From Candidatus Peregrinibacteria bacterium (GTDB taxonomy: Bacteria > Patescibacteriota > Gracilibacteria > UBA1369 > LOWO2-01-FULL-3): DNA of 64,000 nucleotides. The notes beneath the pieces were generated by a model, which was not told the DNA's origin, did not search any database, and worked only from the letters and a program-made list of their open reading frames with translations. The DNA lies in assembly GCA_043810515.1 (NCBI GenBank), contig JBDRNZ010000027.1, forward strand, positions 2,247-66,246, in the 5' to 3' direction. This document shows, one piece after another, positions 1-64,000 of this stretch. Both the position numbers and the translations under genes were made by a program. The stretch's first letter is position 1. Every line of letters starts with the position of its first letter.

Positions 1-62
1 ACCACGGCATCGTACACCCCTTCAGAAGCTATCAGTATGTCTATAAATTCTTTTTCTTTCAT
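1..62 (-). CDS. 5' end of an unidentified CDS running off the left window edge (MKEKEFIDILIASEGVYDAV...)
   Basis: ATG at 62-60 on the minus strand, 12 nt downstream of the stop of the 995-aa gene. The frame stays open to the edge. Too short to assign a product. Confidence 0.3.
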   Translation of the reverse strand, partial: MKEKEFIDILIASEGVYDAV

Positions 63-74
63 GTTTTGTGATTA

Positions 75-3062
75 TTAAGCGGCCGCTTTAGATTCCCCTC
101 CGGCATCGGCACTGCCTTTGGCAATAATTTTATCAAGTTGCGCGATTTCATTTTTGTATTTTGCCAGATCCGGAAAAATCGCGCCTTCAAATTCGACAGG
201 CTGCTTGGACTCGGCCTTTTCTTTTAATTCCTTCTCTTCCGCCTCCATTTTGCCCATATCTTTTTTGGTTCTTTCGGAATATTTCTTGGTTTGAAGTCCT
301 CCCGCCTTCGCCCATTCTTCTTTTGGAACGGTTGTCAGCGTTGTTTTGGCACCCTGAAATGCTTCGGTTGGTTTTGCCTTCAGATAGCCAAGAACTCTGT
401 CTTTGTCTTTTTTTGCGGACTCGCGAATGCTGAAAGGTGTCCATTTATTTTTTTTGAAAAGATTCACCGCCCAGACAAAAGGCTTTGTCGCGACCATAAG
501 AGGATATTTTGCGAGGCGTATCGGTGCAAGAGCGCCTTGAATAGCAACACTTCCGGCAAGTTTTGTGCCGCCCCACGCACCTTTTAAGGCAACCTTCGCG
601 ACTCCTTTTCCGACACCTTTGGCTTTTTCCTTGGCATATCGGCCGACATCATGAAATCTGTCTTTTATCCATTGGGCGTGTTTGTCGTTCCAGAAACTTT
701 CCAATATTTCCTTTTCTCCAAACCCAATTTGATTTTCAACTTCAGATTCACGCGCCTCAGTAACAAGTTCAGCATTTCTTTTTTTATAAACTTCATGGCT
801 TATTTGCCCAAGCCTTAGCTGTTCTAGAAGTTTTTCAAATTTGAGATTCAATTCTTTAACCTTAAAATAATCCCACTCGGTTCTGTTTTTATCGTAATTA
901 TCAAAGAAAGTTTTTACTACCGGGCTTATGGCCTCCAGACGTTCATTAAAGGCTTTATTTACAATTTTATTGATACCAGCCTCATCCATTCTTTCCTTAA
1001 CTCCAAGCTGCTCAGCCAGAAGCGCTTTTAATTTTTTCTCAAGTTTTATTGACTGAATGGACCTGGCACCGCCGTCAAAAATTTCAAACGCGGCCAGAAC
1101 AAAAAATCCATTATCATGATTTAGTTTTTTGATCTTAAAAAGATTTTCTATTTTTTCCCAATCCGCAAAATCTTCAGGCTTCAAGCCCTTAAACGGCTGT
1201 TCTACCTTTTCGCCGGATTTATACTTAAACCCGACAAGTTTCGCCTGAAATCCCGCCTGTTTTGCCGTCTCCAGCATCTTCGCGCTTCCTCTCTGCGCCA
1301 GCTCTTTATAATCTTCGTCAGTTTGAATCGTCTCAACATCCTCCGCCAAAATCAAAGCGGCAAGCTTCTGCCTCTGTTCGAGAGGCATGTCTTTAAATTG
1401 ATCAGATTCTGCTACAAGCGCGCCTATAACATTTTTAGCGGCTTTTGTATCCGTGAGATCGGAACTGCTTGCAATATCATTTTTCGTTGCATCCAGAGAA
1501 TCCAATAAATTTCCAATATTCGAATCTCTGTCAAAAAATCCCTGAAGATCTCCATACAACTTAACCAGTTGTTCAGGCTTAAAGTCGCGGCTGCGTATGT
1601 CAATTTTTTTAAATTCCGCCAAAACAGCTTTAACCTCAACTTTTTTACCTTCGTTATCAAGAGGAATCCCTGCCCTATCTGCAATTTCCAGGTACTGCAT
1701 CAGTTTTTTCATTTCTGCATGTAAAGTTTCAGCCTGCTTTAAAATATTATTTAGATCCCGTTCCAATTCTTCCAGTTGAGCTATTTTTTTTGTTTCTTCT
1801 TTACGGTCATCTTTGTAAGGTTTCAATACCTGATTACGTATAGTTTTTTCGTCAAGTTTAGAATTTTTGTCTCGTTTTTCCTTTATAAGTTTAGCTAAGA
1901 CGGTTCCTGTGGGATCTCGCGTTAGATTGTTCCGCATCGAAGCAATAGACTGTTTAAGCGTATTGAGTTGAGAATGAATTCCTTCAGTATAATTAAACTC
2001 AATTTCCTCCAGCGATTGTTTTAAGGAGCTCGATTTAGGAAGTGGTTCAGGAGCAGGCCCAGCAACTGGTTCAGCAGCAGGTTCAGAAACTGGTTCAGAA
2101 ACTGGTTCAGAAACAGACTCAGCAACTGGCTTAGCAGCAGCTCCAGCGACTGATTCAGTGGCAGGTTGAGATAGCGGGCTAGCCATTGATTCAGAAACAG
2201 TCTCAGACTCAGTAACTGGTTTAGCAGCAGCTCCAGCGACTGATTCAGTGGCAGGTTTAGATAGCGGGCTAGCCATTGATTCAGAAGCAGTCTCAGGCTT
2301 AGCAACCGGTTTAGCAGCAGCCCCAGCGACTGATTCAGTGGCAGGTTTAGCGATTGGTTTAGCAGGAGCTAATTCGTCATCTAGTTTTCTTTGTAAATTT
2401 GACAAATCATTATATCCGTCACGAAGAGCAGAAACATTTGCTGGAGAATCAAAATACTTGTAAGCCGCATCGAGCTGTTTTGCAACATGTGCAAAATTCG
2501 CCTCAAAACCTCTGATTTTTACAGCATCACCTTTAAACTTAACTCCAGGAAAAGCTTTTTCCAGAAGTTTTTTAACAGCATTAGTATCCGTTTTTTTTGA
2601 TTGCATCAATATGTGCAGCCTTCTTAAAATTGCCTTTAATTCCGAGCGTCCCTCAAGTCCGGTACTTGTTATACGGAATCTCAATACTTTGTTAAGAATT
2701 CTCATCAAAGAACTGTCGGATTTTTCTAGTTCCTTTTTAGCCTCTGCCGGTAGAACTTTTCCATAAACAGCCTCAAAAGCTCTCGCCAAAGCAAGCTGTC
2801 TGGCTTCTTCGGGAGTTTTCTCTTTCTCTTTTTCTCCAATTTCTTTCAGTTGTTTTTCGTAGGCGCCTTTCAATAAACCTTTATGCTCCTCTTTAAGAAG
2901 GACTTTTTCAACATCGGTCTTTGTCAGCAATTGGCTTTTTTCAATAGTTTCCCATAACTTCTCTTCGTCAGTGCCTTCGGGAACAGCGCCAATTGCTTCT
3001 TTCAATTGTTGATCTCTAAATTCTTGCTGGGCTTCGTCTAATTTTTTTGCGGGGTCTGCCAT
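75..3062 (-). CDS. Large hypothetical protein (995 aa). It is charged and coiled-coil-like, with internal Pro/Ala/Glu/Ser-rich tandem repeats and hydrophobic segments near the C-terminus.
   Basis: Long uninterrupted ORF starting at ATG 3062. Heptad-like K/E-rich sequence, PATESVAGAAAKPV repeats, and the hydrophobic stretch VALKGAWGGTKLAGSVAIQGALAPIRLAKYPLMVATKPFVWAVNLF. I recognise no catalytic motif. Confidence 0.8.
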   Translation of the reverse strand: MADPAKKLDEAQQEFRDQQLKEAIGAVPEGTDEEKLWETIEKSQLLTKTDVEKVLLKEEHKGLLKGAYEKQLKEIGEKEKEKTPEEARQLALARAFEAVYGKVLPAEAKKELEKSDSSLMRILNKVLRFRITSTGLEGRSELKAILRRLHILMQSKKTDTNAVKKLLEKAFPGVKFKGDAVKIRGFEANFAHVAKQLDAAYKYFDSPANVSALRDGYNDLSNLQRKLDDELAPAKPIAKPATESVAGAAAKPVAKPETASESMASPLSKPATESVAGAAAKPVTESETVSESMASPLSQPATESVAGAAAKPVAESVSEPVSEPVSEPAAEPVAGPAPEPLPKSSSLKQSLEEIEFNYTEGIHSQLNTLKQSIASMRNNLTRDPTGTVLAKLIKEKRDKNSKLDEKTIRNQVLKPYKDDRKEETKKIAQLEELERDLNNILKQAETLHAEMKKLMQYLEIADRAGIPLDNEGKKVEVKAVLAEFKKIDIRSRDFKPEQLVKLYGDLQGFFDRDSNIGNLLDSLDATKNDIASSSDLTDTKAAKNVIGALVAESDQFKDMPLEQRQKLAALILAEDVETIQTDEDYKELAQRGSAKMLETAKQAGFQAKLVGFKYKSGEKVEQPFKGLKPEDFADWEKIENLFKIKKLNHDNGFFVLAAFEIFDGGARSIQSIKLEKKLKALLAEQLGVKERMDEAGINKIVNKAFNERLEAISPVVKTFFDNYDKNRTEWDYFKVKELNLKFEKLLEQLRLGQISHEVYKKRNAELVTEARESEVENQIGFGEKEILESFWNDKHAQWIKDRFHDVGRYAKEKAKGVGKGVAKVALKGAWGGTKLAGSVAIQGALAPIRLAKYPLMVATKPFVWAVNLFKKNKWTPFSIRESAKKDKDRVLGYLKAKPTEAFQGAKTTLTTVPKEEWAKAGGLQTKKYSERTKKDMGKMEAEEKELKEKAESKQPVEFEGAIFPDLAKYKNEIAQLDKIIAKGSADAGGESKAAA
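2040..2350. repeat. In-frame coding tandem repeats inside the 995-aa gene: 90-nt unit x ~2.4 (2131-2350) preceded by 12-nt actggttcagaa-type repeats
   Basis: ttagcagcagc[tc]ccagcgactgattcagtggcaggtt recurs at 2131, 2221 and 2311 (period 90). aactggttcaga(a/c) is repeated at 2060-2125. Confidence 0.9.
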
Positions 3063-3113
3063 AGATATTCAAAATTATCTAAATATTTTACCAGATTTTC
3101 GCCCGAAAAACAA

Positions 3114-3142
3114 TTGTCAAAACCATTTTGCGTCGGTAGGAT
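3114..3142 (+). promoter_or_regulatory. Candidate sigma70-type promoter for tig
   Basis: TTGTCA (3114-3119), 17-nt spacer, TAGGAT (3137-3142), about 40 nt upstream of the tig ATG. Confidence 0.3.
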
Positions 3143-3183
3143 AGTTAAGATTTTTCAAAAATTGCCGATTAACCCCAAAATAA

Positions 3184-4455
3184 ATGGAGTATAAAATAAA
3201 AAATCTTCCGAAGTCGGAAGTCGAGATAAGCATCACTGTTCCGCAGGAGCGCATGGGCGAGTTTGAAAAGAAAGCTGCGGATGATATTTCGAAAGACATT
3301 AAAATCAAAGGATTCAGGCCGGGACACGTTCCGCCGCATATTCTTGAGCAATATATTGATAAAAAATATCTGAAGGCCCATACGCAGGAAATCGCGATCC
3401 AGAAGGCATATGCCGAAGTTGCGATAAAAGAAAAACTCCAGGTTGTTTCCAGACCGAAAGTGAAAATCGACAGTGACGAGCCGCTTACTTTTACGGCTAC
3501 GGTTGCGGTAATGCCGGAAGTTACGGTGAAAGATTATTCGTCCATAAAAGTTCCAAAAGAAGAGGCAAAAGTTACGGAAAAAGATATCGAGGCTGTGTTT
3601 GAGGATCTTAAAAAATATGCACGGACCTACAAAGATGCTGATCGCCCCGCCAAGAAAGGGGATAGGGTCGAGGTGGATTTTGAGGGATTTGATGACAAAG
3701 ACGCTCCGATTCCGAATACGAAAAGCAAAAATCATCCTGTGATTATCGGCGAAGGATCGCTGATTCCGGGTTTTGAGGACGAACTCGTAGGGCTGAAGAA
3801 AGACGAGAAAAAAGAATTCAACCTGACTTTCCCGAAGGACTATGGCAAAAAAGATTTTCAGAACAAGAAAGTGAAATTTAAAGTTGAAGTAAAAAGAATC
3901 GAAGAGCCGCAGGAAACGGAGATGAACGAGGAATTTGTTGAGAAAATCACTGGCAAGAAACAGTCTTTGGAAGAATTAAAAAAAGATATTGAAAAAAATA
4001 TTTTATCCCGAAAAGAGCGTGAAGCTCGTCAAAAACGCGAAAACAAATACCTCGAGGAATTGCTCAAAAAAACAAAAGTCGAAATTCCCGACGCGATGAT
4101 TGACGAGGAGGCCGAATATATAATTCAGGATATGAAAGACGACATTTCCTCAAAGGGCATGGAATTTGAAAAATACCTCGAGCACGCCAAAACCAACGAG
4201 GACGAGCTAAGAAAAAAATACCGTCCCGAAGCCGAAAAACGCATCAAAGTCCGTCTAGCGCTGCGCCACGTCATTACTCAGGGTAAATTTTTCCCGACAG
4301 AGGCAGAAATCCGCGCGGAGTTTGACAAAATGAAGACCTCTTATCCGCCGGAAGAAGACAAAAAGCTCGACAAGGAATTTGAGGCCGGCGGCCTAAAAGC
4401 CCAGCTCGCAAACAAACTCGCGCTCGAAAAGTTATTTGAGAAGGTGTTGGGGTAG
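3184..4455 (+). CDS. tig: Trigger factor
   Basis: 423 aa. N-terminal ribosome-binding region with KGFRPGHVP. FKBP-like middle domain (GDRVEVDFEGF...GEGSLIPGFEDELVGLKKDE). Typical length and layout. Confidence 0.93.
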   Translation: MEYKIKNLPKSEVEISITVPQERMGEFEKKAADDISKDIKIKGFRPGHVPPHILEQYIDKKYLKAHTQEIAIQKAYAEVAIKEKLQVVSRPKVKIDSDEPLTFTATVAVMPEVTVKDYSSIKVPKEEAKVTEKDIEAVFEDLKKYARTYKDADRPAKKGDRVEVDFEGFDDKDAPIPNTKSKNHPVIIGEGSLIPGFEDELVGLKKDEKKEFNLTFPKDYGKKDFQNKKVKFKVEVKRIEEPQETEMNEEFVEKITGKKQSLEELKKDIEKNILSRKEREARQKRENKYLEELLKKTKVEIPDAMIDEEAEYIIQDMKDDISSKGMEFEKYLEHAKTNEDELRKKYRPEAEKRIKVRLALRHVITQGKFFPTEAEIRAEFDKMKTSYPPEEDKKLDKEFEAGGLKAQLANKLALEKLFEKVLG

Positions 4456-4489
4456 TGATACAATCGGAACATAAACTAATTTAAATCCT

Positions 4490-4729
4490 ATGAAAGCCTT
4501 TTACTTAACCGGTTCGATCATTTTCACCGCTCTGATACTTGTACTTGCGTTCGAAAATATCGGCGCGTCATGCAGTGGAATGAACTTTTTCTTTTACACA
4601 ATCGACCAAAATCCTACGATTGTAATACTCGGAATAGCCGTCATCGGCATTATAACCGGCTCTCTATACCACGCTTTTATGGCAAAGGTTTTGGCGGGAC
4701 CGACCGAGGATGAAGAGGACGAATTTTAG
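4490..4729 (+). CDS. Small membrane protein, LapA/DUF1049-like
   Basis: 79 aa with two predicted TM helices (SIIFTALILVLAF and IVILGIAVIGIITGSLY) and an acidic tail. Confidence 0.6.
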   Translation: MKAFYLTGSIIFTALILVLAFENIGASCSGMNFFFYTIDQNPTIVILGIAVIGIITGSLYHAFMAKVLAGPTEDEEDEF

Positions 4730-4793
4730 AAATCTTCACGGCTGAATAAAAAAATGTTGCAATCCGCCTAAAAAAAATGTACGTTTCCGACGT

Positions 4794-4817
4794 AATGTAT
4801 ACATTTTGTATACATTC
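4794..4817. promoter_or_regulatory. Tandem palindromic boxes, a candidate operator of the downstream HTH regulator
   Basis: TGTATACATT at 4796-4805 and again at 4807-4816. Each contains the palindrome TGTATACA. They lie 24-45 nt upstream of the ATG at 4840. Confidence 0.4.
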
Positions 4818-4839
4818 GTGGGCACAAACAATTTAAGTT

Positions 4840-5406
4840 ATGTTAAAAAGGCTTTTTACGTCAAACACGCGTATTAAGCTTCTCACGGTATTTCTGATGA
4901 ATTCTGGAGAGGAATATTTCATCAGGGAACTTACAAGGAAGCTTAATGAACAGATAAATTCGGTGCGCCGGGAACTGGATAATTTGAAGCATCTTGGCTT
5001 TTTGAAGGCGAAAACCAGAAATCGCAAGAAATACTATTACATAAACAAAAATTTCATACTTCTTGATGAACTCAAAGGCATAGTGATAAAAGCACTTTCC
5101 TCCAACCGGACAATAACGCACGATATAGAAAAAATGGGGACCGTAAAGATGCTCGCGCTTTCCGGACAGTTTATAAATAAGGAAACAAATACGGTTGATA
5201 TGCTTATAGTGGGAACTATCGACAAGGACAGATTTTCGAAATATCTTAGCAATGATCTGAGAACGCCGAGACCGGTGAAATTCACAATAATGGGAGAGGA
5301 TGACTACAAATACAGGCTGAACTGCAAGGATAAATTTATCATGGAAATAATTTTAGATCCGGAAAATCAGATTCCAATAAACAAAATCTCCAATAAATCG
5401 ACTTGA
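4840..5406 (+). CDS. Winged-helix (ArsR-like) transcriptional regulator with an uncharacterised C-terminal domain
   Basis: N-terminal RIKLLTVFLMNSGEEYFIRELTRKLNEQINSVRRELDNLKHLGFL resembles ArsR/SmtB-type wHTH domains. Confidence 0.65.
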   Translation: MLKRLFTSNTRIKLLTVFLMNSGEEYFIRELTRKLNEQINSVRRELDNLKHLGFLKAKTRNRKKYYYINKNFILLDELKGIVIKALSSNRTITHDIEKMGTVKMLALSGQFINKETNTVDMLIVGTIDKDRFSKYLSNDLRTPRPVKFTIMGEDDYKYRLNCKDKFIMEIILDPENQIPINKISNKST

Positions 5407-5457
5407 TTTGAAGGAGAACCTTCTATATATTTCCAAAGCATATTTACCATATTTACG

Positions 5458-5943
5458 ATGAATTTTTTGATAGACATGCAAAAAATAGCAATGAAACACC
5501 GAAGACCGGACATATCGACCGGGAATACCGTGCGTGTTCACCAGAAGATTAAAGAGGGAGATAAGGAAAGAATTCAGATTTTTGAAGGTCTTGTGATCAA
5601 GATAAACAGCGGACATGGGGCCGATAAAACTTTTACGGTAAGAAAAGTTGTAGAAGGAATCGGAGTTGAAAAGATATTTCCGCTTTATTCAACAAATATC
5701 GAAAAAATTGAAGTTAAAAAGAAAGCCGCGGTCAGACGCGCAAAACTTTATTATATGAGAGAAAGGTCCGGCAAATCCGCAAGATTAAAAGAAACTTTTG
5801 TAAGCAGTGAGGATATTGAGGAACCGGAATTGGAGCCGAAACCGGAACAAGAAACGGCGCCAGCCTCCGAGCCTGAAAAAGCGCCCGAAGCTGAGCCGGA
5901 AAAAGCACCCGAAGCTGAGCCAGAAAAAGCGCCCGAAGCCTAA
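5458..5943 (+). CDS. rplS: 50S ribosomal protein L19 with a C-terminal PEKAPEAE repeat extension
   Basis: [34 protein letters not shown]...[12 protein letters not shown]...RRAKLYYMR matches L19. About 45 extra acidic/proline residues follow at the C-terminus. Confidence 0.92.
5869..5940 (+). repeat. Three tandem 24-nt coding repeats (EPEKAPEA x3) at the end of rplS
   Basis: gagcc[tga]gaaaaagc[ga]cccgaagc[tc] at 5869, 5893 and 5917. The units differ only at synonymous positions. Confidence 0.95.
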
Positions 5944-5956
5944 AAATTTTTTCATC

Positions 5957-6538
5957 ATGTCCTCATTCCTGAAATTGATTGCGGGAATTGACGAAGCAGG
6001 AAGAGGCCCGCTCGCCGGTCCGGTAGTTTCAGCTGCGGTAATTTTGCGTCCAAACGCCAGAATCCCCGGCCTGAAAGACAGTAAACTATTAAGCGCCCGC
6101 ATGCGCGAGAAACTTTTCGAATTGATTATAAAAAATTCCGTGGATTATGCTATTACAATAGTTTCGCACAAACTTATCGATGAAATAAACATTTCCAATG
6201 CGACAAGATTTGCAAATTATCTTTGCCTGCATTACATGAAAACCGTTCCGGACATAGCTTTAGTGGACGGCATAGATAAGCAGTTTTTCGAAATTCCATA
6301 CGAAAACATAATAAAAGGCGACCAAAAGGTCAGGGTCATCTCAGCGGCTTCTGTTCTCGCAAAAGTCACGCGCGATCGGATAATGAGGTATTATTCGAAA
6401 GAATTCCGGGGTTACGGTTTTGAATATCACGTTGGCTACGGAACAAGAAAGCATATCTCAAATATAAAAAAGTACGGTCTTTGCGAAATTCACAGAAAAA
6501 GCTACAATATCAGGCCATGTGTATTTGAAAAAATATGA
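5957..6538 (+). CDS. rnhB: Ribonuclease HII
   Basis: GIDEAGRGPLAGPVV motif right after the ATG at 5957. The longer ORF from 5807 only adds an Arg/Lys-rich frame-shadow of the rplS repeats. Confidence 0.9.
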   Translation: MSSFLKLIAGIDEAGRGPLAGPVVSAAVILRPNARIPGLKDSKLLSARMREKLFELIIKNSVDYAITIVSHKLIDEINISNATRFANYLCLHYMKTVPDIALVDGIDKQFFEIPYENIIKGDQKVRVISAASVLAKVTRDRIMRYYSKEFRGYGFEYHVGYGTRKHISNIKKYGLCEIHRKSYNIRPCVFEKI

Positions 6539-7650
6539 AAATAGTAATTGCAGGAAATTACGGAGCTGGAAACCTTGGCGACGAGATGATTCTCGAAGGA
6601 ATTCTCGCGACTTTGAAAGCAATTGAACCGCATGCGCAAATAACTGTTTTAAGCGGAAATCCGGTTGAAACAGCGAAAAAATACAATGTGGATTCGGTTC
6701 CAAAATTTTCCGCGGGAATAAGAAGTCTGATAAAAGCGATATTTTCACGACCAGGCACGGGAAATGCAGTCAAAGATTGTGATTACTTCATACTTGGAGG
6801 AGGCGGACTTTTTGGAAATCTGACTTTTTCGGCGAATATAATTTGGGGAGTGCAGGCGGCAATGGCTTATTATTACAAAAAACCGGTTTTGATGTGGGGC
6901 CAGAGTATAGGGGAACTGAAAGGTCGTTTGCAAAAATGGCTTGTAAGACGCCTTTTTAAAAGGGCTTATTTTATATCCGTGCGGGATGAGAATTCGAAAG
7001 AAACGCTCAAACGTCTCGGTCTACGCAAACAGATTTTTGTAATTTCAGATATGGCTTTTGCGATTGAAAATTCCGGCGGCAAAATAAACAGGAAAAACAC
7101 AATGATCGTAAGCCTGAGGCAGATGCCCAACCTTGATGAGAAATTTATTCCGGCGGTTTCGGTTTTTTTGAACTGGCTTATTGAAAATCAAAAATGGGAA
7201 GTGGAATTTGCGGCTTTTCAGGAAGGAAAAGAGGGTGACGATAGTTTACACGAAAAAATCATAAACAATCTGAAAAACAGATCCGGCATACGAATTCTGG
7301 ATAAAAAGGACATTCCGGATGCTTTTCTTAAATCTAAAATGGTGTTGGGAATGCGTCTTCATTCGCTTATCACGGCCATAAAAACGTCCACACCCTTTAT
7401 AGCGGTAAGTTACGCGCCGAAAGTTGAAAATGTCCTTAAATACGCAAAATTTGATGATTTTGTGATAAAAACAGAGGAAGTGACGGCCGAAAAGCTCAAA
7501 TCGCTTTTCAGCCAAATACTGGGAAGTAGCGAAAAGATCATAAAAGAGCTTGAGCAGTATACCCAAAAAACATTTGAACAACACAAAAGAACAAGAGACC
7601 TCACTATCCGTAAAATTCTTTCAACCGTCCGCGAAAATCGTCGTAAGTAA
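6535..7650 (+). CDS. Polysaccharide pyruvyl transferase (CsaB-like)
   Basis: N-terminal MKIVIAGNYGAGNLGDEMILEGIL and overall ~370 aa are typical of the PS_pyruv_trans/CsaB family. ATGA overlap with rnhB. Confidence 0.7.
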   Translation: MKIVIAGNYGAGNLGDEMILEGILATLKAIEPHAQITVLSGNPVETAKKYNVDSVPKFSAGIRSLIKAIFSRPGTGNAVKDCDYFILGGGGLFGNLTFSANIIWGVQAAMAYYYKKPVLMWGQSIGELKGRLQKWLVRRLFKRAYFISVRDENSKETLKRLGLRKQIFVISDMAFAIENSGGKINRKNTMIVSLRQMPNLDEKFIPAVSVFLNWLIENQKWEVEFAAFQEGKEGDDSLHEKIINNLKNRSGIRILDKKDIPDAFLKSKMVLGMRLHSLITAIKTSTPFIAVSYAPKVENVLKYAKFDDFVIKTEEVTAEKLKSLFSQILGSSEKIIKELEQYTQKTFEQHKRTRDLTIRKILSTVRENRRK

Positions 7651-8539
7651 ATCGATGCTCCTGCGTTCCCATATTGTTCACAACGAAAGAAGCGGCGGTA
7701 TTTGCCATCTGACAGCATTTTTCCATAACTTCACCGTTTACGAATCCATGAATAAAACCGGCCCTGAAAGCGTCCCCGCATCCGGTCACGTCCACGATCT
7801 TAAGTCCCGGCACGGCTGGCACGATTTTTCTCGTGTTCCCCTGATAAATCTGGCATCCCCCCTCTCCCAGCGTTTTTATCAAAAAACCGGCTCGCTCGGC
7901 AATCTGCTCAATTGTCATATCAAGTTTTTCTTCAAGCATCTTTGCTTCGTACGTATTGGTAATAAGCCCCAGACAGCATTTTATCATCATGCTTAGATAA
8001 TCTTTTGACAGAGCGGTTATAGCCTGTCCCGGATCAAAGACATAAGGAAATTCTTTTTCAATGCATATCTGCGTAAGACTGGTCATTCTATCTGGAATAT
8101 CGGGCGCGATTATCGCCAGCTGCACCGTTTTTAGATCAAAACTGTCAAGAGTCCTGCAAAGCTCTAGATTTGCCGCCGCGCCCGGTGAAAAAATCGATAT
8201 CTGATTCTGGTTTTTGTCGTTAAGAATATAAGCCGAAGAAGTGGGTTTTTCCGGATCAATGGCAATGTATTTTGTTGAAATATCATTCTTTTTAAGCCAT
8301 TTTTTATATTTATCGAAATCATTGCCGGCCGCCCCGAAAATAAGAGGTTTTTCGCCCAGCATTTTTAAGGTATAAGCAATATTTGGCGCACATCCGCCAA
8401 AATATGTATCAACCGACTCGGTCTTGAATGAAACGCTCAAATGACGCAGATTTTCCGGAATCAAAACATTATCGAATTCTCCATCAAAAAACATGATGTT
8501 ATCGTACGCTATTGATCCGGCCACAATAATATTTTTCAT
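7604..8539 (-). CDS. PfkB-family carbohydrate/nucleoside kinase
   Basis: C-terminal PfkB signature DVTGCGDAFRAGF and N-terminal GSIAYD. Start chosen at ATG 8539 (MKNIIVAG), which gives an ATGA overlap with the upstream gene. Confidence 0.85.
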   Translation of the reverse strand: MKNIIVAGSIAYDNIMFFDGEFDNVLIPENLRHLSVSFKTESVDTYFGGCAPNIAYTLKMLGEKPLIFGAAGNDFDKYKKWLKKNDISTKYIAIDPEKPTSSAYILNDKNQNQISIFSPGAAANLELCRTLDSFDLKTVQLAIIAPDIPDRMTSLTQICIEKEFPYVFDPGQAITALSKDYLSMMIKCCLGLITNTYEAKMLEEKLDMTIEQIAERAGFLIKTLGEGGCQIYQGNTRKIVPAVPGLKIVDVTGCGDAFRAGFIHGFVNGEVMEKCCQMANTAASFVVNNMGTQEHRFTYDDFRGRLKEFYG

Positions 8540-9264
8540 AAAGACATAAAATGACTGGTTTTTACCATCTCGGCGGCCTCCATCAGGCTGTCGAAAGATT
8601 CGCCGCAATCACCCCAGAAGCCTTTCAAAATATCATATTTAAGATTGCCGGCTTTTAGATAATAATTATTGACATCCGTTATCTCCAATTCGTTTCTGGA
8701 AGAAGGCTTAAGCTCTCTTATAATATCGAAAACCCGGGAGTCATACATATAGCACCCTACAACGGCAAGATCGGATGGAGGGGACTGCGGTTTTTCCACA
8801 ATAGACAAAATCTCACCGTCCTTAACTTCGGCAACACCGTACGACTGTGGATTTTTCACGGATTTAAGGAAGATCCTCGCGCCGTTTTCCTGCGCCTCAA
8901 AACTTTTTACGGCTCCTGAAATATCATCCCCAATAATATTATCACCCAGAATTACGGTTATTTTTTCACCTGCGGCAAAAGTTTCCGCAAGCCCGAGAGC
9001 CTGAGCTATTCCACCGGCCTCTTCCTGAACTTCATAAGAAATTTTCATCCCGAATCCAGCTCCCGAGCCTAAAAGCTCAAGAAAATCACCCGCATGCCCT
9101 TTTCCGGACACAATTAAAACGGTGGTTATGCCTGACTGCTTGAGCGAAAGCAGAGGATAATAAATCATCGGTTTGTTGTAAACCGGCAAAAGATGCTTGT
9201 TTGTGACTTTTGTTAGCGGATGAAGCCTGCTTCCCGTTCCACCCGCCAGAATAATACCTTTCAT
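8536..9264 (-). CDS. rfbA: Sugar-1-phosphate nucleotidyltransferase (short glucose-1-phosphate thymidylyltransferase-like)
   Basis: MKGIILAGGTGSRLHPLTKVTNKHLLPV (GGxGxRLxPLT signature), 242 aa. Confidence 0.8.
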   Translation of the reverse strand: MKGIILAGGTGSRLHPLTKVTNKHLLPVYNKPMIYYPLLSLKQSGITTVLIVSGKGHAGDFLELLGSGAGFGMKISYEVQEEAGGIAQALGLAETFAAGEKITVILGDNIIGDDISGAVKSFEAQENGARIFLKSVKNPQSYGVAEVKDGEILSIVEKPQSPPSDLAVVGCYMYDSRVFDIIRELKPSSRNELEITDVNNYYLKAGNLKYDILKGFWGDCGESFDSLMEAAEMVKTSHFMSL

Positions 9265-9296
9265 ATGTTATATTAAACGGTAAATCCGCCTCAATA

Positions 9297-10142
9297 TCAA
9301 ACTAAAAAGTTAAGCCTTAGATAAGCCTCGAGAGCTTCTTCCCATGATCGTAAAGGCTCCGTAATTTTTGTATTTAGAAGAATGGAGCATTTTGGGCGTT
9401 TTGCTTTTTGTGGAAAAGCATCGGATGAAATCTTGTTTATTTTTACATCGGACTCCATAATTTTAAAAATCTTAACCGCGAAATCATACCAGCTTGTCTG
9501 TCCCGAATTTGTAAGATGATAAATTCCAAAAGGAAGTTTTTTTGAAAGAAAATATTTTACGCAGGCTTCGCACAGGTCTTTGGTATAGGTCGGACAGCCC
9601 GTCTGATCACCTACTACGTTCGGTTCGTACTTTTTTCGCGCCAGCCGGATCATTGTATCTACAAAATTTTTGCCGTTCTCACCGAAAAGCCACGAAGTCC
9701 TGACGATATAATAATCGTTCATGTTCTCGGAAATCCTTTTTTCGCCCTCGAGTTTTGATTCTCCGTAAATATTAATGGGGGAGGGCGAATCGGTTTCTTT
9801 GTAGCCGCGGTCATTTTTACCGTCAAACACATAATCCGTGCTGAAATGAAGAAGCGTGGCATTTTTTCCGGCACAAAGCCTGGCAATTTCCCCCGGCGCT
9901 TCGCCATTTACCTTAAAAGCGGCATCTTTATCGGATTCGCAGCTGTCTACGGCAGTATAAGCCGCACAGTTGATCACAAAATGAGGCGAAATTCTCTCGA
10001 AAACTTTTTCGAGAGTTTCTTTATCGGTTATATCAAGTCCGTCCTTTTTAAGTGAGTACATTTCAGCGTCTTTCTGCCCTGCAAGACATTTAAAAAAACA
10101 TGATCCAAGCATCCCTGATTGACCCAAAAGTAAAATTTTCAA
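9297..10142 (-). CDS. rfbD: dTDP-4-dehydrorhamnose reductase (RmlD family)
   Basis: GQSGMLG Rossmann motif, STDYVFDG and YGESK. The start is TTG at 10142, because the Rossmann motif needs those residues. Confidence 0.85.
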   Translation of the reverse strand: MKILLLGQSGMLGSCFFKCLAGQKDAEMYSLKKDGLDITDKETLEKVFERISPHFVINCAAYTAVDSCESDKDAAFKVNGEAPGEIARLCAGKNATLLHFSTDYVFDGKNDRGYKETDSPSPINIYGESKLEGEKRISENMNDYYIVRTSWLFGENGKNFVDTMIRLARKKYEPNVVGDQTGCPTYTKDLCEACVKYFLSKKLPFGIYHLTNSGQTSWYDFAVKIFKIMESDVKINKISSDAFPQKAKRPKCSILLNTKITEPLRSWEEALEAYLRLNFLV

Positions 10143-10143
10143 A

Positions 10144-11853
10144 TTAACCCTGCTTTAAAAATTTCTTAATCTTCGCGCCTAAGTCCGAAAACTTCACGAT
10201 TTCCGCTTTGTCACTAATTCTTTCCTTCCATTCCGCGCCGTCTTTTTCGAGCGTCCTGCCGCTTATAACAATTCTTAAAGGAACGCCAATAAGATCGGAA
10301 TCCTTGAATTTTACGCCGGGGCTTTCATCACGATCGTCATAAAGAACATCAATACATTCTTTTTGCAGTTCAGCATACAATTCATCGGCTTTTTTTGTGA
10401 CTTTATCATCATTTCCAAGAGTCACAATATGAATTTGGTAAGGCGCGACTGTCACCGGCCATATAATACCGTTATCGTCGTGGCTCGCTTCAACAACCGT
10501 TCCAAGAAGCCTTGTGTTTCCGATTCCATAGCATCCCATAACGGCGGATTTCAGTTTTCCGTCCTTATCTGCGAATTTAAAGCCAAACGCGTCGCTGAAT
10601 TTCGTGCCGAGTTTGAAAATATTTCCGACCTCGACAGCCTTCAGCTCCTTCAGAGGTTTGCCACATTTTACACACGAAAACCCGCTTTTTACTTCCACCA
10701 GATCCGTAAAATCCTTCACGATAAAATCCCGTCCGATATTTACATTTACATAATCCTTCGCGTATTCGTTGGCGCCGGTTACGAAATTTTTCACATTTTT
10801 TATGGAATGATCCGCAATAAAAGAAACATTAACACTATCCGGCATATTCACAGGGGAAATATATCCCTGCACGAGCCCCGCTTTTTTTAAACTCTCCGGA
10901 GACGCGGGCCTCAGACGTTTTTTTAAATATTTTTCCAGTTTAACCTCGCTGATATTCAGATCGCCGCGTATCAAAACGCCGAGAAGCCCCCCCTCTTCAA
11001 TTTCATAAACAACAGTTTTTAAAATTTTACTTTCCGGAACTTTATGGGCTTTCGCATTATCCTCAACCGAAAAACCTCTCTCAATATCGACTTCTTTGAG
11101 AGGAAGCTCATTTTCCTCTTTTAAATCAGGATCAACAACTTTTCCTTCCGCAATTTCAAGATTTTGCGCGGTATGACAATTTTCACAGATGATAATGGTA
11201 TCTTCGCCGTAAGGTGTTACGACTGAAAATTCATGAGAAAATTTATCGCTAAAAGCTCCACCGGAAGCCTCTATAATATGAGCTTCAAGACCACACCGCG
11301 TAAAAACATTCAGATAAGCCTGTTTTACTTTTTCGTAATATTCATCAAGATCGTCTTCCGACGCGTGAAAGCTGTACATATCTTTCATACCGAACTCGCG
11401 TCCGCGTAAAATACCGGATTTCGCGCGAGGCTCGTTTCTGAATTTGGTCTGGATCTGATAAACGCTCAAAGGCAGGTCCTTATAGGATTTAACATTATTG
11501 CCGACAAGCGGAGTCACAACTTCTTCGTGGCTTGGCCCCAAAACAAATTTCTTACTTCCGGCCTCTGTGCGATACAGCACTCCGTCCATCGTGCGGTTCC
11601 GGCCTGTTTTTTCCCAGAGCTCAAGAGGATGAAGCACAGGCATTATTATTTCCTGCCCTCCGACGGTGTCCATTTCCTCTCTTATAATATTGTCGATTTT
11701 ATGCATAACTCTGCGCCCAAGCGGAAGAATGCTGTAAATCCCAGCTGCCACCATTTCTATAAAACCGGCCTGCGTAAGCAGTTTTGCATTAATGCTTTTG
11801 GCGTCCACCGGCGCATTGTGCCGCGTTTTTCCGAAAAGTTTTGAATATCGCAT
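10144..11853 (-). CDS. proS: Prolyl-tRNA synthetase (bacterial type with an editing insertion)
   Basis: 569 aa. Class II motifs (FRNEPRAKSGILRGREF, GCYGIG) and a C-terminal anticodon-binding domain. Confidence 0.93.
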   Translation of the reverse strand: MRYSKLFGKTRHNAPVDAKSINAKLLTQAGFIEMVAAGIYSILPLGRRVMHKIDNIIREEMDTVGGQEIIMPVLHPLELWEKTGRNRTMDGVLYRTEAGSKKFVLGPSHEEVVTPLVGNNVKSYKDLPLSVYQIQTKFRNEPRAKSGILRGREFGMKDMYSFHASEDDLDEYYEKVKQAYLNVFTRCGLEAHIIEASGGAFSDKFSHEFSVVTPYGEDTIIICENCHTAQNLEIAEGKVVDPDLKEENELPLKEVDIERGFSVEDNAKAHKVPESKILKTVVYEIEEGGLLGVLIRGDLNISEVKLEKYLKKRLRPASPESLKKAGLVQGYISPVNMPDSVNVSFIADHSIKNVKNFVTGANEYAKDYVNVNIGRDFIVKDFTDLVEVKSGFSCVKCGKPLKELKAVEVGNIFKLGTKFSDAFGFKFADKDGKLKSAVMGCYGIGNTRLLGTVVEASHDDNGIIWPVTVAPYQIHIVTLGNDDKVTKKADELYAELQKECIDVLYDDRDESPGVKFKDSDLIGVPLRIVISGRTLEKDGAEWKERISDKAEIVKFSDLGAKIKKFLKQG

Positions 11854-11912
11854 ATATTTTCAAAAATTCTCAACAAATATAGCTGGGAATGGGAAAAAAT
11901 AAAAGTTAAACT

Positions 11913-12947
11913 CTACACTCTGCTCGCCGCAAGTGGCGTTTTGCTGACTTTCTGATGCTGCCTTTCTTCCATTTTATCGATCAGTTTCTTCCACCATTCC
12001 TTATGGGTTTCGTACCAGTCGAAAGTTTTCGCAATCCCTTCCTCAAAATTAACCGATGGTTTCCATCCAAGCTCCTTCTGTAATTTTCCCGAATCAATCG
12101 CGTATCTTCGGTCATGCGCCAGCCTGTCGTCAACAAAAGTCATCAGACTTTCGTCTTTTCCGAGAAATTCCAGCAAAAACCGTGTTATTTCAAGATTTGT
12201 TTTTTCATTATTTCCGCCGACATTGTAAACATCGCCGATTCGCCCTTTATCAAGAATCATGTCGATTGCCCTGCAGTGATCAATCACATAAAGCCAGTCA
12301 CGGACGTTTTTGCCGTCGCCATAAATTGGAACGGGTTTGTTTTCCGAAATTAGCCTGAAAAAATAGGGGATTAGTTTTTCCGGGAATTGATACGGCCCGT
12401 AATTATTACTGCAACGACTTATGGTCACGCCCATCTGATAAGTTTCAAAATAACTCTTAACGAGAAGGTCCGCGGACGCTTTTGAGGCCGCGTACGGACA
12501 ATTCGGACTTAGAGGGGTACTTTCAATAAAGAAATCCCTGGAATCGGTGCCCAGGTCGCCGTAAACTTCATCCGTTGAGACCTGATGATACCTCTTTACA
12601 CCTGTATTTTTGGAAGCTTCCAATAAATTGTGGCTTCCAACGATATTTGTCATCACGAATATGCTCGGAGTCGCAATACTTCTGTCCACATGAGTCTCGG
12701 CCGCGAAATTCACAACCGCATCAAATTTTTCATTTTCAAAAAGATCCTCCACGAATTTCTTATCAGCGATATCGCCCTGAACGAAACGAAACCTTTCATG
12801 CGGAAGCATATCCGACAGATTGTCCAGATTGCCGGCGTAAGTCAGTTTGTCCAGAATATAAATCTCGTCCTCCGGATATTTTTCGAATCGAAAGTGGGCG
12901 TAATTGCTCCCGATAAAACCGGCTCCGCCTGTTATCAATATTTTCAT
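11913..12947 (-). CDS. rfbB: dTDP-glucose 4,6-dehydratase
   Basis: ITGGAGFIGSN, STDEVYG and YAASKASAD are the classical RmlB pattern. Confidence 0.92.
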   Translation of the reverse strand: MKILITGGAGFIGSNYAHFRFEKYPEDEIYILDKLTYAGNLDNLSDMLPHERFRFVQGDIADKKFVEDLFENEKFDAVVNFAAETHVDRSIATPSIFVMTNIVGSHNLLEASKNTGVKRYHQVSTDEVYGDLGTDSRDFFIESTPLSPNCPYAASKASADLLVKSYFETYQMGVTISRCSNNYGPYQFPEKLIPYFFRLISENKPVPIYGDGKNVRDWLYVIDHCRAIDMILDKGRIGDVYNVGGNNEKTNLEITRFLLEFLGKDESLMTFVDDRLAHDRRYAIDSGKLQKELGWKPSVNFEEGIAKTFDWYETHKEWWKKLIDKMEERQHQKVSKTPLAASRV

Positions 12948-13342
12948 GCTTCTTTGTTAACTTCTTTTATAAATTCGTCCAGATCATAAATGTAATCATT
13001 GGGATCGTAATTTACAGAAGAAATGGCCAAAAGTACAGCGTCAGGCGAAAAATCATAAAAATCCCTATAGCACATTTCCTCCATCAAAATAGCATCACCC
13101 GGACCGGTCATCTCAAACTCTTCCCATTTTTTTCCGTCATGAAACCGCGCTTTTACACTCCCTTTCTGACATACATACATTTTTTTTTCATGCCTGACAG
13201 CGTGGCCTCCGCGCGGACGGCTCACATCCGTCAGATAATAAACGCGCTTAACCGGCCACTCAAAATAATCCTTGAGCTCTATGGCGGTAAGAACACCGCG
13301 CTCATCTTTAAAAGAGTTCAATTTAACCGCTTTCAGCTTCAT
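12944..13342 (-). CDS. FdtA/WxcM-like cupin (putative dTDP-4-keto-6-deoxyglucose 3,4-ketoisomerase)
   Basis: 132 aa. F..DERGVLTAIE...KRVYYL.D....RGGHA aligns by eye with FdtA-type isomerases rather than the ~180-aa RmlC epimerase. Confidence 0.65.
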   Translation of the reverse strand: MKLKAVKLNSFKDERGVLTAIELKDYFEWPVKRVYYLTDVSRPRGGHAVRHEKKMYVCQKGSVKARFHDGKKWEEFEMTGPGDAILMEEMCYRDFYDFSPDAVLLAISSVNYDPNDYIYDLDEFIKEVNKEA

Positions 13343-13348
13343 AAATTT

Positions 13349-15460
13349 TTAAGTGAGAGTTCTGCGTTTTTCGACTTCTTTATAAATTTCAAGAATGTCA
13401 CCATCCTCAAGTTTTACATCTCCGCTGAACTTAATTCCGCAGTCATTGCCTTCCCCGATTTCCTTCACAACTTCATCAACCTTTCTAAGTGATTCAATCA
13501 TGCCTTCTCCAGCAATATTATCTTCATCAGTGGCATTTTTTCCTCTGATCACCGTAATTTTTCCCTTATTTTCAATTTTTCCGCTCAAAACTTTGCAGCC
13601 TATGATCATATCTTTTTTCTTTGTGAGGAATATTTGTTTTACGGAAGCTCTGCCTATAACTACTCTTTCGATTTCCGGCTCAAGAAGTCCGCTCAAAATT
13701 TTCTTTATATCTCCCAGAAGATCGTAAATAACGCTGTACATTCGAACTTCCACTCCTTCGCGGTCAGCTGTTTTTTTGACATGAGGCGAATCAAAATCAC
13801 TATGAAAAGCGACGACCATCCCGCCGCTTGCTGCAGCCATCATTATGTCAGACCTCGTTACAGAGCCGGCTCCGCTGTGTATTACCTTGACGGCAACCTC
13901 CTCATCCTTGATTTTTAAAATTGACTGTTTTATGGCTTCAAGAGAACCTTTAGTATCGGCTTTTACCACAAGTTTCAGAATTTTGTCGGATTTTACGTTC
14001 GAAATAATCTGGTTTATGCCACTCATCTTCTCTTCGTTTTCTTTTTTTGAAATAAGATGGATCTCTTCGGCTTTGTTTTTTGCGGTTTTTTCATCTTTGA
14101 CAACCTGGAGAATATCACCGCTTTTCGGAGTTGCATGAAGCCCTGCGATAAGAACGGGCATGGAAGGTCCGGCCGTGTGTATAGAATTACCAGTATAATC
14201 TTTCATCAGCTTTATGCGGCCGTAAGTATTCCCAACTATTATGTTATCCATAATTTTTAAAGTGCCGGTATTTATAAGGACAGTCGCAACCGGTCCGAGA
14301 TTAGGATCAAGATTAGCTTCTATAACGGTGCCGACGGCTTCTCGATCAGGATTTGCTTTAAAGCCCTCGATTTCAGCAGTCAGAAGAATCATGTCCAGCA
14401 GGTCCTCAATACCCTGGCCGGTAAGAGCGGAAACAGAAACAACAATAGTTTTGCCGCCCCAATCTTCAGGCTGCAGACCTTGTTCGGTCAGTTCGCCCTT
14501 TACTTTGTCGGGATTTGCTCCGGGTTTATCTATTTTATTAAGAGCCACGATGATAGGAACACCTGCTTCCTTCGCATGATTTATAGCTTCAACGGTTTGC
14601 GGTTTTATACCTTCGTCAGCTGCCACGACCAGAATAGCGATATCGGTTGCTTTCGCGCCTCGCGCACGCATGGAGGTAAAGGCTTCATGGCCGGGAGTGT
14701 CGAGAAAGGTTATAAGTTTGCCTTTCTTTTGAACCTGATAGGCTCCAATGTGCTGGGTTATACCACCGGATTCCTGCGCAACAATATTTGTCTCGCGTAT
14801 TGCATCAAGAAGCTTTGTTTTTCCATGATCTACATGTCCCATAACGCAAACAACCGGGGGTCTTTCTTTGAGAAGATTTTTATCGTCCTCAGAGAGAAGT
14901 TTTGAAATGTCGCCCGTCATAAATTCCTCGGCACCCGCAACGGACCTTATCCTTTTTATTTTTACACCCATATCGTCCGCGATAATCTGCGCCGTATCAA
15001 AATCGATCTGTTGATTGATATTTGCAAGAATGCCATTTTTCATCAATTCTCCGATGATTTTCGCAATTTTTATGCCGGTTTTTTCCGCGAATTCCTTCAC
15101 GGTAATGGTATCGGGAATATCAATGGCCTTGCTATAATCAACCTGAACAGATACCTGTGTTTTTATTTCTTCTTTTTTTGCATCTTTCCCGGCAGTTTTT
15201 TTCCTCTGGCTTTTGATAATTTCTCGTTCGCGTTCCTTTGCTATAAGTTCATCGTATATTTCCGCAACATCACCTCCTGATGAGGATTCGCCGTCTTCGG
15301 CGTCATCCTTCCCGAGTTCATCAAGAACCAGTTCAGCGATTTCGTCGTCAATAACGCGGGATCTTGGCGAAATTTCAAAGCCAAGCTCTTTTAATTTTTC
15401 TTTAAGATCTTTTAACGACAGATCGAGTTTTTCGGCCAAATCGGCCAGTTTCGTTGACAT
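13349..15460 (-). CDS. infB: Translation initiation factor IF-2
   Basis: G-domain motifs [20 protein letters not shown] and NKIDK, with an IF-2 C-terminal domain. 703 aa. Confidence 0.95.
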
Positions 15461-15554
15461 AAATTATCGGCACAATAAAAAACAGTGACAGTCTACGTAA
15501 AAAGCAACTCAAAGTAAAGTCGACTCAAGAATGATTTTGTGCTAATTTTCACTC

Positions 15555-16649
15555 ATGCAGACTCTTATAGTAATAATCGGGCTGGCAATCCTCTCGCTAA
15601 TTGCTTTCGCGATTTATAAAATGAGAGAGCTTAAAAAACCGGAGGATCAAAAGCTCTTTTTTGAATATATCGAGTCACTTAGAAAAGAGCTCAGAGATTC
15701 CACGGCCGAAAGCAGAAAGGAAACCGCTCTGCGTCTCGACAAGATACACGAAAGGTTGGCGAAAGGCCTTGAGCATTCTTCCGAAACCCTTCAGCGCCAG
15801 TTCGGACAGAGCTCCAAACTCATACAGGAAGTCACAGAAAAACTCACAAAACTTGACGAGACAAATAAACAGGTTCTCGGTTTTTCGGAAAAAATGCAAA
15901 ACCTCGAAGATATACTTAAAAATCCGAAGCAAAGAGGAATTTTGGGGGAATATTTTTTGGAAACATTACTTGGCCACGTTCTCCAGCCGAATCAGTACAA
16001 AATGCAGTACGAATTTAGAAATAAGGAAATTGTCGATGCTGTGATTTTCTTTAAAGACAAGCTCATCCCGATCGACGCGAAATTTTCTTTAGAAAAATAC
16101 AACAAAATAATGCAGGAAAAATCCAAAGTACATCGCGAAAAACTGGAAAAAGAATTTAAAATGGACATAAAAAACAGAATCGACGAAACGGCCAAGTACA
16201 TAAGGCCGGACGAAAATACTACGGATTTCGCTTTTATGTTTATACCCGCCGAGGGAATTTATTACAATCTGCTGATTTACAAAGTTGGATCACTCGATAT
16301 CAACGCAAACGATCTCATCGAATATGCTTTTAAAAAACACGTGATCATAGTTTCGCCGACATCGTTTTTTGCATATCTTGAAACGGTTTTGCAGGGCCTG
16401 AAAGCTCTGAAAATGGAGGAGTCGGTAAAGGAAATAATAAAAAAAGTGGGACAGCTCGGAGGCCATATGCAAAGCTACGAGACGTACCTTAAAAAAATGG
16501 GCTCAAGCCTTGGCACAACCGTAAACATGTACAATTCCGCATACAAAGAATTCGGAAAAATCGATAAAGACGTGTACAAAATTACCGAAGGAGGCGAAGG
16601 CGGAAAGGCGGCTGCGATTTTTATAGACAAACCGGTAGCCGAAGACTAA
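15555..16649 (+). CDS. rmuC: DNA recombination protein RmuC
   Basis: N-terminal TM helix, long coiled coil, then the RmuC nuclease-like core (QRGILGEYFLETLL...DAVIFF.DKLIPIDAKF). Confidence 0.85.
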   Translation: MQTLIVIIGLAILSLIAFAIYKMRELKKPEDQKLFFEYIESLRKELRDSTAESRKETALRLDKIHERLAKGLEHSSETLQRQFGQSSKLIQEVTEKLTKLDETNKQVLGFSEKMQNLEDILKNPKQRGILGEYFLETLLGHVLQPNQYKMQYEFRNKEIVDAVIFFKDKLIPIDAKFSLEKYNKIMQEKSKVHREKLEKEFKMDIKNRIDETAKYIRPDENTTDFAFMFIPAEGIYYNLLIYKVGSLDINANDLIEYAFKKHVIIVSPTSFFAYLETVLQGLKALKMEESVKEIIKKVGQLGGHMQSYETYLKKMGSSLGTTVNMYNSAYKEFGKIDKDVYKITEGGEGGKAAAIFIDKPVAED

Positions 16650-16676
16650 AATACATCAAAAATAACCACATAAAAA

Positions 16677-17156
16677 ATGGGAGTAAGAACAAAAACTTTG
16701 GTAGCGGTTCTGATGGTCGGGGCGGTCATTGGAATTGTGATTTTGCAGGTTGAAAACAAAGGGCTTTTCAAAGGACAGATTCTTGAGGGGCCTTCCGACG
16801 AAACCGCGGTCACGGCAGGAGAATTGCCGGATTTGAGACCGAAACTCGAAGTGCTCGCACCTGAAACCGCGGGCGGCGATATCATCGCAAAAACAACAAT
16901 AGAAAACATCGGCGCGGGATCGGTTATCGGAGGACAGCCCTTTAGATATGCAATATATATAAACGACACGGAAGTTTTTTCAAATAGCGACTCCTACAGC
17001 GCTCTTGATCCCGGCGATTCATTCACATTTAAGTATCCGATTCCGCGGACAATTTACAACTATGGCAACAGCGGAACGGTATCGGTCATCCTGGACACAG
17101 ATAAATCCATAAAAGAAAGCGATGAATCAAACAACACAGTCGAAGTCCAATACTGA
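16677..17156 (+). CDS. Membrane-anchored CARDB-domain protein
   Basis: N-terminal TM helix. LPDLRP...IENIGAG...LDPGDSFTF...ESDESNNTVEV is the typical CARDB pattern. Confidence 0.7.
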   Translation: MGVRTKTLVAVLMVGAVIGIVILQVENKGLFKGQILEGPSDETAVTAGELPDLRPKLEVLAPETAGGDIIAKTTIENIGAGSVIGGQPFRYAIYINDTEVFSNSDSYSALDPGDSFTFKYPIPRTIYNYGNSGTVSVILDTDKSIKESDESNNTVEVQY

Positions 17157-18339
17157 TGATCCCGACAAAGAAAATCTCTCCGCCAAACCACAGCCTGCGC
17201 AGTCGGACATTTTGAGCGAGGAAAGAGCAGGTCTTAAGGCAAAAGTCGACGTCAGCAGAGAAACCCATGAAGAACTTGAAAAGAGCAGAATAACAGGTTT
17301 TTTTGAAGGAATTTTTGGCAAAAACAGGGTCTCGAAATTCCTGGCCGGAGTCACAGGCTTTATTGCCTCAAAACTGGGACTCGGCAAGAAAGAGATTCCC
17401 TGGAAAGAATTTGAAAAGAAAATAGACTCGGAGAGATCTTCCGCGGAGGGTGGACCTCTTGATATTGAAAAATACATAGTCGCCCACAGAGCTCTCGGCT
17501 ACGGAAGACACAAACAAAATTCTCTCTCTGCGATTCTCTCTGCAATAGACGGCGGCGAGGACCAGCTTGAAATTGATTTGAGAAGAGGCACTGACGGCAA
17601 AATATATCTGTCGCATGATCCAATCGAAAACGAAAAAAATCCTTCCGGTAAACTGACTGCCGTACGCGAGGCACTTGAAGCCGCGGCATCCAATAAAGAA
17701 CAGGATGTCGCGTTTTTTCTGGACGTAAAGGAAAAGGGGATAATGGAGGAGGTTGATAATATGATTGCTGAAATTGACGCAAAAAACAGCGGAAGGGAGG
17801 GATACATTCCTCTTGCAAAAAGAAATATTGTCATGAGTTTTGATCCGGAAATCCTGAAAAACGCTCATGAAAAAAACTCTGATCGCCCTCTGATGTTCAG
17901 TTATTTTCCGGTGGCTAAGCTCCAGACAGCTTCCGAGGCTAAATCTCAGGGAAATATTTTCGGAATATTAAAAAGGCGCGACCTCAAAAAAATATGCGGC
18001 TCAATCGACTCACTTACCGGCGGCCATCTGGAAAAGGATTTTGAAGGATTTTCGGTCAAGGTCGGCGGTAAAAAAATGTCTGATGATAAGGAGGAAAACA
18101 AAAGCGCCATCCATATAGAAAGCGAACTTCCGGACGAAAAAATCCTGAAAATGATAAGGGAATCAAACGGATATATTTGCGTGCCATTCACACTTGTAAC
18201 GCCGGATATTATCAAACATGCCCACGAGTCACGAGTAAAAGTGGCAGTGTGGGGAGCGGAGGGAATAGAAATTCAGCAGGCCATCGTGAATCAGGTGGAT
18301 TTGATCATAAGCGATAAGCCGGACGTTATAAAAAGCTAA
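17122..18339 (+). CDS. Glycerophosphodiester phosphodiesterase (GDPD) family protein with a ~115-aa N-terminal extension
   Basis: VAHRALGYG..NSL.A...AIDGGEDQLEIDLRRGTDGKIYLSHD matches the GDPD core. The ATG at 17122 overlaps the previous gene by 35 nt, so the start is uncertain. Confidence 0.7.
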   Translation: MNQTTQSKSNTDDPDKENLSAKPQPAQSDILSEERAGLKAKVDVSRETHEELEKSRITGFFEGIFGKNRVSKFLAGVTGFIASKLGLGKKEIPWKEFEKKIDSERSSAEGGPLDIEKYIVAHRALGYGRHKQNSLSAILSAIDGGEDQLEIDLRRGTDGKIYLSHDPIENEKNPSGKLTAVREALEAAASNKEQDVAFFLDVKEKGIMEEVDNMIAEIDAKNSGREGYIPLAKRNIVMSFDPEILKNAHEKNSDRPLMFSYFPVAKLQTASEAKSQGNIFGILKRRDLKKICGSIDSLTGGHLEKDFEGFSVKVGGKKMSDDKEENKSAIHIESELPDEKILKMIRESNGYICVPFTLVTPDIIKHAHESRVKVAVWGAEGIEIQQAIVNQVDLIISDKPDVIKS

Positions 18340-21146
18340 ACGGCCGGGCATATAAGCCTGAAATCGCAGAACTGGCAATGAAGAAAACCAGGAGTGGGAT
18401 GGAAATCGGAAGATTTCAATTCTTTTATAATAGATTCTATTTCATCTTTAAGAGCATCAAGAGTCGCGTCAGTGCGTTCGGTCGAAACTTTCTCATTATC
18501 CTCAATATAATAAAGTGTAAGCTTCGAAACCGGAATTTTAAAAATATCCCTGCATGCCAGCGCGTAAATAGAAAGCTGGAGATCTTTCTTTAAGTTCAGG
18601 TGGCTCGGCACATGGCCTGTCTTATAATCAATCACCTCATAAGTTCCGTCGGCAAGTTTATCAATCCTATCAATTCGCCCGTTCAGGACATAATTTCCGA
18701 TTTTTACGTTAAAAGATCTCTCAAGATACGCCGGTATCATCCACGGATCCTTATTCGCGTCATAAAAATTCTTCAAAACGGAAAGGCCTTTCTCCTTTCT
18801 GACATCTTCATGTTTTTTGCTCTCATATCCGTACGGAATCCAGTTTCTTTCGTAAGCGGCCTCCATCAGCCCGAAATCCGCGGTTTCGCCGCTTTTGAGA
18901 AGCGTGAAAAAATCTTTCAGTGTGTTATGTACGCTTGTTCCAAAATTCGAGGCGTGTGATGGCGGAACCGGCACTTTCATGACATATCTGTAATTATATT
19001 TGAGCGGACATACTTTGAAAGTGTAGATTTTCGAATAACTCATCCGGTTGGTTTTTTCGGAAGGCAGATTGAATATAGGTTTGTCCGGTTTTTTGAATTC
19101 TTTGAGTTTCTGAATTACGTCCGCGGTTTCCTCATGATCCGTTCTGATTGATTTTCCGCTTTCCTCAACCTCATCGATAAAAGGGGACTGTTTCCACTTT
19201 TTCTTTCCCTCATAAAAATCGCTGAAAGTTATAAAAAGCCTTTTTTTGGCGCGCGTCATGGCGACATAAAAAAGTCGTCTTTCTTCCTGAATATAAGCGT
19301 CGCCTTCCGGATAAATTTCTTTCGTGAGCTCTGGTGGAATTTCAAAAGGATCGCGTTTTTTGGAATTTGGAAACCGCTGACTTACAACATTCGCGATAAA
19401 AACATAATCAAATTCCAGTCCCTTCGCGCCATGAGCCGTCAGAATCTGCACGCAGTCTCTGTCCGCAAATTCGCCGGCCGACAAAGTTGAGCTCGCTTCC
19501 TGAAGAAGATTTACATAGTTCACAAAATCTTCGACGGATTTTTCGTCATTTTCCCTTTCAAATCTCTTGATCTGCTTTGCGAACTCGTTAATATTTCCAA
19601 TTTCCTCATACATATCATTTTTAACCAGATGCTCAAGATATCCGGATTCTTTCAAGAACTCATTTAAAACAAGCCCGATTGAATTTTTCTTGGAAAATTC
19701 AATAAGGCGCGTCATTAGATCAAAAATTTTCATAATCTGAGCCTCGGCGCCCGGAATAACGGCATTCCCGCCCTGAAATTCCTTTTTCAGGTGGAAAAAT
19801 ATATTTTGTTTGTTGGATTTTGAAATAAGATCAAGAATCTCAGCCATAGCGATCCCGAAAACGTCCATTTTTAAAATTCTCAGAAACGCGATGTCGTTTT
19901 TTGGATCTGAAAGAAACAAAGCAGCCGCAACAAGATCTTTTACTTCCTCAAGCCCGAGAAGTCCTTTTGGATTTCTAACCTGATAGGGGATTCCCAGCGC
20001 CTTAAATTCATCAATAAACGGATGGGTATGACTATTTGACCGCACCAGAATTGCGATTTTTTCAAATGGAACGTCCTCATTTTTATGCAAAAAATCTATT
20101 TTTGAAGCCGCAAAAACGGATTCCTCTATGAAATTTGGGAAATGGTGAATTTCAACGGGTTCATTTTCCTTAACATTGCATTTAAGCTTTTTGCTTATGC
20201 CGGAGCGGACTTCAAGTCTATCAGGATTATTGTACTGAATCAGCCCGTACGCGCTGTCCAGAATATCAGCGGAGCTTCTGTAGTTTTCAAGCAGGACAAC
20301 TTTTTTATGATCCGGAAATTTCTCCTGAAATTTAAGGATATTACTCAGACTCGCGCCGCGCCATTTGTAAATACTTTGATCATCGTCGCCGACTGCGAAA
20401 ATATTTCCGTGGGCGGCGGCAAGAAGCGTTACAAGTTTGAATTGCGCGTAATTTGTATCCTGGAATTCATCCACGAAAATATATTTATATTTGTTTTGGT
20501 ACTCGGCCAAAACAGATTTTCTTTTTTCAAAAAGCTCAATGACTCTATAGGTCAGATCACCAAAATCCAGATAGTTGTTTTTTATCGCAAGATCCTGGTA
20601 AGTTTTGTACGCTTTAGCAATTTCACGCATTTTAACGCCCTCCTCGCCATCAAGACCGGCGGCGTACTCATTATAAGCCTCTGGCGTTATAAGTTCGTCC
20701 TTGAGCCGGCTGAAATGCTGTATAAGCGAATAAATAAAACGATTCGGATTTCCGAGCGGCCTGTAATAATCAAGATCAAAGGAAAAAAGATTTTTTTTGA
20801 AGAAAAACCACTGATCCACCTGTGACAAAATCTTGAAACCCGGATCTATTCCGGCTTCCACGCCCGCTTCCCGTAAAATTTTTTCGGAAAATGAATGAAA
20901 GGTTTTTAGGCAGAGCTCTTCGTAGCCTATTGGCATCGCCTGGTCGATTCTTTCGACCATTTCATTCGCGGCTTTATCTGTAAAAGTCAGCGCAAGAATT
21001 TCATCGGATCGCGCAACTCCCGAAGTTATAAGACGAACTATCCTTTCGGTTATTACACGCGTTTTACCGCTTCCGGCCCCTGCGACAACAAGCATGGGGC
21101 CGTTATCGTGATTAACGGCTTTGAGTTGTTCGGAATTGAGTTCCAT
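18336..21146 (-). CDS. UvrD/PcrA-type SF1 helicase fused to a C-terminal PD-(D/E)XK (RecB/Cas4-like) nuclease domain with a Cys cluster
   Basis: AGAGSGKT Walker A, VDEFQDTN, YRS and TAHGAKGLEFD helicase motifs. The C-terminal region carries CPLKY...GRIDRID...DYKT...HCQFCDFRLICP. Confidence 0.88.
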   Translation of the reverse strand: MELNSEQLKAVNHDNGPMLVVAGAGSGKTRVITERIVRLITSGVARSDEILALTFTDKAANEMVERIDQAMPIGYEELCLKTFHSFSEKILREAGVEAGIDPGFKILSQVDQWFFFKKNLFSFDLDYYRPLGNPNRFIYSLIQHFSRLKDELITPEAYNEYAAGLDGEEGVKMREIAKAYKTYQDLAIKNNYLDFGDLTYRVIELFEKRKSVLAEYQNKYKYIFVDEFQDTNYAQFKLVTLLAAAHGNIFAVGDDDQSIYKWRGASLSNILKFQEKFPDHKKVVLLENYRSSADILDSAYGLIQYNNPDRLEVRSGISKKLKCNVKENEPVEIHHFPNFIEESVFAASKIDFLHKNEDVPFEKIAILVRSNSHTHPFIDEFKALGIPYQVRNPKGLLGLEEVKDLVAAALFLSDPKNDIAFLRILKMDVFGIAMAEILDLISKSNKQNIFFHLKKEFQGGNAVIPGAEAQIMKIFDLMTRLIEFSKKNSIGLVLNEFLKESGYLEHLVKNDMYEEIGNINEFAKQIKRFERENDEKSVEDFVNYVNLLQEASSTLSAGEFADRDCVQILTAHGAKGLEFDYVFIANVVSQRFPNSKKRDPFEIPPELTKEIYPEGDAYIQEERRLFYVAMTRAKKRLFITFSDFYEGKKKWKQSPFIDEVEESGKSIRTDHEETADVIQKLKEFKKPDKPIFNLPSEKTNRMSYSKIYTFKVCPLKYNYRYVMKVPVPPSHASNFGTSVHNTLKDFFTLLKSGETADFGLMEAAYERNWIPYGYESKKHEDVRKEKGLSVLKNFYDANKDPWMIPAYLERSFNVKIGNYVLNGRIDRIDKLADGTYEVIDYKTGHVPSHLNLKKDLQLSIYALACRDIFKIPVSKLTLYYIEDNEKVSTERTDATLDALKDEIESIIKELKSSDFHPTPGFLHCQFCDFRLICPAV

Positions 21147-21158
21147 TTATTTGATTCT

Positions 21159-22397
21159 CTACTCCTCCTCAGGCGATTCGGTTTTCTCTTCGATTTTCTC
21201 TTCAACGTCATCAGATTTCTCCTCAGCCTTCTCGGATTCTTCAGATTCCGTGGCCTTCTCAGCTTCTGCGGCTTTTTCGGTTTTCTTTTTTGACGATTTT
21301 TTGGGTTTTTCAGTCAGAGCCTTGATGGAAAGGGCGACTCTATGGTCATCGGGATCTATACTGATTATTTTTGCTTTTACTTTATCGCCGACCTTCAGAG
21401 CTTCAGACGCATCACTTATTTCTTCGGAAGTTATCTCGCTTACATGAATAAGTCCGTTGATTTCATCATCAAGTTTTACAAAAGCCCCGAAAGGCGTGAT
21501 TCTGTTGATTTCACCCTCGATAACAGTGCCGATTTTATATTTCTTTGTAGCTTCAATCCACGGATCGGGAACAAGTCTTTTCATCGAAAGACTGATTTTG
21601 TCTTTTTCTTTGCCGATAATCAGAATATCAACTATGTCTCCGATTTTTCCGTAATCATGCGGATCCTTCACGTGTCCCCAGGCAATTTCGGAAATATGGA
21701 CAAGCCCTTCAAGCCCCTCAAAAGTGACAAATATACCGAATTTTACGATACCGCTTATTTTTCCTTTTACTTTCTGGCCGACTTCAAGCTTGTCAAAAGC
21801 CTCGTCTCTCTTAACTTCTTCCGCGGCTTTTTCAGATAAAATCAGTTTTCCGCCGTCACGATCAAGATTTATAACTTTCACCATCAAAGGTATACCGACC
21901 AGTTTTTGCAGTCTGTTTAAAATCTCATTGCTGTCAGCACCGTCAACACGTGGATAGTGCAGTGGAGCCAGCTGTGAGACGGGGATAAATCCTTTTATAT
22001 CATCAACACTCAAAAGAAGACCTCCTTTATTGGCTTCATTCGTAACAACTTCAATAACTTTGGAATTTTCATATGCGTCAATAAAATTATTCCATGCTTT
22101 CTCCTGGCTTGCCTTTCGAAGCGAAAGAACAACAAGCCCGTCTTCGTTTTCCTCCTCAAGAATATAAGCGGAAACATGATCGCCCGGCTTCAGGCTTTTT
22201 AAAGTTCCCACGCTGTCATGAGCCTCGTGGCCGGTAATTATTCCCGTTGAAATTCCGTCAAGATCAACCAGAGCTTTATTTTTTGAAACCGAAACTACGG
22301 TTCCATCGACCAAAGTGCCCGGAATGGGCTTTTTAATTTCGTGATGTCCCTTTAAAAGCTGCTCCATTAAAGGACTATCGACATATATATTGGACAT
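21159..22397 (-). CDS. rpsA: 30S ribosomal protein S1
   Basis: Repeated S1 OB-fold units (G.V..V....A.VDL.G..G, GFIP.SQ, GLVHISE, GLIHVSE). Lys/Glu-rich C-terminal tail. Confidence 0.9.
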   Translation of the reverse strand: MSNIYVDSPLMEQLLKGHHEIKKPIPGTLVDGTVVSVSKNKALVDLDGISTGIITGHEAHDSVGTLKSLKPGDHVSAYILEEENEDGLVVLSLRKASQEKAWNNFIDAYENSKVIEVVTNEANKGGLLLSVDDIKGFIPVSQLAPLHYPRVDGADSNEILNRLQKLVGIPLMVKVINLDRDGGKLILSEKAAEEVKRDEAFDKLEVGQKVKGKISGIVKFGIFVTFEGLEGLVHISEIAWGHVKDPHDYGKIGDIVDILIIGKEKDKISLSMKRLVPDPWIEATKKYKIGTVIEGEINRITPFGAFVKLDDEINGLIHVSEITSEEISDASEALKVGDKVKAKIISIDPDDHRVALSIKALTEKPKKSSKKKTEKAAEAEKATESEESEKAEEKSDDVEEKIEEKTESPEEE

Positions 22398-22519
22398 ATA
22401 GCCTTATTCTGACAGAACGTTTAATATATATTTGCTTTTTGCCGTATGCGGCTGTTCTGTCAATAAAATTACCTGCAACTCAAAAAGCAGGAAGATTATA
22501 TGGATACGATGCCGACAAG

Positions 22520-25105
22520 TCAAGGCTTAACCAAGTCAAGAGTCTTACCTTTTTTTACGATCTTAACCTTGTCTCCTTCTTTAAATTCCTCGTCCAGGAA
22601 TTTTGCGGTCAAAGGATCCTCAATCATATCCTGTATGGCTCTTCGCACCGGCCTTGCACCGTATTTCGGATCATAACTTGCGAGAGAAAGGACATCTAAC
22701 GCTCCGGACGTTACGTCCAGTTTTATGTTTTTCTGGTTCAGCCTATCCTGAAGATAACCCAAGTGAAGTTTTACGATATTTTTAATATTATCATTGGTAA
22801 GTGCGTGGAAAACAACCACTTTATCAATTCTGTTCAAGAATTCCGGCCTAAAATTATCCTTAAGATCTTTCAAAATATCATCTTTCATTGCCTCAAAATC
22901 CTCCATTGCTTTCTTTTGCTCATCGGTTGTTGTGGAAAATCCTATTGGGGCGGCTTTTTCGGTCAATTTTTTTGCGCCGATATTCGAAGTCATAATGATA
23001 ATCGTATTTTTGAAATCGACTTTTCTTCCTTTTGCGTCAGTAAGTTCGCCGTCCTCGAGAATTTGCAGTAAAAGATTGAACACATCCGGATGGGCTTTTT
23101 CAATTTCGTCAAACAAAATCACACTGTAAGGTTTTGTCCTTACGGCTTCGGTAAGCTGGCCGCCTTCTTCATAGCCGACATATCCGGCCGTAGCCCCTAC
23201 GAGCCTTGAAGTATTATGCCTTTCCATGAATTCGCTCATATCGATCTTTATAAGTGAGTTCCTGTCGTTGAAAATCTCCTCAGCAAGAGCCTTTACCAGC
23301 TCGGTTTTTCCGACACCTGTGGGTCCCATAAATATAAATGAACCAATAGGTCTCTTTTCATCGGCAAATCCCGCCCGCGACCTTCTTATGGCCTTCGAAA
23401 CAGCCTCAATCGCTTCATCCTGTCCGATAATTCGTTTTTTCAATGCGGACTCAAGCGATTTTAGTTTTGAAAAATCATCTTTTACAAGCCTTGTAACGGG
23501 AACGCCGGTCATTGTTGAAACGATCTCGGCGATACTGTCTTCGGTGACTTTTTCGCGCTTTTCCCGCGGAATTTTTATAAAACGCTGTTCTTCAATTTTT
23601 TTGACAAGATCAAGCTCTTCGTTTCGCAGTTCGGCAGCCTTTTCATAATCCTGCCTCGACACGCAATCTTCTTTTTTCTTTATAACATTCGAAAGTTTTT
23701 TCTGAAGTTTTCTGATTTTATCACTGTTTTCCGTGGTTTTCATGCGTTTTTTTGCAGCAGCTTCATCGATAAGGTCTATCGCTTTATCCGGCAAAAAGCG
23801 ATCATTAATATACCTTTTTGACAATTTTACAGCCGCCAAAAGCGCATCATCGGTTATAAGCAGGTTATGATGATCTTCAAAAGATTCTCTGATTCCTTTA
23901 AGAATTGTTAAAGTGTCGTCAAAATCCGTCTCTTTTATGAGGACGTGCTGAAATCTGCGTTCAAGGGCCGCATCTTTTTCAATATTTTTACGGTATTCGT
24001 GCGTTGTCGTCGCGCCGATAACCTGAACTTTTCCTCTTGATAAAGCCGGCTTTAAAATATTTGCAGCATCAAGACTTCCTTCTGCGCTTCCAGCGCCCAT
24101 AACCGTATGAAGTTCATCAATAAACAGGATAACATTGTCCTGCGAAGCTGCTTCTTCGAGGATCTGTTTTATTCTTTCCTCAAACTCGCCTCTGTATTTT
24201 GTTCCGGCAACAACGGAAGCCATTGAAAGTGAAAGTATTTTCTTGTCGAGCATCGTATTTGGAACTTTTTCATTAGCAATAGCCTCGGCAAGTCCTTCGC
24301 ATACGGCTGTTTTTCCGACACCTGATTCTCCTATGAGAACGGGATTATTTTTTGTTTTTCTGGACAAAATACTTATCATGCGTTCGATTTCCATACTTCT
24401 GCCGATAATTGGGTCAAGTTTGCCCTGCCTGGCTTCCTCGACAAGATCGGTCGTAAAATAATCCAGAGCCGGTGTACCGCTTTTTTTAGCATTTTTACTC
24501 TTCTTTTTATAAGTTTCCTCGTCTTTTTGCTGGCCACTCAAGACCCCCTGAAGTCCGGTAAGAAAAAATTCAATCGGATTTACCATTTGTTGATTCTTTG
24601 GAGGCATCTGCGCCGAAGCGACGTTTGAATCCTGTTGCGGATAGTTTTTTGCCCGTTCAAATACTTCAAGAATTTGTTCTTTAACATCGGAAGGGGACAC
24701 TTTCATGTTTTCAAGAATAACTGTCGCGGCGGTATTGTCCTGGGACACAAGAGCATAAAGAAAATGCTCCGTGCCTACAAATGAATGTCCGAATTCATGG
24801 GCGGCCTTCACTGCGTTCTCGATGGCTTCTTTTGCAAAACCGCTCAAACCGCCTGAACTGCCGGAAGTTCCACGTTGTGGATTTGCTCTTCCCACTGTCT
24901 TTAAAACCAGATTAACATTATCAAGAGACACGCCGAAATTTAGGAGTATAGACGCACCAAGTGAATTTTCCTGGGAAAGAATACCTATAAGAACATGTTC
25001 AGTCCCCACATAGCTTAGTCTTGCCTCTTTTGCCATTTCTTGAGCTACGATAAGCGCCCGCTTTGCTTCCTTTGTAAACTTGTCGAAGTGGTCAAATTCT
25101 TTCAT
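22520..25105 (-). CDS. clpC: ATP-dependent Clp protease ATP-binding subunit ClpC (class I AAA+)
   Basis: Two Clp N-repeats and two Walker A boxes (GESGVGKTAV, GPTGVGKTEL). UVR-like linker (DYEKAAELRNEE) and an IGF loop (APIGFS), which favour ClpC over ClpB. Confidence 0.9.
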   Translation of the reverse strand: MKEFDHFDKFTKEAKRALIVAQEMAKEARLSYVGTEHVLIGILSQENSLGASILLNFGVSLDNVNLVLKTVGRANPQRGTSGSSGGLSGFAKEAIENAVKAAHEFGHSFVGTEHFLYALVSQDNTAATVILENMKVSPSDVKEQILEVFERAKNYPQQDSNVASAQMPPKNQQMVNPIEFFLTGLQGVLSGQQKDEETYKKKSKNAKKSGTPALDYFTTDLVEEARQGKLDPIIGRSMEIERMISILSRKTKNNPVLIGESGVGKTAVCEGLAEAIANEKVPNTMLDKKILSLSMASVVAGTKYRGEFEERIKQILEEAASQDNVILFIDELHTVMGAGSAEGSLDAANILKPALSRGKVQVIGATTTHEYRKNIEKDAALERRFQHVLIKETDFDDTLTILKGIRESFEDHHNLLITDDALLAAVKLSKRYINDRFLPDKAIDLIDEAAAKKRMKTTENSDKIRKLQKKLSNVIKKKEDCVSRQDYEKAAELRNEELDLVKKIEEQRFIKIPREKREKVTEDSIAEIVSTMTGVPVTRLVKDDFSKLKSLESALKKRIIGQDEAIEAVSKAIRRSRAGFADEKRPIGSFIFMGPTGVGKTELVKALAEEIFNDRNSLIKIDMSEFMERHNTSRLVGATAGYVGYEEGGQLTEAVRTKPYSVILFDEIEKAHPDVFNLLLQILEDGELTDAKGRKVDFKNTIIIMTSNIGAKKLTEKAAPIGFSTTTDEQKKAMEDFEAMKDDILKDLKDNFRPEFLNRIDKVVVFHALTNDNIKNIVKLHLGYLQDRLNQKNIKLDVTSGALDVLSLASYDPKYGARPVRRAIQDMIEDPLTAKFLDEEFKEGDKVKIVKKGKTLDLVKP

Positions 25106-25219
25106 AAGGTTTTAAATTAATTTTTATTTCCAATCATTCTACCATAAAACTCAATTTCCTTGAATGCCCATTATCAACTTCAACTTTACTCAGTAGAGAA
25201 TAATTGTATGTTATCTTCG

Positions 25220-25246
25220 TTAGCACTCGTTATTATAGAGTGCTAA
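25220..25246. promoter_or_regulatory. CIRCE operator (HrcA binding site), perfect consensus
   Basis: TTAGCACTC-gttattata-GAGTGCTAA, which equals TTAGCACTC-N9-GAGTGCTAA. It lies 115 nt upstream of the clpC ATG. Confidence 0.85.
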
Positions 25247-25323
25247 TGTTCCGTTGTCAATTCAAATCAAGCAGATCTTTTTCCGCGTCAACTGTCGGCC
25301 TGGAAAGCCATGATCTGGTTAGT

Positions 25324-26532
25324 TTATTCACTTGCGGCTTCTATAGGTGTAATACTGTCAGCCATTATCAGGGTAATGTCTTCATAGTCCCTGCTTCCGC
25401 TTACTTTATAATTCTGGCCGTCGACCGTAACGTATATACTGACACCGCCTGATTCATAAACTTTCATGCCGCTGCCGTTTGATAGATTAAGTTTTTCGCC
25501 GTTCGGAATATTGCCGGATATAACGTCAAGAGAAATAAGTTCATTGTCGTCCGTCACGGATTCATCACTAAAAGCATAATGATGGATAACGTTCTCAGCG
25601 GTTCCTTTTGTGCCGGCGTAATACCAGTTTGAAGGATATTTTGCGCTGAAATGAAGAAGAAGGCTCTCAAAAGAGGTAAATTCCATGTCGATCACGGGAG
25701 TGGGAATAGGTTCATCAACATTTTCAGGATTGGCGTTTTCAAGACCTGCATCTTCAAGCGAGCCGTCAGAAACGGTAAATCCGGTAAATTGAAATTCGGA
25801 AACCATTTCATTGAAAATCATTTTATTCGAAGCTTTGAAGTTTTCGGAAGGTTCGAAAGAAATTCGATAAACAAAGCCGCTCCTGTAAACGTAATAATCA
25901 GTCATCTCGTCATTTTCAACCTTAACCGCGCTCATCGCGTCAACGCCGATTTTACTCATATCGTAATTATCGACTTCGGGATGCCTTTCAGACATGAAAA
26001 CTGACAAAGTGTCGTTCTCGCCCATATCGTTTGCTGTATATGCAAAAGCAAACTGCGAAATTTTCACATCATCACTTGAATTTTCGTTTTCCGCCTTTGG
26101 AGCGGCAAAAATAATAGTGTCATTACTCTCATCAAGATCCCAGTCATTGTAATATTTCAGCTGAATGCCAAAATCGGTGTTTTTATAACTAACCAGCATA
26201 GTTTCGGCTGAAGCTTCTGACAAAACTTCGATAACGGATATTCCGGTAACCTCAAATACCGAATCCTCGTCGATAAATCCGATCACCTGAACTTTATTTT
26301 CAAGATATTTCTGCCCGGAAAGATTTATGGCGAGACTGCGTAGCGGAGTTGAGACACCTTCATCATCGGTAAGAAGATGAGTTCCTAAAACATCATCACC
26401 TGGAAGCTGTTCCGTTAAGATACCGGTCAATGTCTCAACTGCGGGCTCTTCATTTCCAATACTTCCGCCGCAGCCGGTAAGAGCCAACGATACACAAAGA
26501 ACTATGCTTAAACCCAAAGCTTTAATTTTCAT
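25324..26532 (-). CDS. Lipoprotein, function unknown
   Basis: Signal peptide with lipobox MKIKALGLSIVLCVSLALTGC. No recognised domain. Confidence 0.8.
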   Translation of the reverse strand: MKIKALGLSIVLCVSLALTGCGGSIGNEEPAVETLTGILTEQLPGDDVLGTHLLTDDEGVSTPLRSLAINLSGQKYLENKVQVIGFIDEDSVFEVTGISVIEVLSEASAETMLVSYKNTDFGIQLKYYNDWDLDESNDTIIFAAPKAENENSSDDVKISQFAFAYTANDMGENDTLSVFMSERHPEVDNYDMSKIGVDAMSAVKVENDEMTDYYVYRSGFVYRISFEPSENFKASNKMIFNEMVSEFQFTGFTVSDGSLEDAGLENANPENVDEPIPTPVIDMEFTSFESLLLHFSAKYPSNWYYAGTKGTAENVIHHYAFSDESVTDDNELISLDVISGNIPNGEKLNLSNGSGMKVYESGGVSIYVTVDGQNYKVSGSRDYEDITLIMADSITPIEAASE

Positions 26533-26577
26533 GAATTTAGATTAAATAACAGGGAAGATTATACTAAACATTTAAAA

Positions 26578-27612
26578 TTATTTCAAAGGCTTCGCGGAGT
26601 TTATTCCCATATGTTCATAAGCTTTATCAGTAACAAGCCGACCGCGCGACGTTCTCTCTAAAAAACCCGCCTGAATCAAAAATGGTTCGTAAATATCCTC
26701 AATAGTGGATTGCTCTTCGGACGTAGCTGCCGCAAGAGTATTCAATCCAACCGGTCCGCCTCCAAATTTATCAATAATAATCGACAATAGTTCGCGGTCA
26801 GTGCTGTCGAGACCTACTTTATCTATACCAATTGCCATGAGAGCATTTGTCAAAACATCATTGTCGATAATGGATTCATGATTAACATCGGCATAATCAC
26901 GAACGCGTTTTAGTAGACGATTTGCGATTCGGGGCGTATTTCGGCATGACTTTGCAAGAATTTCAGACGCACTTTCGGAAATCCGGCATTTTAAAACCGC
27001 CGCCGAACGTAAAATAACCTGTTTTATATCATCGTCAGTATAAAATTGCAGTTTAAAAACATTCCCAAACCGCCCCCTTAAAGGCGACGAAAGCATACTC
27101 ATCTTGGTAGTTGCGCCGATGAGCGTAAAATGAGGCAGATTTATACGCATATTTCTGGCGGAAGGTCCTTTTCCGATAATGATATCTATTCCAAAGTCCT
27201 CCATTGCGGTATACAAAACCTCCTCAACCACAGGCTTCAGGCGATGGATTTCATCTATAAAGAGCACATCATGATTTTCAAGATTTGAAATGATTGAGGC
27301 GATATCGCCTTGTTTTTCCAAAGCCGGCCCTGAAGTAATCTTGATATTCACATTCATTTCTTTGGCAATAATATTTGCCAGAGTGGTTTTTCCCAGACCG
27401 GGTGACCCGTGAAGAAGAACATGATCAATACATTCTCCACGTTTTTTTGCAGCCTCAATAGCAATTTTTAGATTATCTTTTAAATTTTGCTGCCCGATAA
27501 ATTCATCAAGAGTTTTTGGCCTGAGTTTATTCTCAAACTGCACCATTTTACCGGGAACGGGCGATAAAATTTTTTCCTTATTTTCCCTGTTGTCCTTTTC
27601 GCTTTGTATCAT
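26578..27612 (-). CDS. ruvB: Holliday junction branch migration helicase RuvB
   Basis: GSPGLGKTTLANIIA, IDEIHRL and a C-terminal winged helix. 344 aa. Confidence 0.95.
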   Translation of the reverse strand: MIQSEKDNRENKEKILSPVPGKMVQFENKLRPKTLDEFIGQQNLKDNLKIAIEAAKKRGECIDHVLLHGSPGLGKTTLANIIAKEMNVNIKITSGPALEKQGDIASIISNLENHDVLFIDEIHRLKPVVEEVLYTAMEDFGIDIIIGKGPSARNMRINLPHFTLIGATTKMSMLSSPLRGRFGNVFKLQFYTDDDIKQVILRSAAVLKCRISESASEILAKSCRNTPRIANRLLKRVRDYADVNHESIIDNDVLTNALMAIGIDKVGLDSTDRELLSIIIDKFGGGPVGLNTLAAATSEEQSTIEDIYEPFLIQAGFLERTSRGRLVTDKAYEHMGINSAKPLK

Positions 27613-28092
27613 CTACACATCTTTTACATGATAAATAAACTGCCGTATAGACTCGGGATCGGGAGCATTGATAAAGTTTATAATTACGGAAGAGGATGCG
27701 GTCTCCAGTCGCATCAATCCGTAATCAAAAATCCAGAAAGTTGCCAGAATACCTCTTTCCTCAGTCCTGACATCCTGGATATCATCCAAAAGCGCCTCAG
27801 CCTCATCCCTAACGGTCAAATATTTCCAGTTAACAAATATGATGCGCTGACTTGTAATGATAAGCTTATCAAGCCAGTAAATCAGGGAAACATAAACAAC
27901 GACCAGGGCAAAAATAAAAAAAACAATCAGATTGGCGACAAGAAACCCTTTGTTTGACAAAATCGACTGAAATAAAAAAATCAGCAGAAAAAACGGAAAA
28001 GAACCAATTATCACTTTAATAAGCTGCCCCACAAAAGGCAGCGGATGATGATGATAAACCTTTAAAATTTGTTCCCCTTCACGCAGCTGCAT
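27613..28092 (-). CDS. Membrane protein with a bacterial PH (bPH_2/YdbT-like) domain
   Basis: Two TM helices followed by a short soluble domain. The N-terminal L.EGE.I pattern is typical of bPH_2 proteins. Abuts the ruvB start. Confidence 0.6.
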   Translation of the reverse strand: MQLREGEQILKVYHHHPLPFVGQLIKVIIGSFPFFLLIFLFQSILSNKGFLVANLIVFFIFALVVVYVSLIYWLDKLIITSQRIIFVNWKYLTVRDEAEALLDDIQDVRTEERGILATFWIFDYGLMRLETASSSVIINFINAPDPESIRQFIYHVKDV

Positions 28093-28119
28093 AAAACTTG
28101 TAAAATAATTTGCGGTACA

Positions 28120-28875
28120 ATGTCATTCTATCTTATGAAAAAGTATTTTCAAGCACCGTGGAGCATAAAGGACATATTAATCGTGTTTTCTGTAATAATG
28201 GCCGCGACTATCGCGGCCGGCGCCGGAATGTACATATTTGATGCAAAAAACTATATCGAGGAGTCAAAATACAGGATTTTTATACTTTTTGGAATATTTT
28301 TATTGCAATGGCTGATAATTTTTGTGCCGCTTATCGCGATTACAGTTTTAAAATACAAATTAAAATTCAGGCATTTCGGATTCAAAAAAACGGGAATATG
28401 GAAAATATTAGAATTCGTCATTGGAGGTTACGTAATATATTTGGGAATAAACATCATCCTAACTCTGATAATCTTATATGCAGGCTTTAAAATCCCAGGC
28501 TACCAGCTTCAGGAAAAAATTCTACCTGTATTTGGCGACGGAACGGTAAATCTTGTGGTAGCGGGAATTATCCTGGTTTTGGTGGCACCGGTTCTGGAGG
28601 AAATATTTTTCAGAGGATTTCTGCTACGTTCATTGACAAATAAAATAGGGGCAATATACGGAACTGTATTTACAGCTGTCATTTTTGCGATTTTCCATAT
28701 GCAATGGCAGAGCATAATTCCTATATTCATACTTGGACTTATAATCAACGCAATGGTAATAAAGACCAGGTCAATCTGGCCGGGTATATATTTTCATATA
28801 TTTAATAACGCGATTGCGTTTACTCTGGAAATACTGATATTAAAAGAGGTTGTACCTTTGGATAGTGTTGTTTAA
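28120..28875 (+). CDS. CPBP-family intramembrane glutamic endopeptidase (CAAX protease/Abi-like)
   Basis: Motifs EEIFFRGFLL, FAIFHM and HIFNN in a polytopic membrane protein. The start is uncertain (ATG 28120 or 28135; the track ORF begins at TTG 28069). Confidence 0.8.
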   Translation: MSFYLMKKYFQAPWSIKDILIVFSVIMAATIAAGAGMYIFDAKNYIEESKYRIFILFGIFLLQWLIIFVPLIAITVLKYKLKFRHFGFKKTGIWKILEFVIGGYVIYLGINIILTLIILYAGFKIPGYQLQEKILPVFGDGTVNLVVAGIILVLVAPVLEEIFFRGFLLRSLTNKIGAIYGTVFTAVIFAIFHMQWQSIIPIFILGLIINAMVIKTRSIWPGIYFHIFNNAIAFTLEILILKEVVPLDSVV

Positions 28876-28894
28876 AATAAGCCTCGTGTAATAA

Positions 28895-28970
28895 GCCCGA
28901 GTAGCTCAGGGGATAGAGCAGCGCCCTTCTAAGGCGAAGGTCACAGGTTCAAATCCTGTCTCGGGTACCA
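28895..28970 (+). tRNA. tRNA-Arg (anticodon TCT), CCA encoded
   Basis: 76-nt cloverleaf folded by hand: acceptor GCCCGAG/CTCGGGT (G1.U72 wobble), D arm GCTC/GAGC, anticodon stem GCGCC/GGCGA, loop CTTCTAA, T arm ACAGG-TTCAAAT-CCTGT, then ACCA. Confidence 0.9.
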
Positions 28971-30465
28971 AAATCTGACTTTTCGGAATTTTTCCTTCCA
29001 TTTTTTGGGCGAATTGAAAGGCTTGCCACTCTGTATTTGGCTTTTTTAAACCATTTTCGGGCTGGCTAATTTGCACCCTTTTCTCGGCGAGACGGAGGTT
29101 CGAGCCAAAGATTTCTTTGGCAAGCGCTTTTTTAGGGAAAAGCGCTTCATCCCTTGCGATTTTCGGCGCATTCTGCGCCGTATTTATCCATTCCCTGAAC
29201 GGTTCGAGCCAATCATTCTGCTTTTGTTCAAGATTGATGATTTGTTCTTCCAGCGTCTTCTTTTTGCTCATCAGTTCTGCTTTTCTGACTCTGTATTCCT
29301 CACGGTCAATATCCTGCTCAAGATATACATCCATAAGCCGCTGGATTTGCATGCCGATTTTATGAATTTTCTTTTGTGCCTCTTGAACAAAAGCAGAGCA
29401 GGATTGGGCGGACTGTTTTTCATCATTTTGTGCCATTTTTAAAAGATCTTCCGCCCAATCCTGTGGCAAAGAAACTTTTTGAATAAGAGCCGAAAGCTGT
29501 TTGTCTAATTCTTCTTCACGCACATAGGGTTGAGTGCAGTTGATGGTCTTGGATTTCTTGGTACAGCGATAATAGGTATGTCCTTTCTGCACCTCAGCCG
29601 TTATCATCATGTCGCACTCACTGCATGAGAATAGTCCGCAAAACGCTTTCGGCTCATTTTTCGATTGTTTTCGCGGTTTGCCTCTTTCTTTTAGCACTTC
29701 CTGTACACGATCAAAAAGTTTCTTTGCTATGATTGGCTCGTGTTTGCCTTCATGCAGTTCTCCTGTATAGCGGAAATGTCCGTAATAGAAAGGATTTTTA
29801 AGGATAAATGTGATTCTGTCTTTGTGGATTCTCTTTCCGTTACGGGATAGGACTCCTTTTTGCGCCAAAAAGTCGGAAATATCTTCAAGTCGAGCGTTGC
29901 CCTGTGCGTAAAACTCAAATGCATCTTTGATGATTTTTGATTTCTTCTTATCAACTACAATGGTTTTGTTTCGAACATCATTTATATACCCGATCGGGGC
30001 AACGCTGGGATATTCTCCACGTCGCACTTTTTGGCGCAAACCTCGCTTCGTATTTTCGGAAAGAGAATCCACATAATATTTGCTTTGCCCAAATGCAATA
30101 TTGAGCATGAATTTTCCCTGTGGTGTCGACTCAAACCAGAATTGTGGAAATTTCAATGCTTCAATACGCCCGCAATCAATAAGATAGATTATTTTCCCAC
30201 CGTCCACAGAATTGCGCGCAAGTCTATCGGGATGCCACGCCAAAATTCCGGCCGCCTCGTTGTTTTCAACTCTTTTTAGCATTTCGTTGAAGATAGGGCG
30301 GCCTGGAATTTTGGCGGATTGTTTCTCGATAAAGACTTCTGCAATAGACAAGTTTTCTTGTTTTGCGAATGTGCGCAATTCTGTGATCTGCGCATCAATA
30401 CTCAAAACCTGCTTATCTTCCACATCAGTGGACTTGCGGGCATACAAAAAGAATTTTTGCTGCAT
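28906..30465 (-). CDS. Large serine recombinase (resolvase domain + recombinase domain + zinc ribbon + coiled coil)
   Basis: FFLYARKSTD...DAQ catalytic Ser motif, DRLARN, Cys cluster CGLFSCSECD...YYRCTKK..INC and a long coiled coil. ATG at 30465. The last ~65 codons run through IR-A and into the tRNA gene, with the stop TGA at 28906-28908 in the D arm. Confidence 0.9.
   Translation of the reverse strand: MQQKFFLYARKSTDVEDKQVLSIDAQITELRTFAKQENLSIAEVFIEKQSAKIPGRPIFNEMLKRVENNEAAGILAWHPDRLARNSVDGGKIIYLIDCGRIEALKFPQFWFESTPQGKFMLNIAFGQSKYYVDSLSENTKRGLRQKVRRGEYPSVAPIGYINDVRNKTIVVDKKKSKIIKDAFEFYAQGNARLEDISDFLAQKGVLSRNGKRIHKDRITFILKNPFYYGHFRYTGELHEGKHEPIIAKKLFDRVQEVLKERGKPRKQSKNEPKAFCGLFSCSECDMMITAEVQKGHTYYRCTKKSKTINCTQPYVREEELDKQLSALIQKVSLPQDWAEDLLKMAQNDEKQSAQSCSAFVQEAQKKIHKIGMQIQRLMDVYLEQDIDREEYRVRKAELMSKKKTLEEQIINLEQKQNDWLEPFREWINTAQNAPKIARDEALFPKKALAKEIFGSNLRLAEKRVQISQPENGLKKPNTEWQAFQFAQKMEGKIPKSQILVPETGFEPVTFALEGRCSIP
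28965..29099. repeat. IR-A, left copy (135 bp)
   Basis: Reverse complement of 30735-30869 with 7 mismatches and no indels (hand alignment). Confidence 0.95.
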
Positions 30466-30604
30466 ATTCTTGAGGTTAGTGAATAGAAAATTTAAATGAC
30501 CGTCTTGGTGCAACCAACTCAGGAGAAAACCTCAAGAATTGTCCAAGACGGCCATTTAAAAAGGTTTTCTCGCCTGTGTAGTTGGTTGCACCACTATTTT
30601 ACCA
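30466..30604 (-). promoter_or_regulatory. Recombinase promoter (extended -10 TGgTAAAAT on the minus strand, 30604-30596) and a ~125-nt leader with interleaved, mutually exclusive helices
   Basis: Complementary pairs are A 30491-30508 / A' 30543-30560 (17 of 18), B 30507-30531 / B' 30563-30592, and C 30466-30477 / C' 30528-30539 (12 of 12). C abuts the ATG. Confidence 0.5.
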
Positions 30605-30734
30605 AAATTCAAACAAAATCAAAAATTCTTTTTGTTGGGCAAAGCAAACAATAGGCTGCCCGAAGTTATTTATATTTTAAATTGGTTTTCGGACAGCCTG
30701 CAAGACAGAATCACAAAATCGCAAGGGATGTCGC

Positions 30735-30869
30735 ACCTCCGTCTCGCCGAGAAAAGGGCGCAAATTAGCCAGCCCGAAAATGGCTTAAATAAGCCGAATA
30801 CAGAGTGGCAAGCCTTGCAATTCGCCCGAAAAATGGAAGGAAAAATTCCGAAAAGTCAGATTTTGGTGC
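30735..30869. repeat. IR-A, right copy (inverted)
   Basis: See the left copy. It carries the same open frame (LRLAEKR.QISQPENGL.KPNTEWQA.QFA.KMEGKIPKSQILV) on the plus strand. Confidence 0.95.
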
Positions 30870-31221
30870 AGTTATATGACACTGCTCGAACATATTTTAG
30901 AGGAACTGGGGGCTAGCCTCCAGTGAAAATTCTAAAAAACGAACGAGGGTAGGTGCGCGGTGAAGCCTGGCACCGCGCACCTGAGAAATGAGGATCTAAA
31001 AACGCGCCGCCCGAGGTTCGGGGGCGGGCGGCGCGAATAAAACACTGTCCAAATTCCAAAGTTTGATAGGGAGGGCAGGCAAAAATTCATTATTGAAAGT
31101 TATACAAAACTTTAATACAAAACTTTAATACAATGGGAAAATAAGATAAACTATAAAATAGATAGTCTGCGTAAGTGTTTTGACGGAAGGAACCACTATA
31201 TGGTTTTGAAAAAGTGAAAGA
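30865..31221. repeat. IR-B, left copy (357 bp)
   Basis: Reverse complement of 36242-36584, roughly 90% identity by hand alignment. It differs by several indels, including a 13-nt tandem duplication (acaaaactttaat, 31104-31129) found only here. Contains GC-rich hairpins at 30951-30982 and 31003-31035. Confidence 0.9.
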
Positions 31222-31301
31222 AGAAGCTGAATGGAATATTATAGAAAGATTACCTATTATATCTATTATTTGGTCGATTATTGTTCACACAATTACAATT
31301 A

Positions 31302-31958
31302 TTAATCATTTACAATTACTAAATCAGCATTCCTTAATTGCTGATTTATCCATTGTTTCTCTGCTGGTTTAATAACACTATCAAACCATATTCGTAAAGT
31401 CGATGGATCCTCATCCCTTTCCAATACATCTCTATTGTATTTTCTTTGCCACCTTATTTCTTCTGGGATATTTAAAAAAACCGAAAAAAGCTTAAGTCTC
31501 ATAGATTGAACAGTATCTAATATTTCTGGATGCATTGCATAAAGACCTTCCACTATTAATGGAGTTTTTTGAAGTCTTAAATGTGCCCATCCGTTTTGCC
31601 TTGAAAGTTCATGTGAAAAAATTGGGATTCTTGCTATTTTTTTTCTAAAAATATCTTGTAAAGTTTCTATTAAAACATTCCAATTATAACAATCTGGTGA
31701 GTCCCATTGTCTAATATTAAGTTCTGGTAAAACCAGCTCCATTTCATCTTCATTCTTGAAGTAATTATCAAGGGATAAAAGAGAAACTCCTAATTCTTCC
31801 GAGATCATTTTAGATATTGTACTTTTGCCACTACCAGTTGGACCAGAAATTAAAAGAAGATCCGGCATTTCCTTCTGGCACACCTTGGTAATATGCTCAA
31901 AAGCCAATGATTCTGAGACAACACTCATAGTACTTTCCATGTTAGCTACTATTGACAA
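31302..31958 (-). CDS. Uridine kinase / phosphoribulokinase-family P-loop nucleoside kinase
   Basis: ISGPTGSGKSTIS Walker A, LSLDNYF, DSPD and IVEGLYA spacing as in Udk. The track start at 31958 is TTG; the first ATG is at 31940. Confidence 0.75.
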   Translation of the reverse strand: MSIVANMESTMSVVSESLAFEHITKVCQKEMPDLLLISGPTGSGKSTISKMISEELGVSLLSLDNYFKNEDEMELVLPELNIRQWDSPDCYNWNVLIETLQDIFRKKIARIPIFSHELSRQNGWAHLRLQKTPLIVEGLYAMHPEILDTVQSMRLKLFSVFLNIPEEIRWQRKYNRDVLERDEDPSTLRIWFDSVIKPAEKQWINQQLRNADLVIVND

Positions 31959-32029
31959 TTTACGCTAGATTCGGTAGACTTTTCAAGCAAATAATTGTAT
32001 AATATTTCAATTCTTCATTTTTTTAAAAA

Positions 32030-33202
32030 ATGCTTACCTACAAAAAACTGGGGTCTGATGCTGATAAAGACGCTGTTCACGAGGCGACAAAGGGGTTAGA
32101 CAAGGGGCTTTTCCCTGGGGCTTTCTGCTTCATTGCCCCTGATATTGCTGACAATGATTCATATTGTTGCCTTAAGCATACAGATGGAGCGGGAAGTAAG
32201 GCGAATGTGGCATATATGGCAACAAAAGAAGGGTTTAGTAGTGATGTGTGGAAAGGAATTGCTCATGATAGCCTAGTTATGAATATTGATGATATGGCAG
32301 CGGTTGGTGCTACTGAAAATTTTCAGTTAACTAACTGTATCGACAGAAATCCGTTTATTATTTCTGATGAAGCAGTATCAAAAATTATTGAAGGATATAG
32401 GGAATCCATCGACAATCTTTCTGGTTACACAAAAATTGATATGTGTGGCGGAGAAACTGCAGATACTGGCAATAATGTGCGTACTGTAGTTGTTAATTCT
32501 GACGCTTATGCTCGAATGAAAAGAGAAGATGTAATAGATGCAAGTAGAACCAGTGTCGGAGATGTTTTGGTTGGATTCTCGTCATACGGACAATCCAAGT
32601 ACGAAGACAAATACAATTCGGGGGTTAGTAGTAATGGTTTTACTCTGTTGACTCATGCCATGCTAGACTCATCATATAAAGCAAGATATCCGGAAACTTA
32701 TGATGAAAATATATCGGAAAGTGCATATTCTGGAGAATTTAATTTGAAAACAAAAATTCCTGGTACAGATATGACATTAGGAGAGGCGATGCTTTCTCCA
32801 ACTCGTTCGTACTTGCCACTCATAAAAGCATTATTGGCAAATAATAATAATGGAATAAAAGGAATTTTTAATTGTACGGGAGGAGGGCTAACAAAACCAA
32901 TAAGATTTGGTAAAGATGTAAAGTATGTAATGGATGGCATGATTGATCCTGGTCCATTTTTTAGGTTTGTATACGAGAATTCAGATATTGAACCACATGA
33001 ATTGTACAAAACATTTAATATGGGATGTAGGTTAATAATTTCTTGTACAATAGAGGCTGTTAATGGAATTCTCAAAAGCGCTGCCGATTTTGAGATTGAA
33101 GCAAAGGTAATTGGACGAGTTGAGCAATCATTAAAAGAAGGCATTAATGAAATTGAAATAACAGATCCTCTTAGTGATGAGGTTCTTAAATATGAAAAAT
33201 AA
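32030..33202 (+). CDS. PurM/AIR-synthase-family ATP-dependent enzyme (PurM-like)
   Basis: HTDGAGSK (compare DGVGTK), NIDDMAAVGA (compare VNDL...GA) and CGGETAD (compare GGETAEMP), with N- and C-domain lengths as in PurM. Confidence 0.75.
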   Translation: MLTYKKLGSDADKDAVHEATKGLDKGLFPGAFCFIAPDIADNDSYCCLKHTDGAGSKANVAYMATKEGFSSDVWKGIAHDSLVMNIDDMAAVGATENFQLTNCIDRNPFIISDEAVSKIIEGYRESIDNLSGYTKIDMCGGETADTGNNVRTVVVNSDAYARMKREDVIDASRTSVGDVLVGFSSYGQSKYEDKYNSGVSSNGFTLLTHAMLDSSYKARYPETYDENISESAYSGEFNLKTKIPGTDMTLGEAMLSPTRSYLPLIKALLANNNNGIKGIFNCTGGGLTKPIRFGKDVKYVMDGMIDPGPFFRFVYENSDIEPHELYKTFNMGCRLIISCTIEAVNGILKSAADFEIEAKVIGRVEQSLKEGINEIEITDPLSDEVLKYEK

Positions 33203-33205
33203 TCT

Positions 33206-33826
33206 ATGACAAAAATAAAAATTGCACTTCCAAAAGGAAGGTTTTATGATAGGAGCATGGCAATTATTGCAAGAACTACCAATAGAGATTTTTGTGATAT
33301 CAAGAAGAGTAAAAAATTAGTTTTTGAATCTGAAGATTATACTTTCTTCTTATTAAAATCATCGGATATTTGTAAATTTATCTTTGATAAGAAAATTGAT
33401 ATCGGAATTGTTCCTGATGAATGGATTTTAGAATATGAATTGCAGCACAAGGTAACGTTTGATAAGCTAAAAAGGATTGAGTGGGTACATACTAGAATTA
33501 GCTTAATTTCTAAGTCTGCAAATACTATCGGCAATAATGATGTCATTGCTTCCTCTTACCCCTTTATTGTCCTTAATTATTTAGAGCAAAAGGTTCAAAT
33601 TAATAATCATCCCGATATAAAAATCTATAAACTCAATGGGTCAATTGAAGCAACTATTCCTAAAATTTTTGCATTTGGCATAGATTGTGTTGAATCGGGG
33701 AAAACTATTTCTTGTAACGACTTAGTTGAATTAGACATTATTCATGACAATTTGTCCCTATCACTTATCAAAAAAAACGGGAGCAATCTCAATTTCCATC
33801 AAATTAATAATCTATACTTAGACTAA
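33206..33826 (+). CDS. Short-form HisG-like ATP phosphoribosyltransferase
   Basis: MTKIKIALPKGRFYDRS..., ...IDIGIVPDEWILE..., ...KLNGSIEA...GIDCVESGKTISCNDL aligns by eye along the whole length with ~205-aa HisG(S) proteins. Confidence 0.7.
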   Translation: MTKIKIALPKGRFYDRSMAIIARTTNRDFCDIKKSKKLVFESEDYTFFLLKSSDICKFIFDKKIDIGIVPDEWILEYELQHKVTFDKLKRIEWVHTRISLISKSANTIGNNDVIASSYPFIVLNYLEQKVQINNHPDIKIYKLNGSIEATIPKIFAFGIDCVESGKTISCNDLVELDIIHDNLSLSLIKKNGSNLNFHQINNLYLD

Positions 33827-34446
33827 TGCTACTTACATCACTTGCAAATACTAGCCCCATACTCAGAATAGATCTGTTAATGAACAATAAGGATTTGACC
33901 ACTTTAAGTGGCTTATGCCCCTTATCAGATATTGAGAAAAATAATATTGAATCAAAGAAGGTTGTGCCTAGGACTATTCGCAACATATTATTTGCGATGA
34001 ATGTTTTGGATGAATTATTTACAGAAATTACTGGTTTTAAAAGACATATATACATATTGGGTGATGGAACCATATGGAATTTTCTTGCAAAAAATATCTT
34101 GTATAAAGATATCAATAATATTGATAAATCTTATTATCTAGAAATTATGTGCACATTGGGGTTATCATATCGTTTTAATGTGGCAAAAAAATTTGGTTAT
34201 AGTGATACTAAGGTAATGCAATTGAGACTAAACGGATGGGGTAGAGCTTATTGTTTTAGTGAAGAAAATATTGATGATTATCAGAAATTAAAAGAAGATA
34301 TGTATAAATATTGGCTTCCGGTAATTTCTAAATATAAAAGTGAATACACTGACTTAGTTATGATGTGTGACAGCACTGAAAGACCTTTGGAGGTGGAAAA
34401 AATTCATAAGATTAATGAGATTTTACCCATTAAATTGGTTACATAA
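33826..34446 (+). CDS. Hypothetical protein (206 aa), no recognisable motif
   Basis: TAATG overlap with the HisG-like gene. Its operon position supports a real CDS. Confidence 0.6.
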   Translation: MLLTSLANTSPILRIDLLMNNKDLTTLSGLCPLSDIEKNNIESKKVVPRTIRNILFAMNVLDELFTEITGFKRHIYILGDGTIWNFLAKNILYKDINNIDKSYYLEIMCTLGLSYRFNVAKKFGYSDTKVMQLRLNGWGRAYCFSEENIDDYQKLKEDMYKYWLPVISKYKSEYTDLVMMCDSTERPLEVEKIHKINEILPIKLVT

Positions 34447-34455
34447 TAAACTCTA

Positions 34456-35157
34456 ATGAACAATAAATATATTATTATCACTGGAGCCTCATCAGGCATT
34501 GGAAAATCGGTTGCTATACAGGCTGCGAAAAAAGGCTTTAATCTAATTTTATCCGGAAGAAATTCTGTGAATTTAGACACTACTGCTAAATCTTGCAAAG
34601 ATTATAGTGTTGAAGTTATTACTGTTTGTGGCGACATTACAAATCGTTTAAATCGGGAGAAAATTATAAATATCGCAAAAGATAATAAAGATATTTTTGG
34701 GCTTGTAAATGCAGCAGGTGTTGGAAAATTTGGTGATCCTGCTGAGTTGACTGATGACATGCTGGATGAAATGTTCAACATAAATGTAAAAGCAATGTTT
34801 AGTTTAAGTAGAGAAGTAATAAAAATTAAACACAAAAAGAGTTTTCTTAATATAATTAATATTAGTTCAGATTGCGATCAAGTTGCCTTTCCAGATGCAA
34901 CTGGATATTGTGCGACAAAGGGAGGTGTTTTGATGATGTCTAAGGCATTTGGATTAGCGGTTAGAAAACAAAATGTAAGAGTTACATGTATATCTCCTGG
35001 TAGAGTTGATACCCATTTTAATAATAAGAAGCCTGGAATGAGGGTAGGGGCGTTGATGCCAGAGGAAGTTGCGGAAGTTGTTATGTTTGCCATTAATGCA
35101 CATAAAAATATTGAACTTCAAGAAATACGAATCGATAGTATGTCTAGAACTTGGTAA
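34456..35157 (+). CDS. Short-chain dehydrogenase/reductase (classical SDR)
   Basis: TGASSGIGKS cofactor motif, NISS and the YCATKGG catalytic YxxxK. Confidence 0.88.
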   Translation: MNNKYIIITGASSGIGKSVAIQAAKKGFNLILSGRNSVNLDTTAKSCKDYSVEVITVCGDITNRLNREKIINIAKDNKDIFGLVNAAGVGKFGDPAELTDDMLDEMFNINVKAMFSLSREVIKIKHKKSFLNIINISSDCDQVAFPDATGYCATKGGVLMMSKAFGLAVRKQNVRVTCISPGRVDTHFNNKKPGMRVGALMPEEVAEVVMFAINAHKNIELQEIRIDSMSRTW

Positions 35158-35167
35158 ATATTCTTTC

Positions 35168-35818
35168 ATGAAATCTGTTATTTTTGATCTTGATGGCACA
35201 CTAGTAGATTCGCAACACTTGCAGTTTTTGGCTTATAAGAAAGCTTTTAGTGAAATAGAATTACCGTTAAGCTGGGATGATTGGAAAGATTATTGGGTTA
35301 AGTTTTCAATAAACGCTTATGAATGGGCGTCTATTAAAAATCTGACTTACAATGTGGAAGCCATAAGAAAAAGAAAAAAAGAAATATACGAAAGGCTTAT
35401 TAAAAGTGAATTAGAAGCTAAACCTGGTGCAATTTCTTTAGTTAATGAATTACGGAAAAACGGATTCCAATTAGCTGTGGCGTCTTCCTCTAGAATAGAG
35501 TCAATAAAGCTTATTGTTGATATGCTTTTTGATAACACTTTTGATGTTTTAGAATCTGATACTGAATTAAACAGAAGAAAGCCTCATCATGAAGTTTTTT
35601 CTATAACCATGGAAAAAATGAATACGTCTCCATCTGAAACAGTTATTATTGAAGATTCAATTAGTGGTTATAATGCCGCTATAAATTCAGGCGCAAGATG
35701 TATTATTTGTCCAGATAGCACTATTGGTGATAAACATGATTTCCCAAAGGCTCAAATGGTTGTATCTTCATTGGAAGAGTTAAGCTCAGAAGATATTGCA
35801 AAATTACTGAATAAATAA
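35168..35818 (+). CDS. HAD-IA family phosphatase (beta-phosphoglucomutase-like)
   Basis: MKSVIFDLDGTLVDS (DxDxT), AVASSS, K...EDSISGYNAAINSG. Start taken at ATG 35168, not the overlapping 35069. Confidence 0.85.
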   Translation: MKSVIFDLDGTLVDSQHLQFLAYKKAFSEIELPLSWDDWKDYWVKFSINAYEWASIKNLTYNVEAIRKRKKEIYERLIKSELEAKPGAISLVNELRKNGFQLAVASSSRIESIKLIVDMLFDNTFDVLESDTELNRRKPHHEVFSITMEKMNTSPSETVIIEDSISGYNAAINSGARCIICPDSTIGDKHDFPKAQMVVSSLEELSSEDIAKLLNK

Positions 35819-36223
35819 CTCTCTTAGTTCTTTTTGTTTTACTAAGTTTTCAACGGGTAGGAATAATTTTTTGGGTAATTTTGCGTAATTAAACCATTTC
35901 CATTCTAGGCACTTGTTAGGCTCCCTGTTCTCGATCATCCCTTTTTTAATTTGTGCCACAATAAAAACAGTTATATATTGCTTATCTTCTTTTTTGAAAT
36001 AATCATTGGTTACATGAAATGGCTTTGGACTACAGCTTATTAGAACTCCTAACTCTTCTTTTATTTCACGTATAGCACAATCGTGAAAAGATTCCCCCCA
36101 TTCAATATGTCCACCAGGCATCCCCCAAGTACCACCGCCATGAGATCCCTTTCTTAAACCTAATAAGATATTATCTTTATCGATCAGAATAACCGAAACC
36201 CCTGTGCTTGGTCTTTTCTCCAT
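35804..36223 (-). CDS. Nudix hydrolase
   Basis: Nudix box GGHIEWGESFHDCAIREIKEELGV. Convergent 15-nt overlap with the HAD gene. Confidence 0.88.
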   Translation of the reverse strand: MEKRPSTGVSVILIDKDNILLGLRKGSHGGGTWGMPGGHIEWGESFHDCAIREIKEELGVLISCSPKPFHVTNDYFKKEDKQYITVFIVAQIKKGMIENREPNKCLEWKWFNYAKLPKKLFLPVENLVKQKELRELFIQ

Positions 36224-36241
36224 AAAATAAAATTAATTACA

Positions 36242-36584
36242 TCTTTCACTTTTTCAAAACCATATAGTGGTTCCCTTCATCAAAACACTCATACAGACTA
36301 TCTATTTTATAGTTTATCTTATTTTTCCATTGTATTAAAGTTTTTGTACAACTTCCAATGTTGAATTTTGCCTGCCCGCCCTCTCAGACCTTGGAATTTG
36401 GACAGTGTTTTTATTCGCGCCGCCCGCCCCCGCCTCGGGCGACGCGGTTTTAGATCCTCATTTCTCAGGTGCGCGGTGCCAGGCTTCACCGCGCACCTAC
36501 CCACGTTCGTTTTTTAGAATTTTTACTGGAGGCTAACCTCCAGTTCCTCTAAAATATGTTCGAGCAGTGTCATATAACTGTACC
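36242..36584. repeat. IR-B, right copy (343 bp, inverted)
   Basis: See the left copy. Its hairpins are at 36467-36498 and 36416-36446. Confidence 0.9.
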
Positions 36585-36591
36585 ATTTTGA

Positions 36592-38457
36592 TTATTGCGT
36601 AACAAGCATCAGCTTGTAAATTGCGTAAGCCACTTCGCCGCGGGTCATTCCGTTTTCAGGATGAAGTTCTTTTATGTTTGAATCGATAATCCCAAGTTGT
36701 TTGGCATATGCAACATACGGAGCGAACCAGGCATCTTTGGAAACATCAGAAAAAGGAGCAGCTGTAACATTCGGATTTACATCAACCCCCATTCCGTTAA
36801 ATAAGATTTTATAGAATTCAGCCTTATTAACGGTATTCGTCGGTCTGAAAGTTCCATCGGGATAACCATCCACGACACCTTTGTTGTATGCGGTATATAG
36901 ATATTTACCATACCATTCGGAAACCGAAACATCAGGAAACGGGATGTTTCCGCTGGAAAGGATTTCCTTTATTCCTTCGAAAATAAATTTCAAAGCCTCG
37001 ACTCTGCTCACAACCTGATCCGGCCTGAAAGTACCATCGCTGTAACCATTCACAATCCCTTCACTGGCAAGATATGAAATTGCCGCGAAATAAAGACTGT
37101 TTTCCGGGACATCTGAAAAAGAAACCTGCACTTCAGGCGCTTCTATTTCAAACCACCCGGAATAAAAAACTTTATCTTCCGTTTTTAGGGCAAGTTTGTC
37201 ACGTCCGGCATCCATGCGGACAAATTTTCCATTAAGTCTGCCGGAAGAATCAAAATTTCTGTTGGTAATAATCGATGGACTGGCAGTTACATGACTATTT
37301 AGAGAACTGATAGTCATTTCACCGGCGGCACCTCCGTCAAAAGTATTCCCATACTGATCAATCATAAATATACTGAAATCTGATTCCTGTCCCACATAGT
37401 ATTTTGGACGAACATCGATTTTAAAAGTGAGAACAGGTGGCGCCAAAACCTCTTCGGGTTCCGTAACGTCAATAACCTCTGTAATTTCAGTGGAATCCGT
37501 CTCAGCGAAAGTTTCCGTAACTTCTCCGGAATCAGCTAGCGTAACCGTCTCGTCGGTAACATAAGATGAAGCGGTTATGGAATCGGACACTATGGTTCCA
37601 TCCATATACTTCTGAACATATTTCAAAGGATTGATCGTTGTAGCCATGGCCTTTTCCTTCCCAAGACCGGCATTTACAGCCGTGAAGAAATCAAGACCGG
37701 CATCCGAAGCTTCCTGCCACGTAAACGGCCAGAAAGGATGCCATGGTGCGTCAGTAGTATCTATCTGAAAATGCACATGCGGAGTAGTAGCCGTGCCGGT
37801 TTGTCCGGAAAGGGCTATTTGTTCGCCTTTTTTTACAACATCACCCTCCGAAACAAAAATATCGCTCAAATGGTTATATGACGAAAAAAGAGTCACGCTT
37901 TTATTGGGATCCTCCAGAGAAGGGAAATTTGTATGCTGAACAACAACATGATGCCCAAAACCTGAACTTTGATTTGAAACTTTCACAACAGTTCCGTTTG
38001 CAATTGAATAAACAGGAGTGCCCATCGGAACTTTTATATCAACGGCAAGATGTGATCCTCCATATTCGAGCCCGTCCAGCTTATAACTTCCCATATATGG
38101 GACAGAGTAGGTAATTTTGGAGTTTCGTATAAGATCATCATTTGAATCACCCCATTTTAGGTTGTCCGTACTGATTTTTAAGACATCGGGGTCATAAAAC
38201 GGAATATCGATAAGATCATCAGCGCTTAATGCACCGTAACTTAAATTCCATTTTGAGGAATCAAGATGAACCCAGTCAGGCACTTTCTGAACCGGATAAA
38301 CAGTTCCGTCGAAAGGCTCGTGTTCCGGATAAGAAATAATACTTGTAGTCAAAAAGTGCGAAAAATCTCCGGTGACCTGCGCAAAAAGTGACGCAACCGA
38401 CACCACGAGAAGCAAAACGCCGGCTTTTAGACCATGTTTATGACAGAATTTATGCAT
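36592..38457 (-). CDS. Secreted M23 peptidase with three C-terminal SLH (S-layer homology) repeats
   Basis: Signal-like N-terminus after ATG 38457, and M23 motifs HLAVDI and TTPHVHFQI. SLH repeats begin FSDVPENSLYFAAISYLASEGIVNGYSDGTFRP, FPDVSVSEWYGKY...GYPDGTFRP and FSDVSKDAWFAPY. Confidence 0.85.
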   Translation of the reverse strand: MHKFCHKHGLKAGVLLLVVSVASLFAQVTGDFSHFLTTSIISYPEHEPFDGTVYPVQKVPDWVHLDSSKWNLSYGALSADDLIDIPFYDPDVLKISTDNLKWGDSNDDLIRNSKITYSVPYMGSYKLDGLEYGGSHLAVDIKVPMGTPVYSIANGTVVKVSNQSSGFGHHVVVQHTNFPSLEDPNKSVTLFSSYNHLSDIFVSEGDVVKKGEQIALSGQTGTATTPHVHFQIDTTDAPWHPFWPFTWQEASDAGLDFFTAVNAGLGKEKAMATTINPLKYVQKYMDGTIVSDSITASSYVTDETVTLADSGEVTETFAETDSTEITEVIDVTEPEEVLAPPVLTFKIDVRPKYYVGQESDFSIFMIDQYGNTFDGGAAGEMTISSLNSHVTASPSIITNRNFDSSGRLNGKFVRMDAGRDKLALKTEDKVFYSGWFEIEAPEVQVSFSDVPENSLYFAAISYLASEGIVNGYSDGTFRPDQVVSRVEALKFIFEGIKEILSSGNIPFPDVSVSEWYGKYLYTAYNKGVVDGYPDGTFRPTNTVNKAEFYKILFNGMGVDVNPNVTAAPFSDVSKDAWFAPYVAYAKQLGIIDSNIKELHPENGMTRGEVAYAIYKLMLVTQ

Positions 38458-38524
38458 TTTGTGTTTGTTTTTGTTTCTAAAGATTATAAAATTATAGCAC
38501 ATCTCAGGCAAAAAAACAATTCCC

Positions 38525-38935
38525 ATGCCAATAACAAAATCAGAAACGGAAACTCTGGCCTTGGCGGCTAGAATTGCCGAAAAAATCAAAAAAGGCGGAC
38601 TCGTATGCCTCTTTGGCGAACTTGGGACAGGAAAAACCATATTCGCAAAAGGAATAGCCGATTATCTCGGAATAGATAAATTTTCCATAAAAAGTCCGAC
38701 ATACACATACATAAGACACCATTCGGGCCGCGGCGTGAATATATACCACATAGACCTTTACAGACTGGAAAAAATAGACGACCTCATGCTTCGTGAAATA
38801 AACGAACTGATCGAAAACAAGACAAACATAATAATTATGGAATGGGCGGACAGAATGGGCAACGCTCTGCCAAAAAACAGAATCGACATACATCTGAAAT
38901 ATATTGATAAAAACACTCGTGAAATAACTTTATAA
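38525..38935 (+). CDS. tsaE: tRNA t6A37 biosynthesis ATPase TsaE
   Basis: LFGELGTGKTIFAKGIA, SPTYTY and HIDLYRL form the YjeE/TsaE pattern. Confidence 0.88.
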   Translation: MPITKSETETLALAARIAEKIKKGGLVCLFGELGTGKTIFAKGIADYLGIDKFSIKSPTYTYIRHHSGRGVNIYHIDLYRLEKIDDLMLREINELIENKTNIIIMEWADRMGNALPKNRIDIHLKYIDKNTREITL

Positions 38936-38936
38936 A

Positions 38937-39446
38937 ATGACAGAAGACAAAATAAAAACTCTTTACGAACTTCACAGCGTTCCTGAAAACGTGACAAGGC
39001 ACATGCGAAAAGTAAAAGAAGTTTGCGAGCTCCTGGCCGATGCCGCGATAAAAAACGGGGAAAAAATCGACAAAAAAGCCCTACTTTATGCAGCCCTGCT
39101 TCATGACGTATTAAGAGTTCATGACTCCGACGAAAAAAGTCACGCAAAAGCGATGGCGGAAGTTTTGGAAGGAATGGGCGAAAAATATCTCGCAAAGCTT
39201 GTGTCAAAGCACGAATTTTTCTCAGTAGATCGCTTAAAAACACTTGAAGAAAAAATACTTTATTATGCCGACAAGCGTGTCGACCGCGATAAAATCGTGA
39301 GTTTGAAAAAACGTTTCACGGAAAGCAAAAAAAGAAATACTTCGTCGCGGCATTCCCCAAAAGAAATAAAGGAAATAGAAACCAAGATCTTCATGCTCGA
39401 AAAACGGCTGGCGGAAAACCTAGGAAAGACTGTTTATAGCCTCTAA
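38937..39446 (+). CDS. HD-domain phosphohydrolase
   Basis: ALLHDVLRV HD motif and YYADKRV. 169 aa. Confidence 0.7.
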   Translation: MTEDKIKTLYELHSVPENVTRHMRKVKEVCELLADAAIKNGEKIDKKALLYAALLHDVLRVHDSDEKSHAKAMAEVLEGMGEKYLAKLVSKHEFFSVDRLKTLEEKILYYADKRVDRDKIVSLKKRFTESKKRNTSSRHSPKEIKEIETKIFMLEKRLAENLGKTVYSL

Positions 39447-40679
39447 AGTTGAAGGTCCGACACGTCCGGCGCCTATATCGTCCGGACTAGAGATTATTTT
39501 ATTTTCCAGTTGAAATTTTAAAACTGCGTCTTCCGTTGCCGGCCCGTAATAATCGGTTATAAAAAGACCTTTAAAATATCCCTGCTTCTTCAGAAATTTC
39601 TGTAACGCTTCCACCTCAGCGCCTGTCATTCCAAAATCGAGTTCGCTGGCAAGTTGAACATAAATTTTCTCAGCCGACTGCGGATTTGCAATCTCTAAAT
39701 TTTCCGCAGTAGTCATCGCTATACGTGTTTTTGTATAATTTCTCGAGGAAATGATTTCATTCATCGTATCCCTGGTTTTCGGTCCGAACACACCGGCTCC
39801 GGCTGAATTTTTATCACCGACCAGAAATCGTGACTGCTGGAATTTAAAAACGGCATGCTCCGTAACCTCGTCATAGACACCATTTACAGGACCTTTGTAG
39901 AAATTTAAAGAAGCGAGCTCGTTTTGCAATTCCAAAACACCATCCCCGCTGTCTCCCAATTTTAAATCGGAGTCCAGACGATCTGAAACATCAACGACGA
40001 CTCGTTGTGTAGGCTCTGGCGCAGAGACAGGTGCTAGTTCCGCTACTTCCGCTACTAAAACTTCAGCCGTCTCAACTACAGGTTTTGTCATAATTTCGGT
40101 ATTGGCGAAAGCCACGCACGCATTGGGAACAGCCTCAGATGGCGAATATCCAACAAGACTAACGTTTTCAGCTATTCCGCCATCAATTCCATACACGGTA
40201 ACTTCAACTTTGCGTTTTCCCCAATTTAAAGCTCTTTTTAGCCCGGTGTCTCCATAGCCCATCCAGATGTCAAGACGGTCAAAAAGTCCATCAGTTCCGT
40301 TCGAGGAAACAATGGCACCTCCGCGATCATGCACGGCCACTGTTCCAATTCCTGGAATATACATTTTTGTTCCAAAAGGATAATCCTTGGGGGCAGCCAC
40401 CATTCCGGGATAAACAGGAGTGCCGTCAGCACTGTTTACACCACTTCCGTTCAAACGAATGTCGCCCTCATAACTTCCGGTGACGTATCGTTCCTGGCAC
40501 GGAAGAGGGGAGTAATATGCTGAAATCGTAAATGTCTTGGAATAAGGATAAAGCTCATTTAGAGCATCAGCCCCTGCCAGATCTCCGTGCGAAGCCGCAT
40601 ATGGAGCAATCGAAACAATACACATAAAAGCCATAACCAGATCGCAAAACAGTCTCTTTGTAATTTTTGAAAATTTCAT
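39420..40679 (-). CDS. Cell-wall protein: 3D (MltA-like) domain plus two or three peptidoglycan-binding (PG_binding_1) repeats
   Basis: Signal/TM N-terminus, then GTVAVHDRGGAI...DRLDIWMG. PG-binding repeats GDSGDGVLELQNELASLNFY...AVFKFQ and GMTGAEVEALQKFLKKQGYF...AVLKFQ. Confidence 0.75.
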   Translation of the reverse strand: MKFSKITKRLFCDLVMAFMCIVSIAPYAASHGDLAGADALNELYPYSKTFTISAYYSPLPCQERYVTGSYEGDIRLNGSGVNSADGTPVYPGMVAAPKDYPFGTKMYIPGIGTVAVHDRGGAIVSSNGTDGLFDRLDIWMGYGDTGLKRALNWGKRKVEVTVYGIDGGIAENVSLVGYSPSEAVPNACVAFANTEIMTKPVVETAEVLVAEVAELAPVSAPEPTQRVVVDVSDRLDSDLKLGDSGDGVLELQNELASLNFYKGPVNGVYDEVTEHAVFKFQQSRFLVGDKNSAGAGVFGPKTRDTMNEIISSRNYTKTRIAMTTAENLEIANPQSAEKIYVQLASELDFGMTGAEVEALQKFLKKQGYFKGLFITDYYGPATEDAVLKFQLENKIISSPDDIGAGRVGPSTLEAINSLS

Positions 40680-40719
40680 TTTATTTTTGTTTTTATTTTT
40701 GAATTTTTTTAATCCTGTA

Positions 40720-40728
40720 ATTATACCA
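40720..40728 (-). promoter_or_regulatory. Extended -10 element TGgTATAAT for the 3D/PG-binding gene
   Basis: The minus strand reads TGGTATAAT at 40728-40720, about 40 nt upstream of ATG 40679. Confidence 0.4.
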
Positions 40729-40729
40729 C

Positions 40730-40758
40730 AAAAAACCTTCCCCGGCCGACAAGAAGGG
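40730..40758 (-). terminator. Rho-independent terminator downstream of the TraD-like gene
   Basis: Minus-strand RNA CCUUCUU-GUCGGCCG-GGGAAGG followed by UUUUUU. Confidence 0.5.
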
Positions 40759-40808
40759 TTGCAAAAGGTATAAAAAGGTTTTTTAATATAAGTAGCGAAA
40801 AAACGGTA

Positions 40809-43286
40809 TTAAATCGCCCCTATTCTCCTCAAAATTTCTCTTTCCACGAAGTCGCGGTCTCTACCGTACTTGAGCCGTGAAAGTTGTTTAAAGGCTTCTG
40901 CCGCTTCCTTATCACCTTCCTCAAGATAAGGATTTATGGGAATAATACTAAAAGGTCTGCTTGGCTCGGTATCAATAGAAAGCTTCATGCATGCCTTGTA
41001 TTTGTCGATATTCACAAGGTCCTGTTCGCTGAATACCGGCGCCATTTCCTTCGCCATGTGCTCGGCATCCTGCGCTCCTATTTTGTAACACATCATGGTT
41101 CCTATATTTCCGAAAACGGCATCTTTTAAGTTTGCTTTGGCTTTCGCCTTCGTGCCTCCGCCTTCCTCAAGCTGGGCAAGATACTGATGGGCGATATTTA
41201 ATCCCAGACGGTACTTTCTGGCCTCGGAAAGTATTGATTCGATACTTTCGGTAACATAATTCTGAAACTCGTCGATATACAGGAAGAAATCGCTACGCTG
41301 GTCTTTTGGAACCTTTTGTCGTTTCAATGCGGCCATCTGTATTTTTTGAACGATAATAAGTCCCAACAGCTTTGAGTTCACCTCACCGACAGTTCCTTTG
41401 GAAAGATTCATGAGCAAAATCTTTTTTTCCTGCATGACCTTTGAAAAATCAAAAGCGGATTTGGCCTGACCGATAATATTTCTCATCATGGTATTCGTGA
41501 CAAACTGGCCGAATTTAGCGGCAAAATACGGAATCATCTCCTGTTTCTCCCTCGCGCCGGTCTTCGCCATCTGGTGATCCCAGAAAGAAGCAACGATCGG
41601 GTTTGTTACATGCTGTCTTTTCAGTTTCGCAAAATCATCATCCGTAAAAAGACGAACGATATCAGTCATAGCGCCGCCGGCCGGATCGGACATAAGAGTA
41701 AGACAGCCGTTTCTAAAATAATCCTGAATTCGCGGACCAAAAACTTCCTCATCAAAAAGCTTGATCATGATATTCATAGCGTCAAGCGCAACAAGCTCCT
41801 TCTCCTCCCATGTGTCGCCTTCAAGCAGATTGAGGCCCAGAGGGCGCTCCATATCGGAAGGATCGAAATAAATCACGTCATCCGCACGTTCTCTTGGAAT
41901 AAAAGGCAGAATATCATCAATCAGCGAACCGTGAGGATCTATAACGCAAACACCGTCACCGTTTTTAAAATCCTGACGGATCATCGCCTGAAGTATTGAG
42001 GATTTACCGGTTCCGGTCTGACCGATAACATAAAAATGTCTGAAACGGTCTTCGCGCTTGAGCCGGATTTCCTTCTTTTCGCCGCGGTAAATATTATGAC
42101 CGAGAAGTATTCCTTCCTCGGGAATATTTGGCGGAGCAGGCGCGATTTTAAACTTCTGCCACGCGATTGATGGATATTTGTTAAATCGTATATTTGGAAT
42201 ATGGAATATGCTCGCAAGCTCTTCGGATGATAAAATCATTTTTTTGCCTCTTGTTCGCTGGGTGATGCTCCTTCTAAAGTTTCTGAATATAAAATTAGTC
42301 ACAAGCCGCTTGTCGCGGTGCCAGCTTGTATAATCAAGAGTATTTCCGTTTGATGCTGAATAAGGCGTAAATGCGCTTCGCATCGTAACGAGATTCACCA
42401 TAGCTTCCTGTTTTGTTTTCGCGGAGGAAACAAGTCTTATTATTGTTTCAAAACCGGATTTAGAGTTTTTTTCCTCCATAGCCTTAACTTCTTCGTCGGT
42501 AAGAGGGGTCGTTTTTTCAGCTGTTTCACTCTGCGGTTTGGCATTTTCACCGTGCCACATCAGATCAAACAAGGACGAAAACCAGCTTATTGGATTGTAC
42601 CACGCAAATCCGGAGCCTTTTTTGCCCTGGAACACGCGGCTCGCTTCACGTCTTCCATGTTTTTGCCAGCCGTCTTTTTGTGGACGAATCATAATCTGCA
42701 CAGCCGCTCCTTCATCTTTTGAGATTTTCGATAACGAATTGATAATGCCATTTATCGGATCAGCATTCATTCTGCTGAATGTTTTTATAGGAAACCAGTG
42801 TTTCTTTGTGGAAACGATATAGGCGGAAGCGACATTACCGTTCGGCTGAAAAATATTATAATCCTCAACCTGTTCAACATAAGAATCCGGATAAAAAGAG
42901 GTAAGCTGTTTCTCGATAATCGATAAAAGCTTTCTCGGGCACACGATAAAAAAATGCACCTGCGCGTCTATAACGGCATATTCAAACGACAAAAAATCCT
43001 GCGCCGTAAAAATTTTGTACCATTCACGCGTATAAATACTATGAAGTGAATCATAAAACTGCGTCATAATTCCGCCGCACATTTCCTTAAAATCCTTTGC
43101 CTGCGAATATTGTTCACCTTCAACCTCCCTGTCTTCCTTCGACTCTTTTTTTGGAATTCTTACATCCAGAAAAACCATATTAAAACTTCGCTCCAGATTC
43201 ATTCTGTAGCGCACATATCTTAGAATGAAATATGTGGCAGCAACTGAACCGATAATTATCAATAAAACAACAAACCAAGTATTCAT
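40809..43286 (-). CDS. Membrane-anchored TraD/VirD4/TraG-like (type IV coupling protein-like) P-loop ATPase, paralog 1
   Basis: N-terminal TM helix, Walker A GQTGTGKSS, DPHG, Walker B FFLYIDEFQN and AHQY. The first ATG is at 43286 (the track start at 43289 is TTG). Confidence 0.75.
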   Translation of the reverse strand: MNTWFVVLLIIIGSVAATYFILRYVRYRMNLERSFNMVFLDVRIPKKESKEDREVEGEQYSQAKDFKEMCGGIMTQFYDSLHSIYTREWYKIFTAQDFLSFEYAVIDAQVHFFIVCPRKLLSIIEKQLTSFYPDSYVEQVEDYNIFQPNGNVASAYIVSTKKHWFPIKTFSRMNADPINGIINSLSKISKDEGAAVQIMIRPQKDGWQKHGRREASRVFQGKKGSGFAWYNPISWFSSLFDLMWHGENAKPQSETAEKTTPLTDEEVKAMEEKNSKSGFETIIRLVSSAKTKQEAMVNLVTMRSAFTPYSASNGNTLDYTSWHRDKRLVTNFIFRNFRRSITQRTRGKKMILSSEELASIFHIPNIRFNKYPSIAWQKFKIAPAPPNIPEEGILLGHNIYRGEKKEIRLKREDRFRHFYVIGQTGTGKSSILQAMIRQDFKNGDGVCVIDPHGSLIDDILPFIPRERADDVIYFDPSDMERPLGLNLLEGDTWEEKELVALDAMNIMIKLFDEEVFGPRIQDYFRNGCLTLMSDPAGGAMTDIVRLFTDDDFAKLKRQHVTNPIVASFWDHQMAKTGAREKQEMIPYFAAKFGQFVTNTMMRNIIGQAKSAFDFSKVMQEKKILLMNLSKGTVGEVNSKLLGLIIVQKIQMAALKRQKVPKDQRSDFFLYIDEFQNYVTESIESILSEARKYRLGLNIAHQYLAQLEEGGGTKAKAKANLKDAVFGNIGTMMCYKIGAQDAEHMAKEMAPVFSEQDLVNIDKYKACMKLSIDTEPSRPFSIIPINPYLEEGDKEAAEAFKQLSRLKYGRDRDFVEREILRRIGAI

Positions 43287-43361
43287 CAAAAATCTTTAAT
43301 TAAGTCTTAATATTCTAGCATAAAATCCATTCTATGACAATCAGCCGCCGTCCCTGCCAGT

Positions 43362-45128
43362 CTACTGATCACGCTCAATAACTTTTATATGAAGCTCCTC
43401 AATCTGTTTGTCTGGCATTTTTGAAGGAGCGCCAAGCATAAGATCTTTTGCTTTTTGATCTTTAGGAAAAGCAATAACCTCGCGGATATTAGGCTCTCCT
43501 GCGAAAATCATTACGAGTCGATCCAGCCCCCAGGCTATTCCGCCATGAGGGGGAGCACCGTATTTAAAAGCAGTGAGCATGTGACCAAATCTCCTTTCCG
43601 CGTCCTCATCAGAAACTTTCAAAATATCAAAAACCTTTTTCTGCACTTTCTCGTCATGAATACGTATAGAGCCGCCGCCGACCTCCACACCATTCAAAAC
43701 GACATCATAAGCCTTCGCGAGCGCCGTTTCAGGACTGCTACCGAGCTGTTCCGGATCCACAGGTGCCGTAAAAGGATGATGCACCGCGTCAAGCCGGCCT
43801 TCCTCCTCATTATATTCAAACATCGGAAACTCGGTAATCCAGCAGAAGGAAAAAAGATTTTCATCTATCATGTCGAGTTTTTTTGCAACGGCGATTCTCA
43901 CACGACCAAGCGATTCACAGGCGATTTTAAATTTGTCGGCTGAAAAGAAAACAATGTCTCCGTCTTTAGCCTGACACCTTTCAACAATCTCATCCAGTTC
44001 CTCTTTTTTGAAAAATTTCACGATGGGGGATTTAAGCTCGCCATTTTCAAGAACAATATAGCTCAAGCCTTTCGCGCCATAAATCTTTGCGATTTCCGTA
44101 AATTCATCAATCTCCTTTCTTGTGAATTTCCCGCCGCCCACGACACGTAGAGCTTTTACAATTCCGCCGTCCGAAACCGCGTTTTTGAAAATAGAAAAAT
44201 CACACTCGCTCGCAATATCCGTAATGTCACTCAGAGGCAGGTCGTAGCGCAGATCCGGACTGTCGACTCCATAAAGATTCAAGGCCTCATGATATGTTAG
44301 AACCGGAAAAGGTTTCTTTTGAATTTTTTTGTCTTTCGCGAATTTTTCACAAAGCTCTATAAGCAGACCTTCGTTGATTTTCATGATATCTTTTTCTTCA
44401 ACAAAAGATAATTCCATATCAAGCTGTGTAAATTCAGGCTGTCTATCACCCCGCTGATCCTCATCGCGAAAACATCTCGCAATTTGAAAATACTTATCAA
44501 AACCTGCAATCATGAGAAGCTGCTTAAGCTGCTGCGGAGACTGCGGCAATACGTAAAAATTCCCCGGATAAAGCCTTGAAGGTACAAGATACTCGCGACT
44601 TCCCTCGGGAGTCCCCTTGATAAGAATCGGCGTTTCGATTTCAAGAAAATCTTCCCCGTTCATAAAATCGCGGATATGTTTTATGACATTATGCCTTAGC
44701 ACGATGTTGTTTTTGAGATGCTCTCTCCTTAAATCCAGATAGCGGTAGGTAAGCCTGTATTCCTCACCGACTTCTTTTTCCTGATCAATTTCGAATGGGG
44801 GAGTAAGAGACGGATTCAATATTTCAGCTTCAGACACCAAAACCTCAATCTCGCCTGTAGTAAGATCCTTATTGGCGTTATTGCCCGGACGCAGCCGCAC
44901 TTTCCCCTTTATTTTTATAACAAATTCGCTGCGCACGCTTTCCATAATGTCATGAGCGTCTTTCTGATTTATCGGATCCGAAACAATCTGAGTAAGTCCG
45001 TAACGGTCTCGCAGATCTATAAAAATAACACCGCCATGATCGCGTCGTCGATGTACCCAGCCGGACAGCACAACCTCCTCTCCGTCATTCTTTCCGCCAA
45101 GTTCATTGCAGGTATGGGTTCTGTACAT
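43362..45128 (-). CDS. aspS: Aspartyl-tRNA synthetase
   Basis: N-terminal OB fold (GWVHRRRDHGGVIFIDLRD), class II motifs FRDEDQRGDRQPEFTQLD and GGGSIR, plus a GAD insertion. Confidence 0.95.
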   Translation of the reverse strand: MYRTHTCNELGGKNDGEEVVLSGWVHRRRDHGGVIFIDLRDRYGLTQIVSDPINQKDAHDIMESVRSEFVIKIKGKVRLRPGNNANKDLTTGEIEVLVSEAEILNPSLTPPFEIDQEKEVGEEYRLTYRYLDLRREHLKNNIVLRHNVIKHIRDFMNGEDFLEIETPILIKGTPEGSREYLVPSRLYPGNFYVLPQSPQQLKQLLMIAGFDKYFQIARCFRDEDQRGDRQPEFTQLDMELSFVEEKDIMKINEGLLIELCEKFAKDKKIQKKPFPVLTYHEALNLYGVDSPDLRYDLPLSDITDIASECDFSIFKNAVSDGGIVKALRVVGGGKFTRKEIDEFTEIAKIYGAKGLSYIVLENGELKSPIVKFFKKEELDEIVERCQAKDGDIVFFSADKFKIACESLGRVRIAVAKKLDMIDENLFSFCWITEFPMFEYNEEEGRLDAVHHPFTAPVDPEQLGSSPETALAKAYDVVLNGVEVGGGSIRIHDEKVQKKVFDILKVSDEDAERRFGHMLTAFKYGAPPHGGIAWGLDRLVMIFAGEPNIREVIAFPKDQKAKDLMLGAPSKMPDKQIEELHIKVIERDQ

Positions 45129-45171
45129 AAATTTATAATTTTAGAGTTTACAGATGGATATTAGTAGAGAA

Positions 45172-48100
45172 TCAGTCCTTTTTCAACACATGTCCCATTA
45201 GTGAATGGAGTTCCTCTTTAAGTTTATCGGTAAGATTGACGCCAAAAGGCAGTTTTATTTTCTTCTCGGCAAAAGGTAGAAAGATCTCAACCGGAGTCCT
45301 GCCCTTGTTTTTGCTTAATAATAATTTTACAGATTCCATTAATGCGGCATTTGCGTCTTTTGGAATTTTTATAAGAAAAGTTTTTGAATCGGATTTCTGC
45401 AAATCCGAATCCCCAAGATCAAAATCCTCAATATTGGCTTTTGCCGACTCATCCAAAAGTTCCTTTTCCGCGAGAATATCATTCAGATCCTGTACCACGA
45501 GAGTGTCTTTTTCGCCGGGATTGTACAATTTTAAGCTTTTTGCATTCTCAATTATGGTTTCGATCGACAAAACCTTTACCGAGTCTACTATAAGCTGATA
45601 TTGGCCACGCCTAAAATCAAGTTTTCCGTCAATACAGACAAGATTGTCTTCGGCCAGAGAATTGCCGTACTGGTTAAAAATTTTAGGAAATATTACAGCG
45701 TTCATGCGCGCAGTCGGATCCTCAACGACAAAAGTGACCATATATGCACCGGATTTCGTTAAAATCTTCTTCAGACTCGAAATAATCCCACAGATTTTAA
45801 GCCTTTTTCCCGTGTGATTGACTGTCAATTCGCCGATAAGATGCGCCTTTTTTTTGAAATATTTTTTTAGTCCCTGAAGAGGATGTCCGGAAACATACAT
45901 TCCCAAAAATTCCTTTTCCATCTTAAGCTTTTGCATCTCGGTTGCTTTTGGAGTATCTCGCAGAATAAGCGAGTCATTTTCAATATCCGATTCATCCATC
46001 ATTCCAAAAATAGTAGCCTGACCGTCCATGGAAACCGCCTGTGAAAGTTTCGCAAATTTTATTATTTCATCGTAATTTTCGGAAATTGCGTTTCTGTCTC
46101 CAAATTCATCAAGTGCGCCACCTAAGGCCAAAGCCTGAATGATTTTTTTATTTAACAGCCTGACCGGAACAAGATGAGAAAACTCTTCGAGTGATTTAAA
46201 TCTTCCATGTTTAGAGCGTATATCAACAATTTCTTTAACAGGGCCTTCTCCAATCCCCTTTATGGCAAGAAGCCCAAAACGGACCTTATTGTCGTCAACA
46301 ACCGTAAAATTCTCCGAAGATTCATTGATGGATGGCGGAAGAACATTAATCCCCATCTCACTACACTCCTTCATCTCGAGAACCAGACGGTCTGTGTTAT
46401 TGGCATCGCTTCGGAGCAGAGCCGTCATAAACTCAACAGGATAATGAGTTTTTAGATAAGCGGTCTGATAGGCGATAAGTCCATAGCAGACGGCATGTGC
46501 TTTGTTGAAACCATACCCCGCAAAAGGTTCAATAACTTTTTCAAAAACTTCATTGGCAAAAGTTTCATCGTGCCCGTTTTCTACGGCCCCTTTTATAAAT
46601 TTTTCCCGCTGCTCGGAAAGAAGCGAGCCTATTTTTTTACCCACGGCTTTTCTGAGCATATCGGCCTCGCCAAGACTAAAACCCGCAAAATCTCTCGCAA
46701 TCTGCAAAATCTGTTCCTGATAAACCGCAACGCCGTAAGTGGATTCCAGTATCGGCTTGAATGATTTGTGAAGATATTTGATTTTCTCGGGATGATGTTT
46801 TCCCTGGATATAATTTGGAATCCATTCCATCGGACCCGGCCGGTACAAGGCGCTCATCGCAACTATATCTTCAAACCTGGTTGGCTTAAGATCTTTTAGA
46901 TAACGTCTCATTCCGCCGGACTCCAGCTGAAAAACACCGGTTGTATCAGCCTTTTTTAGAAGCTCAAAGGTGGATTCATCATCAAGAGGAATACTGCTTA
47001 TATCAACGGTAACGTCCTTCATCTCATGCAGAATTCCACAGGTTTCCTCTATAACGGTCAGATTTTTAAGTCCCAAAAAATCCATTTTCAAAAGTCCCAA
47101 ATCCTCAAGCGGTTTCGCGGAATACTGTGTGACTATCTCACCGCGTCCGCCGGCACCGTACTGGAGAGCCGTATATTCCGTAAGATCTTTTTCAGAAATC
47201 ACAACTGCACATGCGTGGGTCCCTGCATGCCTAACCGTTCCTTCAAGCCTCATTGCATAATCCAGCAAAGCTTTCGCCCGCGGATCATTTTGGTAAGAGT
47301 GGCGCAGATCAGGATCGTCAACAATTGAAACTTTTAGAGGGACGTGTTTTCCCAAAACAGGGGGCGGAACAGTCTTCGCAAGAGCGTCAACTTCCTGATA
47401 AGGATATCCGAGTGCTCTGCCGACATCCCGGACCACCGCTCTCGGAGCCATCGTTCCGAAAGTTATAATTTGCGCAACATTGCCCTGTCCGTATTTTTCA
47501 ATGACATATGCCAAAATTTCATCACGGCGTTTATCTGCAAAATCAATATCGATATCAGGCATGCTTACACGTTCCGGATTTAAAAAACGTTCAAAGAAAA
47601 GGCCGTGCTCAATCGGATCAAGATCAGTGATATTCAAAGACCATGCGAGAATAGATCCGGCCGCGGACCCGCGGCCGGGTCCTACAACAATATCTTTTTC
47701 TTTTGCATATCTGACAACGTCATAGACAATCAAAAAATAAGTATCAAACCCCATTTTGTTCACCGTTTTAAGCTCATACTCAAGCCTTTCATTATATTCA
47801 GTCGGAATTTTTTTGCCTTCAAACCTCGTTTTCAATCCCTCTTCACACAATTGCCGGAGATAAACGTCCGGTTTTTCGTTTTGTGGAGTTTTAAAAGAGG
47901 GGATCAGGTTGTTTCCAAATTCAAAATCGACGTTGCACATTTCCGCGACTTTTAAAGTGTTTTCAATCGCGCCCGGAAAATTCTTAAAAGCAGCCTTAAT
48001 GTCTTCAGAATCCCTGATTGAAAAATCCCCGACATACCTCATTCTGTCCTCCATACCGACAGTTGATTGCGTCTGAATGCATAAAAGTATGTCATGTACT

Positions 48101-48747
48101 TCACTATCCTCCGGTCTCGGATAATGAGTGTCATTCGTGGCAACAATATCAATGCCGTATTCTTTTGACAGTTCAAGTATGCGGTTATTTACGATTTCCT
48201 GATTTTCAAGGAGAGGATGATCCTGAATTTCAAAAAAATAATTTTCTTTTCCGAAAATATCGATATGCTGCTTTATCGTCTTGTGAATTTCTTCCTCGTT
48301 GCCGGAAAGAATCATTCGTGGCAGATGTCCGACAATACAACCGCTCAAAGCTATAAGCCCTTTACTGTGAGCCCTTAAAAGACCGTAATCAACCCGTGCT
48401 TTATAATAAAATCCCTCAAGATTCGCCTGCGTAACAAGTTTTAAAAGATTGTAGTAGCCTTCGTTGTTTTTTGCCAGAACTGTCAGATGGTAAGGCTTTA
48501 CGTCGATTTTTGCCTCTTTATCGAAACGCGTGCGCGGCGCTACATACATTTCGCAGCCCAAAATCGGTTTTATTCCCTCTTTTTTGCCTTCCTTGTAAAA
48601 TTCAATAAGACCGTAAGTAACGCCATGGTCGGTCAGCGCGACGGCCGGATAACCAAGTTCTTTTGCTCGCAAAATGATATCCCTTGGACTTCCAAAACCG
48701 TCAAGAAGACTGTAATGGGAGTGAGTGTGTAAATTTACAAAAGACAT
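45172..48747 (-). CDS. dnaE: DNA polymerase III alpha subunit
   Basis: PHP domain FVNLHTHSHYSLLDG, polymerase core and a C-terminal OB fold. 1191 aa, no intein-sized insertion. Confidence 0.95.
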   Translation of the reverse strand: MSFVNLHTHSHYSLLDGFGSPRDIILRAKELGYPAVALTDHGVTYGLIEFYKEGKKEGIKPILGCEMYVAPRTRFDKEAKIDVKPYHLTVLAKNNEGYYNLLKLVTQANLEGFYYKARVDYGLLRAHSKGLIALSGCIVGHLPRMILSGNEEEIHKTIKQHIDIFGKENYFFEIQDHPLLENQEIVNNRILELSKEYGIDIVATNDTHYPRPEDSEVHDILLCIQTQSTVGMEDRMRYVGDFSIRDSEDIKAAFKNFPGAIENTLKVAEMCNVDFEFGNNLIPSFKTPQNEKPDVYLRQLCEEGLKTRFEGKKIPTEYNERLEYELKTVNKMGFDTYFLIVYDVVRYAKEKDIVVGPGRGSAAGSILAWSLNITDLDPIEHGLFFERFLNPERVSMPDIDIDFADKRRDEILAYVIEKYGQGNVAQIITFGTMAPRAVVRDVGRALGYPYQEVDALAKTVPPPVLGKHVPLKVSIVDDPDLRHSYQNDPRAKALLDYAMRLEGTVRHAGTHACAVVISEKDLTEYTALQYGAGGRGEIVTQYSAKPLEDLGLLKMDFLGLKNLTVIEETCGILHEMKDVTVDISSIPLDDESTFELLKKADTTGVFQLESGGMRRYLKDLKPTRFEDIVAMSALYRPGPMEWIPNYIQGKHHPEKIKYLHKSFKPILESTYGVAVYQEQILQIARDFAGFSLGEADMLRKAVGKKIGSLLSEQREKFIKGAVENGHDETFANEVFEKVIEPFAGYGFNKAHAVCYGLIAYQTAYLKTHYPVEFMTALLRSDANNTDRLVLEMKECSEMGINVLPPSINESSENFTVVDDNKVRFGLLAIKGIGEGPVKEIVDIRSKHGRFKSLEEFSHLVPVRLLNKKIIQALALGGALDEFGDRNAISENYDEIIKFAKLSQAVSMDGQATIFGMMDESDIENDSLILRDTPKATEMQKLKMEKEFLGMYVSGHPLQGLKKYFKKKAHLIGELTVNHTGKRLKICGIISSLKKILTKSGAYMVTFVVEDPTARMNAVIFPKIFNQYGNSLAEDNLVCIDGKLDFRRGQYQLIVDSVKVLSIETIIENAKSLKLYNPGEKDTLVVQDLNDILAEKELLDESAKANIEDFDLGDSDLQKSDSKTFLIKIPKDANAALMESVKLLLSKNKGRTPVEIFLPFAEKKIKLPFGVNLTDKLKEELHSLMGHVLKKD

Positions 48748-48749
48748 GT

Positions 48750-49070
48750 TTAGCCAAATTTAGACATTAGATGCAGATGCAGGTGGAACACTTCCTGGCC
48801 CCCGTCTTTGCCGACATTAATTTGCAGTTTGTATCCGCCAAGGCCAAGCTTCTCGGCAATATTCTTGGCGCACAGTACGAGATGGCCTACGATTTTCTCG
48901 TCGCCTTCATCCATTTCGGCGATTGAAGGGATATGTTTAAGCGGGACAATTAAAAGATGTGTTTGTGCTTTTGGATGCAGATCGCGAAAAATCACGCACT
49001 TGTCGTCTTCGTACAAAAATTCGGCTGGGATTTCCCTGCCCGTGATTTTGCAAAAAATACAGTCTGTCAT
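48750..49070 (-). CDS. HIT-family (histidine triad) nucleotide hydrolase
   Basis: CIFCKI N-terminus and the HLHLHLM triad. Confidence 0.88.
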   Translation of the reverse strand: MTDCIFCKITGREIPAEFLYEDDKCVIFRDLHPKAQTHLLIVPLKHIPSIAEMDEGDEKIVGHLVLCAKNIAEKLGLGGYKLQINVGKDGGQEVFHLHLHLMSKFG

Positions 49071-49141
49071 AAGTTTTCATTAAAACTGCCCCCATTGTAA
49101 ATTATCTGCCCCAGATATCAACCCTATAAATAAACTAGTCC

Positions 49142-50206
49142 TTATTTCTTATTTTTTCTCTTTGTGTCGAATTTATAAACGGCACGTCCTACTCTGACAA
49201 ACTGCGGATTTTTTTGAAGATTCAGAGAGATTGTGCCTTTCTTAACCTGTCTTTGCTTGAGCACGCCCTCGATAATTTCCTGCTTCGTCATTGGACTTTT
49301 TTTCTTCAAAAGTCCCTCAATCACATCAGCAACAGTTCCTTTGCTAAATCCGAATTCTTTCAAGGTGTAAAGACCACGGCCAACAAGAACAAACTGATCA
49401 TATCGGATCAATTCATTATGCACAGCCTGGGTGGTGACAACTTTTTTGTCGAATCCGGAAGCTGAAATCTTATTTGCAATTTCAATAAAATGCAGAGGAC
49501 TTTTTTCGCGCTTCAAAACAATGTAAGCCTTGTCGCGAATACTGCGCGGATTTATATGTCTCCAGCTCATCAGACCAAAACCTTCACTGACCCTTTTTAA
49601 CCTCTTATCCACTTCCAGAGAAGATATAATCATTGGATCGCTGTATTGTTCGATTTTTTCGGCAAGAAGCTGTCTTATAGAAATCACAAGCTTCTGATCG
49701 GAAATTACATCGCCTTTCTTTTTCAAAGTTTTTATTCCGGCATCAATAATAGACGAAACGATATCAAGACCGATTTCCTTAAATCTCCAGAACGTATTGT
49801 AAACATTGGTTTTTTCGGCATGTTTTATATTCTGGTTTATATTGAGAGCCAGTTTTATAATATTTGGATCAACCTCGTCCTTTGACTTTATAAGGTTCAA
49901 TATCTCACTTATTAATTTCATCTGCACCAAAACCCCACCATGATCAGTAATGACTTTGTCGGCAATATCGTTCACAGCGTTAAGTTTCGTGGTCTGAACA
50001 GTCCTTTTTAACTTCCCAAGCGCAATTTTCTCAATCTGACGGATTCTTTCACGCGTAACCGAGAACTGCTGTCCGATATGTTCAAGTGTACGTCGTGGCT
50101 TATTATCAAGGCTGAACCTCTTTACGATAACGTCCTTTTCTTTGTTAGTAAGGACTAAAAACATCTCATTTATAATATCCGACAAGTTTATTTTCGTTGT
50201 AGACAT
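49142..50206 (-). CDS. Sigma-70 region-4-like HTH protein with C-terminal HARE-HTH-like repeats, paralog 1
   Basis: KEKDVIVKRFSLDNKPRRTLEHIGQQFSVTRERIRQIEKIALGKLKR resembles region 4.2. The C-terminal ...DQFVLVGRGLYTL.EFG... and ...FVRVGRAVYKF resemble HARE-HTH (RNAP delta-like) units. Confidence 0.65.
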   Translation of the reverse strand: MSTTKINLSDIINEMFLVLTNKEKDVIVKRFSLDNKPRRTLEHIGQQFSVTRERIRQIEKIALGKLKRTVQTTKLNAVNDIADKVITDHGGVLVQMKLISEILNLIKSKDEVDPNIIKLALNINQNIKHAEKTNVYNTFWRFKEIGLDIVSSIIDAGIKTLKKKGDVISDQKLVISIRQLLAEKIEQYSDPMIISSLEVDKRLKRVSEGFGLMSWRHINPRSIRDKAYIVLKREKSPLHFIEIANKISASGFDKKVVTTQAVHNELIRYDQFVLVGRGLYTLKEFGFSKGTVADVIEGLLKKKSPMTKQEIIEGVLKQRQVKKGTISLNLQKNPQFVRVGRAVYKFDTKRKNKK

Positions 50207-50385
50207 GACCTGATTTTAATGAATTTTAATTAGAAAACCCCCTTTCAATAACACAGAATATTGATTTGCAGATGATTTGTCAAGCAAGAAATTTGATATA
50301 TTAGCAACTATATTTTATAAACGCAAAACTCGAAAAAGATCTTAGGCTACACTGTTTCGATAAATGTGTCAAAATATTTTTTTCT

Positions 50386-50413
50386 TTGCATTTAATAGCC
50401 GCGCAAGTACAAT
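50386..50413 (+). promoter_or_regulatory. Candidate promoter for tRNA-Leu
   Basis: TTGCAT (50386-50391), 16-nt spacer, TACAAT (50408-50413), 18 nt before the tRNA 5' end. Confidence 0.4.
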
Positions 50414-50431
50414 ACAACAAGCGAAAAAAAT

Positions 50432-50516
50432 GGGTGAGTGGTGAAACTGGCAGACACGCCAGCCTTAGGAGCTGGTGCCGCAAGGCGTGAGGGTTCAAAT
50501 CCCTCCTCACCCACCA
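50432..50516 (+). tRNA. tRNA-Leu (anticodon TAG), long variable arm, CCA encoded
   Basis: Acceptor GGGTGAG/CTCACCC, anticodon stem CCAGC/GCTGG with loop CTTAGGA, variable arm TGCCGCAAGGCGT, T arm GAGGG-TTCAAAT-CCCTC, then ACCA. Confidence 0.9.
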
Positions 50517-50540
50517 AAAAACGCACCAAACCGTAACGTG

Positions 50541-50810
50541 ATGTACATGATGGAAGAAAATCAAAATCCACCCGCCCCCACTCCCGATTTTAATGAAAAA
50601 AAATCTTCATCTATGTCAATACTGATAGGGTTAATCGTCGCATTATTGATCGGAGGCGGAGTTTATTACGCTCTCATGTTCTCCCAGAAAGACGAACAAA
50701 CCGATAGCGGAAATCCTCAATCCGTGAATGAAAACGAATCTCAGCCTGATATACAGGCGCCGCCTTTTGATGAAATAGATACTCAGTCGGAATCCTACGA
50801 AGCCATATAG
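50541..50810 (+). CDS. Small membrane protein (about 89 aa)
   Basis: ATG at 50541, downstream of the tRNA. One TM helix (MSILIGLIVALLIGGGVYYALMF). The longer ORF from 50475 overlaps the tRNA. Confidence 0.5.
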   Translation: MYMMEENQNPPAPTPDFNEKKSSSMSILIGLIVALLIGGGVYYALMFSQKDEQTDSGNPQSVNENESQPDIQAPPFDEIDTQSESYEAI

Positions 50811-50817
50811 AAAGTCT

Positions 50818-51786
50818 TCAAATCATTTCCATACTCATATCAAGGAAATTTGATTTTCCCGTAAGACAGCCCATGGAAATAATATCAACTCCTGTTTTGG
50901 CGTATTCAACGACGTTTTTCTCAGTTATGCCACCCGAAGCCTCAAATAAAAGCCTTTCGTAAAGATTTTTCTTTTTCAGTTCCTCTATAGTGGCAATAAT
51001 ATCGCCGGAATTCATATTATCCATTAAAACCGCACAAACGCATTTTACAGCTCCGCGACTAATAAATTTTACCATTTCCGCGCACAGTTCAAGACATTCC
51101 TTTTTATTATCCACCTCTATTTCAACAAAACGGCAGTTCGGATCGCTTTTTGCTATGCTGTCCATAACCTTCTCGAAATCACGCCCAAAAACATCAAGAT
51201 GATTATCTTTAACCAAAATCGCATCTCCAAGATTTAAACGATGCGTCCCACCGCCGCCCAGCGAAACAGCTTTCTTATCGAGAAGCCCCCAGAGCGTTTT
51301 TCGCGTCGGGGTTATGAGAACATCATATTCCTTCACCGTATCCACGGTTATTCCTGTAAAAGTCGCGACTCCGCTCATTCTCATAAGAAGATTCAAAGCA
51401 ACACGTTCCACAGCCAAAAGATCATGTATATCTCCGGAAATCCCCGCAATTTCGTCGCCCGCTTCAAAAGCGTCCCCGTCTTTAAATTTAAAATTAACCT
51501 CAAATTTTCCGCGAATCACAGGTCGGAATGACGGATCGGATTCAACAAGAAAATACATTATTTCTTCCCGGCCGGCCAAGACACCACTTTCCCGCGCGAC
51601 AATTTTTGCTTTCACGGATTTGTTTTTATGAAACAGGGAGTTTGTGGTTATGTCGCCCTTTGTGCCGAGATCTTTTTCAAGTTCCAGAAAAGTATAACGA
51701 AAAACCCATTGTTTATAATTACTGCTGTCAATCGTCAGAAACCCCCCTGCGTTGTGTGTAAATTCTTTTAATGCTTGTCGGTCCAT
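50818..51786 (-). CDS. nadC: Nicotinate-nucleotide pyrophosphorylase (quinolinate phosphoribosyltransferase)
   Basis: ERVALNLLMRMSGVAT, TRKTLWGLLDKKAVSLGGGGTHRLNLGDAILVKDNH and LMDNM. Confidence 0.88.
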   Translation of the reverse strand: MDRQALKEFTHNAGGFLTIDSSNYKQWVFRYTFLELEKDLGTKGDITTNSLFHKNKSVKAKIVARESGVLAGREEIMYFLVESDPSFRPVIRGKFEVNFKFKDGDAFEAGDEIAGISGDIHDLLAVERVALNLLMRMSGVATFTGITVDTVKEYDVLITPTRKTLWGLLDKKAVSLGGGGTHRLNLGDAILVKDNHLDVFGRDFEKVMDSIAKSDPNCRFVEIEVDNKKECLELCAEMVKFISRGAVKCVCAVLMDNMNSGDIIATIEELKKKNLYERLLFEASGGITEKNVVEYAKTGVDIISMGCLTGKSNFLDMSMEMI

Positions 51787-51801
51787 ATTTGGGAAATTAA
51801 C

Positions 51802-52722
51802 TTAAGAAACCAATAACATTCTGTCAATAGCTCTCCTGGCCATTTTAGACGTTTTCGGATCAACTTTTATTACAGTTTTTTCCTCACGAAGAGAACTCAA
51901 AACAGCTTCAAGCGTAATTTTTTTCATATCAAAACACATATTGCAAACTCCATAAAACTTTTTTTCTTTAACTTCCCTGTGAAGTCTCTCAGTCATTCCG
52001 CATTCCGTCAAAACAAAAAACTCATCAGCGCTTTCGTTTTTAGCATAATCAATCATACCGCTTGTACCGGAAACATGATCCGCAAGTTTTAGAACATCGG
52101 GATTTGACTCGGGATGGGCAATAATTTTCGCGCGCGGAAAATCACGCCTGACTTCTTCAAGATATTCTTTATTTACAAAATGATGAACCGGACAGTAGCC
52201 TTTCCAGGCGATTATTTCTTTTTCAGGCACTTGCTGGGCAACATAAGCGGCCAGGTTTTTATCGGGAACGAAAATAATTTTTTTCTCTTTCAGCGATTTT
52301 ACGACTTTAACCGCGTTTGACGAGGTACAACATACGTCGGACACGGCTTTTACATCGGCAGTGGAATTTACATAGCAGACGACTGCTGAGTCGGGATGGG
52401 ATTTTTTGAATTTTTTGAGTTTTTCCGAATCGACCATGTCAGCCATAGCACAACCCGCATCAGAATAGGGGATTATAACTTTCTTATCCGGATTGAGAAT
52501 GGCGGCCGTTTCAGCCATAAAATTCACACCACAAAAAAGAATTATCTTTGCATTGGTTTTAGCCGCCTCCTGGCATAATTGAAGAGAATCTCCGATTGCA
52601 TCAGCTACCTCATAAATCTCGGGTCTCTGGTAATTATGGACAAGAATCAAAGCTTTTTTTTCTGCCTTGAGTTTATTTATGTCACGGATAAGCCTTCTTT
52701 GCTCCGCGGTAAAGTTCGCCAT
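51802..52722 (-). CDS. nadA: Quinolinate synthase
   Basis: 306 aa with ILFCGVNFMAETA, VCYVNS and AHPES, the three-repeat NadA pattern. Confidence 0.88.
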   Translation of the reverse strand: MANFTAEQRRLIRDINKLKAEKKALILVHNYQRPEIYEVADAIGDSLQLCQEAAKTNAKIILFCGVNFMAETAAILNPDKKVIIPYSDAGCAMADMVDSEKLKKFKKSHPDSAVVCYVNSTADVKAVSDVCCTSSNAVKVVKSLKEKKIIFVPDKNLAAYVAQQVPEKEIIAWKGYCPVHHFVNKEYLEEVRRDFPRAKIIAHPESNPDVLKLADHVSGTSGMIDYAKNESADEFFVLTECGMTERLHREVKEKKFYGVCNMCFDMKKITLEAVLSSLREEKTVIKVDPKTSKMARRAIDRMLLVS

Positions 52723-52747
52723 AATAAACCTCTTTAAAAAACACGAT

Positions 52748-53263
52748 CTACATTACACCGTGCACAAATCTGAGCCAAAGCGTTTTTAATTTTTCTGCAG
52801 GAGCTTTGAAAAGCGACAGCAGTATTGTCTTAAGTTCGCGTATTTTTCTCATAAGATTGGACATTTCAAAATAACTCGAGTTGCCGGGAGATCTGACCAT
52901 TCGCATAGCTTTCTTATGAAGGTAGGTTATTTCTTTTTTAATCTCTTTAGCTATTACACTCCTCATAGCTCGCTCGCTTGTAGGAAGCTGTTTCAAAAGT
53001 TCTGCACGTATCTGTGCGGGATCCGTAATTGTGGAAGTTTTTGGAATTCCTCCGGCAGGAACAGTTTTCTTGGCTTCGGTAATAATTTCCGAAACACGAC
53101 CGCTAGTCTCCATCCCTTCATCAACGCCGATAACACCACTTAACGCCTCGTGACCGACACCGGCTTCCTGAATTTCTTTAAAATTATCTTTTTTACGCGG
53201 AGCTTCGGAACTACGAGTTCGTGAAACATTTTCGGAAGGCTTGTTAGATGAATCAAATGCCAT
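52748..53263 (-). CDS. Hypothetical protein (171 aa)
   Basis: ORF in operon-like spacing with nadA. No recognised motif. Confidence 0.55.
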   Translation of the reverse strand: MAFDSSNKPSENVSRTRSSEAPRKKDNFKEIQEAGVGHEALSGVIGVDEGMETSGRVSEIITEAKKTVPAGGIPKTSTITDPAQIRAELLKQLPTSERAMRSVIAKEIKKEITYLHKKAMRMVRSPGNSSYFEMSNLMRKIRELKTILLSLFKAPAEKLKTLWLRFVHGVM

Positions 53264-53413
53264 TTTTATTATTAATGTCGCACTCTAATTTTAAACTACA
53301 TTTGCACAGCTGTCAACCTCGTTACGTAAGCCAAAAACCAACGTTTTTAAAAATAATTTGTAACCTGATTTATAGCTATGTAGAATAAAGCAGGTTTCTT
53401 AACCGAAAAACAA

Positions 53414-56041
53414 ATGGATTTTTTCATACCGAAAGCCTACGAGGCCAAAAAATACGAAGACAATATATATAAAAAATGGGAAGCCAGTTCCGCATTCACC
53501 CCGAAAATAGACAAAAATAAACGTCCCTTTTCAATTTCCATGCCTCCTCCCAATGCGACAGGGGTTTTGCATCTCGGACACGCGGTTATGCTCGCGCTTC
53601 AGGATATAATGGTACGTCATCACAGAATGCTTGGCGAATCGGCTTTATGGCTTCCCGGAACCGACCACGCCGCAATTGCCACGCAAAACAAAGTTGAACA
53701 ACTTCTGGCAAAGAAAGGAAAAACAAGATTTGATCTTGGAAGAAAAGAATTCTTGAAAGAAGTCGGCAAATTTGTAAAATCCTCGCAAAATACAATAAGA
53801 CGCCAAATCAGAAAAATGGGTTCGAGCTGCGACTGGACAAGAGAAAGATATACTCTCGACAAAGGCCTCACCGAGGCTGTGCAAAAGATCTTCATAAAAA
53901 TGCATAAAGACGGTCTCATATATAGAGGAGACCGCATTGTAAACTGGTGTCCGCGCTGCGGATCAACACTCGCAAACGATGAGGTCGAATATAAAGAAGT
54001 CACGGAAAAATTATACTGGATAAAATACGGACCGTTCATTCTGGCCACAACAAGGCCGGAAACGAAACTTGGTGACACCGCAGTCGCAGTGCATCCGGAC
54101 GATAAAAGATATAAAAAAATGGTCGGCAAGAAATTTATGATACCAGGAGTTTTGGGCGAATTTGAAATAGTCGTAGTCGCGGACAAATCAGTCGATCCAA
54201 AATTCGGAAGCGGTGCTGTAAAAGTGACGCCGGCGCACAGTTTTACTGATTTCGAAATCGCTCAGCGGCACAATATTCCAAAAAAATCAATAATCGACGA
54301 GGAAGGAAGAATGAAAAAAAACTGCGGAAAATACGCCGGAATGACAACAATGCAATGCCGAAAGGCGATAGTAAAAGATATGGACAAAATGGGGCTCATT
54401 GAAAAAATTGAGGATTACAAGCACAATTTGTCGATTTGCTACAGATGCGAGACTCCGATAGAACCTCTCATTTCAAAACAATGGTTTGTGAATGTTGAGA
54501 AACCCGTAATCAAAGACGGCAAAAAGTTATTATCTCTCAAACAAAAATCGATTGAAGTCGTAAAAGACGGCGACATAAAAATTCTGCCGTCAAAATTTAA
54601 AAAAACATACTTCCACTGGATGGAAAATCTCCACGATTGGTGTATTTCAAGACAGATCTGGTTCGGTCATAGAATTCCGGCATGGTACTGCAAAAATTGT
54701 GAGGAAATTGTCGTAAGTGCTTCGCGTCCGGAAAAATGCGTAAAATGCGGCTCAAAAGAATTTAAACAGGATCCGGACACGCTTGACACATGGTTTTCGT
54801 CGGGACTTTGGACATTTTCAACGCTCGGATGGCCGAAGAACACAGAAGATTTAAAATATTTTCATCCGACTTCGGTAATGGAAACCGGCTACGACATCCT
54901 GTTTTTCTGGGTTGCGAGAATGATAATAATGACAACGTACGCGCTCCACGAAGTACCATTCAAAACAGTCTATCTTCACGGTCTGATCCGCGACAGAGAA
55001 GGTAGAAAAATGAGCAAATCAAGGCCGGAAACCTGCATAGATCCACTGGAAATGATAGAAAAATATGGAACAGACGCAGTCAGATTGAGCCTGGTGGTCG
55101 GAAGTACGCCCGGAAACGATATGCGTCTTTACGAAGAAAAAATAGCCGGATACAGAAATTTCGTAAACAAAATCTGGAATGCGGCAAGATTTGCGATGAT
55201 GAATATAGAAAAAAAAGACTTAAATACGCGGTTTGAATATGGAATGATAAAGTCATTTGCCGACAAGTGGATTCTTACAAAATTACAGGAACTCATACGT
55301 CAGGTTGATGACGATCTGAAAAAATTCAATTTTTCAGACGCCGGAACCAGAATTTATAATTTTTTCTGGGGCAGTTATTGCGACTGGTATCTGGAAATTT
55401 CAAAAGGTGAACACAAAAATCCTGCCGTACTTTTATATGTCCTAAAAACATCGCTGAAGCTTTTGCACCCGTTCGTGCCTTTTGTAACGGAAAAGTTATG
55501 GGAACTTGCGGACGGAGAAAAACTGCTTATAAGTGAAACATGGCCGGAATATGACAAAAAATTAGTATTCCCAAAAGAAACAAAAACAATGGAGATAATC
55601 CACGACATCATAACGAAAATAAGAAGCACCCGGATGGAACTAAAAGTCGAACCATCCAAAAAAATACACGCAATAATTTACGCGGGATCGCACACCGTTG
55701 CAATCGAGTCGAAAAGAGAAGCACTTATGAGGCTGGCAAAACTTCAGTCTTTGGAAATAAAAGAAAAAGGCCCGAAGATTCAGAAAGCAAAAGTCGTGAT
55801 TCTAGGCAAAGTTGAAATATATCTGCCGTTAAAAGACCTGTTGGATACGGACAAAGAAAAACTCAGGCTTAAAAAAGAAATAGATGAGAAAAAAACTTTC
55901 ATCTCATCATTGGAAACAAAACTTAAAAATAAAAACTTTCTCGCTCACGCACCATCCGAAGTTGTAAAACGCGACAGACAGCGGCTGAAAAATGAAAAGG
56001 AAAACCTGGAACATCTCCAAAAACAGCTCTCAGAGCTTTAA
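53414..56041 (+). CDS. valS: Valyl-tRNA synthetase
   Basis: HIGH-type PPNATGVLHLGHA, KMSKS (RKMSKS), an editing domain and a C-terminal coiled coil. 875 aa. Confidence 0.95.
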   Translation: MDFFIPKAYEAKKYEDNIYKKWEASSAFTPKIDKNKRPFSISMPPPNATGVLHLGHAVMLALQDIMVRHHRMLGESALWLPGTDHAAIATQNKVEQLLAKKGKTRFDLGRKEFLKEVGKFVKSSQNTIRRQIRKMGSSCDWTRERYTLDKGLTEAVQKIFIKMHKDGLIYRGDRIVNWCPRCGSTLANDEVEYKEVTEKLYWIKYGPFILATTRPETKLGDTAVAVHPDDKRYKKMVGKKFMIPGVLGEFEIVVVADKSVDPKFGSGAVKVTPAHSFTDFEIAQRHNIPKKSIIDEEGRMKKNCGKYAGMTTMQCRKAIVKDMDKMGLIEKIEDYKHNLSICYRCETPIEPLISKQWFVNVEKPVIKDGKKLLSLKQKSIEVVKDGDIKILPSKFKKTYFHWMENLHDWCISRQIWFGHRIPAWYCKNCEEIVVSASRPEKCVKCGSKEFKQDPDTLDTWFSSGLWTFSTLGWPKNTEDLKYFHPTSVMETGYDILFFWVARMIIMTTYALHEVPFKTVYLHGLIRDREGRKMSKSRPETCIDPLEMIEKYGTDAVRLSLVVGSTPGNDMRLYEEKIAGYRNFVNKIWNAARFAMMNIEKKDLNTRFEYGMIKSFADKWILTKLQELIRQVDDDLKKFNFSDAGTRIYNFFWGSYCDWYLEISKGEHKNPAVLLYVLKTSLKLLHPFVPFVTEKLWELADGEKLLISETWPEYDKKLVFPKETKTMEIIHDIITKIRSTRMELKVEPSKKIHAIIYAGSHTVAIESKREALMRLAKLQSLEIKEKGPKIQKAKVVILGKVEIYLPLKDLLDTDKEKLRLKKEIDEKKTFISSLETKLKNKNFLAHAPSEVVKRDRQRLKNEKENLEHLQKQLSEL

Positions 56042-56056
56042 ATTAACACGTTTTTC

Positions 56057-56065
56057 TGGTATAAT
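56057..56065 (+). promoter_or_regulatory. Extended -10 element TGgTATAAT upstream of the TPR-like gene
   Basis: TGGTATAAT at 56057-56065, 22 nt before ATG 56088. Confidence 0.35.
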
Positions 56066-56087
56066 TCAGACATAAACAAAAACAAAA

Positions 56088-57011
56088 ATGACGCAGGAAG
56101 CATATTTTTCACAAGCGGAAAAAAACATTGCGAGCCTCACCTCGGAAGGAAAATACAGAGAAGCCTATAATCTTTGTGTTAATTACATTGCGAAATTTCC
56201 GAAAGAGAAAAGATTTGCAAACCTCAAAGACAAAATCGAGGATGAGGTAAAAATCCAGAACAACAAAGTTGTAAAAGAAAAAATAGCCGAAGCCAAGAAC
56301 CTTTTAAAGGATAAAAAAATCAGAGAAGCTCTTAAACTGCTGGAACCGCTTTTAGCCATCGCGCCCAACAACGAAACGCTCAAGCGAATGATAATAAAGA
56401 TACAAAATGAATATAAATCATCGGAAGAAAAAGAGAGGAGAAATTACGAAACACAGCAGACAGAAAGACTCACAAAAATATTAAACCAGGACGAAAACAG
56501 GCTTATAGATGAATTGTTTCTTCTCGAAAGAAATAGTCCGGGAAATAGAGAGGTTCTGCGAATTACCGGAATGTTTAGAGACAAACTGATTGATAAAAAA
56601 ATCAAAAGTATGTCCGACCTGATATATTCGGACAAGTATGAAGCGATTTACAATTTCATTTCACAGCTCAAAAAAATAGACGACAAAAATCCGCACGTTC
56701 TGGCACTGGAAAAACTTGTTAAAACAAGACAACATGGAAACCAGCTTGCGGAAAAAAATGAATTTATTTATGACGCTGAAACACACCTGATGACATTAAT
56801 GCGTCTCAAGAAATACGACAAAGCCATTAAAGTCGCCTCCGAAATAATGGATCTGGATCCGTCAAATAAGCGCATAGCAAAAATTCTCAAACACGCGCAA
56901 AAAAAATACTTCAAACAAACAAAAAACGCTTCAATTGATTCAATCCTCTCAAATCTTGATCAACTCAAAAAAAACTACGCCGCTGACAAAAACAAATTTA
57001 TAAGGATTTAG
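56088..57011 (+). CDS. Helical-repeat (TPR-like) protein, function unknown
   Basis: 307 aa, all-helical and K/E-rich, with repeated A..Y...L..DP.N-type segments. Confidence 0.6.
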   Translation: MTQEAYFSQAEKNIASLTSEGKYREAYNLCVNYIAKFPKEKRFANLKDKIEDEVKIQNNKVVKEKIAEAKNLLKDKKIREALKLLEPLLAIAPNNETLKRMIIKIQNEYKSSEEKERRNYETQQTERLTKILNQDENRLIDELFLLERNSPGNREVLRITGMFRDKLIDKKIKSMSDLIYSDKYEAIYNFISQLKKIDDKNPHVLALEKLVKTRQHGNQLAEKNEFIYDAETHLMTLMRLKKYDKAIKVASEIMDLDPSNKRIAKILKHAQKKYFKQTKNASIDSILSNLDQLKKNYAADKNKFIRI

Positions 57012-58077
57012 TTTTTTTAAGACGGTACATTTTTCGGCCGACACGTTCAAAGAGTCCGCTGTTTTTCAGGACAAGCACGACAGTGATTTTCTTAACCTGA
57101 CGCTGTTTCAAAACGGCGTCAACGATCTCATCCTGCGAAAGCTCTTTCTTTTGCTTTAGTATTTTTCCAATCACATTTTCAACGGTGCCTTTTTCGTATC
57201 CCCATTCGCTTAACGCGTAAATACCGCGTCCGATAAGAACAAATTGATCATGACGAATCAATTCATTGTGAACAGCCTGAAGGTTAACCTGACGGTTGTC
57301 GAAATTTGCATTTGTAATTCTCTCAGAGATATCGACAAAATGCATAGACGTCTTTTCCTGCCGCAAAATATATAAAATTTTATCTCTCAATGTTCTCGGA
57401 TAAAGATGCCTCCATTCAACAAGTCCAACCAGATCATCTTCAAGAAGAGCAACGCGCTTATCTATCGAAATAAGAGACTTCATACCTTCGACATCAAAAT
57501 TCACCTCATCCATAAGTCCCTTTAAATCACGATGAAGTTTGTCAAGTTTTTTCGCGTCTCCATATTTATTAAGCTGATTTACAAGATGATTCGATGCGTA
57601 TTTCAATGAAAAATCGGATATGCCGGATTCGCGGATGTAAGGACAAAAATTAACGGTATTGCCAACACATTTAACCTGGTCGTTTAGAACAAGAGAAAGA
57701 TGAATTCCACCATTATCCAGATCCAGGTTTGGCGGCATAATTTTCTTTAATTCGTCAAACAAAGACGTTTCCGATATAAGTCCTCCGTGATTCCTCAAAA
57801 TGCCTAGTGAAAAATCATGAAGATGTTTTAACGAGGTATTAAAAACATTTCTCCTCATTTTATAAAGAGCGTTTTTCTCAATTTGCCGCACACGTTCGCG
57901 GGTAACGGAAAGTTCTTTTCCGATCTCATCAAGCGTATGTTTTTTCATACCGCTGATACTGAATCTTTTTGTAACGACCAGTTTTTCTTTATCGGAAAGA
58001 AGTAAAAGAAGATTATCAACAAGCGAGGAAATATCTGATACAGTCTGTGTCAAAGGGGCAATTGAGGAATTGTCCAT
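56998..58077 (-). CDS. Sigma-70 region-4-like HTH protein with C-terminal HARE-HTH-like repeats, paralog 2
   Basis: KEKLVVTKRFSISGMKKHTLDEIGKELSVTRERVRQIEKNALYKMRR. The C-terminus QAVHNELIRHDQFVLIGRGIYALSEWG... is collinear with the protein at 49142-50206. Confidence 0.65.
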   Translation of the reverse strand: MDNSSIAPLTQTVSDISSLVDNLLLLLSDKEKLVVTKRFSISGMKKHTLDEIGKELSVTRERVRQIEKNALYKMRRNVFNTSLKHLHDFSLGILRNHGGLISETSLFDELKKIMPPNLDLDNGGIHLSLVLNDQVKCVGNTVNFCPYIRESGISDFSLKYASNHLVNQLNKYGDAKKLDKLHRDLKGLMDEVNFDVEGMKSLISIDKRVALLEDDLVGLVEWRHLYPRTLRDKILYILRQEKTSMHFVDISERITNANFDNRQVNLQAVHNELIRHDQFVLIGRGIYALSEWGYEKGTVENVIGKILKQKKELSQDEIVDAVLKQRQVKKITVVLVLKNSGLFERVGRKMYRLKKTKSL

Positions 58078-58189
58078 GTGGAATGAGGTTATTTTTTGAA
58101 TTTATTTTGACGTGATTATAAAAGCATTTTGTCACAAGATCAAAGAAAAGATCTTGTGAGACTTGTCAAAATGATTTCTTGTTTAATAA

Positions 58190-58501
58190 CTAAGGTTCAA
58201 AAATATAACCAACGCAATGAACTGTCCTGATAAAATCCCCGCAGTTGAAAAATTTTAGTTTTTGGCGAAGAGTACTTACATGCACATCCACCGTATTTGT
58301 TGGACAGCAGATGTTTTGATCCCAGACGTCTTCCAAAATCTGAGTGCGGCTCACGACTCTCCCGGCATTTTTTATAAAATATTCCATCAGACAAAATTCT
58401 TTATTTCTTAGGAAAATATTTCTCTGTCCCACGTAAAATTTACGGGACACGGAATTTATTTTCATACCGCCGATTTTAAGAACATCATTTTTTACAGGCA
58501 T
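58190..58501 (-). CDS. Stand-alone OmpR/PhoB-type winged-helix DNA-binding protein (no receiver domain)
   Basis: L..EY(F)...AGRVVSRTQILEDVWD......TNTVDVHVSTLRQKL......IRTVHCVGYIF is the Trans_reg_C pattern. Start taken at ATG 58501. The upstream part of the track ORF is Phe/Leu-rich AT-shadow. Confidence 0.7.
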   Translation of the reverse strand: MPVKNDVLKIGGMKINSVSRKFYVGQRNIFLRNKEFCLMEYFIKNAGRVVSRTQILEDVWDQNICCPTNTVDVHVSTLRQKLKFFNCGDFIRTVHCVGYIFEP

Positions 58502-58675
58502 AAAAGAAAAATAAAAAACACCAGAATTATAAAAATAAAAATCCAAAAAATCGAAAAAAACCACGCCGGTTTTTATAAAACGGCTTAAAAGAGAGAAAAA
58601 TATAAATAAAAAACTGTTGTTGAAAATTAAACGACAGCTTTGTACACTGTGAACATACAATTTAATAATAAATTT

Positions 58676-58930
58676 ATGGCTGAAGAAAAAAAACAATACA
58701 AGGTAAAAATCACAGAGGAACAGGAATCCGGAGTTTACGCTAACGCAGTGTCCGTGCATTTCAACGCCAACGAATGCATACTTGACATGGCTTACGTTCT
58801 CCCGAACACACCGGAGCCTCTACTTAAAGTAGTAAGCCGGATAAACATGAGCCACAAGACAGCGGAATCTTTTCTGAAAGTTCTGTCAAACGCACTTCTC
58901 GACTGGAAAAATAAAAATTCTAAAAAATAA
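58676..58930 (+). CDS. DUF3467-like small protein
   Basis: GVYANAVSVHFNANECILDMAYVLP is the pattern I associate with DUF3467. Start ATG 58676. Confidence 0.55.
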   Translation: MAEEKKQYKVKITEEQESGVYANAVSVHFNANECILDMAYVLPNTPEPLLKVVSRINMSHKTAESFLKVLSNALLDWKNKNSKK

Positions 58931-58932
58931 TC

Positions 58933-60315
58933 ATGGCTGACCTGATGGAAAAAGTAGTATCTCTCTGCAAACGTAGAGGAATCATATATCCGGGTTCCGA
59001 AATTTACGGCGGACTTGCGAATACATGGGATTACGGGCCTTACGGCTGCGAATTAAAGCAGAATATTAAAAATTACTGGTGGAAAACGTTTGTTCAGGAA
59101 CGGCCTGACATGATAGGAGTCGATTCTGCGATTTTGATGAATCCGAAAGTCTGGGAGGCTTCCGGCCACATCGCGTCTTTTTCAGATCCGCTGATGGATT
59201 GCAAATCCTGCCACGAACGTGTCAGAGGCGACAAACTTATAGAGGAAGCTTTGGGAATTGAGGCTGCCGTCGGAAAATCGCTTGAGGAAATCGGAAAAAT
59301 CATAAAAGACAATAAAATCCCGTGCCCGAAATGCGGCAAAACAGATTTTACACAGGCTAGATCTTTCAATCTCATGTTCAAAACACATCAGGGCGTCATT
59401 GAGGAAACAGCATCGGCGGTTTACCTTCGCCCTGAAACAGCCCAGGGAATTTTCGTAAATTTCAAAAATATTCTCCAGACAACGAGACAAAAAATTCCTT
59501 TCGGCATAGCCCAGATGGGAAAATCATTCAGAAACGAAATAACGCCGGGAAATTTCACATATCGCACAAGAGAATTCGAGCAGATGGAAATAGAATATTT
59601 TCTTCAGCCCAATGACAAAAAAGCTATAAAAGCCTCGTTTGATGAATGGAAAGAAGTCTGCAAAAAATGGTTTCTGGGCCTGGGAATAAAAAAAGATAAT
59701 CTTCGCTTCAGAGAGCACACAAAAGACGAGCTGTCGCATTATTCCAGCATGACTTTTGATATTGAATACAAATTCCCATTCGGCTGGGGCGAATTGGCCG
59801 GACTCGCATACCGTGGCGACTTTGACCTGAAACAGCACGAAAAATTTTCAGGAAAAGATCTAAAATACATAGATCCTATGACCAACGAAAAATACCTTCC
59901 TCATGTTATCGAACCTTCTTTTGGAACGGAAAGAAGTATGCTGACTGTCCTGCTTGATGCCTATGACGAGGACAAAATTGACGGAGAGGAAAGAACAGTT
60001 ATGAGATTCAGCCCGAAGCTCGCACCGGTTAAAGTAGCAATATTTCCGTTAATGAAAAAAGACAAGCTTGTACCTATGGCGCAAAAGATATTTGACGACC
60101 TGAAATCGGATTTTATGGTCGAATATGACGAATCCGGCGCTATAGGAAAACGCTACAGAAGACAGGATGAAATTGGCACACCTTACTGCATCACAGTCGA
60201 TTTTGACTCTCTGGACGATCAAAAAGTGACATTCCGCGACCGCGACACCACCAAACAACAGCGCGTTGATATATCCACCCTCCCAAGCCTTGTTAAAGAA
60301 GCCGTTTTCTGCTAA
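58933..60315 (+). CDS. glyQS: Glycyl-tRNA synthetase (alpha2 dimeric type)
   Basis: 460 aa. YLRPETAQGIF and FRNEITP class II motifs, and a C-terminal anticodon-binding domain (IGKRYRRQDEIGTPYCITVD). Confidence 0.93.
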   Translation: MADLMEKVVSLCKRRGIIYPGSEIYGGLANTWDYGPYGCELKQNIKNYWWKTFVQERPDMIGVDSAILMNPKVWEASGHIASFSDPLMDCKSCHERVRGDKLIEEALGIEAAVGKSLEEIGKIIKDNKIPCPKCGKTDFTQARSFNLMFKTHQGVIEETASAVYLRPETAQGIFVNFKNILQTTRQKIPFGIAQMGKSFRNEITPGNFTYRTREFEQMEIEYFLQPNDKKAIKASFDEWKEVCKKWFLGLGIKKDNLRFREHTKDELSHYSSMTFDIEYKFPFGWGELAGLAYRGDFDLKQHEKFSGKDLKYIDPMTNEKYLPHVIEPSFGTERSMLTVLLDAYDEDKIDGEERTVMRFSPKLAPVKVAIFPLMKKDKLVPMAQKIFDDLKSDFMVEYDESGAIGKRYRRQDEIGTPYCITVDFDSLDDQKVTFRDRDTTKQQRVDISTLPSLVKEAVFC

Positions 60316-60349
60316 AATATAGAGAAAACTAAACACAAAAACAAAAAAG

Positions 60350-63097
60350 ATGAGCGCGTTTCCTTTGAACTTGTGGGAGTACATAAAAGCAAAGCCGGTT
60401 ACATTGCTTATCCTCATAGTGGGATCGGTAATCGCCGTCCTGCTTTTACTGAAAATAGTCAGAAGTATTTATCATTACTCCCAGTCCAAAAAACTAATCT
60501 TCTTCAGAATAACACTTCCGCGTGAAGATTCCCCGAAAGATAAGGAAAAAGAGGTTGAAAAGGATTTTAGGGAAAAAATCGCGATAATGTCGCAGTTCTT
60601 CAGAAGTATCGGGGAAACAAGAGAGCTCAATCTTTGGAACGTCATCAGAACAAGGCTGTTCAAAAACAATATTTTTAGTTTTGAACTTGTCGCCCATCAA
60701 AAGGCCGTGGATTTCTATGTTGCATTCCCACCGTATTATCGCGAGATAGTGGAAAAACAGATCACTTCATACTATCCGGACGCGGACATTCAGCCGATAG
60801 AGAGATACGAGCACAGGCCTCCCGGAAACAAAATGAAAGGATATTACGCGTACGAACAAAAACTGAATTGGTTTCCGATAAAAACTTTTAAAGTTATCGA
60901 AAACGACCCGCTTAACAATCTCACAAACGTCTTCTCAAAACTCGCCGAGGAGGAAACGGCCGTTATTCAGATTGTCATAAGACCCCGCAGCGACAGATGG
61001 ACAAAGAAAGCCACAGCCTATGGTGAGGCATATTTCAAGGGCAAACAAAAAGGCGGAATTAAAATTCCGATACTCGGTCCGATTTTGAATGTTTTTAAGG
61101 GAATATTTCTCGGTTACGAAAAAATGGAAACTCAGGCACAGGACTCCGGTGGAGGATACGTGCGAATGCTTCAGTCAAAAGAGGAGGTTGCGAAAAGAAT
61201 GGGTGAAAAAGCATCACAGGCCGGTTTTGACACAGTAATAAGGCTTCTTTCAACAGCAAAAACGGAAACGCGCGCCGAAGAATTAAGCAATAACATAGTT
61301 ATCAGTTTAAGTCTTTTTAAGGACGCGGGATCAAACTGGTTCCAGACGAGAAGACTCTTCCTGATAGATTCGATCAACGACAAATGGTTCAACTTCAATT
61401 TCCGCCATCGTCTTCTTGATACAAGGATTTTATTTCTCGGCGAAAAAAAATCGATACTGGCTGAAGACGAACTTTCGAGCCTTTACCATTTCCCAAACAG
61501 TAGAATCAATTACACACCTGTAATCAGATGGCTGGACTACAAAGTTTTATCGGCCCCGATAAATCTGCCGGAAGATGGAATACTGATCGGTCACAATATT
61601 TACAGAGGAACCAAAAGAGAAGTCCGGTTCAAAAGAGCCGACAGATCAAGGCATCACTACATCATAGGTAAATCCGGATCAGGTAAATCCGCGCTTTTGT
61701 CGTTTATGGCAAGGCAGGACATACAAAACGGCGAAGGCGTCTGTATCATAGATCCGCACGGCGACCTTATCGAGGACATATTAACTTACATCCCGAAAGA
61801 AAGAGCAAAAGACGTGATCATATTTGATCCTGCGGACACGGAGCGTCCGATGGGTCTGAACATGCTTGACGCGAAAGATTCAGCGCAGATGGACCTGATT
61901 TCAAGTCAGGCCACCGAAATATTCATAAAACTTTTTGGCGATGAAATATTTGGCCCGCGAATCCAGCATTATTTCAGAAATGCCTGCCTCACACTTATGG
62001 AAGACAAAGAGGAAGGCGCGACCCTCATAGATATCCCGAGAATTTTTACGGACGATGCATTTTTGAAATACAAACTGAGAAAAGTGGTAAATCCGGTGGT
62101 TAAGTCTTTCTGGGAACATGAATATGCCAACACCGGCGACAGGGAAAGACAGGAGATGATTCCGTATTTCAGCTCAAAATTCGGCCCGTTCATCACAAAC
62201 TCGATAATGAGAAATACTATCGGTCAGCAGAAATCCTCTTTTAATTTCAGGGAAATCATGGATAACGGAAAAATCCTGCTTGTGAGACTTTCGAAAGGTA
62301 AGATAGGGGATTTGAACACACAGCTTTTGGGACTTGTGATGGTTTCAAGGCTTCAGATGGCAGCAATGAGCCGCGCGGATATTCCGGAGGAGGAAAGAAA
62401 GGATTTCTTTCTGTACGTGGATGAGTTCCAGAATTTCGCAACCGACAGTTTCTGCGCAATCCTCTCGGAAGCTAGAAAATATCGTTTGAACCTGATAATG
62501 GCGCATCAGTACATAAATCAGCTCGTCACGACGAAATATGGCGTAACCTCAACTCAGATCAGAGACGCCGTATTTGGTAACGTTGGAACATTGAGTTCTT
62601 TTAAAGTCGGCGCGGACGATGCCGAATATCTTGCCAAGGAATACGCTCCGCTTTTGACGGAACAGGATGTTATTGGAATTTCAAATTACAAGATGTACAC
62701 AAAGCTGAACATAGACAATTCAACCTCAAGACCGTTCTCGATAAATACAATATGGGATACCACAGGCCAGAATCCAAAGATCGCGGAAATCGTAAAGGAA
62801 TACTCCCGTCTGAAACACGCGAGAAAAAAGAAATTTGTCGAACAAGAAATAACCGTAAGAATCGGCATCGATATGAGCGCCCCGCCTATTGACATAAGCA
62901 AGATGCCCGGCCAGCCCGGCCTGAAAGAACCTTCGCAGGGCAACGTCGTAGCCCAGATGATGAACGCGGCCCAAGAACCTGCGGACGCAAAGCCAACCGC
63001 CGAAGTTCCTCAACCACCTTCCGACGCAAAGCCAACCGCTACCGTACCCAATCAACCTTCCGAAACTCCTCCCACCGAACCTCCAGCCACGGCCTAA
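60350..63097 (+). CDS. Membrane-anchored TraD/VirD4/TraG-like P-loop ATPase, paralog 2, with a Pro-rich C-terminal tail
   Basis: Collinear with 40809-43286: HHYIIGKSGSGKSALL, IIDPHGDLIEDIL, FFLYVDEFQN, AHQY. The tail is PADAKPTAEVPQPPSDAKPTATVP.... Confidence 0.75.
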   Translation: MSAFPLNLWEYIKAKPVTLLILIVGSVIAVLLLLKIVRSIYHYSQSKKLIFFRITLPREDSPKDKEKEVEKDFREKIAIMSQFFRSIGETRELNLWNVIRTRLFKNNIFSFELVAHQKAVDFYVAFPPYYREIVEKQITSYYPDADIQPIERYEHRPPGNKMKGYYAYEQKLNWFPIKTFKVIENDPLNNLTNVFSKLAEEETAVIQIVIRPRSDRWTKKATAYGEAYFKGKQKGGIKIPILGPILNVFKGIFLGYEKMETQAQDSGGGYVRMLQSKEEVAKRMGEKASQAGFDTVIRLLSTAKTETRAEELSNNIVISLSLFKDAGSNWFQTRRLFLIDSINDKWFNFNFRHRLLDTRILFLGEKKSILAEDELSSLYHFPNSRINYTPVIRWLDYKVLSAPINLPEDGILIGHNIYRGTKREVRFKRADRSRHHYIIGKSGSGKSALLSFMARQDIQNGEGVCIIDPHGDLIEDILTYIPKERAKDVIIFDPADTERPMGLNMLDAKDSAQMDLISSQATEIFIKLFGDEIFGPRIQHYFRNACLTLMEDKEEGATLIDIPRIFTDDAFLKYKLRKVVNPVVKSFWEHEYANTGDRERQEMIPYFSSKFGPFITNSIMRNTIGQQKSSFNFREIMDNGKILLVRLSKGKIGDLNTQLLGLVMVSRLQMAAMSRADIPEEERKDFFLYVDEFQNFATDSFCAILSEARKYRLNLIMAHQYINQLVTTKYGVTSTQIRDAVFGNVGTLSSFKVGADDAEYLAKEYAPLLTEQDVIGISNYKMYTKLNIDNSTSRPFSINTIWDTTGQNPKIAEIVKEYSRLKHARKKKFVEQEITVRIGIDMSAPPIDISKMPGQPGLKEPSQGNVVAQMMNAAQEPADAKPTAEVPQPPSDAKPTATVPNQPSETPPTEPPATA

Positions 63098-63126
63098 AAA
63101 AGCGCAAAATTAGACCCTACTTTTGA

Positions 63127-63174
63127 TTGACAAATATAGATAATGTGATAATATCTAGTACTTTTTGATATAAT
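63127..63174 (+). promoter_or_regulatory. Two tandem strong-looking promoters facing the GC-rich segment
   Basis: TTGACA (63127-63132), 16 nt, TGaTAATAT (-10 at 63149-63154). A second extended -10, TGaTATAAT, lies at 63166-63174. Confidence 0.4.
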
Positions 63175-63503
63175 GTCAAAAGTGTCCATTGACAATGCAA
63201 GTAGGGAGTAACCTGTCTCTTTTTTAAATAGCGCGCGCCAGAGGCTTTTGCCCTTGAGCAATCGCTTAGAAGGCGACAGATACTCTCTCTACTTCAAAGG
63301 TAGTTTTATAAGGTTACAAAGGCAAAATCACCGGCAGCATTCCCGGCTAAAAAGGCATTTTTTGGAACTTTTTTGGCTCGCGAAAGCTGCCGGTAAAACG
63401 GCTTCATATAGATTTTCAGGGCTTGCTGGATTCTCAGATACCCACCCATTCATCAGAAGGCTTCCACGTCGCACTGTGCGCGTGAGAAGCCGAGGAGGAC
63501 ACG

Positions 63504-64000
63504 ATGAAACGCAACAAGCACTTCCGCCCGCCGGCGGCCGCGTTCGCGGCCGCCCTCTTGGCGGGCTTGGCCCTCCTGGCCACGCCCGCCCTCGCGTCCG
63601 CCCCCGAACTCACCGACGAGCAGGCCGCGATCTACGCGACCTGCTCCGAGGGGCTTCCGCAGGCCACCAACTTGGTGGCCTGCATCAAGAAAACCCCAAA
63701 CCAGGAGGACCGGAAGGCCCTTCTGACCTTTCTTCGGGAGGGGCGTTCCCTCCCGATGTTCCTCAACACAGACGACTCCGACCTGGGGTTTGAGGTCGCG
63801 GCGGCCGTCGAAAGACGGCTGATCGGCGCTCTGACCCCCGGACAGGTGGCCCAGAGATGGGCCACCATGACAAACCTCGCTCGCCATAACCTAAACTGGC
63901 GTTTCCGCGCCGACTTGGTCGAGGCCCTCGGCGACCCCCGAAAGGGGGCCGCCAACCGTCTGGGGATTGAGTACTTCGCGGATATGTCCGAGGAAGAGTT
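63504..64000 (+). CDS. Secreted protein of unknown function, partial (runs off the right edge), GC3-rich codon usage
   Basis: Not in the ORF track because it is open-ended. GAGGAGG Shine-Dalgarno sequence 6 nt before ATG 63504. Sec signal peptide MKRNKHFRPPAAAFAAALLAGLALLATPALA|SAP. No stop through 64000, and most third positions are G/C. Confidence 0.75.
   Translation, partial: MKRNKHFRPPAAAFAAALLAGLALLATPALASAPELTDEQAAIYATCSEGLPQATNLVACIKKTPNQEDRKALLTFLREGRSLPMFLNTDDSDLGFEVAAAVERRLIGALTPGQVAQRWATMTNLARHNLNWRFRADLVEALGDPRKGAANRLGIEYFADMSEEE

Follow-up and report, generated by a model that had tools for sequence, protein, structure and literature searches.

The segment from 28971 to 36585 of the window (i.e., the whole stretch of 64,000 nucleotides that was analysed) is best explained as a 7.6-kb genomic island, integrated by a large serine recombinase (LSR) at the extreme 3' end of a tRNA-Arg(TCT) gene, in which a second complete attP region (P, core and P'; ~490 bp here) lies inverted between the recombinase and cargo modules and would have been inherited from the common ancestor of a family of CPR/Patescibacteria elements; taken as a whole, we regard this explanation as fairly probable. 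The inverted second attP region is, judging from the comparison of related loci, a conserved, family-wide hallmark of a large family of CPR recombinase islands, and apparently one that had not been described before. The layout of the island is as follows:

28895-28970, plus strand: tRNA-Arg(TCT) gene, integration target (B arm), found by ARAGORN and matching the Rfam tRNA family (67 bits)
28906-30465, minus strand: large serine recombinase gene, ATG at 30465
28945-28995, plus strand: site 1, attL (B-O-P'), core GTACCA at 28965-28970
28967-29103: IR-A arm a (P' arm), coding for the C-terminal tail of the recombinase ORF, which is poorly conserved
30470-30590, minus strand: conserved pseudoknotted leader, between the promoter-like block of the recombinase (~30590-30650) and its ATG
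30731-30867: IR-A arm b (P' arm, inverted copy), upstream of the recombinase promoter
30851-30880, minus strand: site 2, intact attP-type site (P-O-P'), inverted, core GCACCA (TGGTGC on the plus strand, 30864-30869)
30864-31221: IR-B arm b (P arm of site 2), with a GC stem with a C-rich loop at 31003-31035
31222-36241: cargo, seven ORFs described by domain or family matches
31302-31958, minus strand: uridine-kinase-like
32030-33202: PurM/AIRS-like
33206-33826: HisG-like
33826-34446: unknown ORF
34456-35157: SDR
35168-35818: HAD
35804-36223, minus strand: NUDIX
36242-36585: IR-B arm a (P arm of attR), with a C-rich-loop hairpin at 36416-36446
36558-36600, plus strand: site 3, attR (P-O-B'), core GTACCA at 36580-36585
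36592-36594: stop codon of the convergent M23/SLH gene, whose 3' end is the B' of site 3

The repeats and the three sites are real and far beyond chance, and all of the features in question lie within 2 nt of where the initial annotation had placed them. IR-A (28967-29103 / 30731-30867) spans 137 nt with 7 mismatches (94.9%; BLAST E 5e-57 within the window) and brackets the LSR gene, while IR-B (30864-31221 / 36242-36585) extends over 359 aligned columns with 89.4% identity and 4 gaps (E 1e-134 within the window) and brackets the 5 kb of cargo, the GC content of which is low (~31%, vs ~41% in the flanks). The two long repeats do meet at site 2, as had been claimed, overlapping there by 4 nt (TGGT = ACCA), and no further copy of IR-A, IR-B, the recombinase or a P-like site was found in the 64 kb. 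Sites 1 and 3 share the core GTACCA, as attL and attR of one insertion, which agrees with the role already attributed to them; the core of site 2 is GCACCA, with C in place of T. When the P arm of site 3 is joined to the P' arm of site 1, the composite attP and site 2 align colinearly over 492 columns, 45 of which differ (one 12-nt indel included), bearing out the proposal that site 2 is an inverted attP-type site combining the left arm of site 3 and the right arm of site 1. The three sites read as originally quoted, except that site 1 contains ctcggg instead of ctcgg.

The arms have drifted by 5% (IR-A) and 11% (IR-B), so the structure is no assembly collapse. Inverted repeats are known to confuse short-read assemblies, and most of the related contigs end in arms, which could point to integrated and circular forms having been joined into a chimera, or to a fold-back contig; nonetheless, with differences at 45 of 492 columns each copy must be backed by its own reads, the upstream copy has a unique junction (a 45-nt deletion, see below), and the layout is found again in dozens of independent assemblies, for which different assemblers had been used, all of which leaves an artefact with a negligible probability. 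The divergence is low near the core: between -45 and +35 there is 1 difference in the window, ~9 being expected from the rest of the arms, and between -45 and +40 there are 2 (Poisson P ~0.006). This suggests that both copies are still constrained as predicted protein-binding sites.

The recombinase (519 aa) contains the Resolvase (PF00239, 3.7e-21), Recombinase (PF07508, 5.6e-17) and Zn_ribbon_recom (PF13408, 3.7e-8) domains, all above their gathering scores. This is the combination of resolvase catalytic, recombinase and zinc-ribbon domains that characterizes LSRs, in agreement with the first assignment of the protein, and the sequence also shows the N-terminal motif YARKST, which includes the presumed catalytic Ser. 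The protein has more than 7,900 homologues (best identity 92%) and shares at most 29% identity with phage or plasmid LSRs; no relatives were found in IMG/VR, and its best solved relative is the A118 integrase (E 8e-7). Its ORF meets a first stop only at 28906, within the tRNA antisense, and the conserved part of the protein ends near ...EIFGSNL. The inner end of arm a of IR-A falls on a conserved GGTTCGAGCC / GGCTCGAAC motif (29097-29106); inwards from arm b, a short extra block of homology (the reverse complement of the KIARD codons, ~30712-30727) follows past a deletion of ~45 nt, measured relative to the coding copy, which is common to distant members of the family (L001, L004, L007, L013, L020, L052, L081 and others). 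The second attP region may therefore be traced, tentatively, to an inverted duplication in which the 3' end of the recombinase gene was copied as well, this ~45-nt deletion having shortened the copy afterwards.

Regarding the target, the stop codon of the M23/SLH gene is located 6 nt past the ACCA of site 3, and the same tRNA adjoins the M23/SLH gene in syntenic distant relatives. The CCA of tRNA-Arg lies 4-41 nt from that stop in the syntenic loci L084, L086 and L087, and in the latter two the distance is 4 nt, followed by homologous B' sequence. The predicted empty site is in this way supported by synteny; a search of JGI metagenomes did not yield the strain's own exact empty site. This tRNA-Arg locus is a hotspot, where relatives carry 0.9-4 kb of other DNA. 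The crossover is tentatively placed just before CCA, on the dinucleotide formed by the final base of the acceptor stem and the discriminator (N72-A73), a placement given by one locus (L081, with an arm 94% identical), the alternative being A73-C74; the bases common to the three sites are reduced to CAC, TAC or TA among relatives. According to the same family comparison, the core of site 2 differs from those of sites 1 and 3 at N72, in or beside the crossover dinucleotide.

The T-loop motif of the tRNA-Arg (GGTTCAA) is situated ~19 nt before the crossover, and the P arm of site 2 carries GTTCGAGC at the distance from the core that is typical of the family, modally 4 nt beyond the spacing of the T-loop motif at site 1. 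Among relatives, the motif is modally found 23 nt from the outer boundary of IR-A in the P arm (28/39 loci having the motif) and 19 nt from it in the tRNA arm (32/49). The recombinase would read the T-loop motif (GGTTCGA/GGTTCAA) in attB, and in attP the T-loop mimic GTTCGAGC might be read instead, 4 nt further from the crossover; an offset of 4 nt between attB and attP is typical of LSR zinc-ribbon sites.

Far from being confined to this island, the structure is the standard layout of the family. IR-A is present in 62 of the 65 assessable related loci from CPR/Patescibacteria genomes, being absent from three with enough upstream sequence (L025, L046 and L065), and in 67 of 80 loci the recombinase gene adjoins, with its own 3' end, the 3' end of a tRNA (~26 tRNA species in all). 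The same proportion shows an attL-type junction (the tRNA ...NCCA followed by the P' arm). In 12 loci, IR-B (123-200 nt) surrounds unrelated cargo of 1.6-9 kb, beyond which P-O-B' closes the far end, and the composite attP built from attR and attL likewise matches the internal site; by sequence inspection only, these cargos comprise restriction-modification-like genes, radical-SAM, ArsR plus permease and membrane proteins. Furthermore, 19 more contigs stop 48-55, 121-124 or 135-137 nt past site 2. These lengths correspond to k-1 into the P arm at k = 55, 127 or 141, a pattern that a second copy of the P arm, running outward from the core, would produce. Since the three-site layout is family-wide, site 2 would represent an ancestral second attP region in inverted orientation.

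This conservation also bears on whether site 2 and its arms could be a relic without function, left by an old inverted duplication and kept alike only by occasional homologous gene conversion. Such a relic would be consistent with the upstream copy being a trimmed fragment of the recombinase 3' end, with the diverged arms here and in ~15 other elements, and with the fact that the function of site 2 is so far inferred. However, the inverted copy has been kept in nearly all assessable loci while the recombinases of these loci are only 56-87% identical, the two arms of a pair co-vary inside each element and differ between elements, the ~80 bp around the core are far better conserved in the window than the remaining arms, and the 45-nt indel persists despite homogenised flanks, which makes a mere relic improbable. 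Many related contigs have arms that are 100% identical, a figure that may be inflated by the merging of assembly bubbles.

Another question is whether the modules are mobile in place. It had been proposed that both are independently invertible, and in an active double inversion switch (in the manner of Hin/Gin/Cin or the yeast 2-micron plasmid) the recombinase would flip the recombinase module (sites 1x2) and the cargo module (2x3), giving four isomers. Each module is indeed bounded by inverted sites with a common core, and the frequent identity of the arms among relatives would agree with flipping. In a few contigs (L057, L061, L070, L073 and L076) the tRNA lies beside the 5' side of the recombinase, L073 even running into tRNA-Phe sequence at both module ends, and the nearest named recombinases, although sub-cutoff, are the Ccr enzymes, which work in both directions and have no known directionality factor. 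Against this stand a 67:7 bias for the recombinase 3' end facing the tRNA, an orientation shared by all 15 loci with diverged (unambiguous) arms, and a small XRE gene, found in the cargo of several relatives and absent from the window, which where present is always at the recombinase-proximal end. In the five contigs mentioned, the arms are identical as far as visible and the contig ends inside an arm, so their orientation may be a choice of the assembler; it could also result from integration via either attP or from in-situ inversion. Among the 7 minority loci the orientation is unambiguous only in L022 and L042, both of them rearranged, the other minority contigs being assembly-ambiguous. 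In addition, canonical, characterised LSRs are not known to recombine attP with attL or with attR. The drift of the arms, together with the C instead of T in the core of site 2, indicates that module flipping is probably not occurring at present in this copy. The four isomers are therefore left without direct support, and an active switch seems doubtful.

It had also been considered that IR-B delimits an independent transposon, with terminal inverted repeats and a target duplication of ATTTT, which would render the likeness of the three sites coincidental. ATTTT does occur just outside both ends of IR-B in the window, but the left one is the reverse complement of the start of P' and B' begins with the right one, and a flanking direct repeat was found in none of the 9 other islands examined. 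Neither the ORFs nor a domain search revealed a transposase in the IR-B segment, which is single-copy in the window, and in each of the 12 relatives IR-B begins at the att core, lies next to the recombinase module and holds unrelated cargo. Lacking transposase, dispersed copies in the window and duplications in related islands, a TIR DNA transposon is very unlikely.

Returning to the island with two attP regions, its free form would be a circle in which the two inverted regions separate a recombinase segment from a cargo segment. Integration via one attP copy would leave the other intact, and under canonical LSR rules the retained copy should be inert towards attL and attR, although the recombinase could still bind to it, and it could react with a further attB or, in rare cases, with the site of another element. 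Such reactions may explain how elements come to exchange their recombinase and cargo modules. Neither a circular junction nor an excision product was found, no gene resembling an RDF was recognised in the island, and PADLOC detected no defence system in the cargo. Site 2 of L028 combines, as a hybrid, a type-II P arm with a type-I P' arm, and the far end of L028 is a type-II attP remnant; in L022, tRNA 3' ends flank the recombinase module on both sides; and the similarities of P and P' are discordant between some elements. The hybrid arms of L028 and L022 suggest occasional exchange at the core.

LSR elements (A118, Bxb1, phiC31, TP901-1, SPbeta and LSR-bearing ICEs/IMEs) share with the island the three-domain recombinase, attL and attR with a common core of a few nt, a quasi-palindromic attP of ~50 bp and an outer motif whose distance from the centre is 4 nt greater in attP than in attB, a feature also of the A118/LI integrase model reportedly put forward by Rutherford and Van Duyne in 2013. 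Unlike the phage and plasmid ones, the island belongs to a family that targets the CCA ends of a variety of tRNA genes, a kind of target normally used by tyrosine integrases; moreover, its recombinase ORF crosses the att core and its family keeps the second intact attP region, inverted and with arms of 114-350 bp. Tyrosine-integrase tRNA islands (P4-like, tycheposons) are likewise small islands of variable cargo at tRNA 3' ends, but their recombinases belong to another superfamily and cross over in the anticodon or T-arm, not at the discriminator/CCA, and the island lacks their duplicated tRNA 3' segment. SCCmec and composite SCC elements (CcrAB, CcrC) are also small islands with cargo, lying at the 3' end of a conserved gene with an RNA-related role, and composite ones carry three att-type sites; their internal site, however, is a direct repeat that allows partial excision, whereas that of the island is inverted. 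An SCC-type identity was rejected, since the best NCBIfam similarities of the recombinase (CcrB, XisF and CcrA/C) are all sub-cutoff, with 112 bits for CcrB against a cutoff of 900, and the target is a tRNA and not rlmH.

The segments of Hin, Gin, Cin and Pin resemble the island in having a serine recombinase beside or inside inverted crossover sites within longer inverted repeats (0.6 kb in the P1 C segment). Nevertheless, a Hin-type invertase is a protein of ~190 aa with a C-terminal HTH and a Fis enhancer, acting on identical sites, in contrast to an LSR of ~500 aa with att-type hybrids (attL, attP and attR), and the island makes no alternative gene fusions and is strongly biased in orientation. 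A small serine invertase was discarded, given the 519 aa with LSR domains and three sites of different types whose core differs in the window. The yeast 2-micron plasmid (Flp/FRT, two 599-bp inverted repeats) is similar to the proposed circle in that each of its two inverted repeats holds a target of the recombinase and in its two unique segments, one of them coding for the recombinase, but Flp is a tyrosine recombinase on a replicating eukaryotic plasmid, while the island is integrated and has no replication genes, its circle being a predicted one.

Finally, the leader of the recombinase gene (30470-30590) matched no Rfam family. In an alignment of 25 loci (A1), 93.4% of its cells are paired, and 14 pairs are changed on both sides, compared with 5 at most in slid controls.

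The 7.6-kb island that follows the tRNA-Arg(tct) gene of the window (28971-36585) is organised around three related crossover sites: site 1, attL-like (B-O-P'), at the tRNA end; site 2, internal, inverted and attP-type (P-O-P'); and site 3, attR-like (P-O-B'), at the far end. The elements involved are the following:

28895-28970, tRNA-Arg(tct), found with ARAGORN
28906-30465, minus strand, large serine recombinase (LSR) with Resolvase, Recombinase and Zn_ribbon_recom domains
28967-29103 and 30731-30867, arms a and b of the inverted repeat IR-A (P' arm), 137 nt with 7 mismatches, E 5e-57, by repeat finding and self-BLAST
30864-31221 and 36242-36585, arms of the inverted repeat IR-B (P arm), 359 columns at 89.4% identity, E 1e-134, by repeat finding and self-BLAST

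The sequences of the three sites are those quoted in the initial annotation, apart from one g dropped there from site 1, and its statement that two pairs of inverted repeats meet at site 2 was confirmed by repeat finding, self-BLAST and a composite alignment. IR-A, which brackets the recombinase gene, and IR-B, which brackets the cargo, overlap by 4 nt at site 2, and a composite of the P arm of site 3 and the P' arm of site 1 can be aligned colinearly to site 2 (492 columns, 45 differences, a 12-nt indel among them). Self-comparison of the window revealed no further copy of either repeat within the 64 kb. Such a structure might be an assembly artefact, but the arms of the window have diverged from each other, which makes an assembly collapse impossible.

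Excision of the island is predicted to leave the junction tRNA-ACCA|TTTTGATTATTGCG. An exact-pattern scan of the JGI metagenomes for this empty site gave 0 matches. The arrangement itself was found by synteny: the flanking M23/SLH protein, used as a query, has matches at 21 related loci. Where their contigs are long enough, the 20 loci analysed (L083-L102, 42-71% identical to that protein over the best matching segment) keep the order HD protein, TsaE, M23/SLH, tRNA-Arg(tct), CAAX protease, PH protein and RuvB. In L086 and L087, only 4 nt separate the tRNA CCA end from the M23/SLH stop (41 nt in L084), and their sequence ACCA|TTTATTTCATCG...CATCAGCTTGTA... is homologous to that of the window beyond site 3. 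These syntenic relatives without the insertion, together with the homologous B' sequence, identify sites 1 and 3 as the attL and attR of a 7.6-kb insertion, as had been proposed. In another 10 of the relatives the tRNA-Arg(tct)/M23-SLH junction holds 0.9-4 kb of unrelated DNA without a recombinase, which makes this tRNA end an insertion hotspot. The tRNA-Arg gene is inverted relative to its neighbours in L092, L099 and L101, and the flanks examined around it contain no att remnants.

The recombinase is an LSR, but a remote one: its closest solved relative is the A118 integrase (E 8e-7), its identity to phage or plasmid LSRs does not exceed 29%, and its resemblance to CcrB, XisF and CcrA lies below cutoff. 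No relatives were found among the IMG/VR viral contigs and the cargo has no phage genes, so a prophage reading of the island is unsupported. The open reading frame runs stop-free through the att core into the tRNA antisense, so that arm a of IR-A is the tail of the recombinase gene itself, while arm b lies upstream of the gene. More than 7,900 homologues are present in the database, and the best two, one 92% identical and the other, from Candidatus Peregrinibacteria GW2011_GWF2_43_17, 87% identical, both adjoin a tRNA-Leu(taa) 3' end and have an inverted copy of the recombinase tail upstream, inside which their contigs stop. One recombinase (P0021) occurs in 14 contigs, which was considered as a sign of mobility and discarded, since all of them share one context.

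A family scan limited to one genome per species gave 80 distinct loci, almost exclusively in MAGs of Patescibacteria; their recombinases are 56-87% identical to that of the window. The tRNA 3' end abuts the recombinase 3' end in 67 of them, involving about 26 tRNA species. IR-A is present in 62 of the 80 (median 114 nt, range 61-186), and among the other 18 loci the contig ends too soon for assessment in 15, leaving only L025, L046 and L065 truly without it. The three-site layout, for which the initial annotation knew of no described counterpart, is real in the window and not singular, being shared by a large family (62 of 65 assessable loci with IR-A). Where over 600 nt of sequence are available upstream of site 2 (23 loci), IR-B was found in 12, as arms of 123-200 nt (mostly 98-100% identical) that bracket 1.6-9 kb and end in a P-O-B' junction. 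A further 19 contigs end 48-55, 121-124 or 135-137 nt past site 2. Once the core is subtracted, these lengths correspond to k-1 for k = 55, 127 and 141, which is where assemblies would be expected to break if a repeated P arm began at the core. IR-A is 100% identical in 23 of 49 complete pairs, a frequency that may be inflated by assembler bubble merging; the arms are identical, for example, in the L013/L104 population, seen in 14 contigs. The alternative that the IR-B segment is a TIR transposon with an ATTTT target duplication fails, given that 0 of 9 other islands have a flanking duplication.

How is the tRNA end recognised, and where is it cut? At site 2, a GT[TCG]CG motif, mostly GTTCGAGC, is conserved outside IR-A, modally 23 nt from the IR-A boundary (28 of the 39 loci with the motif), and the T-loop motif of the tRNA at site 1 lies modally 19 nt from that boundary (32 of 49). 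In the A118/LI integrase structures, the position of the zinc-ribbon domain predicts an outward shift of 4-5 bp for the outer motif of attP with respect to attB, and by this analogy the P arm appears to imitate the tRNA arm in P-type form. The sequence that the three sites of one island share shrinks from CCACCA down to CAC (L013), TAC (L079) and TA (L081), which points to a staggered cut at N72-A73, the last acceptor-stem base and the discriminator; the cut could instead fall at A73-C74 if the 94%-identical arm of L081 has mutated. Several attR sites read ...CA|CAAA, which implies target genes without an encoded CCA; there the element supplies it.

The best-supported account of the island is integration with retention of a second attP. 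The LSR island would integrate by attP x attB recombination at the tRNA CCA end from a presumed circle with two inverted attP regions; one of them would serve for integration and the other would persist as site 2, a putative recombinase-binding site still able to react with another attB. According to the rules of the phiC31, Bxb1 and A118 integrases, attP is inert towards attL and attR. The spare attP could be kept as a second integration option, as a point of cassette exchange, or as a site at which the recombinase is bound and thereby regulated or sequestered. It is possible, and in our judgement unlikely, that the inverted attP creates two recombinase-addressable cassettes (recombinase and cargo), invertible or swappable between elements in a natural recombinase-mediated cassette exchange, or that a two-attP circle isomerises like the 2-micron plasmid; either way, a generic tRNA T-loop/CCA signature would be read and almost any tRNA gene could be used as a landing site. 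Inversion or swapping of cassettes would require the LSR to recombine attP with attL, attR or another attP, a departure from the canonical attP x attB reaction.

Evidence that site 2 is used comes from several loci. In L028 (900-5200), site 2 is a hybrid of a type-II P arm and a type-I P' arm, and the distal cargo end shows an intact attP of the second lineage (type II), about 100 nt of P' arm and then the host hsp20, which looks like a fusion of two elements by attP x attP at their cores followed by deletion. The recombinase module of L022 (9750-11589) sits between the convergent 3' ends of a tRNA-Val and a tRNA-Leu, with arms 82% identical, the product that would be expected from site 2 (attP) reacting with a second tRNA attB. 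L042 (8480-10563) has a full tRNA-Val, two tandem tRNA 3'-end fragments and the upstream arm, plus a second convergent recombinase tail after the first; both L022 and L042 are complex rearrangements at these elements. Furthermore, some pairs of elements have P arms in common and P' arms not, or vice versa, and the hybrid sites suggest that exchange at the core occurs on evolutionary time scales. The orientation of the module speaks against frequent flipping, with the recombinase 3' end facing the tRNA in 67 cases against 7, and in 15/15 of the loci with diverged arms. The opposite-orientation contigs L057, L061, L070, L073 and L076 have identical arms where visible and end within an arm (that of L073 re-enters tRNA-Phe sequence), so this orientation may be an assembler choice. 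A small XRE-family gene, where present, also always lies at the cargo end nearest the recombinase, even if the IR-B arms of the island have diverged. In the window, N72 is T at sites 1 and 3 and C at site 2, and if the cut lies at 72-73, site 2 would at present be unable to exchange with its neighbours. The initial assignment of the sites was right, and the active double inversion switch proposed with it, in which both modules flip, is unproven and for this copy doubtful.

Site 2 is a second attP region, and an old one. In the window and ten relatives inspected, the upstream copy reaches from the core to GGTTCG, then skips about 45 nt containing the two coding hairpins of the recombinase gene, GCCAAAGAAATCTTTGGC and GCGCTTTT..AAAAGCGC, before matching again, over about 15 nt, the KIARD codons in reverse complement. 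The two copies co-vary within each element and differ among elements, which implies some concerted evolution. An LTR-like model, with arms identical at insertion and ageing thereafter, was rejected: within an element, the identity of IR-A shows no correlation with that of IR-B (94%/100% in L079, 100%/94% in L081), which also counts as evidence that site 2 is used. A rival reading, judged unlikely, is that site 2 is a functionless relic. From -45 to +35 around the core, the window has 1 difference versus about 9 expected from the rest of the arms, and the test interval, -45 to +40, has 2 (P ~0.006); this suggests that both attP copies are still constrained as putative binding sites.

The recombinase gene carries further conserved features, namely:

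30470-30590, minus strand, pseudoknotted leader, from alignment A1 of 25 loci
29097-29106, plus strand, inner motif GGTTCGAGCC within recombinase codons, GGCTCGAAC on the coding strand
29104-29147, two hairpins within the recombinase coding sequence, adjoining the GGTTCGAGCC/GGCTCGAAC motif

The leader, located between a conserved promoter-like block and the recombinase ATG, has the helix order A1-B1-C1-B2-A2-C2. In alignment A1, helices A and C are 93.4% paired, and 14 pairs are changed on both sides versus 5 or fewer in slid controls, with 0/500 shuffles matching. No Rfam family corresponds to it (only the tRNA scored in the Rfam search), it is missing in some subfamilies (L007, L012, L013, L026, L029 and L060), and it may be a translational control element of the recombinase. 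Transcription of the recombinase from a P-arm promoter across the upstream arm, which would give an mRNA with complementary 5' and 3' ends, was rejected: GTATAAT varies between subfamilies, no promoter was called in the window, and the conserved promoter-like block is situated after the upstream arm and ahead of the leader. GGCTCGAAC, the codons G-S-N of a conserved EIFGSNL, is exact in 73 of 80 loci, synonymous positions included, has no second occurrence within recombinase genes, is the reverse complement of the P-arm motif of attP and marks the inner end of IR-A. Both adjoining hairpins are found in the relatives inspected, the first with a compensatory change in L073. Taken together, motif and hairpins suggest that this part of the coding sequence has a role at the DNA or RNA level. 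A second, cryptic att site at the inner GGTTCGAGCC motif was discarded, as the dinucleotide found there at the expected spacing varies.

Between the IR-B arms, the 5-kb segment is ~31% GC, versus ~41% in the flanks. Its genes, and the XRE-family genes of related islands (with Pfam HTH matches), are:

31302-36223, cargo of the window: uridine-kinase-like, PurM-like, HisG-like, unknown 206-aa protein, SDR, HAD phosphatase and NUDIX
L007, 9354-9623, XRE gene
L013, 1514-1762, XRE gene
L054, 9280-9597, XRE gene
L063, 3810-4025, XRE gene
L081, 9304-9525, XRE gene

The annotated cargo proteins of the window all score below the NCBIfam equivalog cutoffs and PADLOC detected no defence system among them; they could make or modify a nucleoside-type compound. 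Cargo is unrelated among the islands of the family, and by sequence inspection includes elsewhere restriction-modification-like proteins, HydE/F/G-like radical-SAM proteins, ArsR with a permease, membrane proteins and a 1,202-aa protein. The XRE gene, divergent from the recombinase and present in at least 5 of 12 islands (not in the window), may be a regulator or a directionality factor.

Three att sites are likewise found in composite SCC islands, although as direct repeats, unlike the inverted site 2. The Hin/Gin/Cin segments and the 2-micron plasmid share with the island inverted sites embedded in longer inverted repeats, but with other enzymes and another site logic. Neither an LSR element with a conserved inverted internal attP nor tRNA-CCA-targeting LSR islands in CPR bacteria are described in the full-text literature searched, an absence that is no proof. 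To our knowledge, the mobile elements of Patescibacteria have barely been described, and here a very large recombinase family (those >7,900 homologues, with the 80 loci spread across many of their lineages) can be defined, which targets the tRNA CCA end through an apparent T-loop mimic, carries restriction-modification-like and metabolic cargo, and retains a spare inverted attP. An active site 2 would violate the directionality rule that serine integrases follow and would account for the modular shuffling of cargo in CPR genomes; a site 2 that is only bound would be a regulatory or architectural feature of a new kind. Serine integrases whose tRNA-like targets are simple and portable are, moreover, of interest for genome engineering.

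Two minor features of the arms were also observed in the window:

31003-31035 and 36416-36446, GC-rich stem with a C-rich loop in the P arms, CGCGCCGCCCG / CCCCCGAACCT / CGGGCGGCGCG
30632-30916, plus strand, 94-aa open reading frame crossing arm b of IR-A and site 2 into IR-B

The C-rich-loop stem is present in the P arms of most related loci, in the form GGGCGGGCAAAAATTCCTTCCCCCCAACCCCCTTCCTTTTTGCCCGCCC; the stems differ among subfamilies and the loop motif is kept, and because of IR-B each island has two of them flanking the cargo. The 94-aa frame, probably not a gene, repeats the tail peptide of the recombinase and continues with QLYDTARTYFRGTGG, which is what the recombinase C-terminus would become if its gene abutted the P arm instead of the tRNA.

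What the first reader, a model, noticed from the sequence alone, without database searches (positions are those of the whole stretch)
31302..36223. Mobile 7-gene cassette: Udk-like kinase, PurM-like, HisG-like, unknown protein, SDR, HAD phosphatase and Nudix, a candidate pathway for a modified purine nucleoside or nucleotide
Seen in the sequence:
- The block between the IR-B copies is visibly more AT-rich than its surroundings (my estimate is ~30% vs ~40% GC).
- It holds a tight plus-strand operon with gaps of 3, -1, 9 and 10 nt. The order is PurM-family enzyme, short HisG-like phosphoribosyltransferase, a 206-aa orphan, SDR, then HAD phosphatase.
- The operon is flanked by a divergent uridine-kinase-family kinase and a convergent Nudix hydrolase.
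- No other his or pur genes occur in the 64 kb, and no HisZ or HisE/I partners are in the island.

Established knowledge: HisG condenses ATP with PRPP. PurM-family enzymes activate a carbonyl with ATP for ring closure or amidation. From memory, a HisG homolog plus an SDR plus an ATP-dependent purine-pathway-like enzyme forms the core of actinomycete pentostatin/coformycin clusters (penA/penB/penC, cofA/cofB). Those make 1,3-diazepine nucleoside inhibitors of adenosine deaminase, and their third enzyme is SAICAR-synthetase-like, not PurM-like.

Inference: the cassette may turn ATP and PRPP into a PR-ATP-derived nucleoside analogue. Nudix could stand in for the HisE pyrophosphohydrolase, the HAD enzyme could do the final dephosphorylation, and the kinase could serve activation or self-protection. 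Such a product could act in host, symbiont or phage interactions. I cannot name a described system with this composition on a serine-recombinase island.
Basis: partly seen in the sequence, partly recalled or inferred. Interest (0 to 1): 0.85.

Follow-up and report, generated by a model that had tools for sequence, protein, structure and literature searches.

The report
Mobile gene cassette for unknown nucleoside
A seven-gene block riding on a small self-integrating DNA element in an ultra-small (CPR) bacterium contains a gene core that recurs from Leptospira to Streptomyces and probably builds a still-unknown nucleoside-like compound, using one enzyme family that resembles nothing of known structure.

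Summary
All seven family assignments, the operon spacing and the AT-rich composition check out: 33.2% GC against 41.4 ± 1.3% elsewhere in the window.

The block is cargo of a 7.6-kb serine-integrase element inserted in the 3' end of tRNA-Arg. Two related metagenome contigs show the empty site.

The "orphan" is not an orphan. It belongs to a small family (233 clusters among 1.84 billion proteins). Its AlphaFold model is confident, and neither its fold nor its sequence matches anything in the PDB.

It travels with a specialised short HisG in 11 different gene architectures from at least four phyla. A PurM accompanies them in 9 of the 11. One natural protein is a HisG-orphan fusion.

These clusters carry either a reductase or an aldolase, often with a MazG or Nudix, a phosphatase, a kinase, glycosyltransferases and exporters. 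No paper or defence or phage library describes this set.

The pentostatin/coformycin analogy is only partly supported. There is no SAICAR-synthetase homologue. The PurM cannot be told apart from housekeeping PurM, so it probably does normal PurM chemistry.

Best reading: a mobile, undescribed pathway to a phosphoribosyl-derived imidazole or purine nucleoside. The product is unknown.

The parts
28895..28970 (+). tRNA-Arg(tct), the integration target. Its 3' end ...ctcggGTACCA is the left junction (B-O-P').
   Evidence: ARAGORN, Rfam 67 bits, sequence. Relatives L022 and L023 have the same tRNA followed directly by the right-flank gene.
28906..30513 (-). Large serine recombinase (535 aa). Its C-terminal codons run across the junction into the tRNA.
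   Evidence: Resolvase + Recombinase + Zn_ribbon_recom. CcrB/XisF-like. GC 42.5%, like the host.
28967..29103 (.). IR-A arm 1. It encodes the recombinase C-terminus.
   Evidence: 137 nt, 95% complementary to 30731-30867.
30731..30867 (.). IR-A arm 2. It ends in an internal, inverted attP-like site (minus strand: ...catataact GCACCA aaaatctgac).
   Evidence: The pseudo-ORF 30632-30916 reproduces the recombinase C-terminus read across this site.
30864..31221 (.). IR-B left arm. Non-coding, with host-like GC.
   Evidence: About 89-92% identical to 36242-36585 in inverted orientation. No Rfam family.
31302..31958 (-). Uridine-kinase/PRK-family nucleoside kinase (218 aa), divergent from the operon.
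   Evidence: PF00485 6e-16. NF004018 96 bits, below the cut-off of 180. Nearest solved relatives are uridine/cytidine kinases. Retained in L001, L007, L012 and L035.
32030..33202 (+). Long-form PurM (AIR synthetase type, 390 aa).
   Evidence: AIRS/AIRS_C. E 7e-91 to PDB 3kiz and 3mdo. 78% identical to the stand-alone PurM P0181, which lies near purF and purD.
33206..33826 (+). Short-form HisG-type PRPP transferase (206 aa) of a cluster-specific subfamily.
   Evidence: PF01634 4e-16. TIGR00070 74.0 bits against a cut-off of 75.75. PKGR motif and PRPP loop DCVESGKT are kept. Derived xDEW signature.
33826..34446 (+). 206-aa protein of an uncharacterised family. It is the constant partner of the HisG-like enzyme.
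   Evidence: No Pfam, NCBIfam, PADLOC, PHROG or PDB hit. AF2 pLDDT 89, pTM 0.87, with no fold match. 233 family clusters. Fusions to HisG, to a class II aldolase and to FolB-HPPK.
34456..35157 (+). Classical SDR (233 aa), probable ketoreductase of the pathway.
   Evidence: adh_short 2e-41. 39-45% identical to the SDRs of the marine, Leptospira, alphaproteobacterial and Dryocola clusters.
35168..35818 (+). HAD-IA phosphatase (216 aa from the ATG at 35168).
   Evidence: HAD_2 7e-28. Start set by homology.
35804..36223 (-). MutT-type Nudix hydrolase (139 aa), convergent with HAD and overlapping it by 15 nt.
   Evidence: NUDIX 1e-21. Nearest solved relatives are 4kyx, AtNUDX1, NUDT15 and MTH1. Present in L012, L013 and L035-37.
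36242..36585 (.). IR-B right arm. It ends at the right junction (...catataact GTACCA ttttgattattg), P-O-B'.
   Evidence: In L022 and L023 the downstream M23-peptidase gene (36592-38640) directly follows the tRNA.

Best explanation
**What it is**
- Window 28971-36585 is a 7.6-kb integrative element made of a large serine recombinase and cargo. It is inserted in the 3' end of tRNA-Arg in a Peregrinibacteria-like (CPR) genome.
- The cargo is a self-contained pathway for a phosphoribosyl-derived imidazole or purine nucleoside-type metabolite.
- Its conserved core is a specialised short HisG-type PRPP transferase, an uncharacterised 206-aa enzyme, a PurM, and a ketoreductase.

**Proposed order.** It follows the gene order PurM-HisG-206aa-SDR-HAD. 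Every step is inferred, not shown.
1. PurM performs ordinary PurM chemistry, an ATP-driven closure of a formamide plus an amidine. This gives 5-aminoimidazole ribotide or a very close analogue.
2. The HisG-like enzyme transfers 5-phosphoribosyl from PRPP onto a nitrogen of a purine or aminoimidazole nucleotide. My preferred acceptor is the PurM product. The classical alternative is ATP.
3. The 206-aa enzyme acts directly on that N-phosphoribosyl product. It most likely converts it to a ketose-type (Amadori-like) intermediate.
4. The SDR reduces the carbonyl. Other lineages cleave it with an aldolase instead.
5. HAD removes the phosphate to release a nucleoside.

**Accessory enzymes.** The Nudix removes pyrophosphate from a triphosphate intermediate (HisE-like) or cleans up a toxic triphosphate. 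The kinase serves re-activation or self-protection.
For: **Mobility (shown)**
- The junctions read tRNA|GTACCA|recombinase arm and IR-B|GTACCA|flank.
- L023 and L022 are empty sites. There the tRNA-Arg is followed within about 40 nt by the gene found at window 36592.
- Homology to L011 stops at 31299 and 35821, and the flanks are unrelated.
- In L035 and L036 the cassette plus an IR-B remnant abuts a different tRNA-Arg, the gcg isoacceptor.
- The cassette GC lies about 6.5 SD below the rest of the window.

**Module (shown)**
- HisG-like and the 206-aa protein co-occur in 11 distinct architectures. PurM is present in 9 of them.
- Gene order is shuffled between architectures. The loci come from CPR bacteria, alpha- and gammaproteobacteria, Leptospira plasmids and Streptomyces plasmids.
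- P0162 is a natural HisG-206aa fusion encoded next to a PurM gene.
- P0169 is a class II aldolase-206aa fusion.
- Each cluster has either an SDR or AKR (6 architectures) or an aldolase (3 architectures). In none of the stretches I examined did both appear. Some loci were annotated only in part.

**Chemistry (inferred)**
- All HisG-likes keep the PKGR motif and the PRPP loop. They share a derived xDEW signature.
- PurM was recruited in both long and short forms and stays housekeeping-like.
- MazG or Nudix, phosphatases, nucleoside or nucleotide kinases, an ADA domain, glycosyltransferases and MFS or MATE exporters accompany the core.
- The host class is reported to make PRPP and nucleotides but few amino acids.
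Against: - No product, substrate or activity has been measured for any of these proteins.
- No HisG homologue is known to use AIR as acceptor.
- The recurrent MazG or Nudix fits an NTP acceptor such as ATP better than it fits AIR.
- PurM could be only a precursor-supply or housekeeping gene that hitch-hikes with the cluster.
- The 206-aa protein could be a non-catalytic partner of the short HisG.
- The window's cassette has no exporter or glycosyltransferase, so a secreted product is not implied here.
- Gene order matching reaction order is weak evidence in bacteria.
- The degenerate copy L007 lacks PurM and SDR, and L018 lacks PurM, so the core is not absolute.
- The count of 11 architectures comes from about 20 loci, not from a census of all 233 family clusters.
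Confidence: 0.6

Rival explanations
1. One reading: a coformycin/pentostatin-like route.
1. HisG makes PR-ATP.
2. Nudix acts as HisE.
3. Ring opening and isomerisation give a PRFAR-like intermediate.
4. The PurM-like enzyme replaces the SAICAR-synthetase homologue (CofB/PenC) in ATP-dependent cyclisation to an 8-keto-diazepine.
5. The SDR reduces it, as CofA/PenB do, and HAD dephosphorylates it.

The product would be an adenosine-deaminase inhibitor.
For: - HisG, an SDR, an ATP-using purine-pathway enzyme and a phosphatase are present together.
- MazG or Nudix recurs with the core.
- One version (L014) encodes an adenosine-deaminase-domain/kinase fusion.
- Recruitment of HisG homologues into nucleoside-antibiotic clusters has precedent (PMC12648386, PMC13055916).
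Against: - No SAICAR-synthetase homologue appears in any locus.
- The PurM is indistinguishable from housekeeping PurM and was recruited repeatedly in long and short forms. This argues for FGAM-like chemistry, not chemistry on PRFAR.
- The SDR is replaced by aldolases in some versions. That does not fit an 8-keto reduction.
- The CPR host class is reported to lack amino-acid pathways, so HisI and HisA would be missing.
- I could not test whether the SDR is an orthologue of PenB or CofA.
Confidence: 0.15
2. An ordinary nucleotide-metabolism patch. The cassette would simply supply a reduced genome with PurM, a nucleoside kinase, a nucleotidase and a Nudix cleaner. HisG-like, SDR and the 206-aa protein would be incidental or decaying passengers.
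For: - The cassette PurM is 78% identical to a stand-alone, apparently housekeeping PurM and carries the same lineage-specific residues.
- Peribacteria are reported to have de novo nucleotide synthesis.
- The kinase, HAD and Nudix are generic salvage-type families.
- HisG is frameshifted in L035-37, and the cassette is degenerate in L007.
Against: - The same HisG-like, 206-aa, PurM and SDR set is kept in organisms with complete his and pur pathways. In Dryocola, Leptospira and Streptomyces it lies on plasmids or conjugative elements.
- HisG-206aa fusions exist.
- All seven genes are intact and 53-86% conserved across Peregrinibacteria copies.
- There is no his pathway for the HisG to feed.
Confidence: 0.1
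3. The 206-aa protein is not an enzyme. It would be an activating or regulatory subunit for the short-form HisG, an analogue of HisZ or of the C-terminal domain of long HisG. The pathway chemistry would then lie in HisG, PurM and the SDR alone.
For: - All cluster HisGs are short forms without HisZ or a regulatory domain.
- The 206-aa gene is always beside or fused to HisG. In the fusion it sits C-terminal to HisG, where long HisG carries its regulatory domain.
Against: - The family has an extremely conserved polar motif (YRFNVAxKFG...QLRLNGWGR) with invariant D, R, K, N, Q and W residues. This is typical of an active or substrate site.
- It is also fused to a class II aldolase and to FolB-HPPK in loci where HisG is a separate gene.
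Confidence: 0.15
4. An anti-phage or conflict system. The cassette would make or destroy a nucleotide analogue inside the cell to block phage replication, like viperin-type or nucleotide-depletion defences carried on mobile islands.
For: - It sits on an integrative island.
- A kinase, a Nudix and a phosphatase are common in nucleotide-based defences.
- The Nudix hits the PADLOC candidate PDC-S07.
Against: - No PADLOC model matches the PurM, HisG-like, 206-aa, SDR or HAD proteins. No PHROG matches the HisG-like or 206-aa proteins.
- Related clusters carry MFS or MATE exporters and glycosyltransferases, which points to a secreted small molecule.
- There is no sensor or effector component.
Confidence: 0.07

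Closest known systems
Pentostatin/coformycin/adechlorin-type nucleoside-antibiotic clusters of Actinomycetota (PenA/PenB/PenC, CofA/CofB, AdeC/AdeA)
   Same: - They recruit a HisG homologue and an SDR together with an ATP-using enzyme taken from purine biosynthesis.
- A phosphatase finishes the nucleoside (PMC12648386, PMC13055916).
   Different: - Their defining ATP-using enzyme is a SAICAR-synthetase (PurC) homologue. Here it is PurM, and no PurC-like gene is present.
- They have no 206-aa family member.
- They depend on the host's HisI, HisE and HisA or PriA.
- Those described are actinomycete clusters. This module spans CPR bacteria, Proteobacteria, Spirochaetes and Actinomycetota, and some versions use aldolases instead of the SDR.
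First steps of histidine biosynthesis (HisG, then HisE)
   Same: - A short-form HisG fold with an intact PRPP loop.
- It is frequently paired with an NTP pyrophosphohydrolase, MazG or Nudix.
   Different: - No HisZ, HisI, HisA, HisF or HisH is present.
- The window's HisG scores just below the equivalog cut-off.
- It carries subfamily-specific changes (xDEW in place of GKD).
- The host lineage is reported to lack amino-acid pathways.
Tryptophan-pathway logic (TrpD, TrpF, TrpC, TrpA). This is a works-like comparison from general knowledge, not homology.
   Same: - PRPP-dependent N-ribosylation of an aromatic amine, then Amadori isomerisation to a ketose, then further processing that includes a retro-aldol cleavage.
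- This matches the inferred order of HisG-like, then the 206-aa protein, then reductase or aldolase.
   Different: - None of the proteins is homologous to TrpD, TrpF, TrpC or TrpA.
- The acceptor and the isomerase activity are inferred only from fusions and gene content.
Tubercidin-type clusters with a PRPP transferase, a reductase and a Nudix (PMC6112128. I saw only the abstract. The enzyme roles are from my own knowledge.)
   Same: A nucleoside-antibiotic pathway that combines a PRPP-dependent base-ribosylating enzyme, a reductase and a Nudix hydrolase acting on the nucleotide product.
   Different: - It makes a 7-deazapurine through GTP cyclohydrolase and radical-SAM enzymes.
- Its transferase and reductase belong to other families.
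- It has no PurM and no 206-aa protein.
tRNA-targeting integrative islands with large serine recombinases (SCC Ccr and XisF-type recombinases are the nearest named models)
   Same: - Resolvase + Recombinase + Zn-ribbon architecture.
- A short common core at both junctions.
- The element restores the tRNA 3' end.
- An empty site exists in relatives.
   Different: - It has an extra inverted attP-like site inside the element.
- Two pairs of long inverted repeats separately bracket the recombinase and the cargo. I cannot explain this arrangement.

Membership tests
Pentostatin/coformycin-type cluster | HisG homologue in the cluster | tested here: met
   PF01634 4e-16.
Pentostatin/coformycin-type cluster | SAICAR-synthetase (PurC) homologue as the cyclising enzyme (PenC/CofB/AdeA) | tested here: not met
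   None of the seven proteins hits SAICAR_synt. It does not appear in the Pfam lists or annotations of any related locus.
Pentostatin/coformycin-type cluster | SDR orthologous to PenB/CofA that reduces the 8-keto group | tested here: inconclusive
   A classical SDR is present. No PenB or CofA sequence was available to compare, and there is no close PDB relative.
Pentostatin/coformycin-type cluster | Host HisE, HisI and HisA to deliver PRFAR | not testable with these tools
   Only 64 kb of the genome is visible. None was found among the 20 flanking proteins tested. The related class is reported to lack most amino-acid pathways.
Canonical ATP phosphoribosyltransferase HisG (histidine biosynthesis) | Passes the curated equivalog model TIGR00070 | tested here: not met
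   74.0 bits against a cut-off of 75.75. Some cluster relatives pass: L004 131, L006 110, L010 88.
Canonical ATP phosphoribosyltransferase HisG (histidine biosynthesis) | PRPP-binding loop and N-terminal PKGR motif | tested here: met
   LPKGR and DCVESGKT align with the canonical MPKGR and DIVSTGQT.
Canonical ATP phosphoribosyltransferase HisG (histidine biosynthesis) | Short form partnered with HisZ, or long form with a regulatory domain, in a his gene context | tested here: not met
   The protein is a 206-aa short form. No HisZ-like or other his gene is in the island or among the tested flanks.
PurM (AIR synthetase) | AIRS and AIRS_C domains and close similarity to long-form PurM | tested here: met
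   - Both domains hit.
- E 7e-91 to PDB 3kiz and 3mdo.
- 64 of 76 housekeeping-invariant columns are kept. The 12 differences are shared with stand-alone PurMs of the same lineage.
- TIGR00878 is not reached (107.7 against 236). The other long-form PurM I scored, Leptospira L010, also falls short at 94 bits.
PurM (AIR synthetase) | Converts FGAM to AIR | not testable with these tools
   Needs purM complementation or an enzyme assay.
Integrative element with a large serine recombinase | Recombinase domain architecture, a short shared core at both junctions, and an empty site in relatives | tested here: met
Known anti-phage defence systems (PADLOC) | Core proteins match a defence-system model | tested here: not met
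   Only generic P-loop hits for the kinase and a Nudix hit to the candidate PDC-S07.

The most novel reading that the evidence does not exclude
- The HisG-like, 206-aa and PurM core is an undescribed pathway found across several phyla. It makes a new class of phosphoribosyl-derived imidazole or purine nucleoside.
- Its key step is catalysed by a protein family with a new fold.
- In this window the pathway is ready-packaged on a tRNA-Arg-targeting serine-integrase element and moves between ultra-small CPR bacteria.
- That would give these episymbionts a bioactive nucleoside, an antimetabolite or an enzyme inhibitor, for dealing with hosts or competitors.
Probability: 0.45. Interest if true: 0.85.

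Novelty: new variant of a known kind. Interest (0 to 1): 0.72.

Why it matters
- **A missed kind of cluster.** Nucleoside-type natural products are a proven source of drugs, such as pentostatin, vidarabine and tubercidin. The review read here (PMC12648386) says antiSMASH fails to predict most purine-derived nucleoside-antibiotic clusters.
- **A concrete search handle.** A small, highly conserved 206-aa family always sits beside a specialised HisG. This picks out an unexplored cluster type on Leptospira interrogans plasmids, Streptomyces plasmids, rhizobial-type loci, an enterobacterial conjugative element and CPR genomes.
- **CPR biology.** CPR bacteria are thought to have minimal metabolism. 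A mobile, complete small-molecule pathway in one of them would be unusual. It hints at chemical interaction with hosts.
- **Enzymology.** The 206-aa protein has a confident predicted structure with no match. That makes it a good candidate for new enzymology.
- **A testable question.** The repeated recruitment of unmodified PurM asks how aminoimidazole ribotide chemistry is used outside purine and thiamine synthesis.

Tried and rejected
1. **PurM specialisation (rejected).** I first inferred that the cassette PurM had changed specificity. Nine CPR copies share substitutions at 12 of 76 columns that are invariant in housekeeping long PurMs, including D148N, R208T/A, H281N, K301M and E336I. The stand-alone PurMs P0181 and P0184 carry the same residues, and P0181 nests among the cassette copies. 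The substitutions are a lineage trait.
2. **Exact empty site.** The reconstructed attB string was not found in metagenomes. A relaxed search with the tRNA end alone found the empty sites.
3. **Fold and homology of the 206-aa protein.** All of these gave nothing meaningful:
   - Pfam, NCBIfam, PADLOC and PHROGs
   - a per-member Pfam scan at E up to 5
   - sequence and profile searches of the PDB, which gave only spurious LRR hits
   - Foldseek against the PDB and BFVD
4. **Inverted repeats as RNA.** There are no Rfam matches in IR-A or IR-B. Promoter and terminator scans are at chance level.
5. **HisG-206aa fusion model.** An AlphaFold model of the fusion was abandoned.
6. **Literature.** Eight keyword searches found no description of this gene set. 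The primary coformycin paper is not held.
7. **Pterin link.** L018 combines GTP cyclohydrolase I, a FolB-HPPK-206aa fusion and a DHPS-like gene with HisG and MazG. I did not extend this to the window, which has no pterin genes.
8. **Sugar-phosphate module.** I considered that the aldolase, transketolase and FBPase-like genes only regenerate ribose-5-phosphate. This cannot be excluded. It would weaken the argument that the ketose is either reduced or cleaved.

Full report
**1.

The mechanical HAD ORF starts at 35069. Homologues align only from the ATG at 35168, which gives a 216-aa protein. With that start the plus-strand operon has gaps of 3, -1, 9 and 10 nt. HAD and Nudix converge with a 15-nt overlap that is also seen in another copy.

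Profile searches confirm PRK/uridine-kinase, AIRS + AIRS_C, HisG, adh_short, HAD and NUDIX. The 206-aa protein matches nothing.

The cassette is 33.2% GC. The rest of the window averages 41.4 ± 1.3% in 233 same-sized windows, with a minimum of 37.8%. The recombinase and both repeat pairs have host-like GC, so the cargo differs from both the host and its own carrier.

Twenty mid-sized flanking proteins are all housekeeping. They include trigger factor, RNase HII, RmlA/B/D, ProRS, AspRS, RuvB and NadA/NadC. None is a his or pur gene.

**2. It is cargo of an integrative element, and the empty site exists**

A large serine recombinase (Resolvase + Recombinase + Zn-ribbon) overlaps tRNA-Arg(tct). 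The three junctions read as follows.

| Site | Position | Sequence | Reading |
|---|---|---|---|
| 1 | ~28970 | tRNA...ctcgg\|GTACCA\|aaaatctgac | B-O-P' |
| 3 | ~36585 | ...catataact\|GTACCA\|ttttgattattg | P-O-B' |
| 2 | ~30867, minus strand | ...catataact\|GCACCA\|aaaatctgac | internal, inverted, attP-like |

They define an element at 28971-36585, which is 7.6 kb.

Searching metagenomes for the tRNA 3' end found two relatives. In L023 the window's upstream genes (26797-28875) precede the tRNA, and the window's downstream genes (from 36608) follow it after about 40 nt. L022 shows the same downstream join. The recombinase and cassette are therefore an insertion.

Three further results support movement.
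- Homology to the Peregrinibacteria locus L011 ends at 31299 and 35821, and the flanks are unrelated.
- In L035 and L036, the 80%-identical copies, an IR-B remnant runs directly into the 3' end of a different tRNA-Arg, the gcg isoacceptor. L035 has a DDE transposase on the other side.
- IR-A and IR-B occur nowhere else in the window.

I cannot explain why the element carries an inverted attP-like site. I also cannot explain why long inverted repeats bracket the recombinase and the cargo separately.

**3. The "orphan" is a conserved family and the best marker of the system**

- It has 28 relatives in the word-indexed search.
- A full HMMER pass finds 233 representative clusters among 1.84 billion proteins.
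- The alignment shows the motif G-[LFM]-x-YRFN-[VA]-A-x-KFG...Q-[LV]-RLN-[GS]-WG-[RK]. D62, Y76, D80, R116, N118, K122, Q132, R134, N136, W138 and R186 are invariant.
- AlphaFold gives a confident model with pLDDT 89 and pTM 0.87.
- Foldseek finds nothing in the PDB (best E 0.35, TM below 0.3) or in BFVD.
- Sequence and profile searches of the PDB give nothing real.

**4. The gene set recurs well beyond common descent of one operon**

I saw eleven distinct architectures.

| Architecture | Loci | Content |
|---|---|---|
| CPR type | window, L001, L012, L035-37 | kinase, PurM, HisG, 206aa, SDR, HAD, with or without Nudix |
| Degenerate CPR copy | L007 | HisG, truncated 206aa, HAD, kinase |
| Marine 343-kb contig | L004/L005 | SDR-HisG-PurM-206aa |
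| Rhizobial type | L006, L008 | 206aa, class I aldolase, split transketolase, PurM, IMPase-like, HisG, glycosyltransferase, MFS |
| Streptomyces anulatus plasmids | L009 | PurM, MazG, HisG-like, 206aa, aldo/keto reductase, kinase, HAD |
| Leptospira interrogans plasmids | L010 | MATE, MazG, GT4, PurM, hisG, SDR, GT8, 206aa |
| Alphaproteobacterial MAG | L014 | core plus an adenosine-deaminase/kinase fusion, HAD, glycosyltransferase |
| Dryocola | L015 | bare four-gene core beside TraU and TraG |
| Fusion locus | L016 | PurM + HisG-206aa fusion |
| Pterin locus | L018 | HisG, pterin genes, class II aldolase, FolB-HPPK-206aa fusion, MazG |
| Aldolase-fusion locus | L020 | MazG, HisG, transketolase, aldolase-206aa fusion, PurM |

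HisG-like accompanies the 206-aa gene in all eleven. PurM is present in nine.

No paper in the library describes this set. PADLOC and PHROGs do not describe it either.

**5. What the individual enzymes say**

*HisG-like.*
- All cluster copies keep the N-terminal PKGR motif and the PRPP loop [DE]-C-V-E-[TS]-G-x-T.
- They share a derived x-[DE]-E-W in place of the canonical G-K-D, and an extra conserved Trp.
- Several pass NCBI's hisG cut-off. The window's copy just misses it.
- This looks like one specialised subfamily that co-evolves with the 206-aa protein.
- PRPP use is likely. The acceptor is open.

*PurM.*
- The window's copy belongs to the long form, E 7e-91 to PDB 3kiz.
- I first took 12 changed invariant residues for specialisation. 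That was wrong.
  - P0181 (78% identical) sits alone beside rpsT, about 6 kb from purF, purD and folD.
  - P0184 (73%) is also stand-alone.
  - Both carry the same 12 residues. P0181 nests inside the cassette diversity.
- Elsewhere the cluster PurMs keep all 76 invariants. This holds for Leptospira, Dryocola and L014.
- Other cluster PurMs are short forms that pass the PurM equivalog cut-off. These are L006, L016 and L020.
- A core component that is repeatedly replaced by ordinary PurMs most simply does ordinary PurM chemistry.

*Accessory enzymes.*
- The Nudix groups with MutT, NUDX1, NUDT15 and MTH1, which convert NTP to NMP + PPi.
- The MazGs of other versions are HisE-sized. One gives a weak PRA-PH hit.
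- The kinase is nearest to uridine/cytidine kinases.

**6. Mechanism (inference)**

Natural fusions usually join neighbouring steps. HisG-206aa and aldolase-206aa fusions therefore suggest the order HisG, then the 206-aa protein, then aldolase.

Clusters carry either a reductase (SDR or AKR) or an aldolase. In the stretches I examined, none carried both. This suggests a shared carbonyl (ketose-type) intermediate that is either reduced or cleaved. The 206-aa protein would then sit where an Amadori-type isomerase, or a ring-opening step, would act on an N-phosphoribosyl compound.

With PurM doing normal chemistry, the simplest linear scheme is this.
1. PurM makes an aminoimidazole ribotide.
2. 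The HisG-like enzyme phosphoribosylates it with PRPP.
3. The 206-aa enzyme isomerises the product.
4. The SDR reduces it.
5. HAD dephosphorylates it.

This order is the gene order in the window.

The alternative acceptor is ATP. It explains MazG or Nudix better, as a HisE-like step. It leaves PurM's role unclear.

I put about 0.6 on the general statement, a dedicated and mobile nucleoside-type pathway with this step logic. I put much less on any particular acceptor or product.

**7. Comparison with the known**

The closest described systems are the actinomycete pentostatin, coformycin and adechlorin clusters. They recruit HisG and an SDR (PMC12648386, PMC13055916).

This module fails their defining feature, a SAICAR-synthetase homologue. 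It adds a new protein family. It also has a far wider host range.

The host class is reported to make nucleotides and PRPP but few amino acids (PMC4736985). The HisG here therefore does not feed histidine synthesis. The HisI and HisA steps needed by a coformycin route would be missing.

I file it as a new variant of the kind [quoted passage not shown]. I do not file it as a member of the pentostatin type.

**8. Verdict**

Mobility, recurrence and the nucleoside-pathway idea hold. The specific diazepine analogy is weakened.

The finding is real, undescribed in the sources I could search, and experimentally tractable. Interest 0.72.

Noticed in passing
window 28967-29103 / 30731-30867 and 30864-31221 / 36242-36585: The element holds an internal, inverted attP-like site at about 30867 (core GCACCA instead of GTACCA). 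As a result one inverted-repeat pair brackets the recombinase gene and a second pair brackets the cargo. I have no explanation for how this arose or whether the segments invert.
   Followed up: partly
window 28906-28970 and 30632-30916: The recombinase C-terminus is translated across the attachment junction into the tRNA gene (...VPETGFEPVTFALEGRCSIP). The 94-aa ORF at 30632-30916 reproduces the alternative C-terminus (...KSQILVQLYDTARTYFRGTGG) that the protein would have across an intact attP.
   Followed up: partly
window 30940-31040 and 36410-36510 (inside IR-B): Two GC-rich hairpins (GGTGCGCGGTG...CACCGCGCACC and CGCGCCGCCCG...CGGGCGGCGCG) sit in a genome of about 42% GC. There is no Rfam match and no T-tract terminator signature.
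   Followed up: partly
L035 9380-10010 (also L036, L037): In three samples the HisG-like gene of the 80%-identical cassette is split by a frameshift at a lysine-rich run. An intact version of the same protein exists elsewhere (P0030). This could be decay, phase variation or a recurrent homopolymer error.
   Followed up: partly
L007 7397-9922: A relative of the window organism (ClpB and S1 synteny with window 21285-24370) carries a degenerate version of the cassette. It has HisG-like, a truncated 206-aa gene, HAD and the kinase. It lacks PurM and the SDR.
   Followed up: no
L018 694-10888: A distant member of the 206-aa family is fused to FolB + HPPK. Its cluster also holds HisG, GTP cyclohydrolase I, a DHPS-like pterin-binding protein, a class II aldolase, a nitroreductase and MazG. 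This may be a pterin-linked variant of the pathway.
   Followed up: partly
L014 3873-5813: The alphaproteobacterial version of the cluster encodes a 646-aa fusion of an adenosine-deaminase domain and an APH-type kinase. It also encodes an NDK-like protein.
   Followed up: no
L013 (PXEJ01000157.1, 3.9 kb): A contig binned as a 'Cyanobacteria bacterium' MAG carries cassette genes that are 70-79% identical to the window's. This is probably a mis-binned CPR contig.
   Followed up: no
L038 14501-15805: The CPR genome with the stand-alone PurM also encodes a RuBisCO large subunit, plus purF, purD and folD on the same contig. This fits reports of nucleotide-linked RuBisCO in Peregrinibacteria.
   Followed up: no
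window 49142-50206 and 56998-58077: Two paralogous proteins of about 355 aa have an N-terminal sigma-70 region-4 domain. One also has a HARE-HTH domain. Neither shows the other sigma regions.
   Followed up: no
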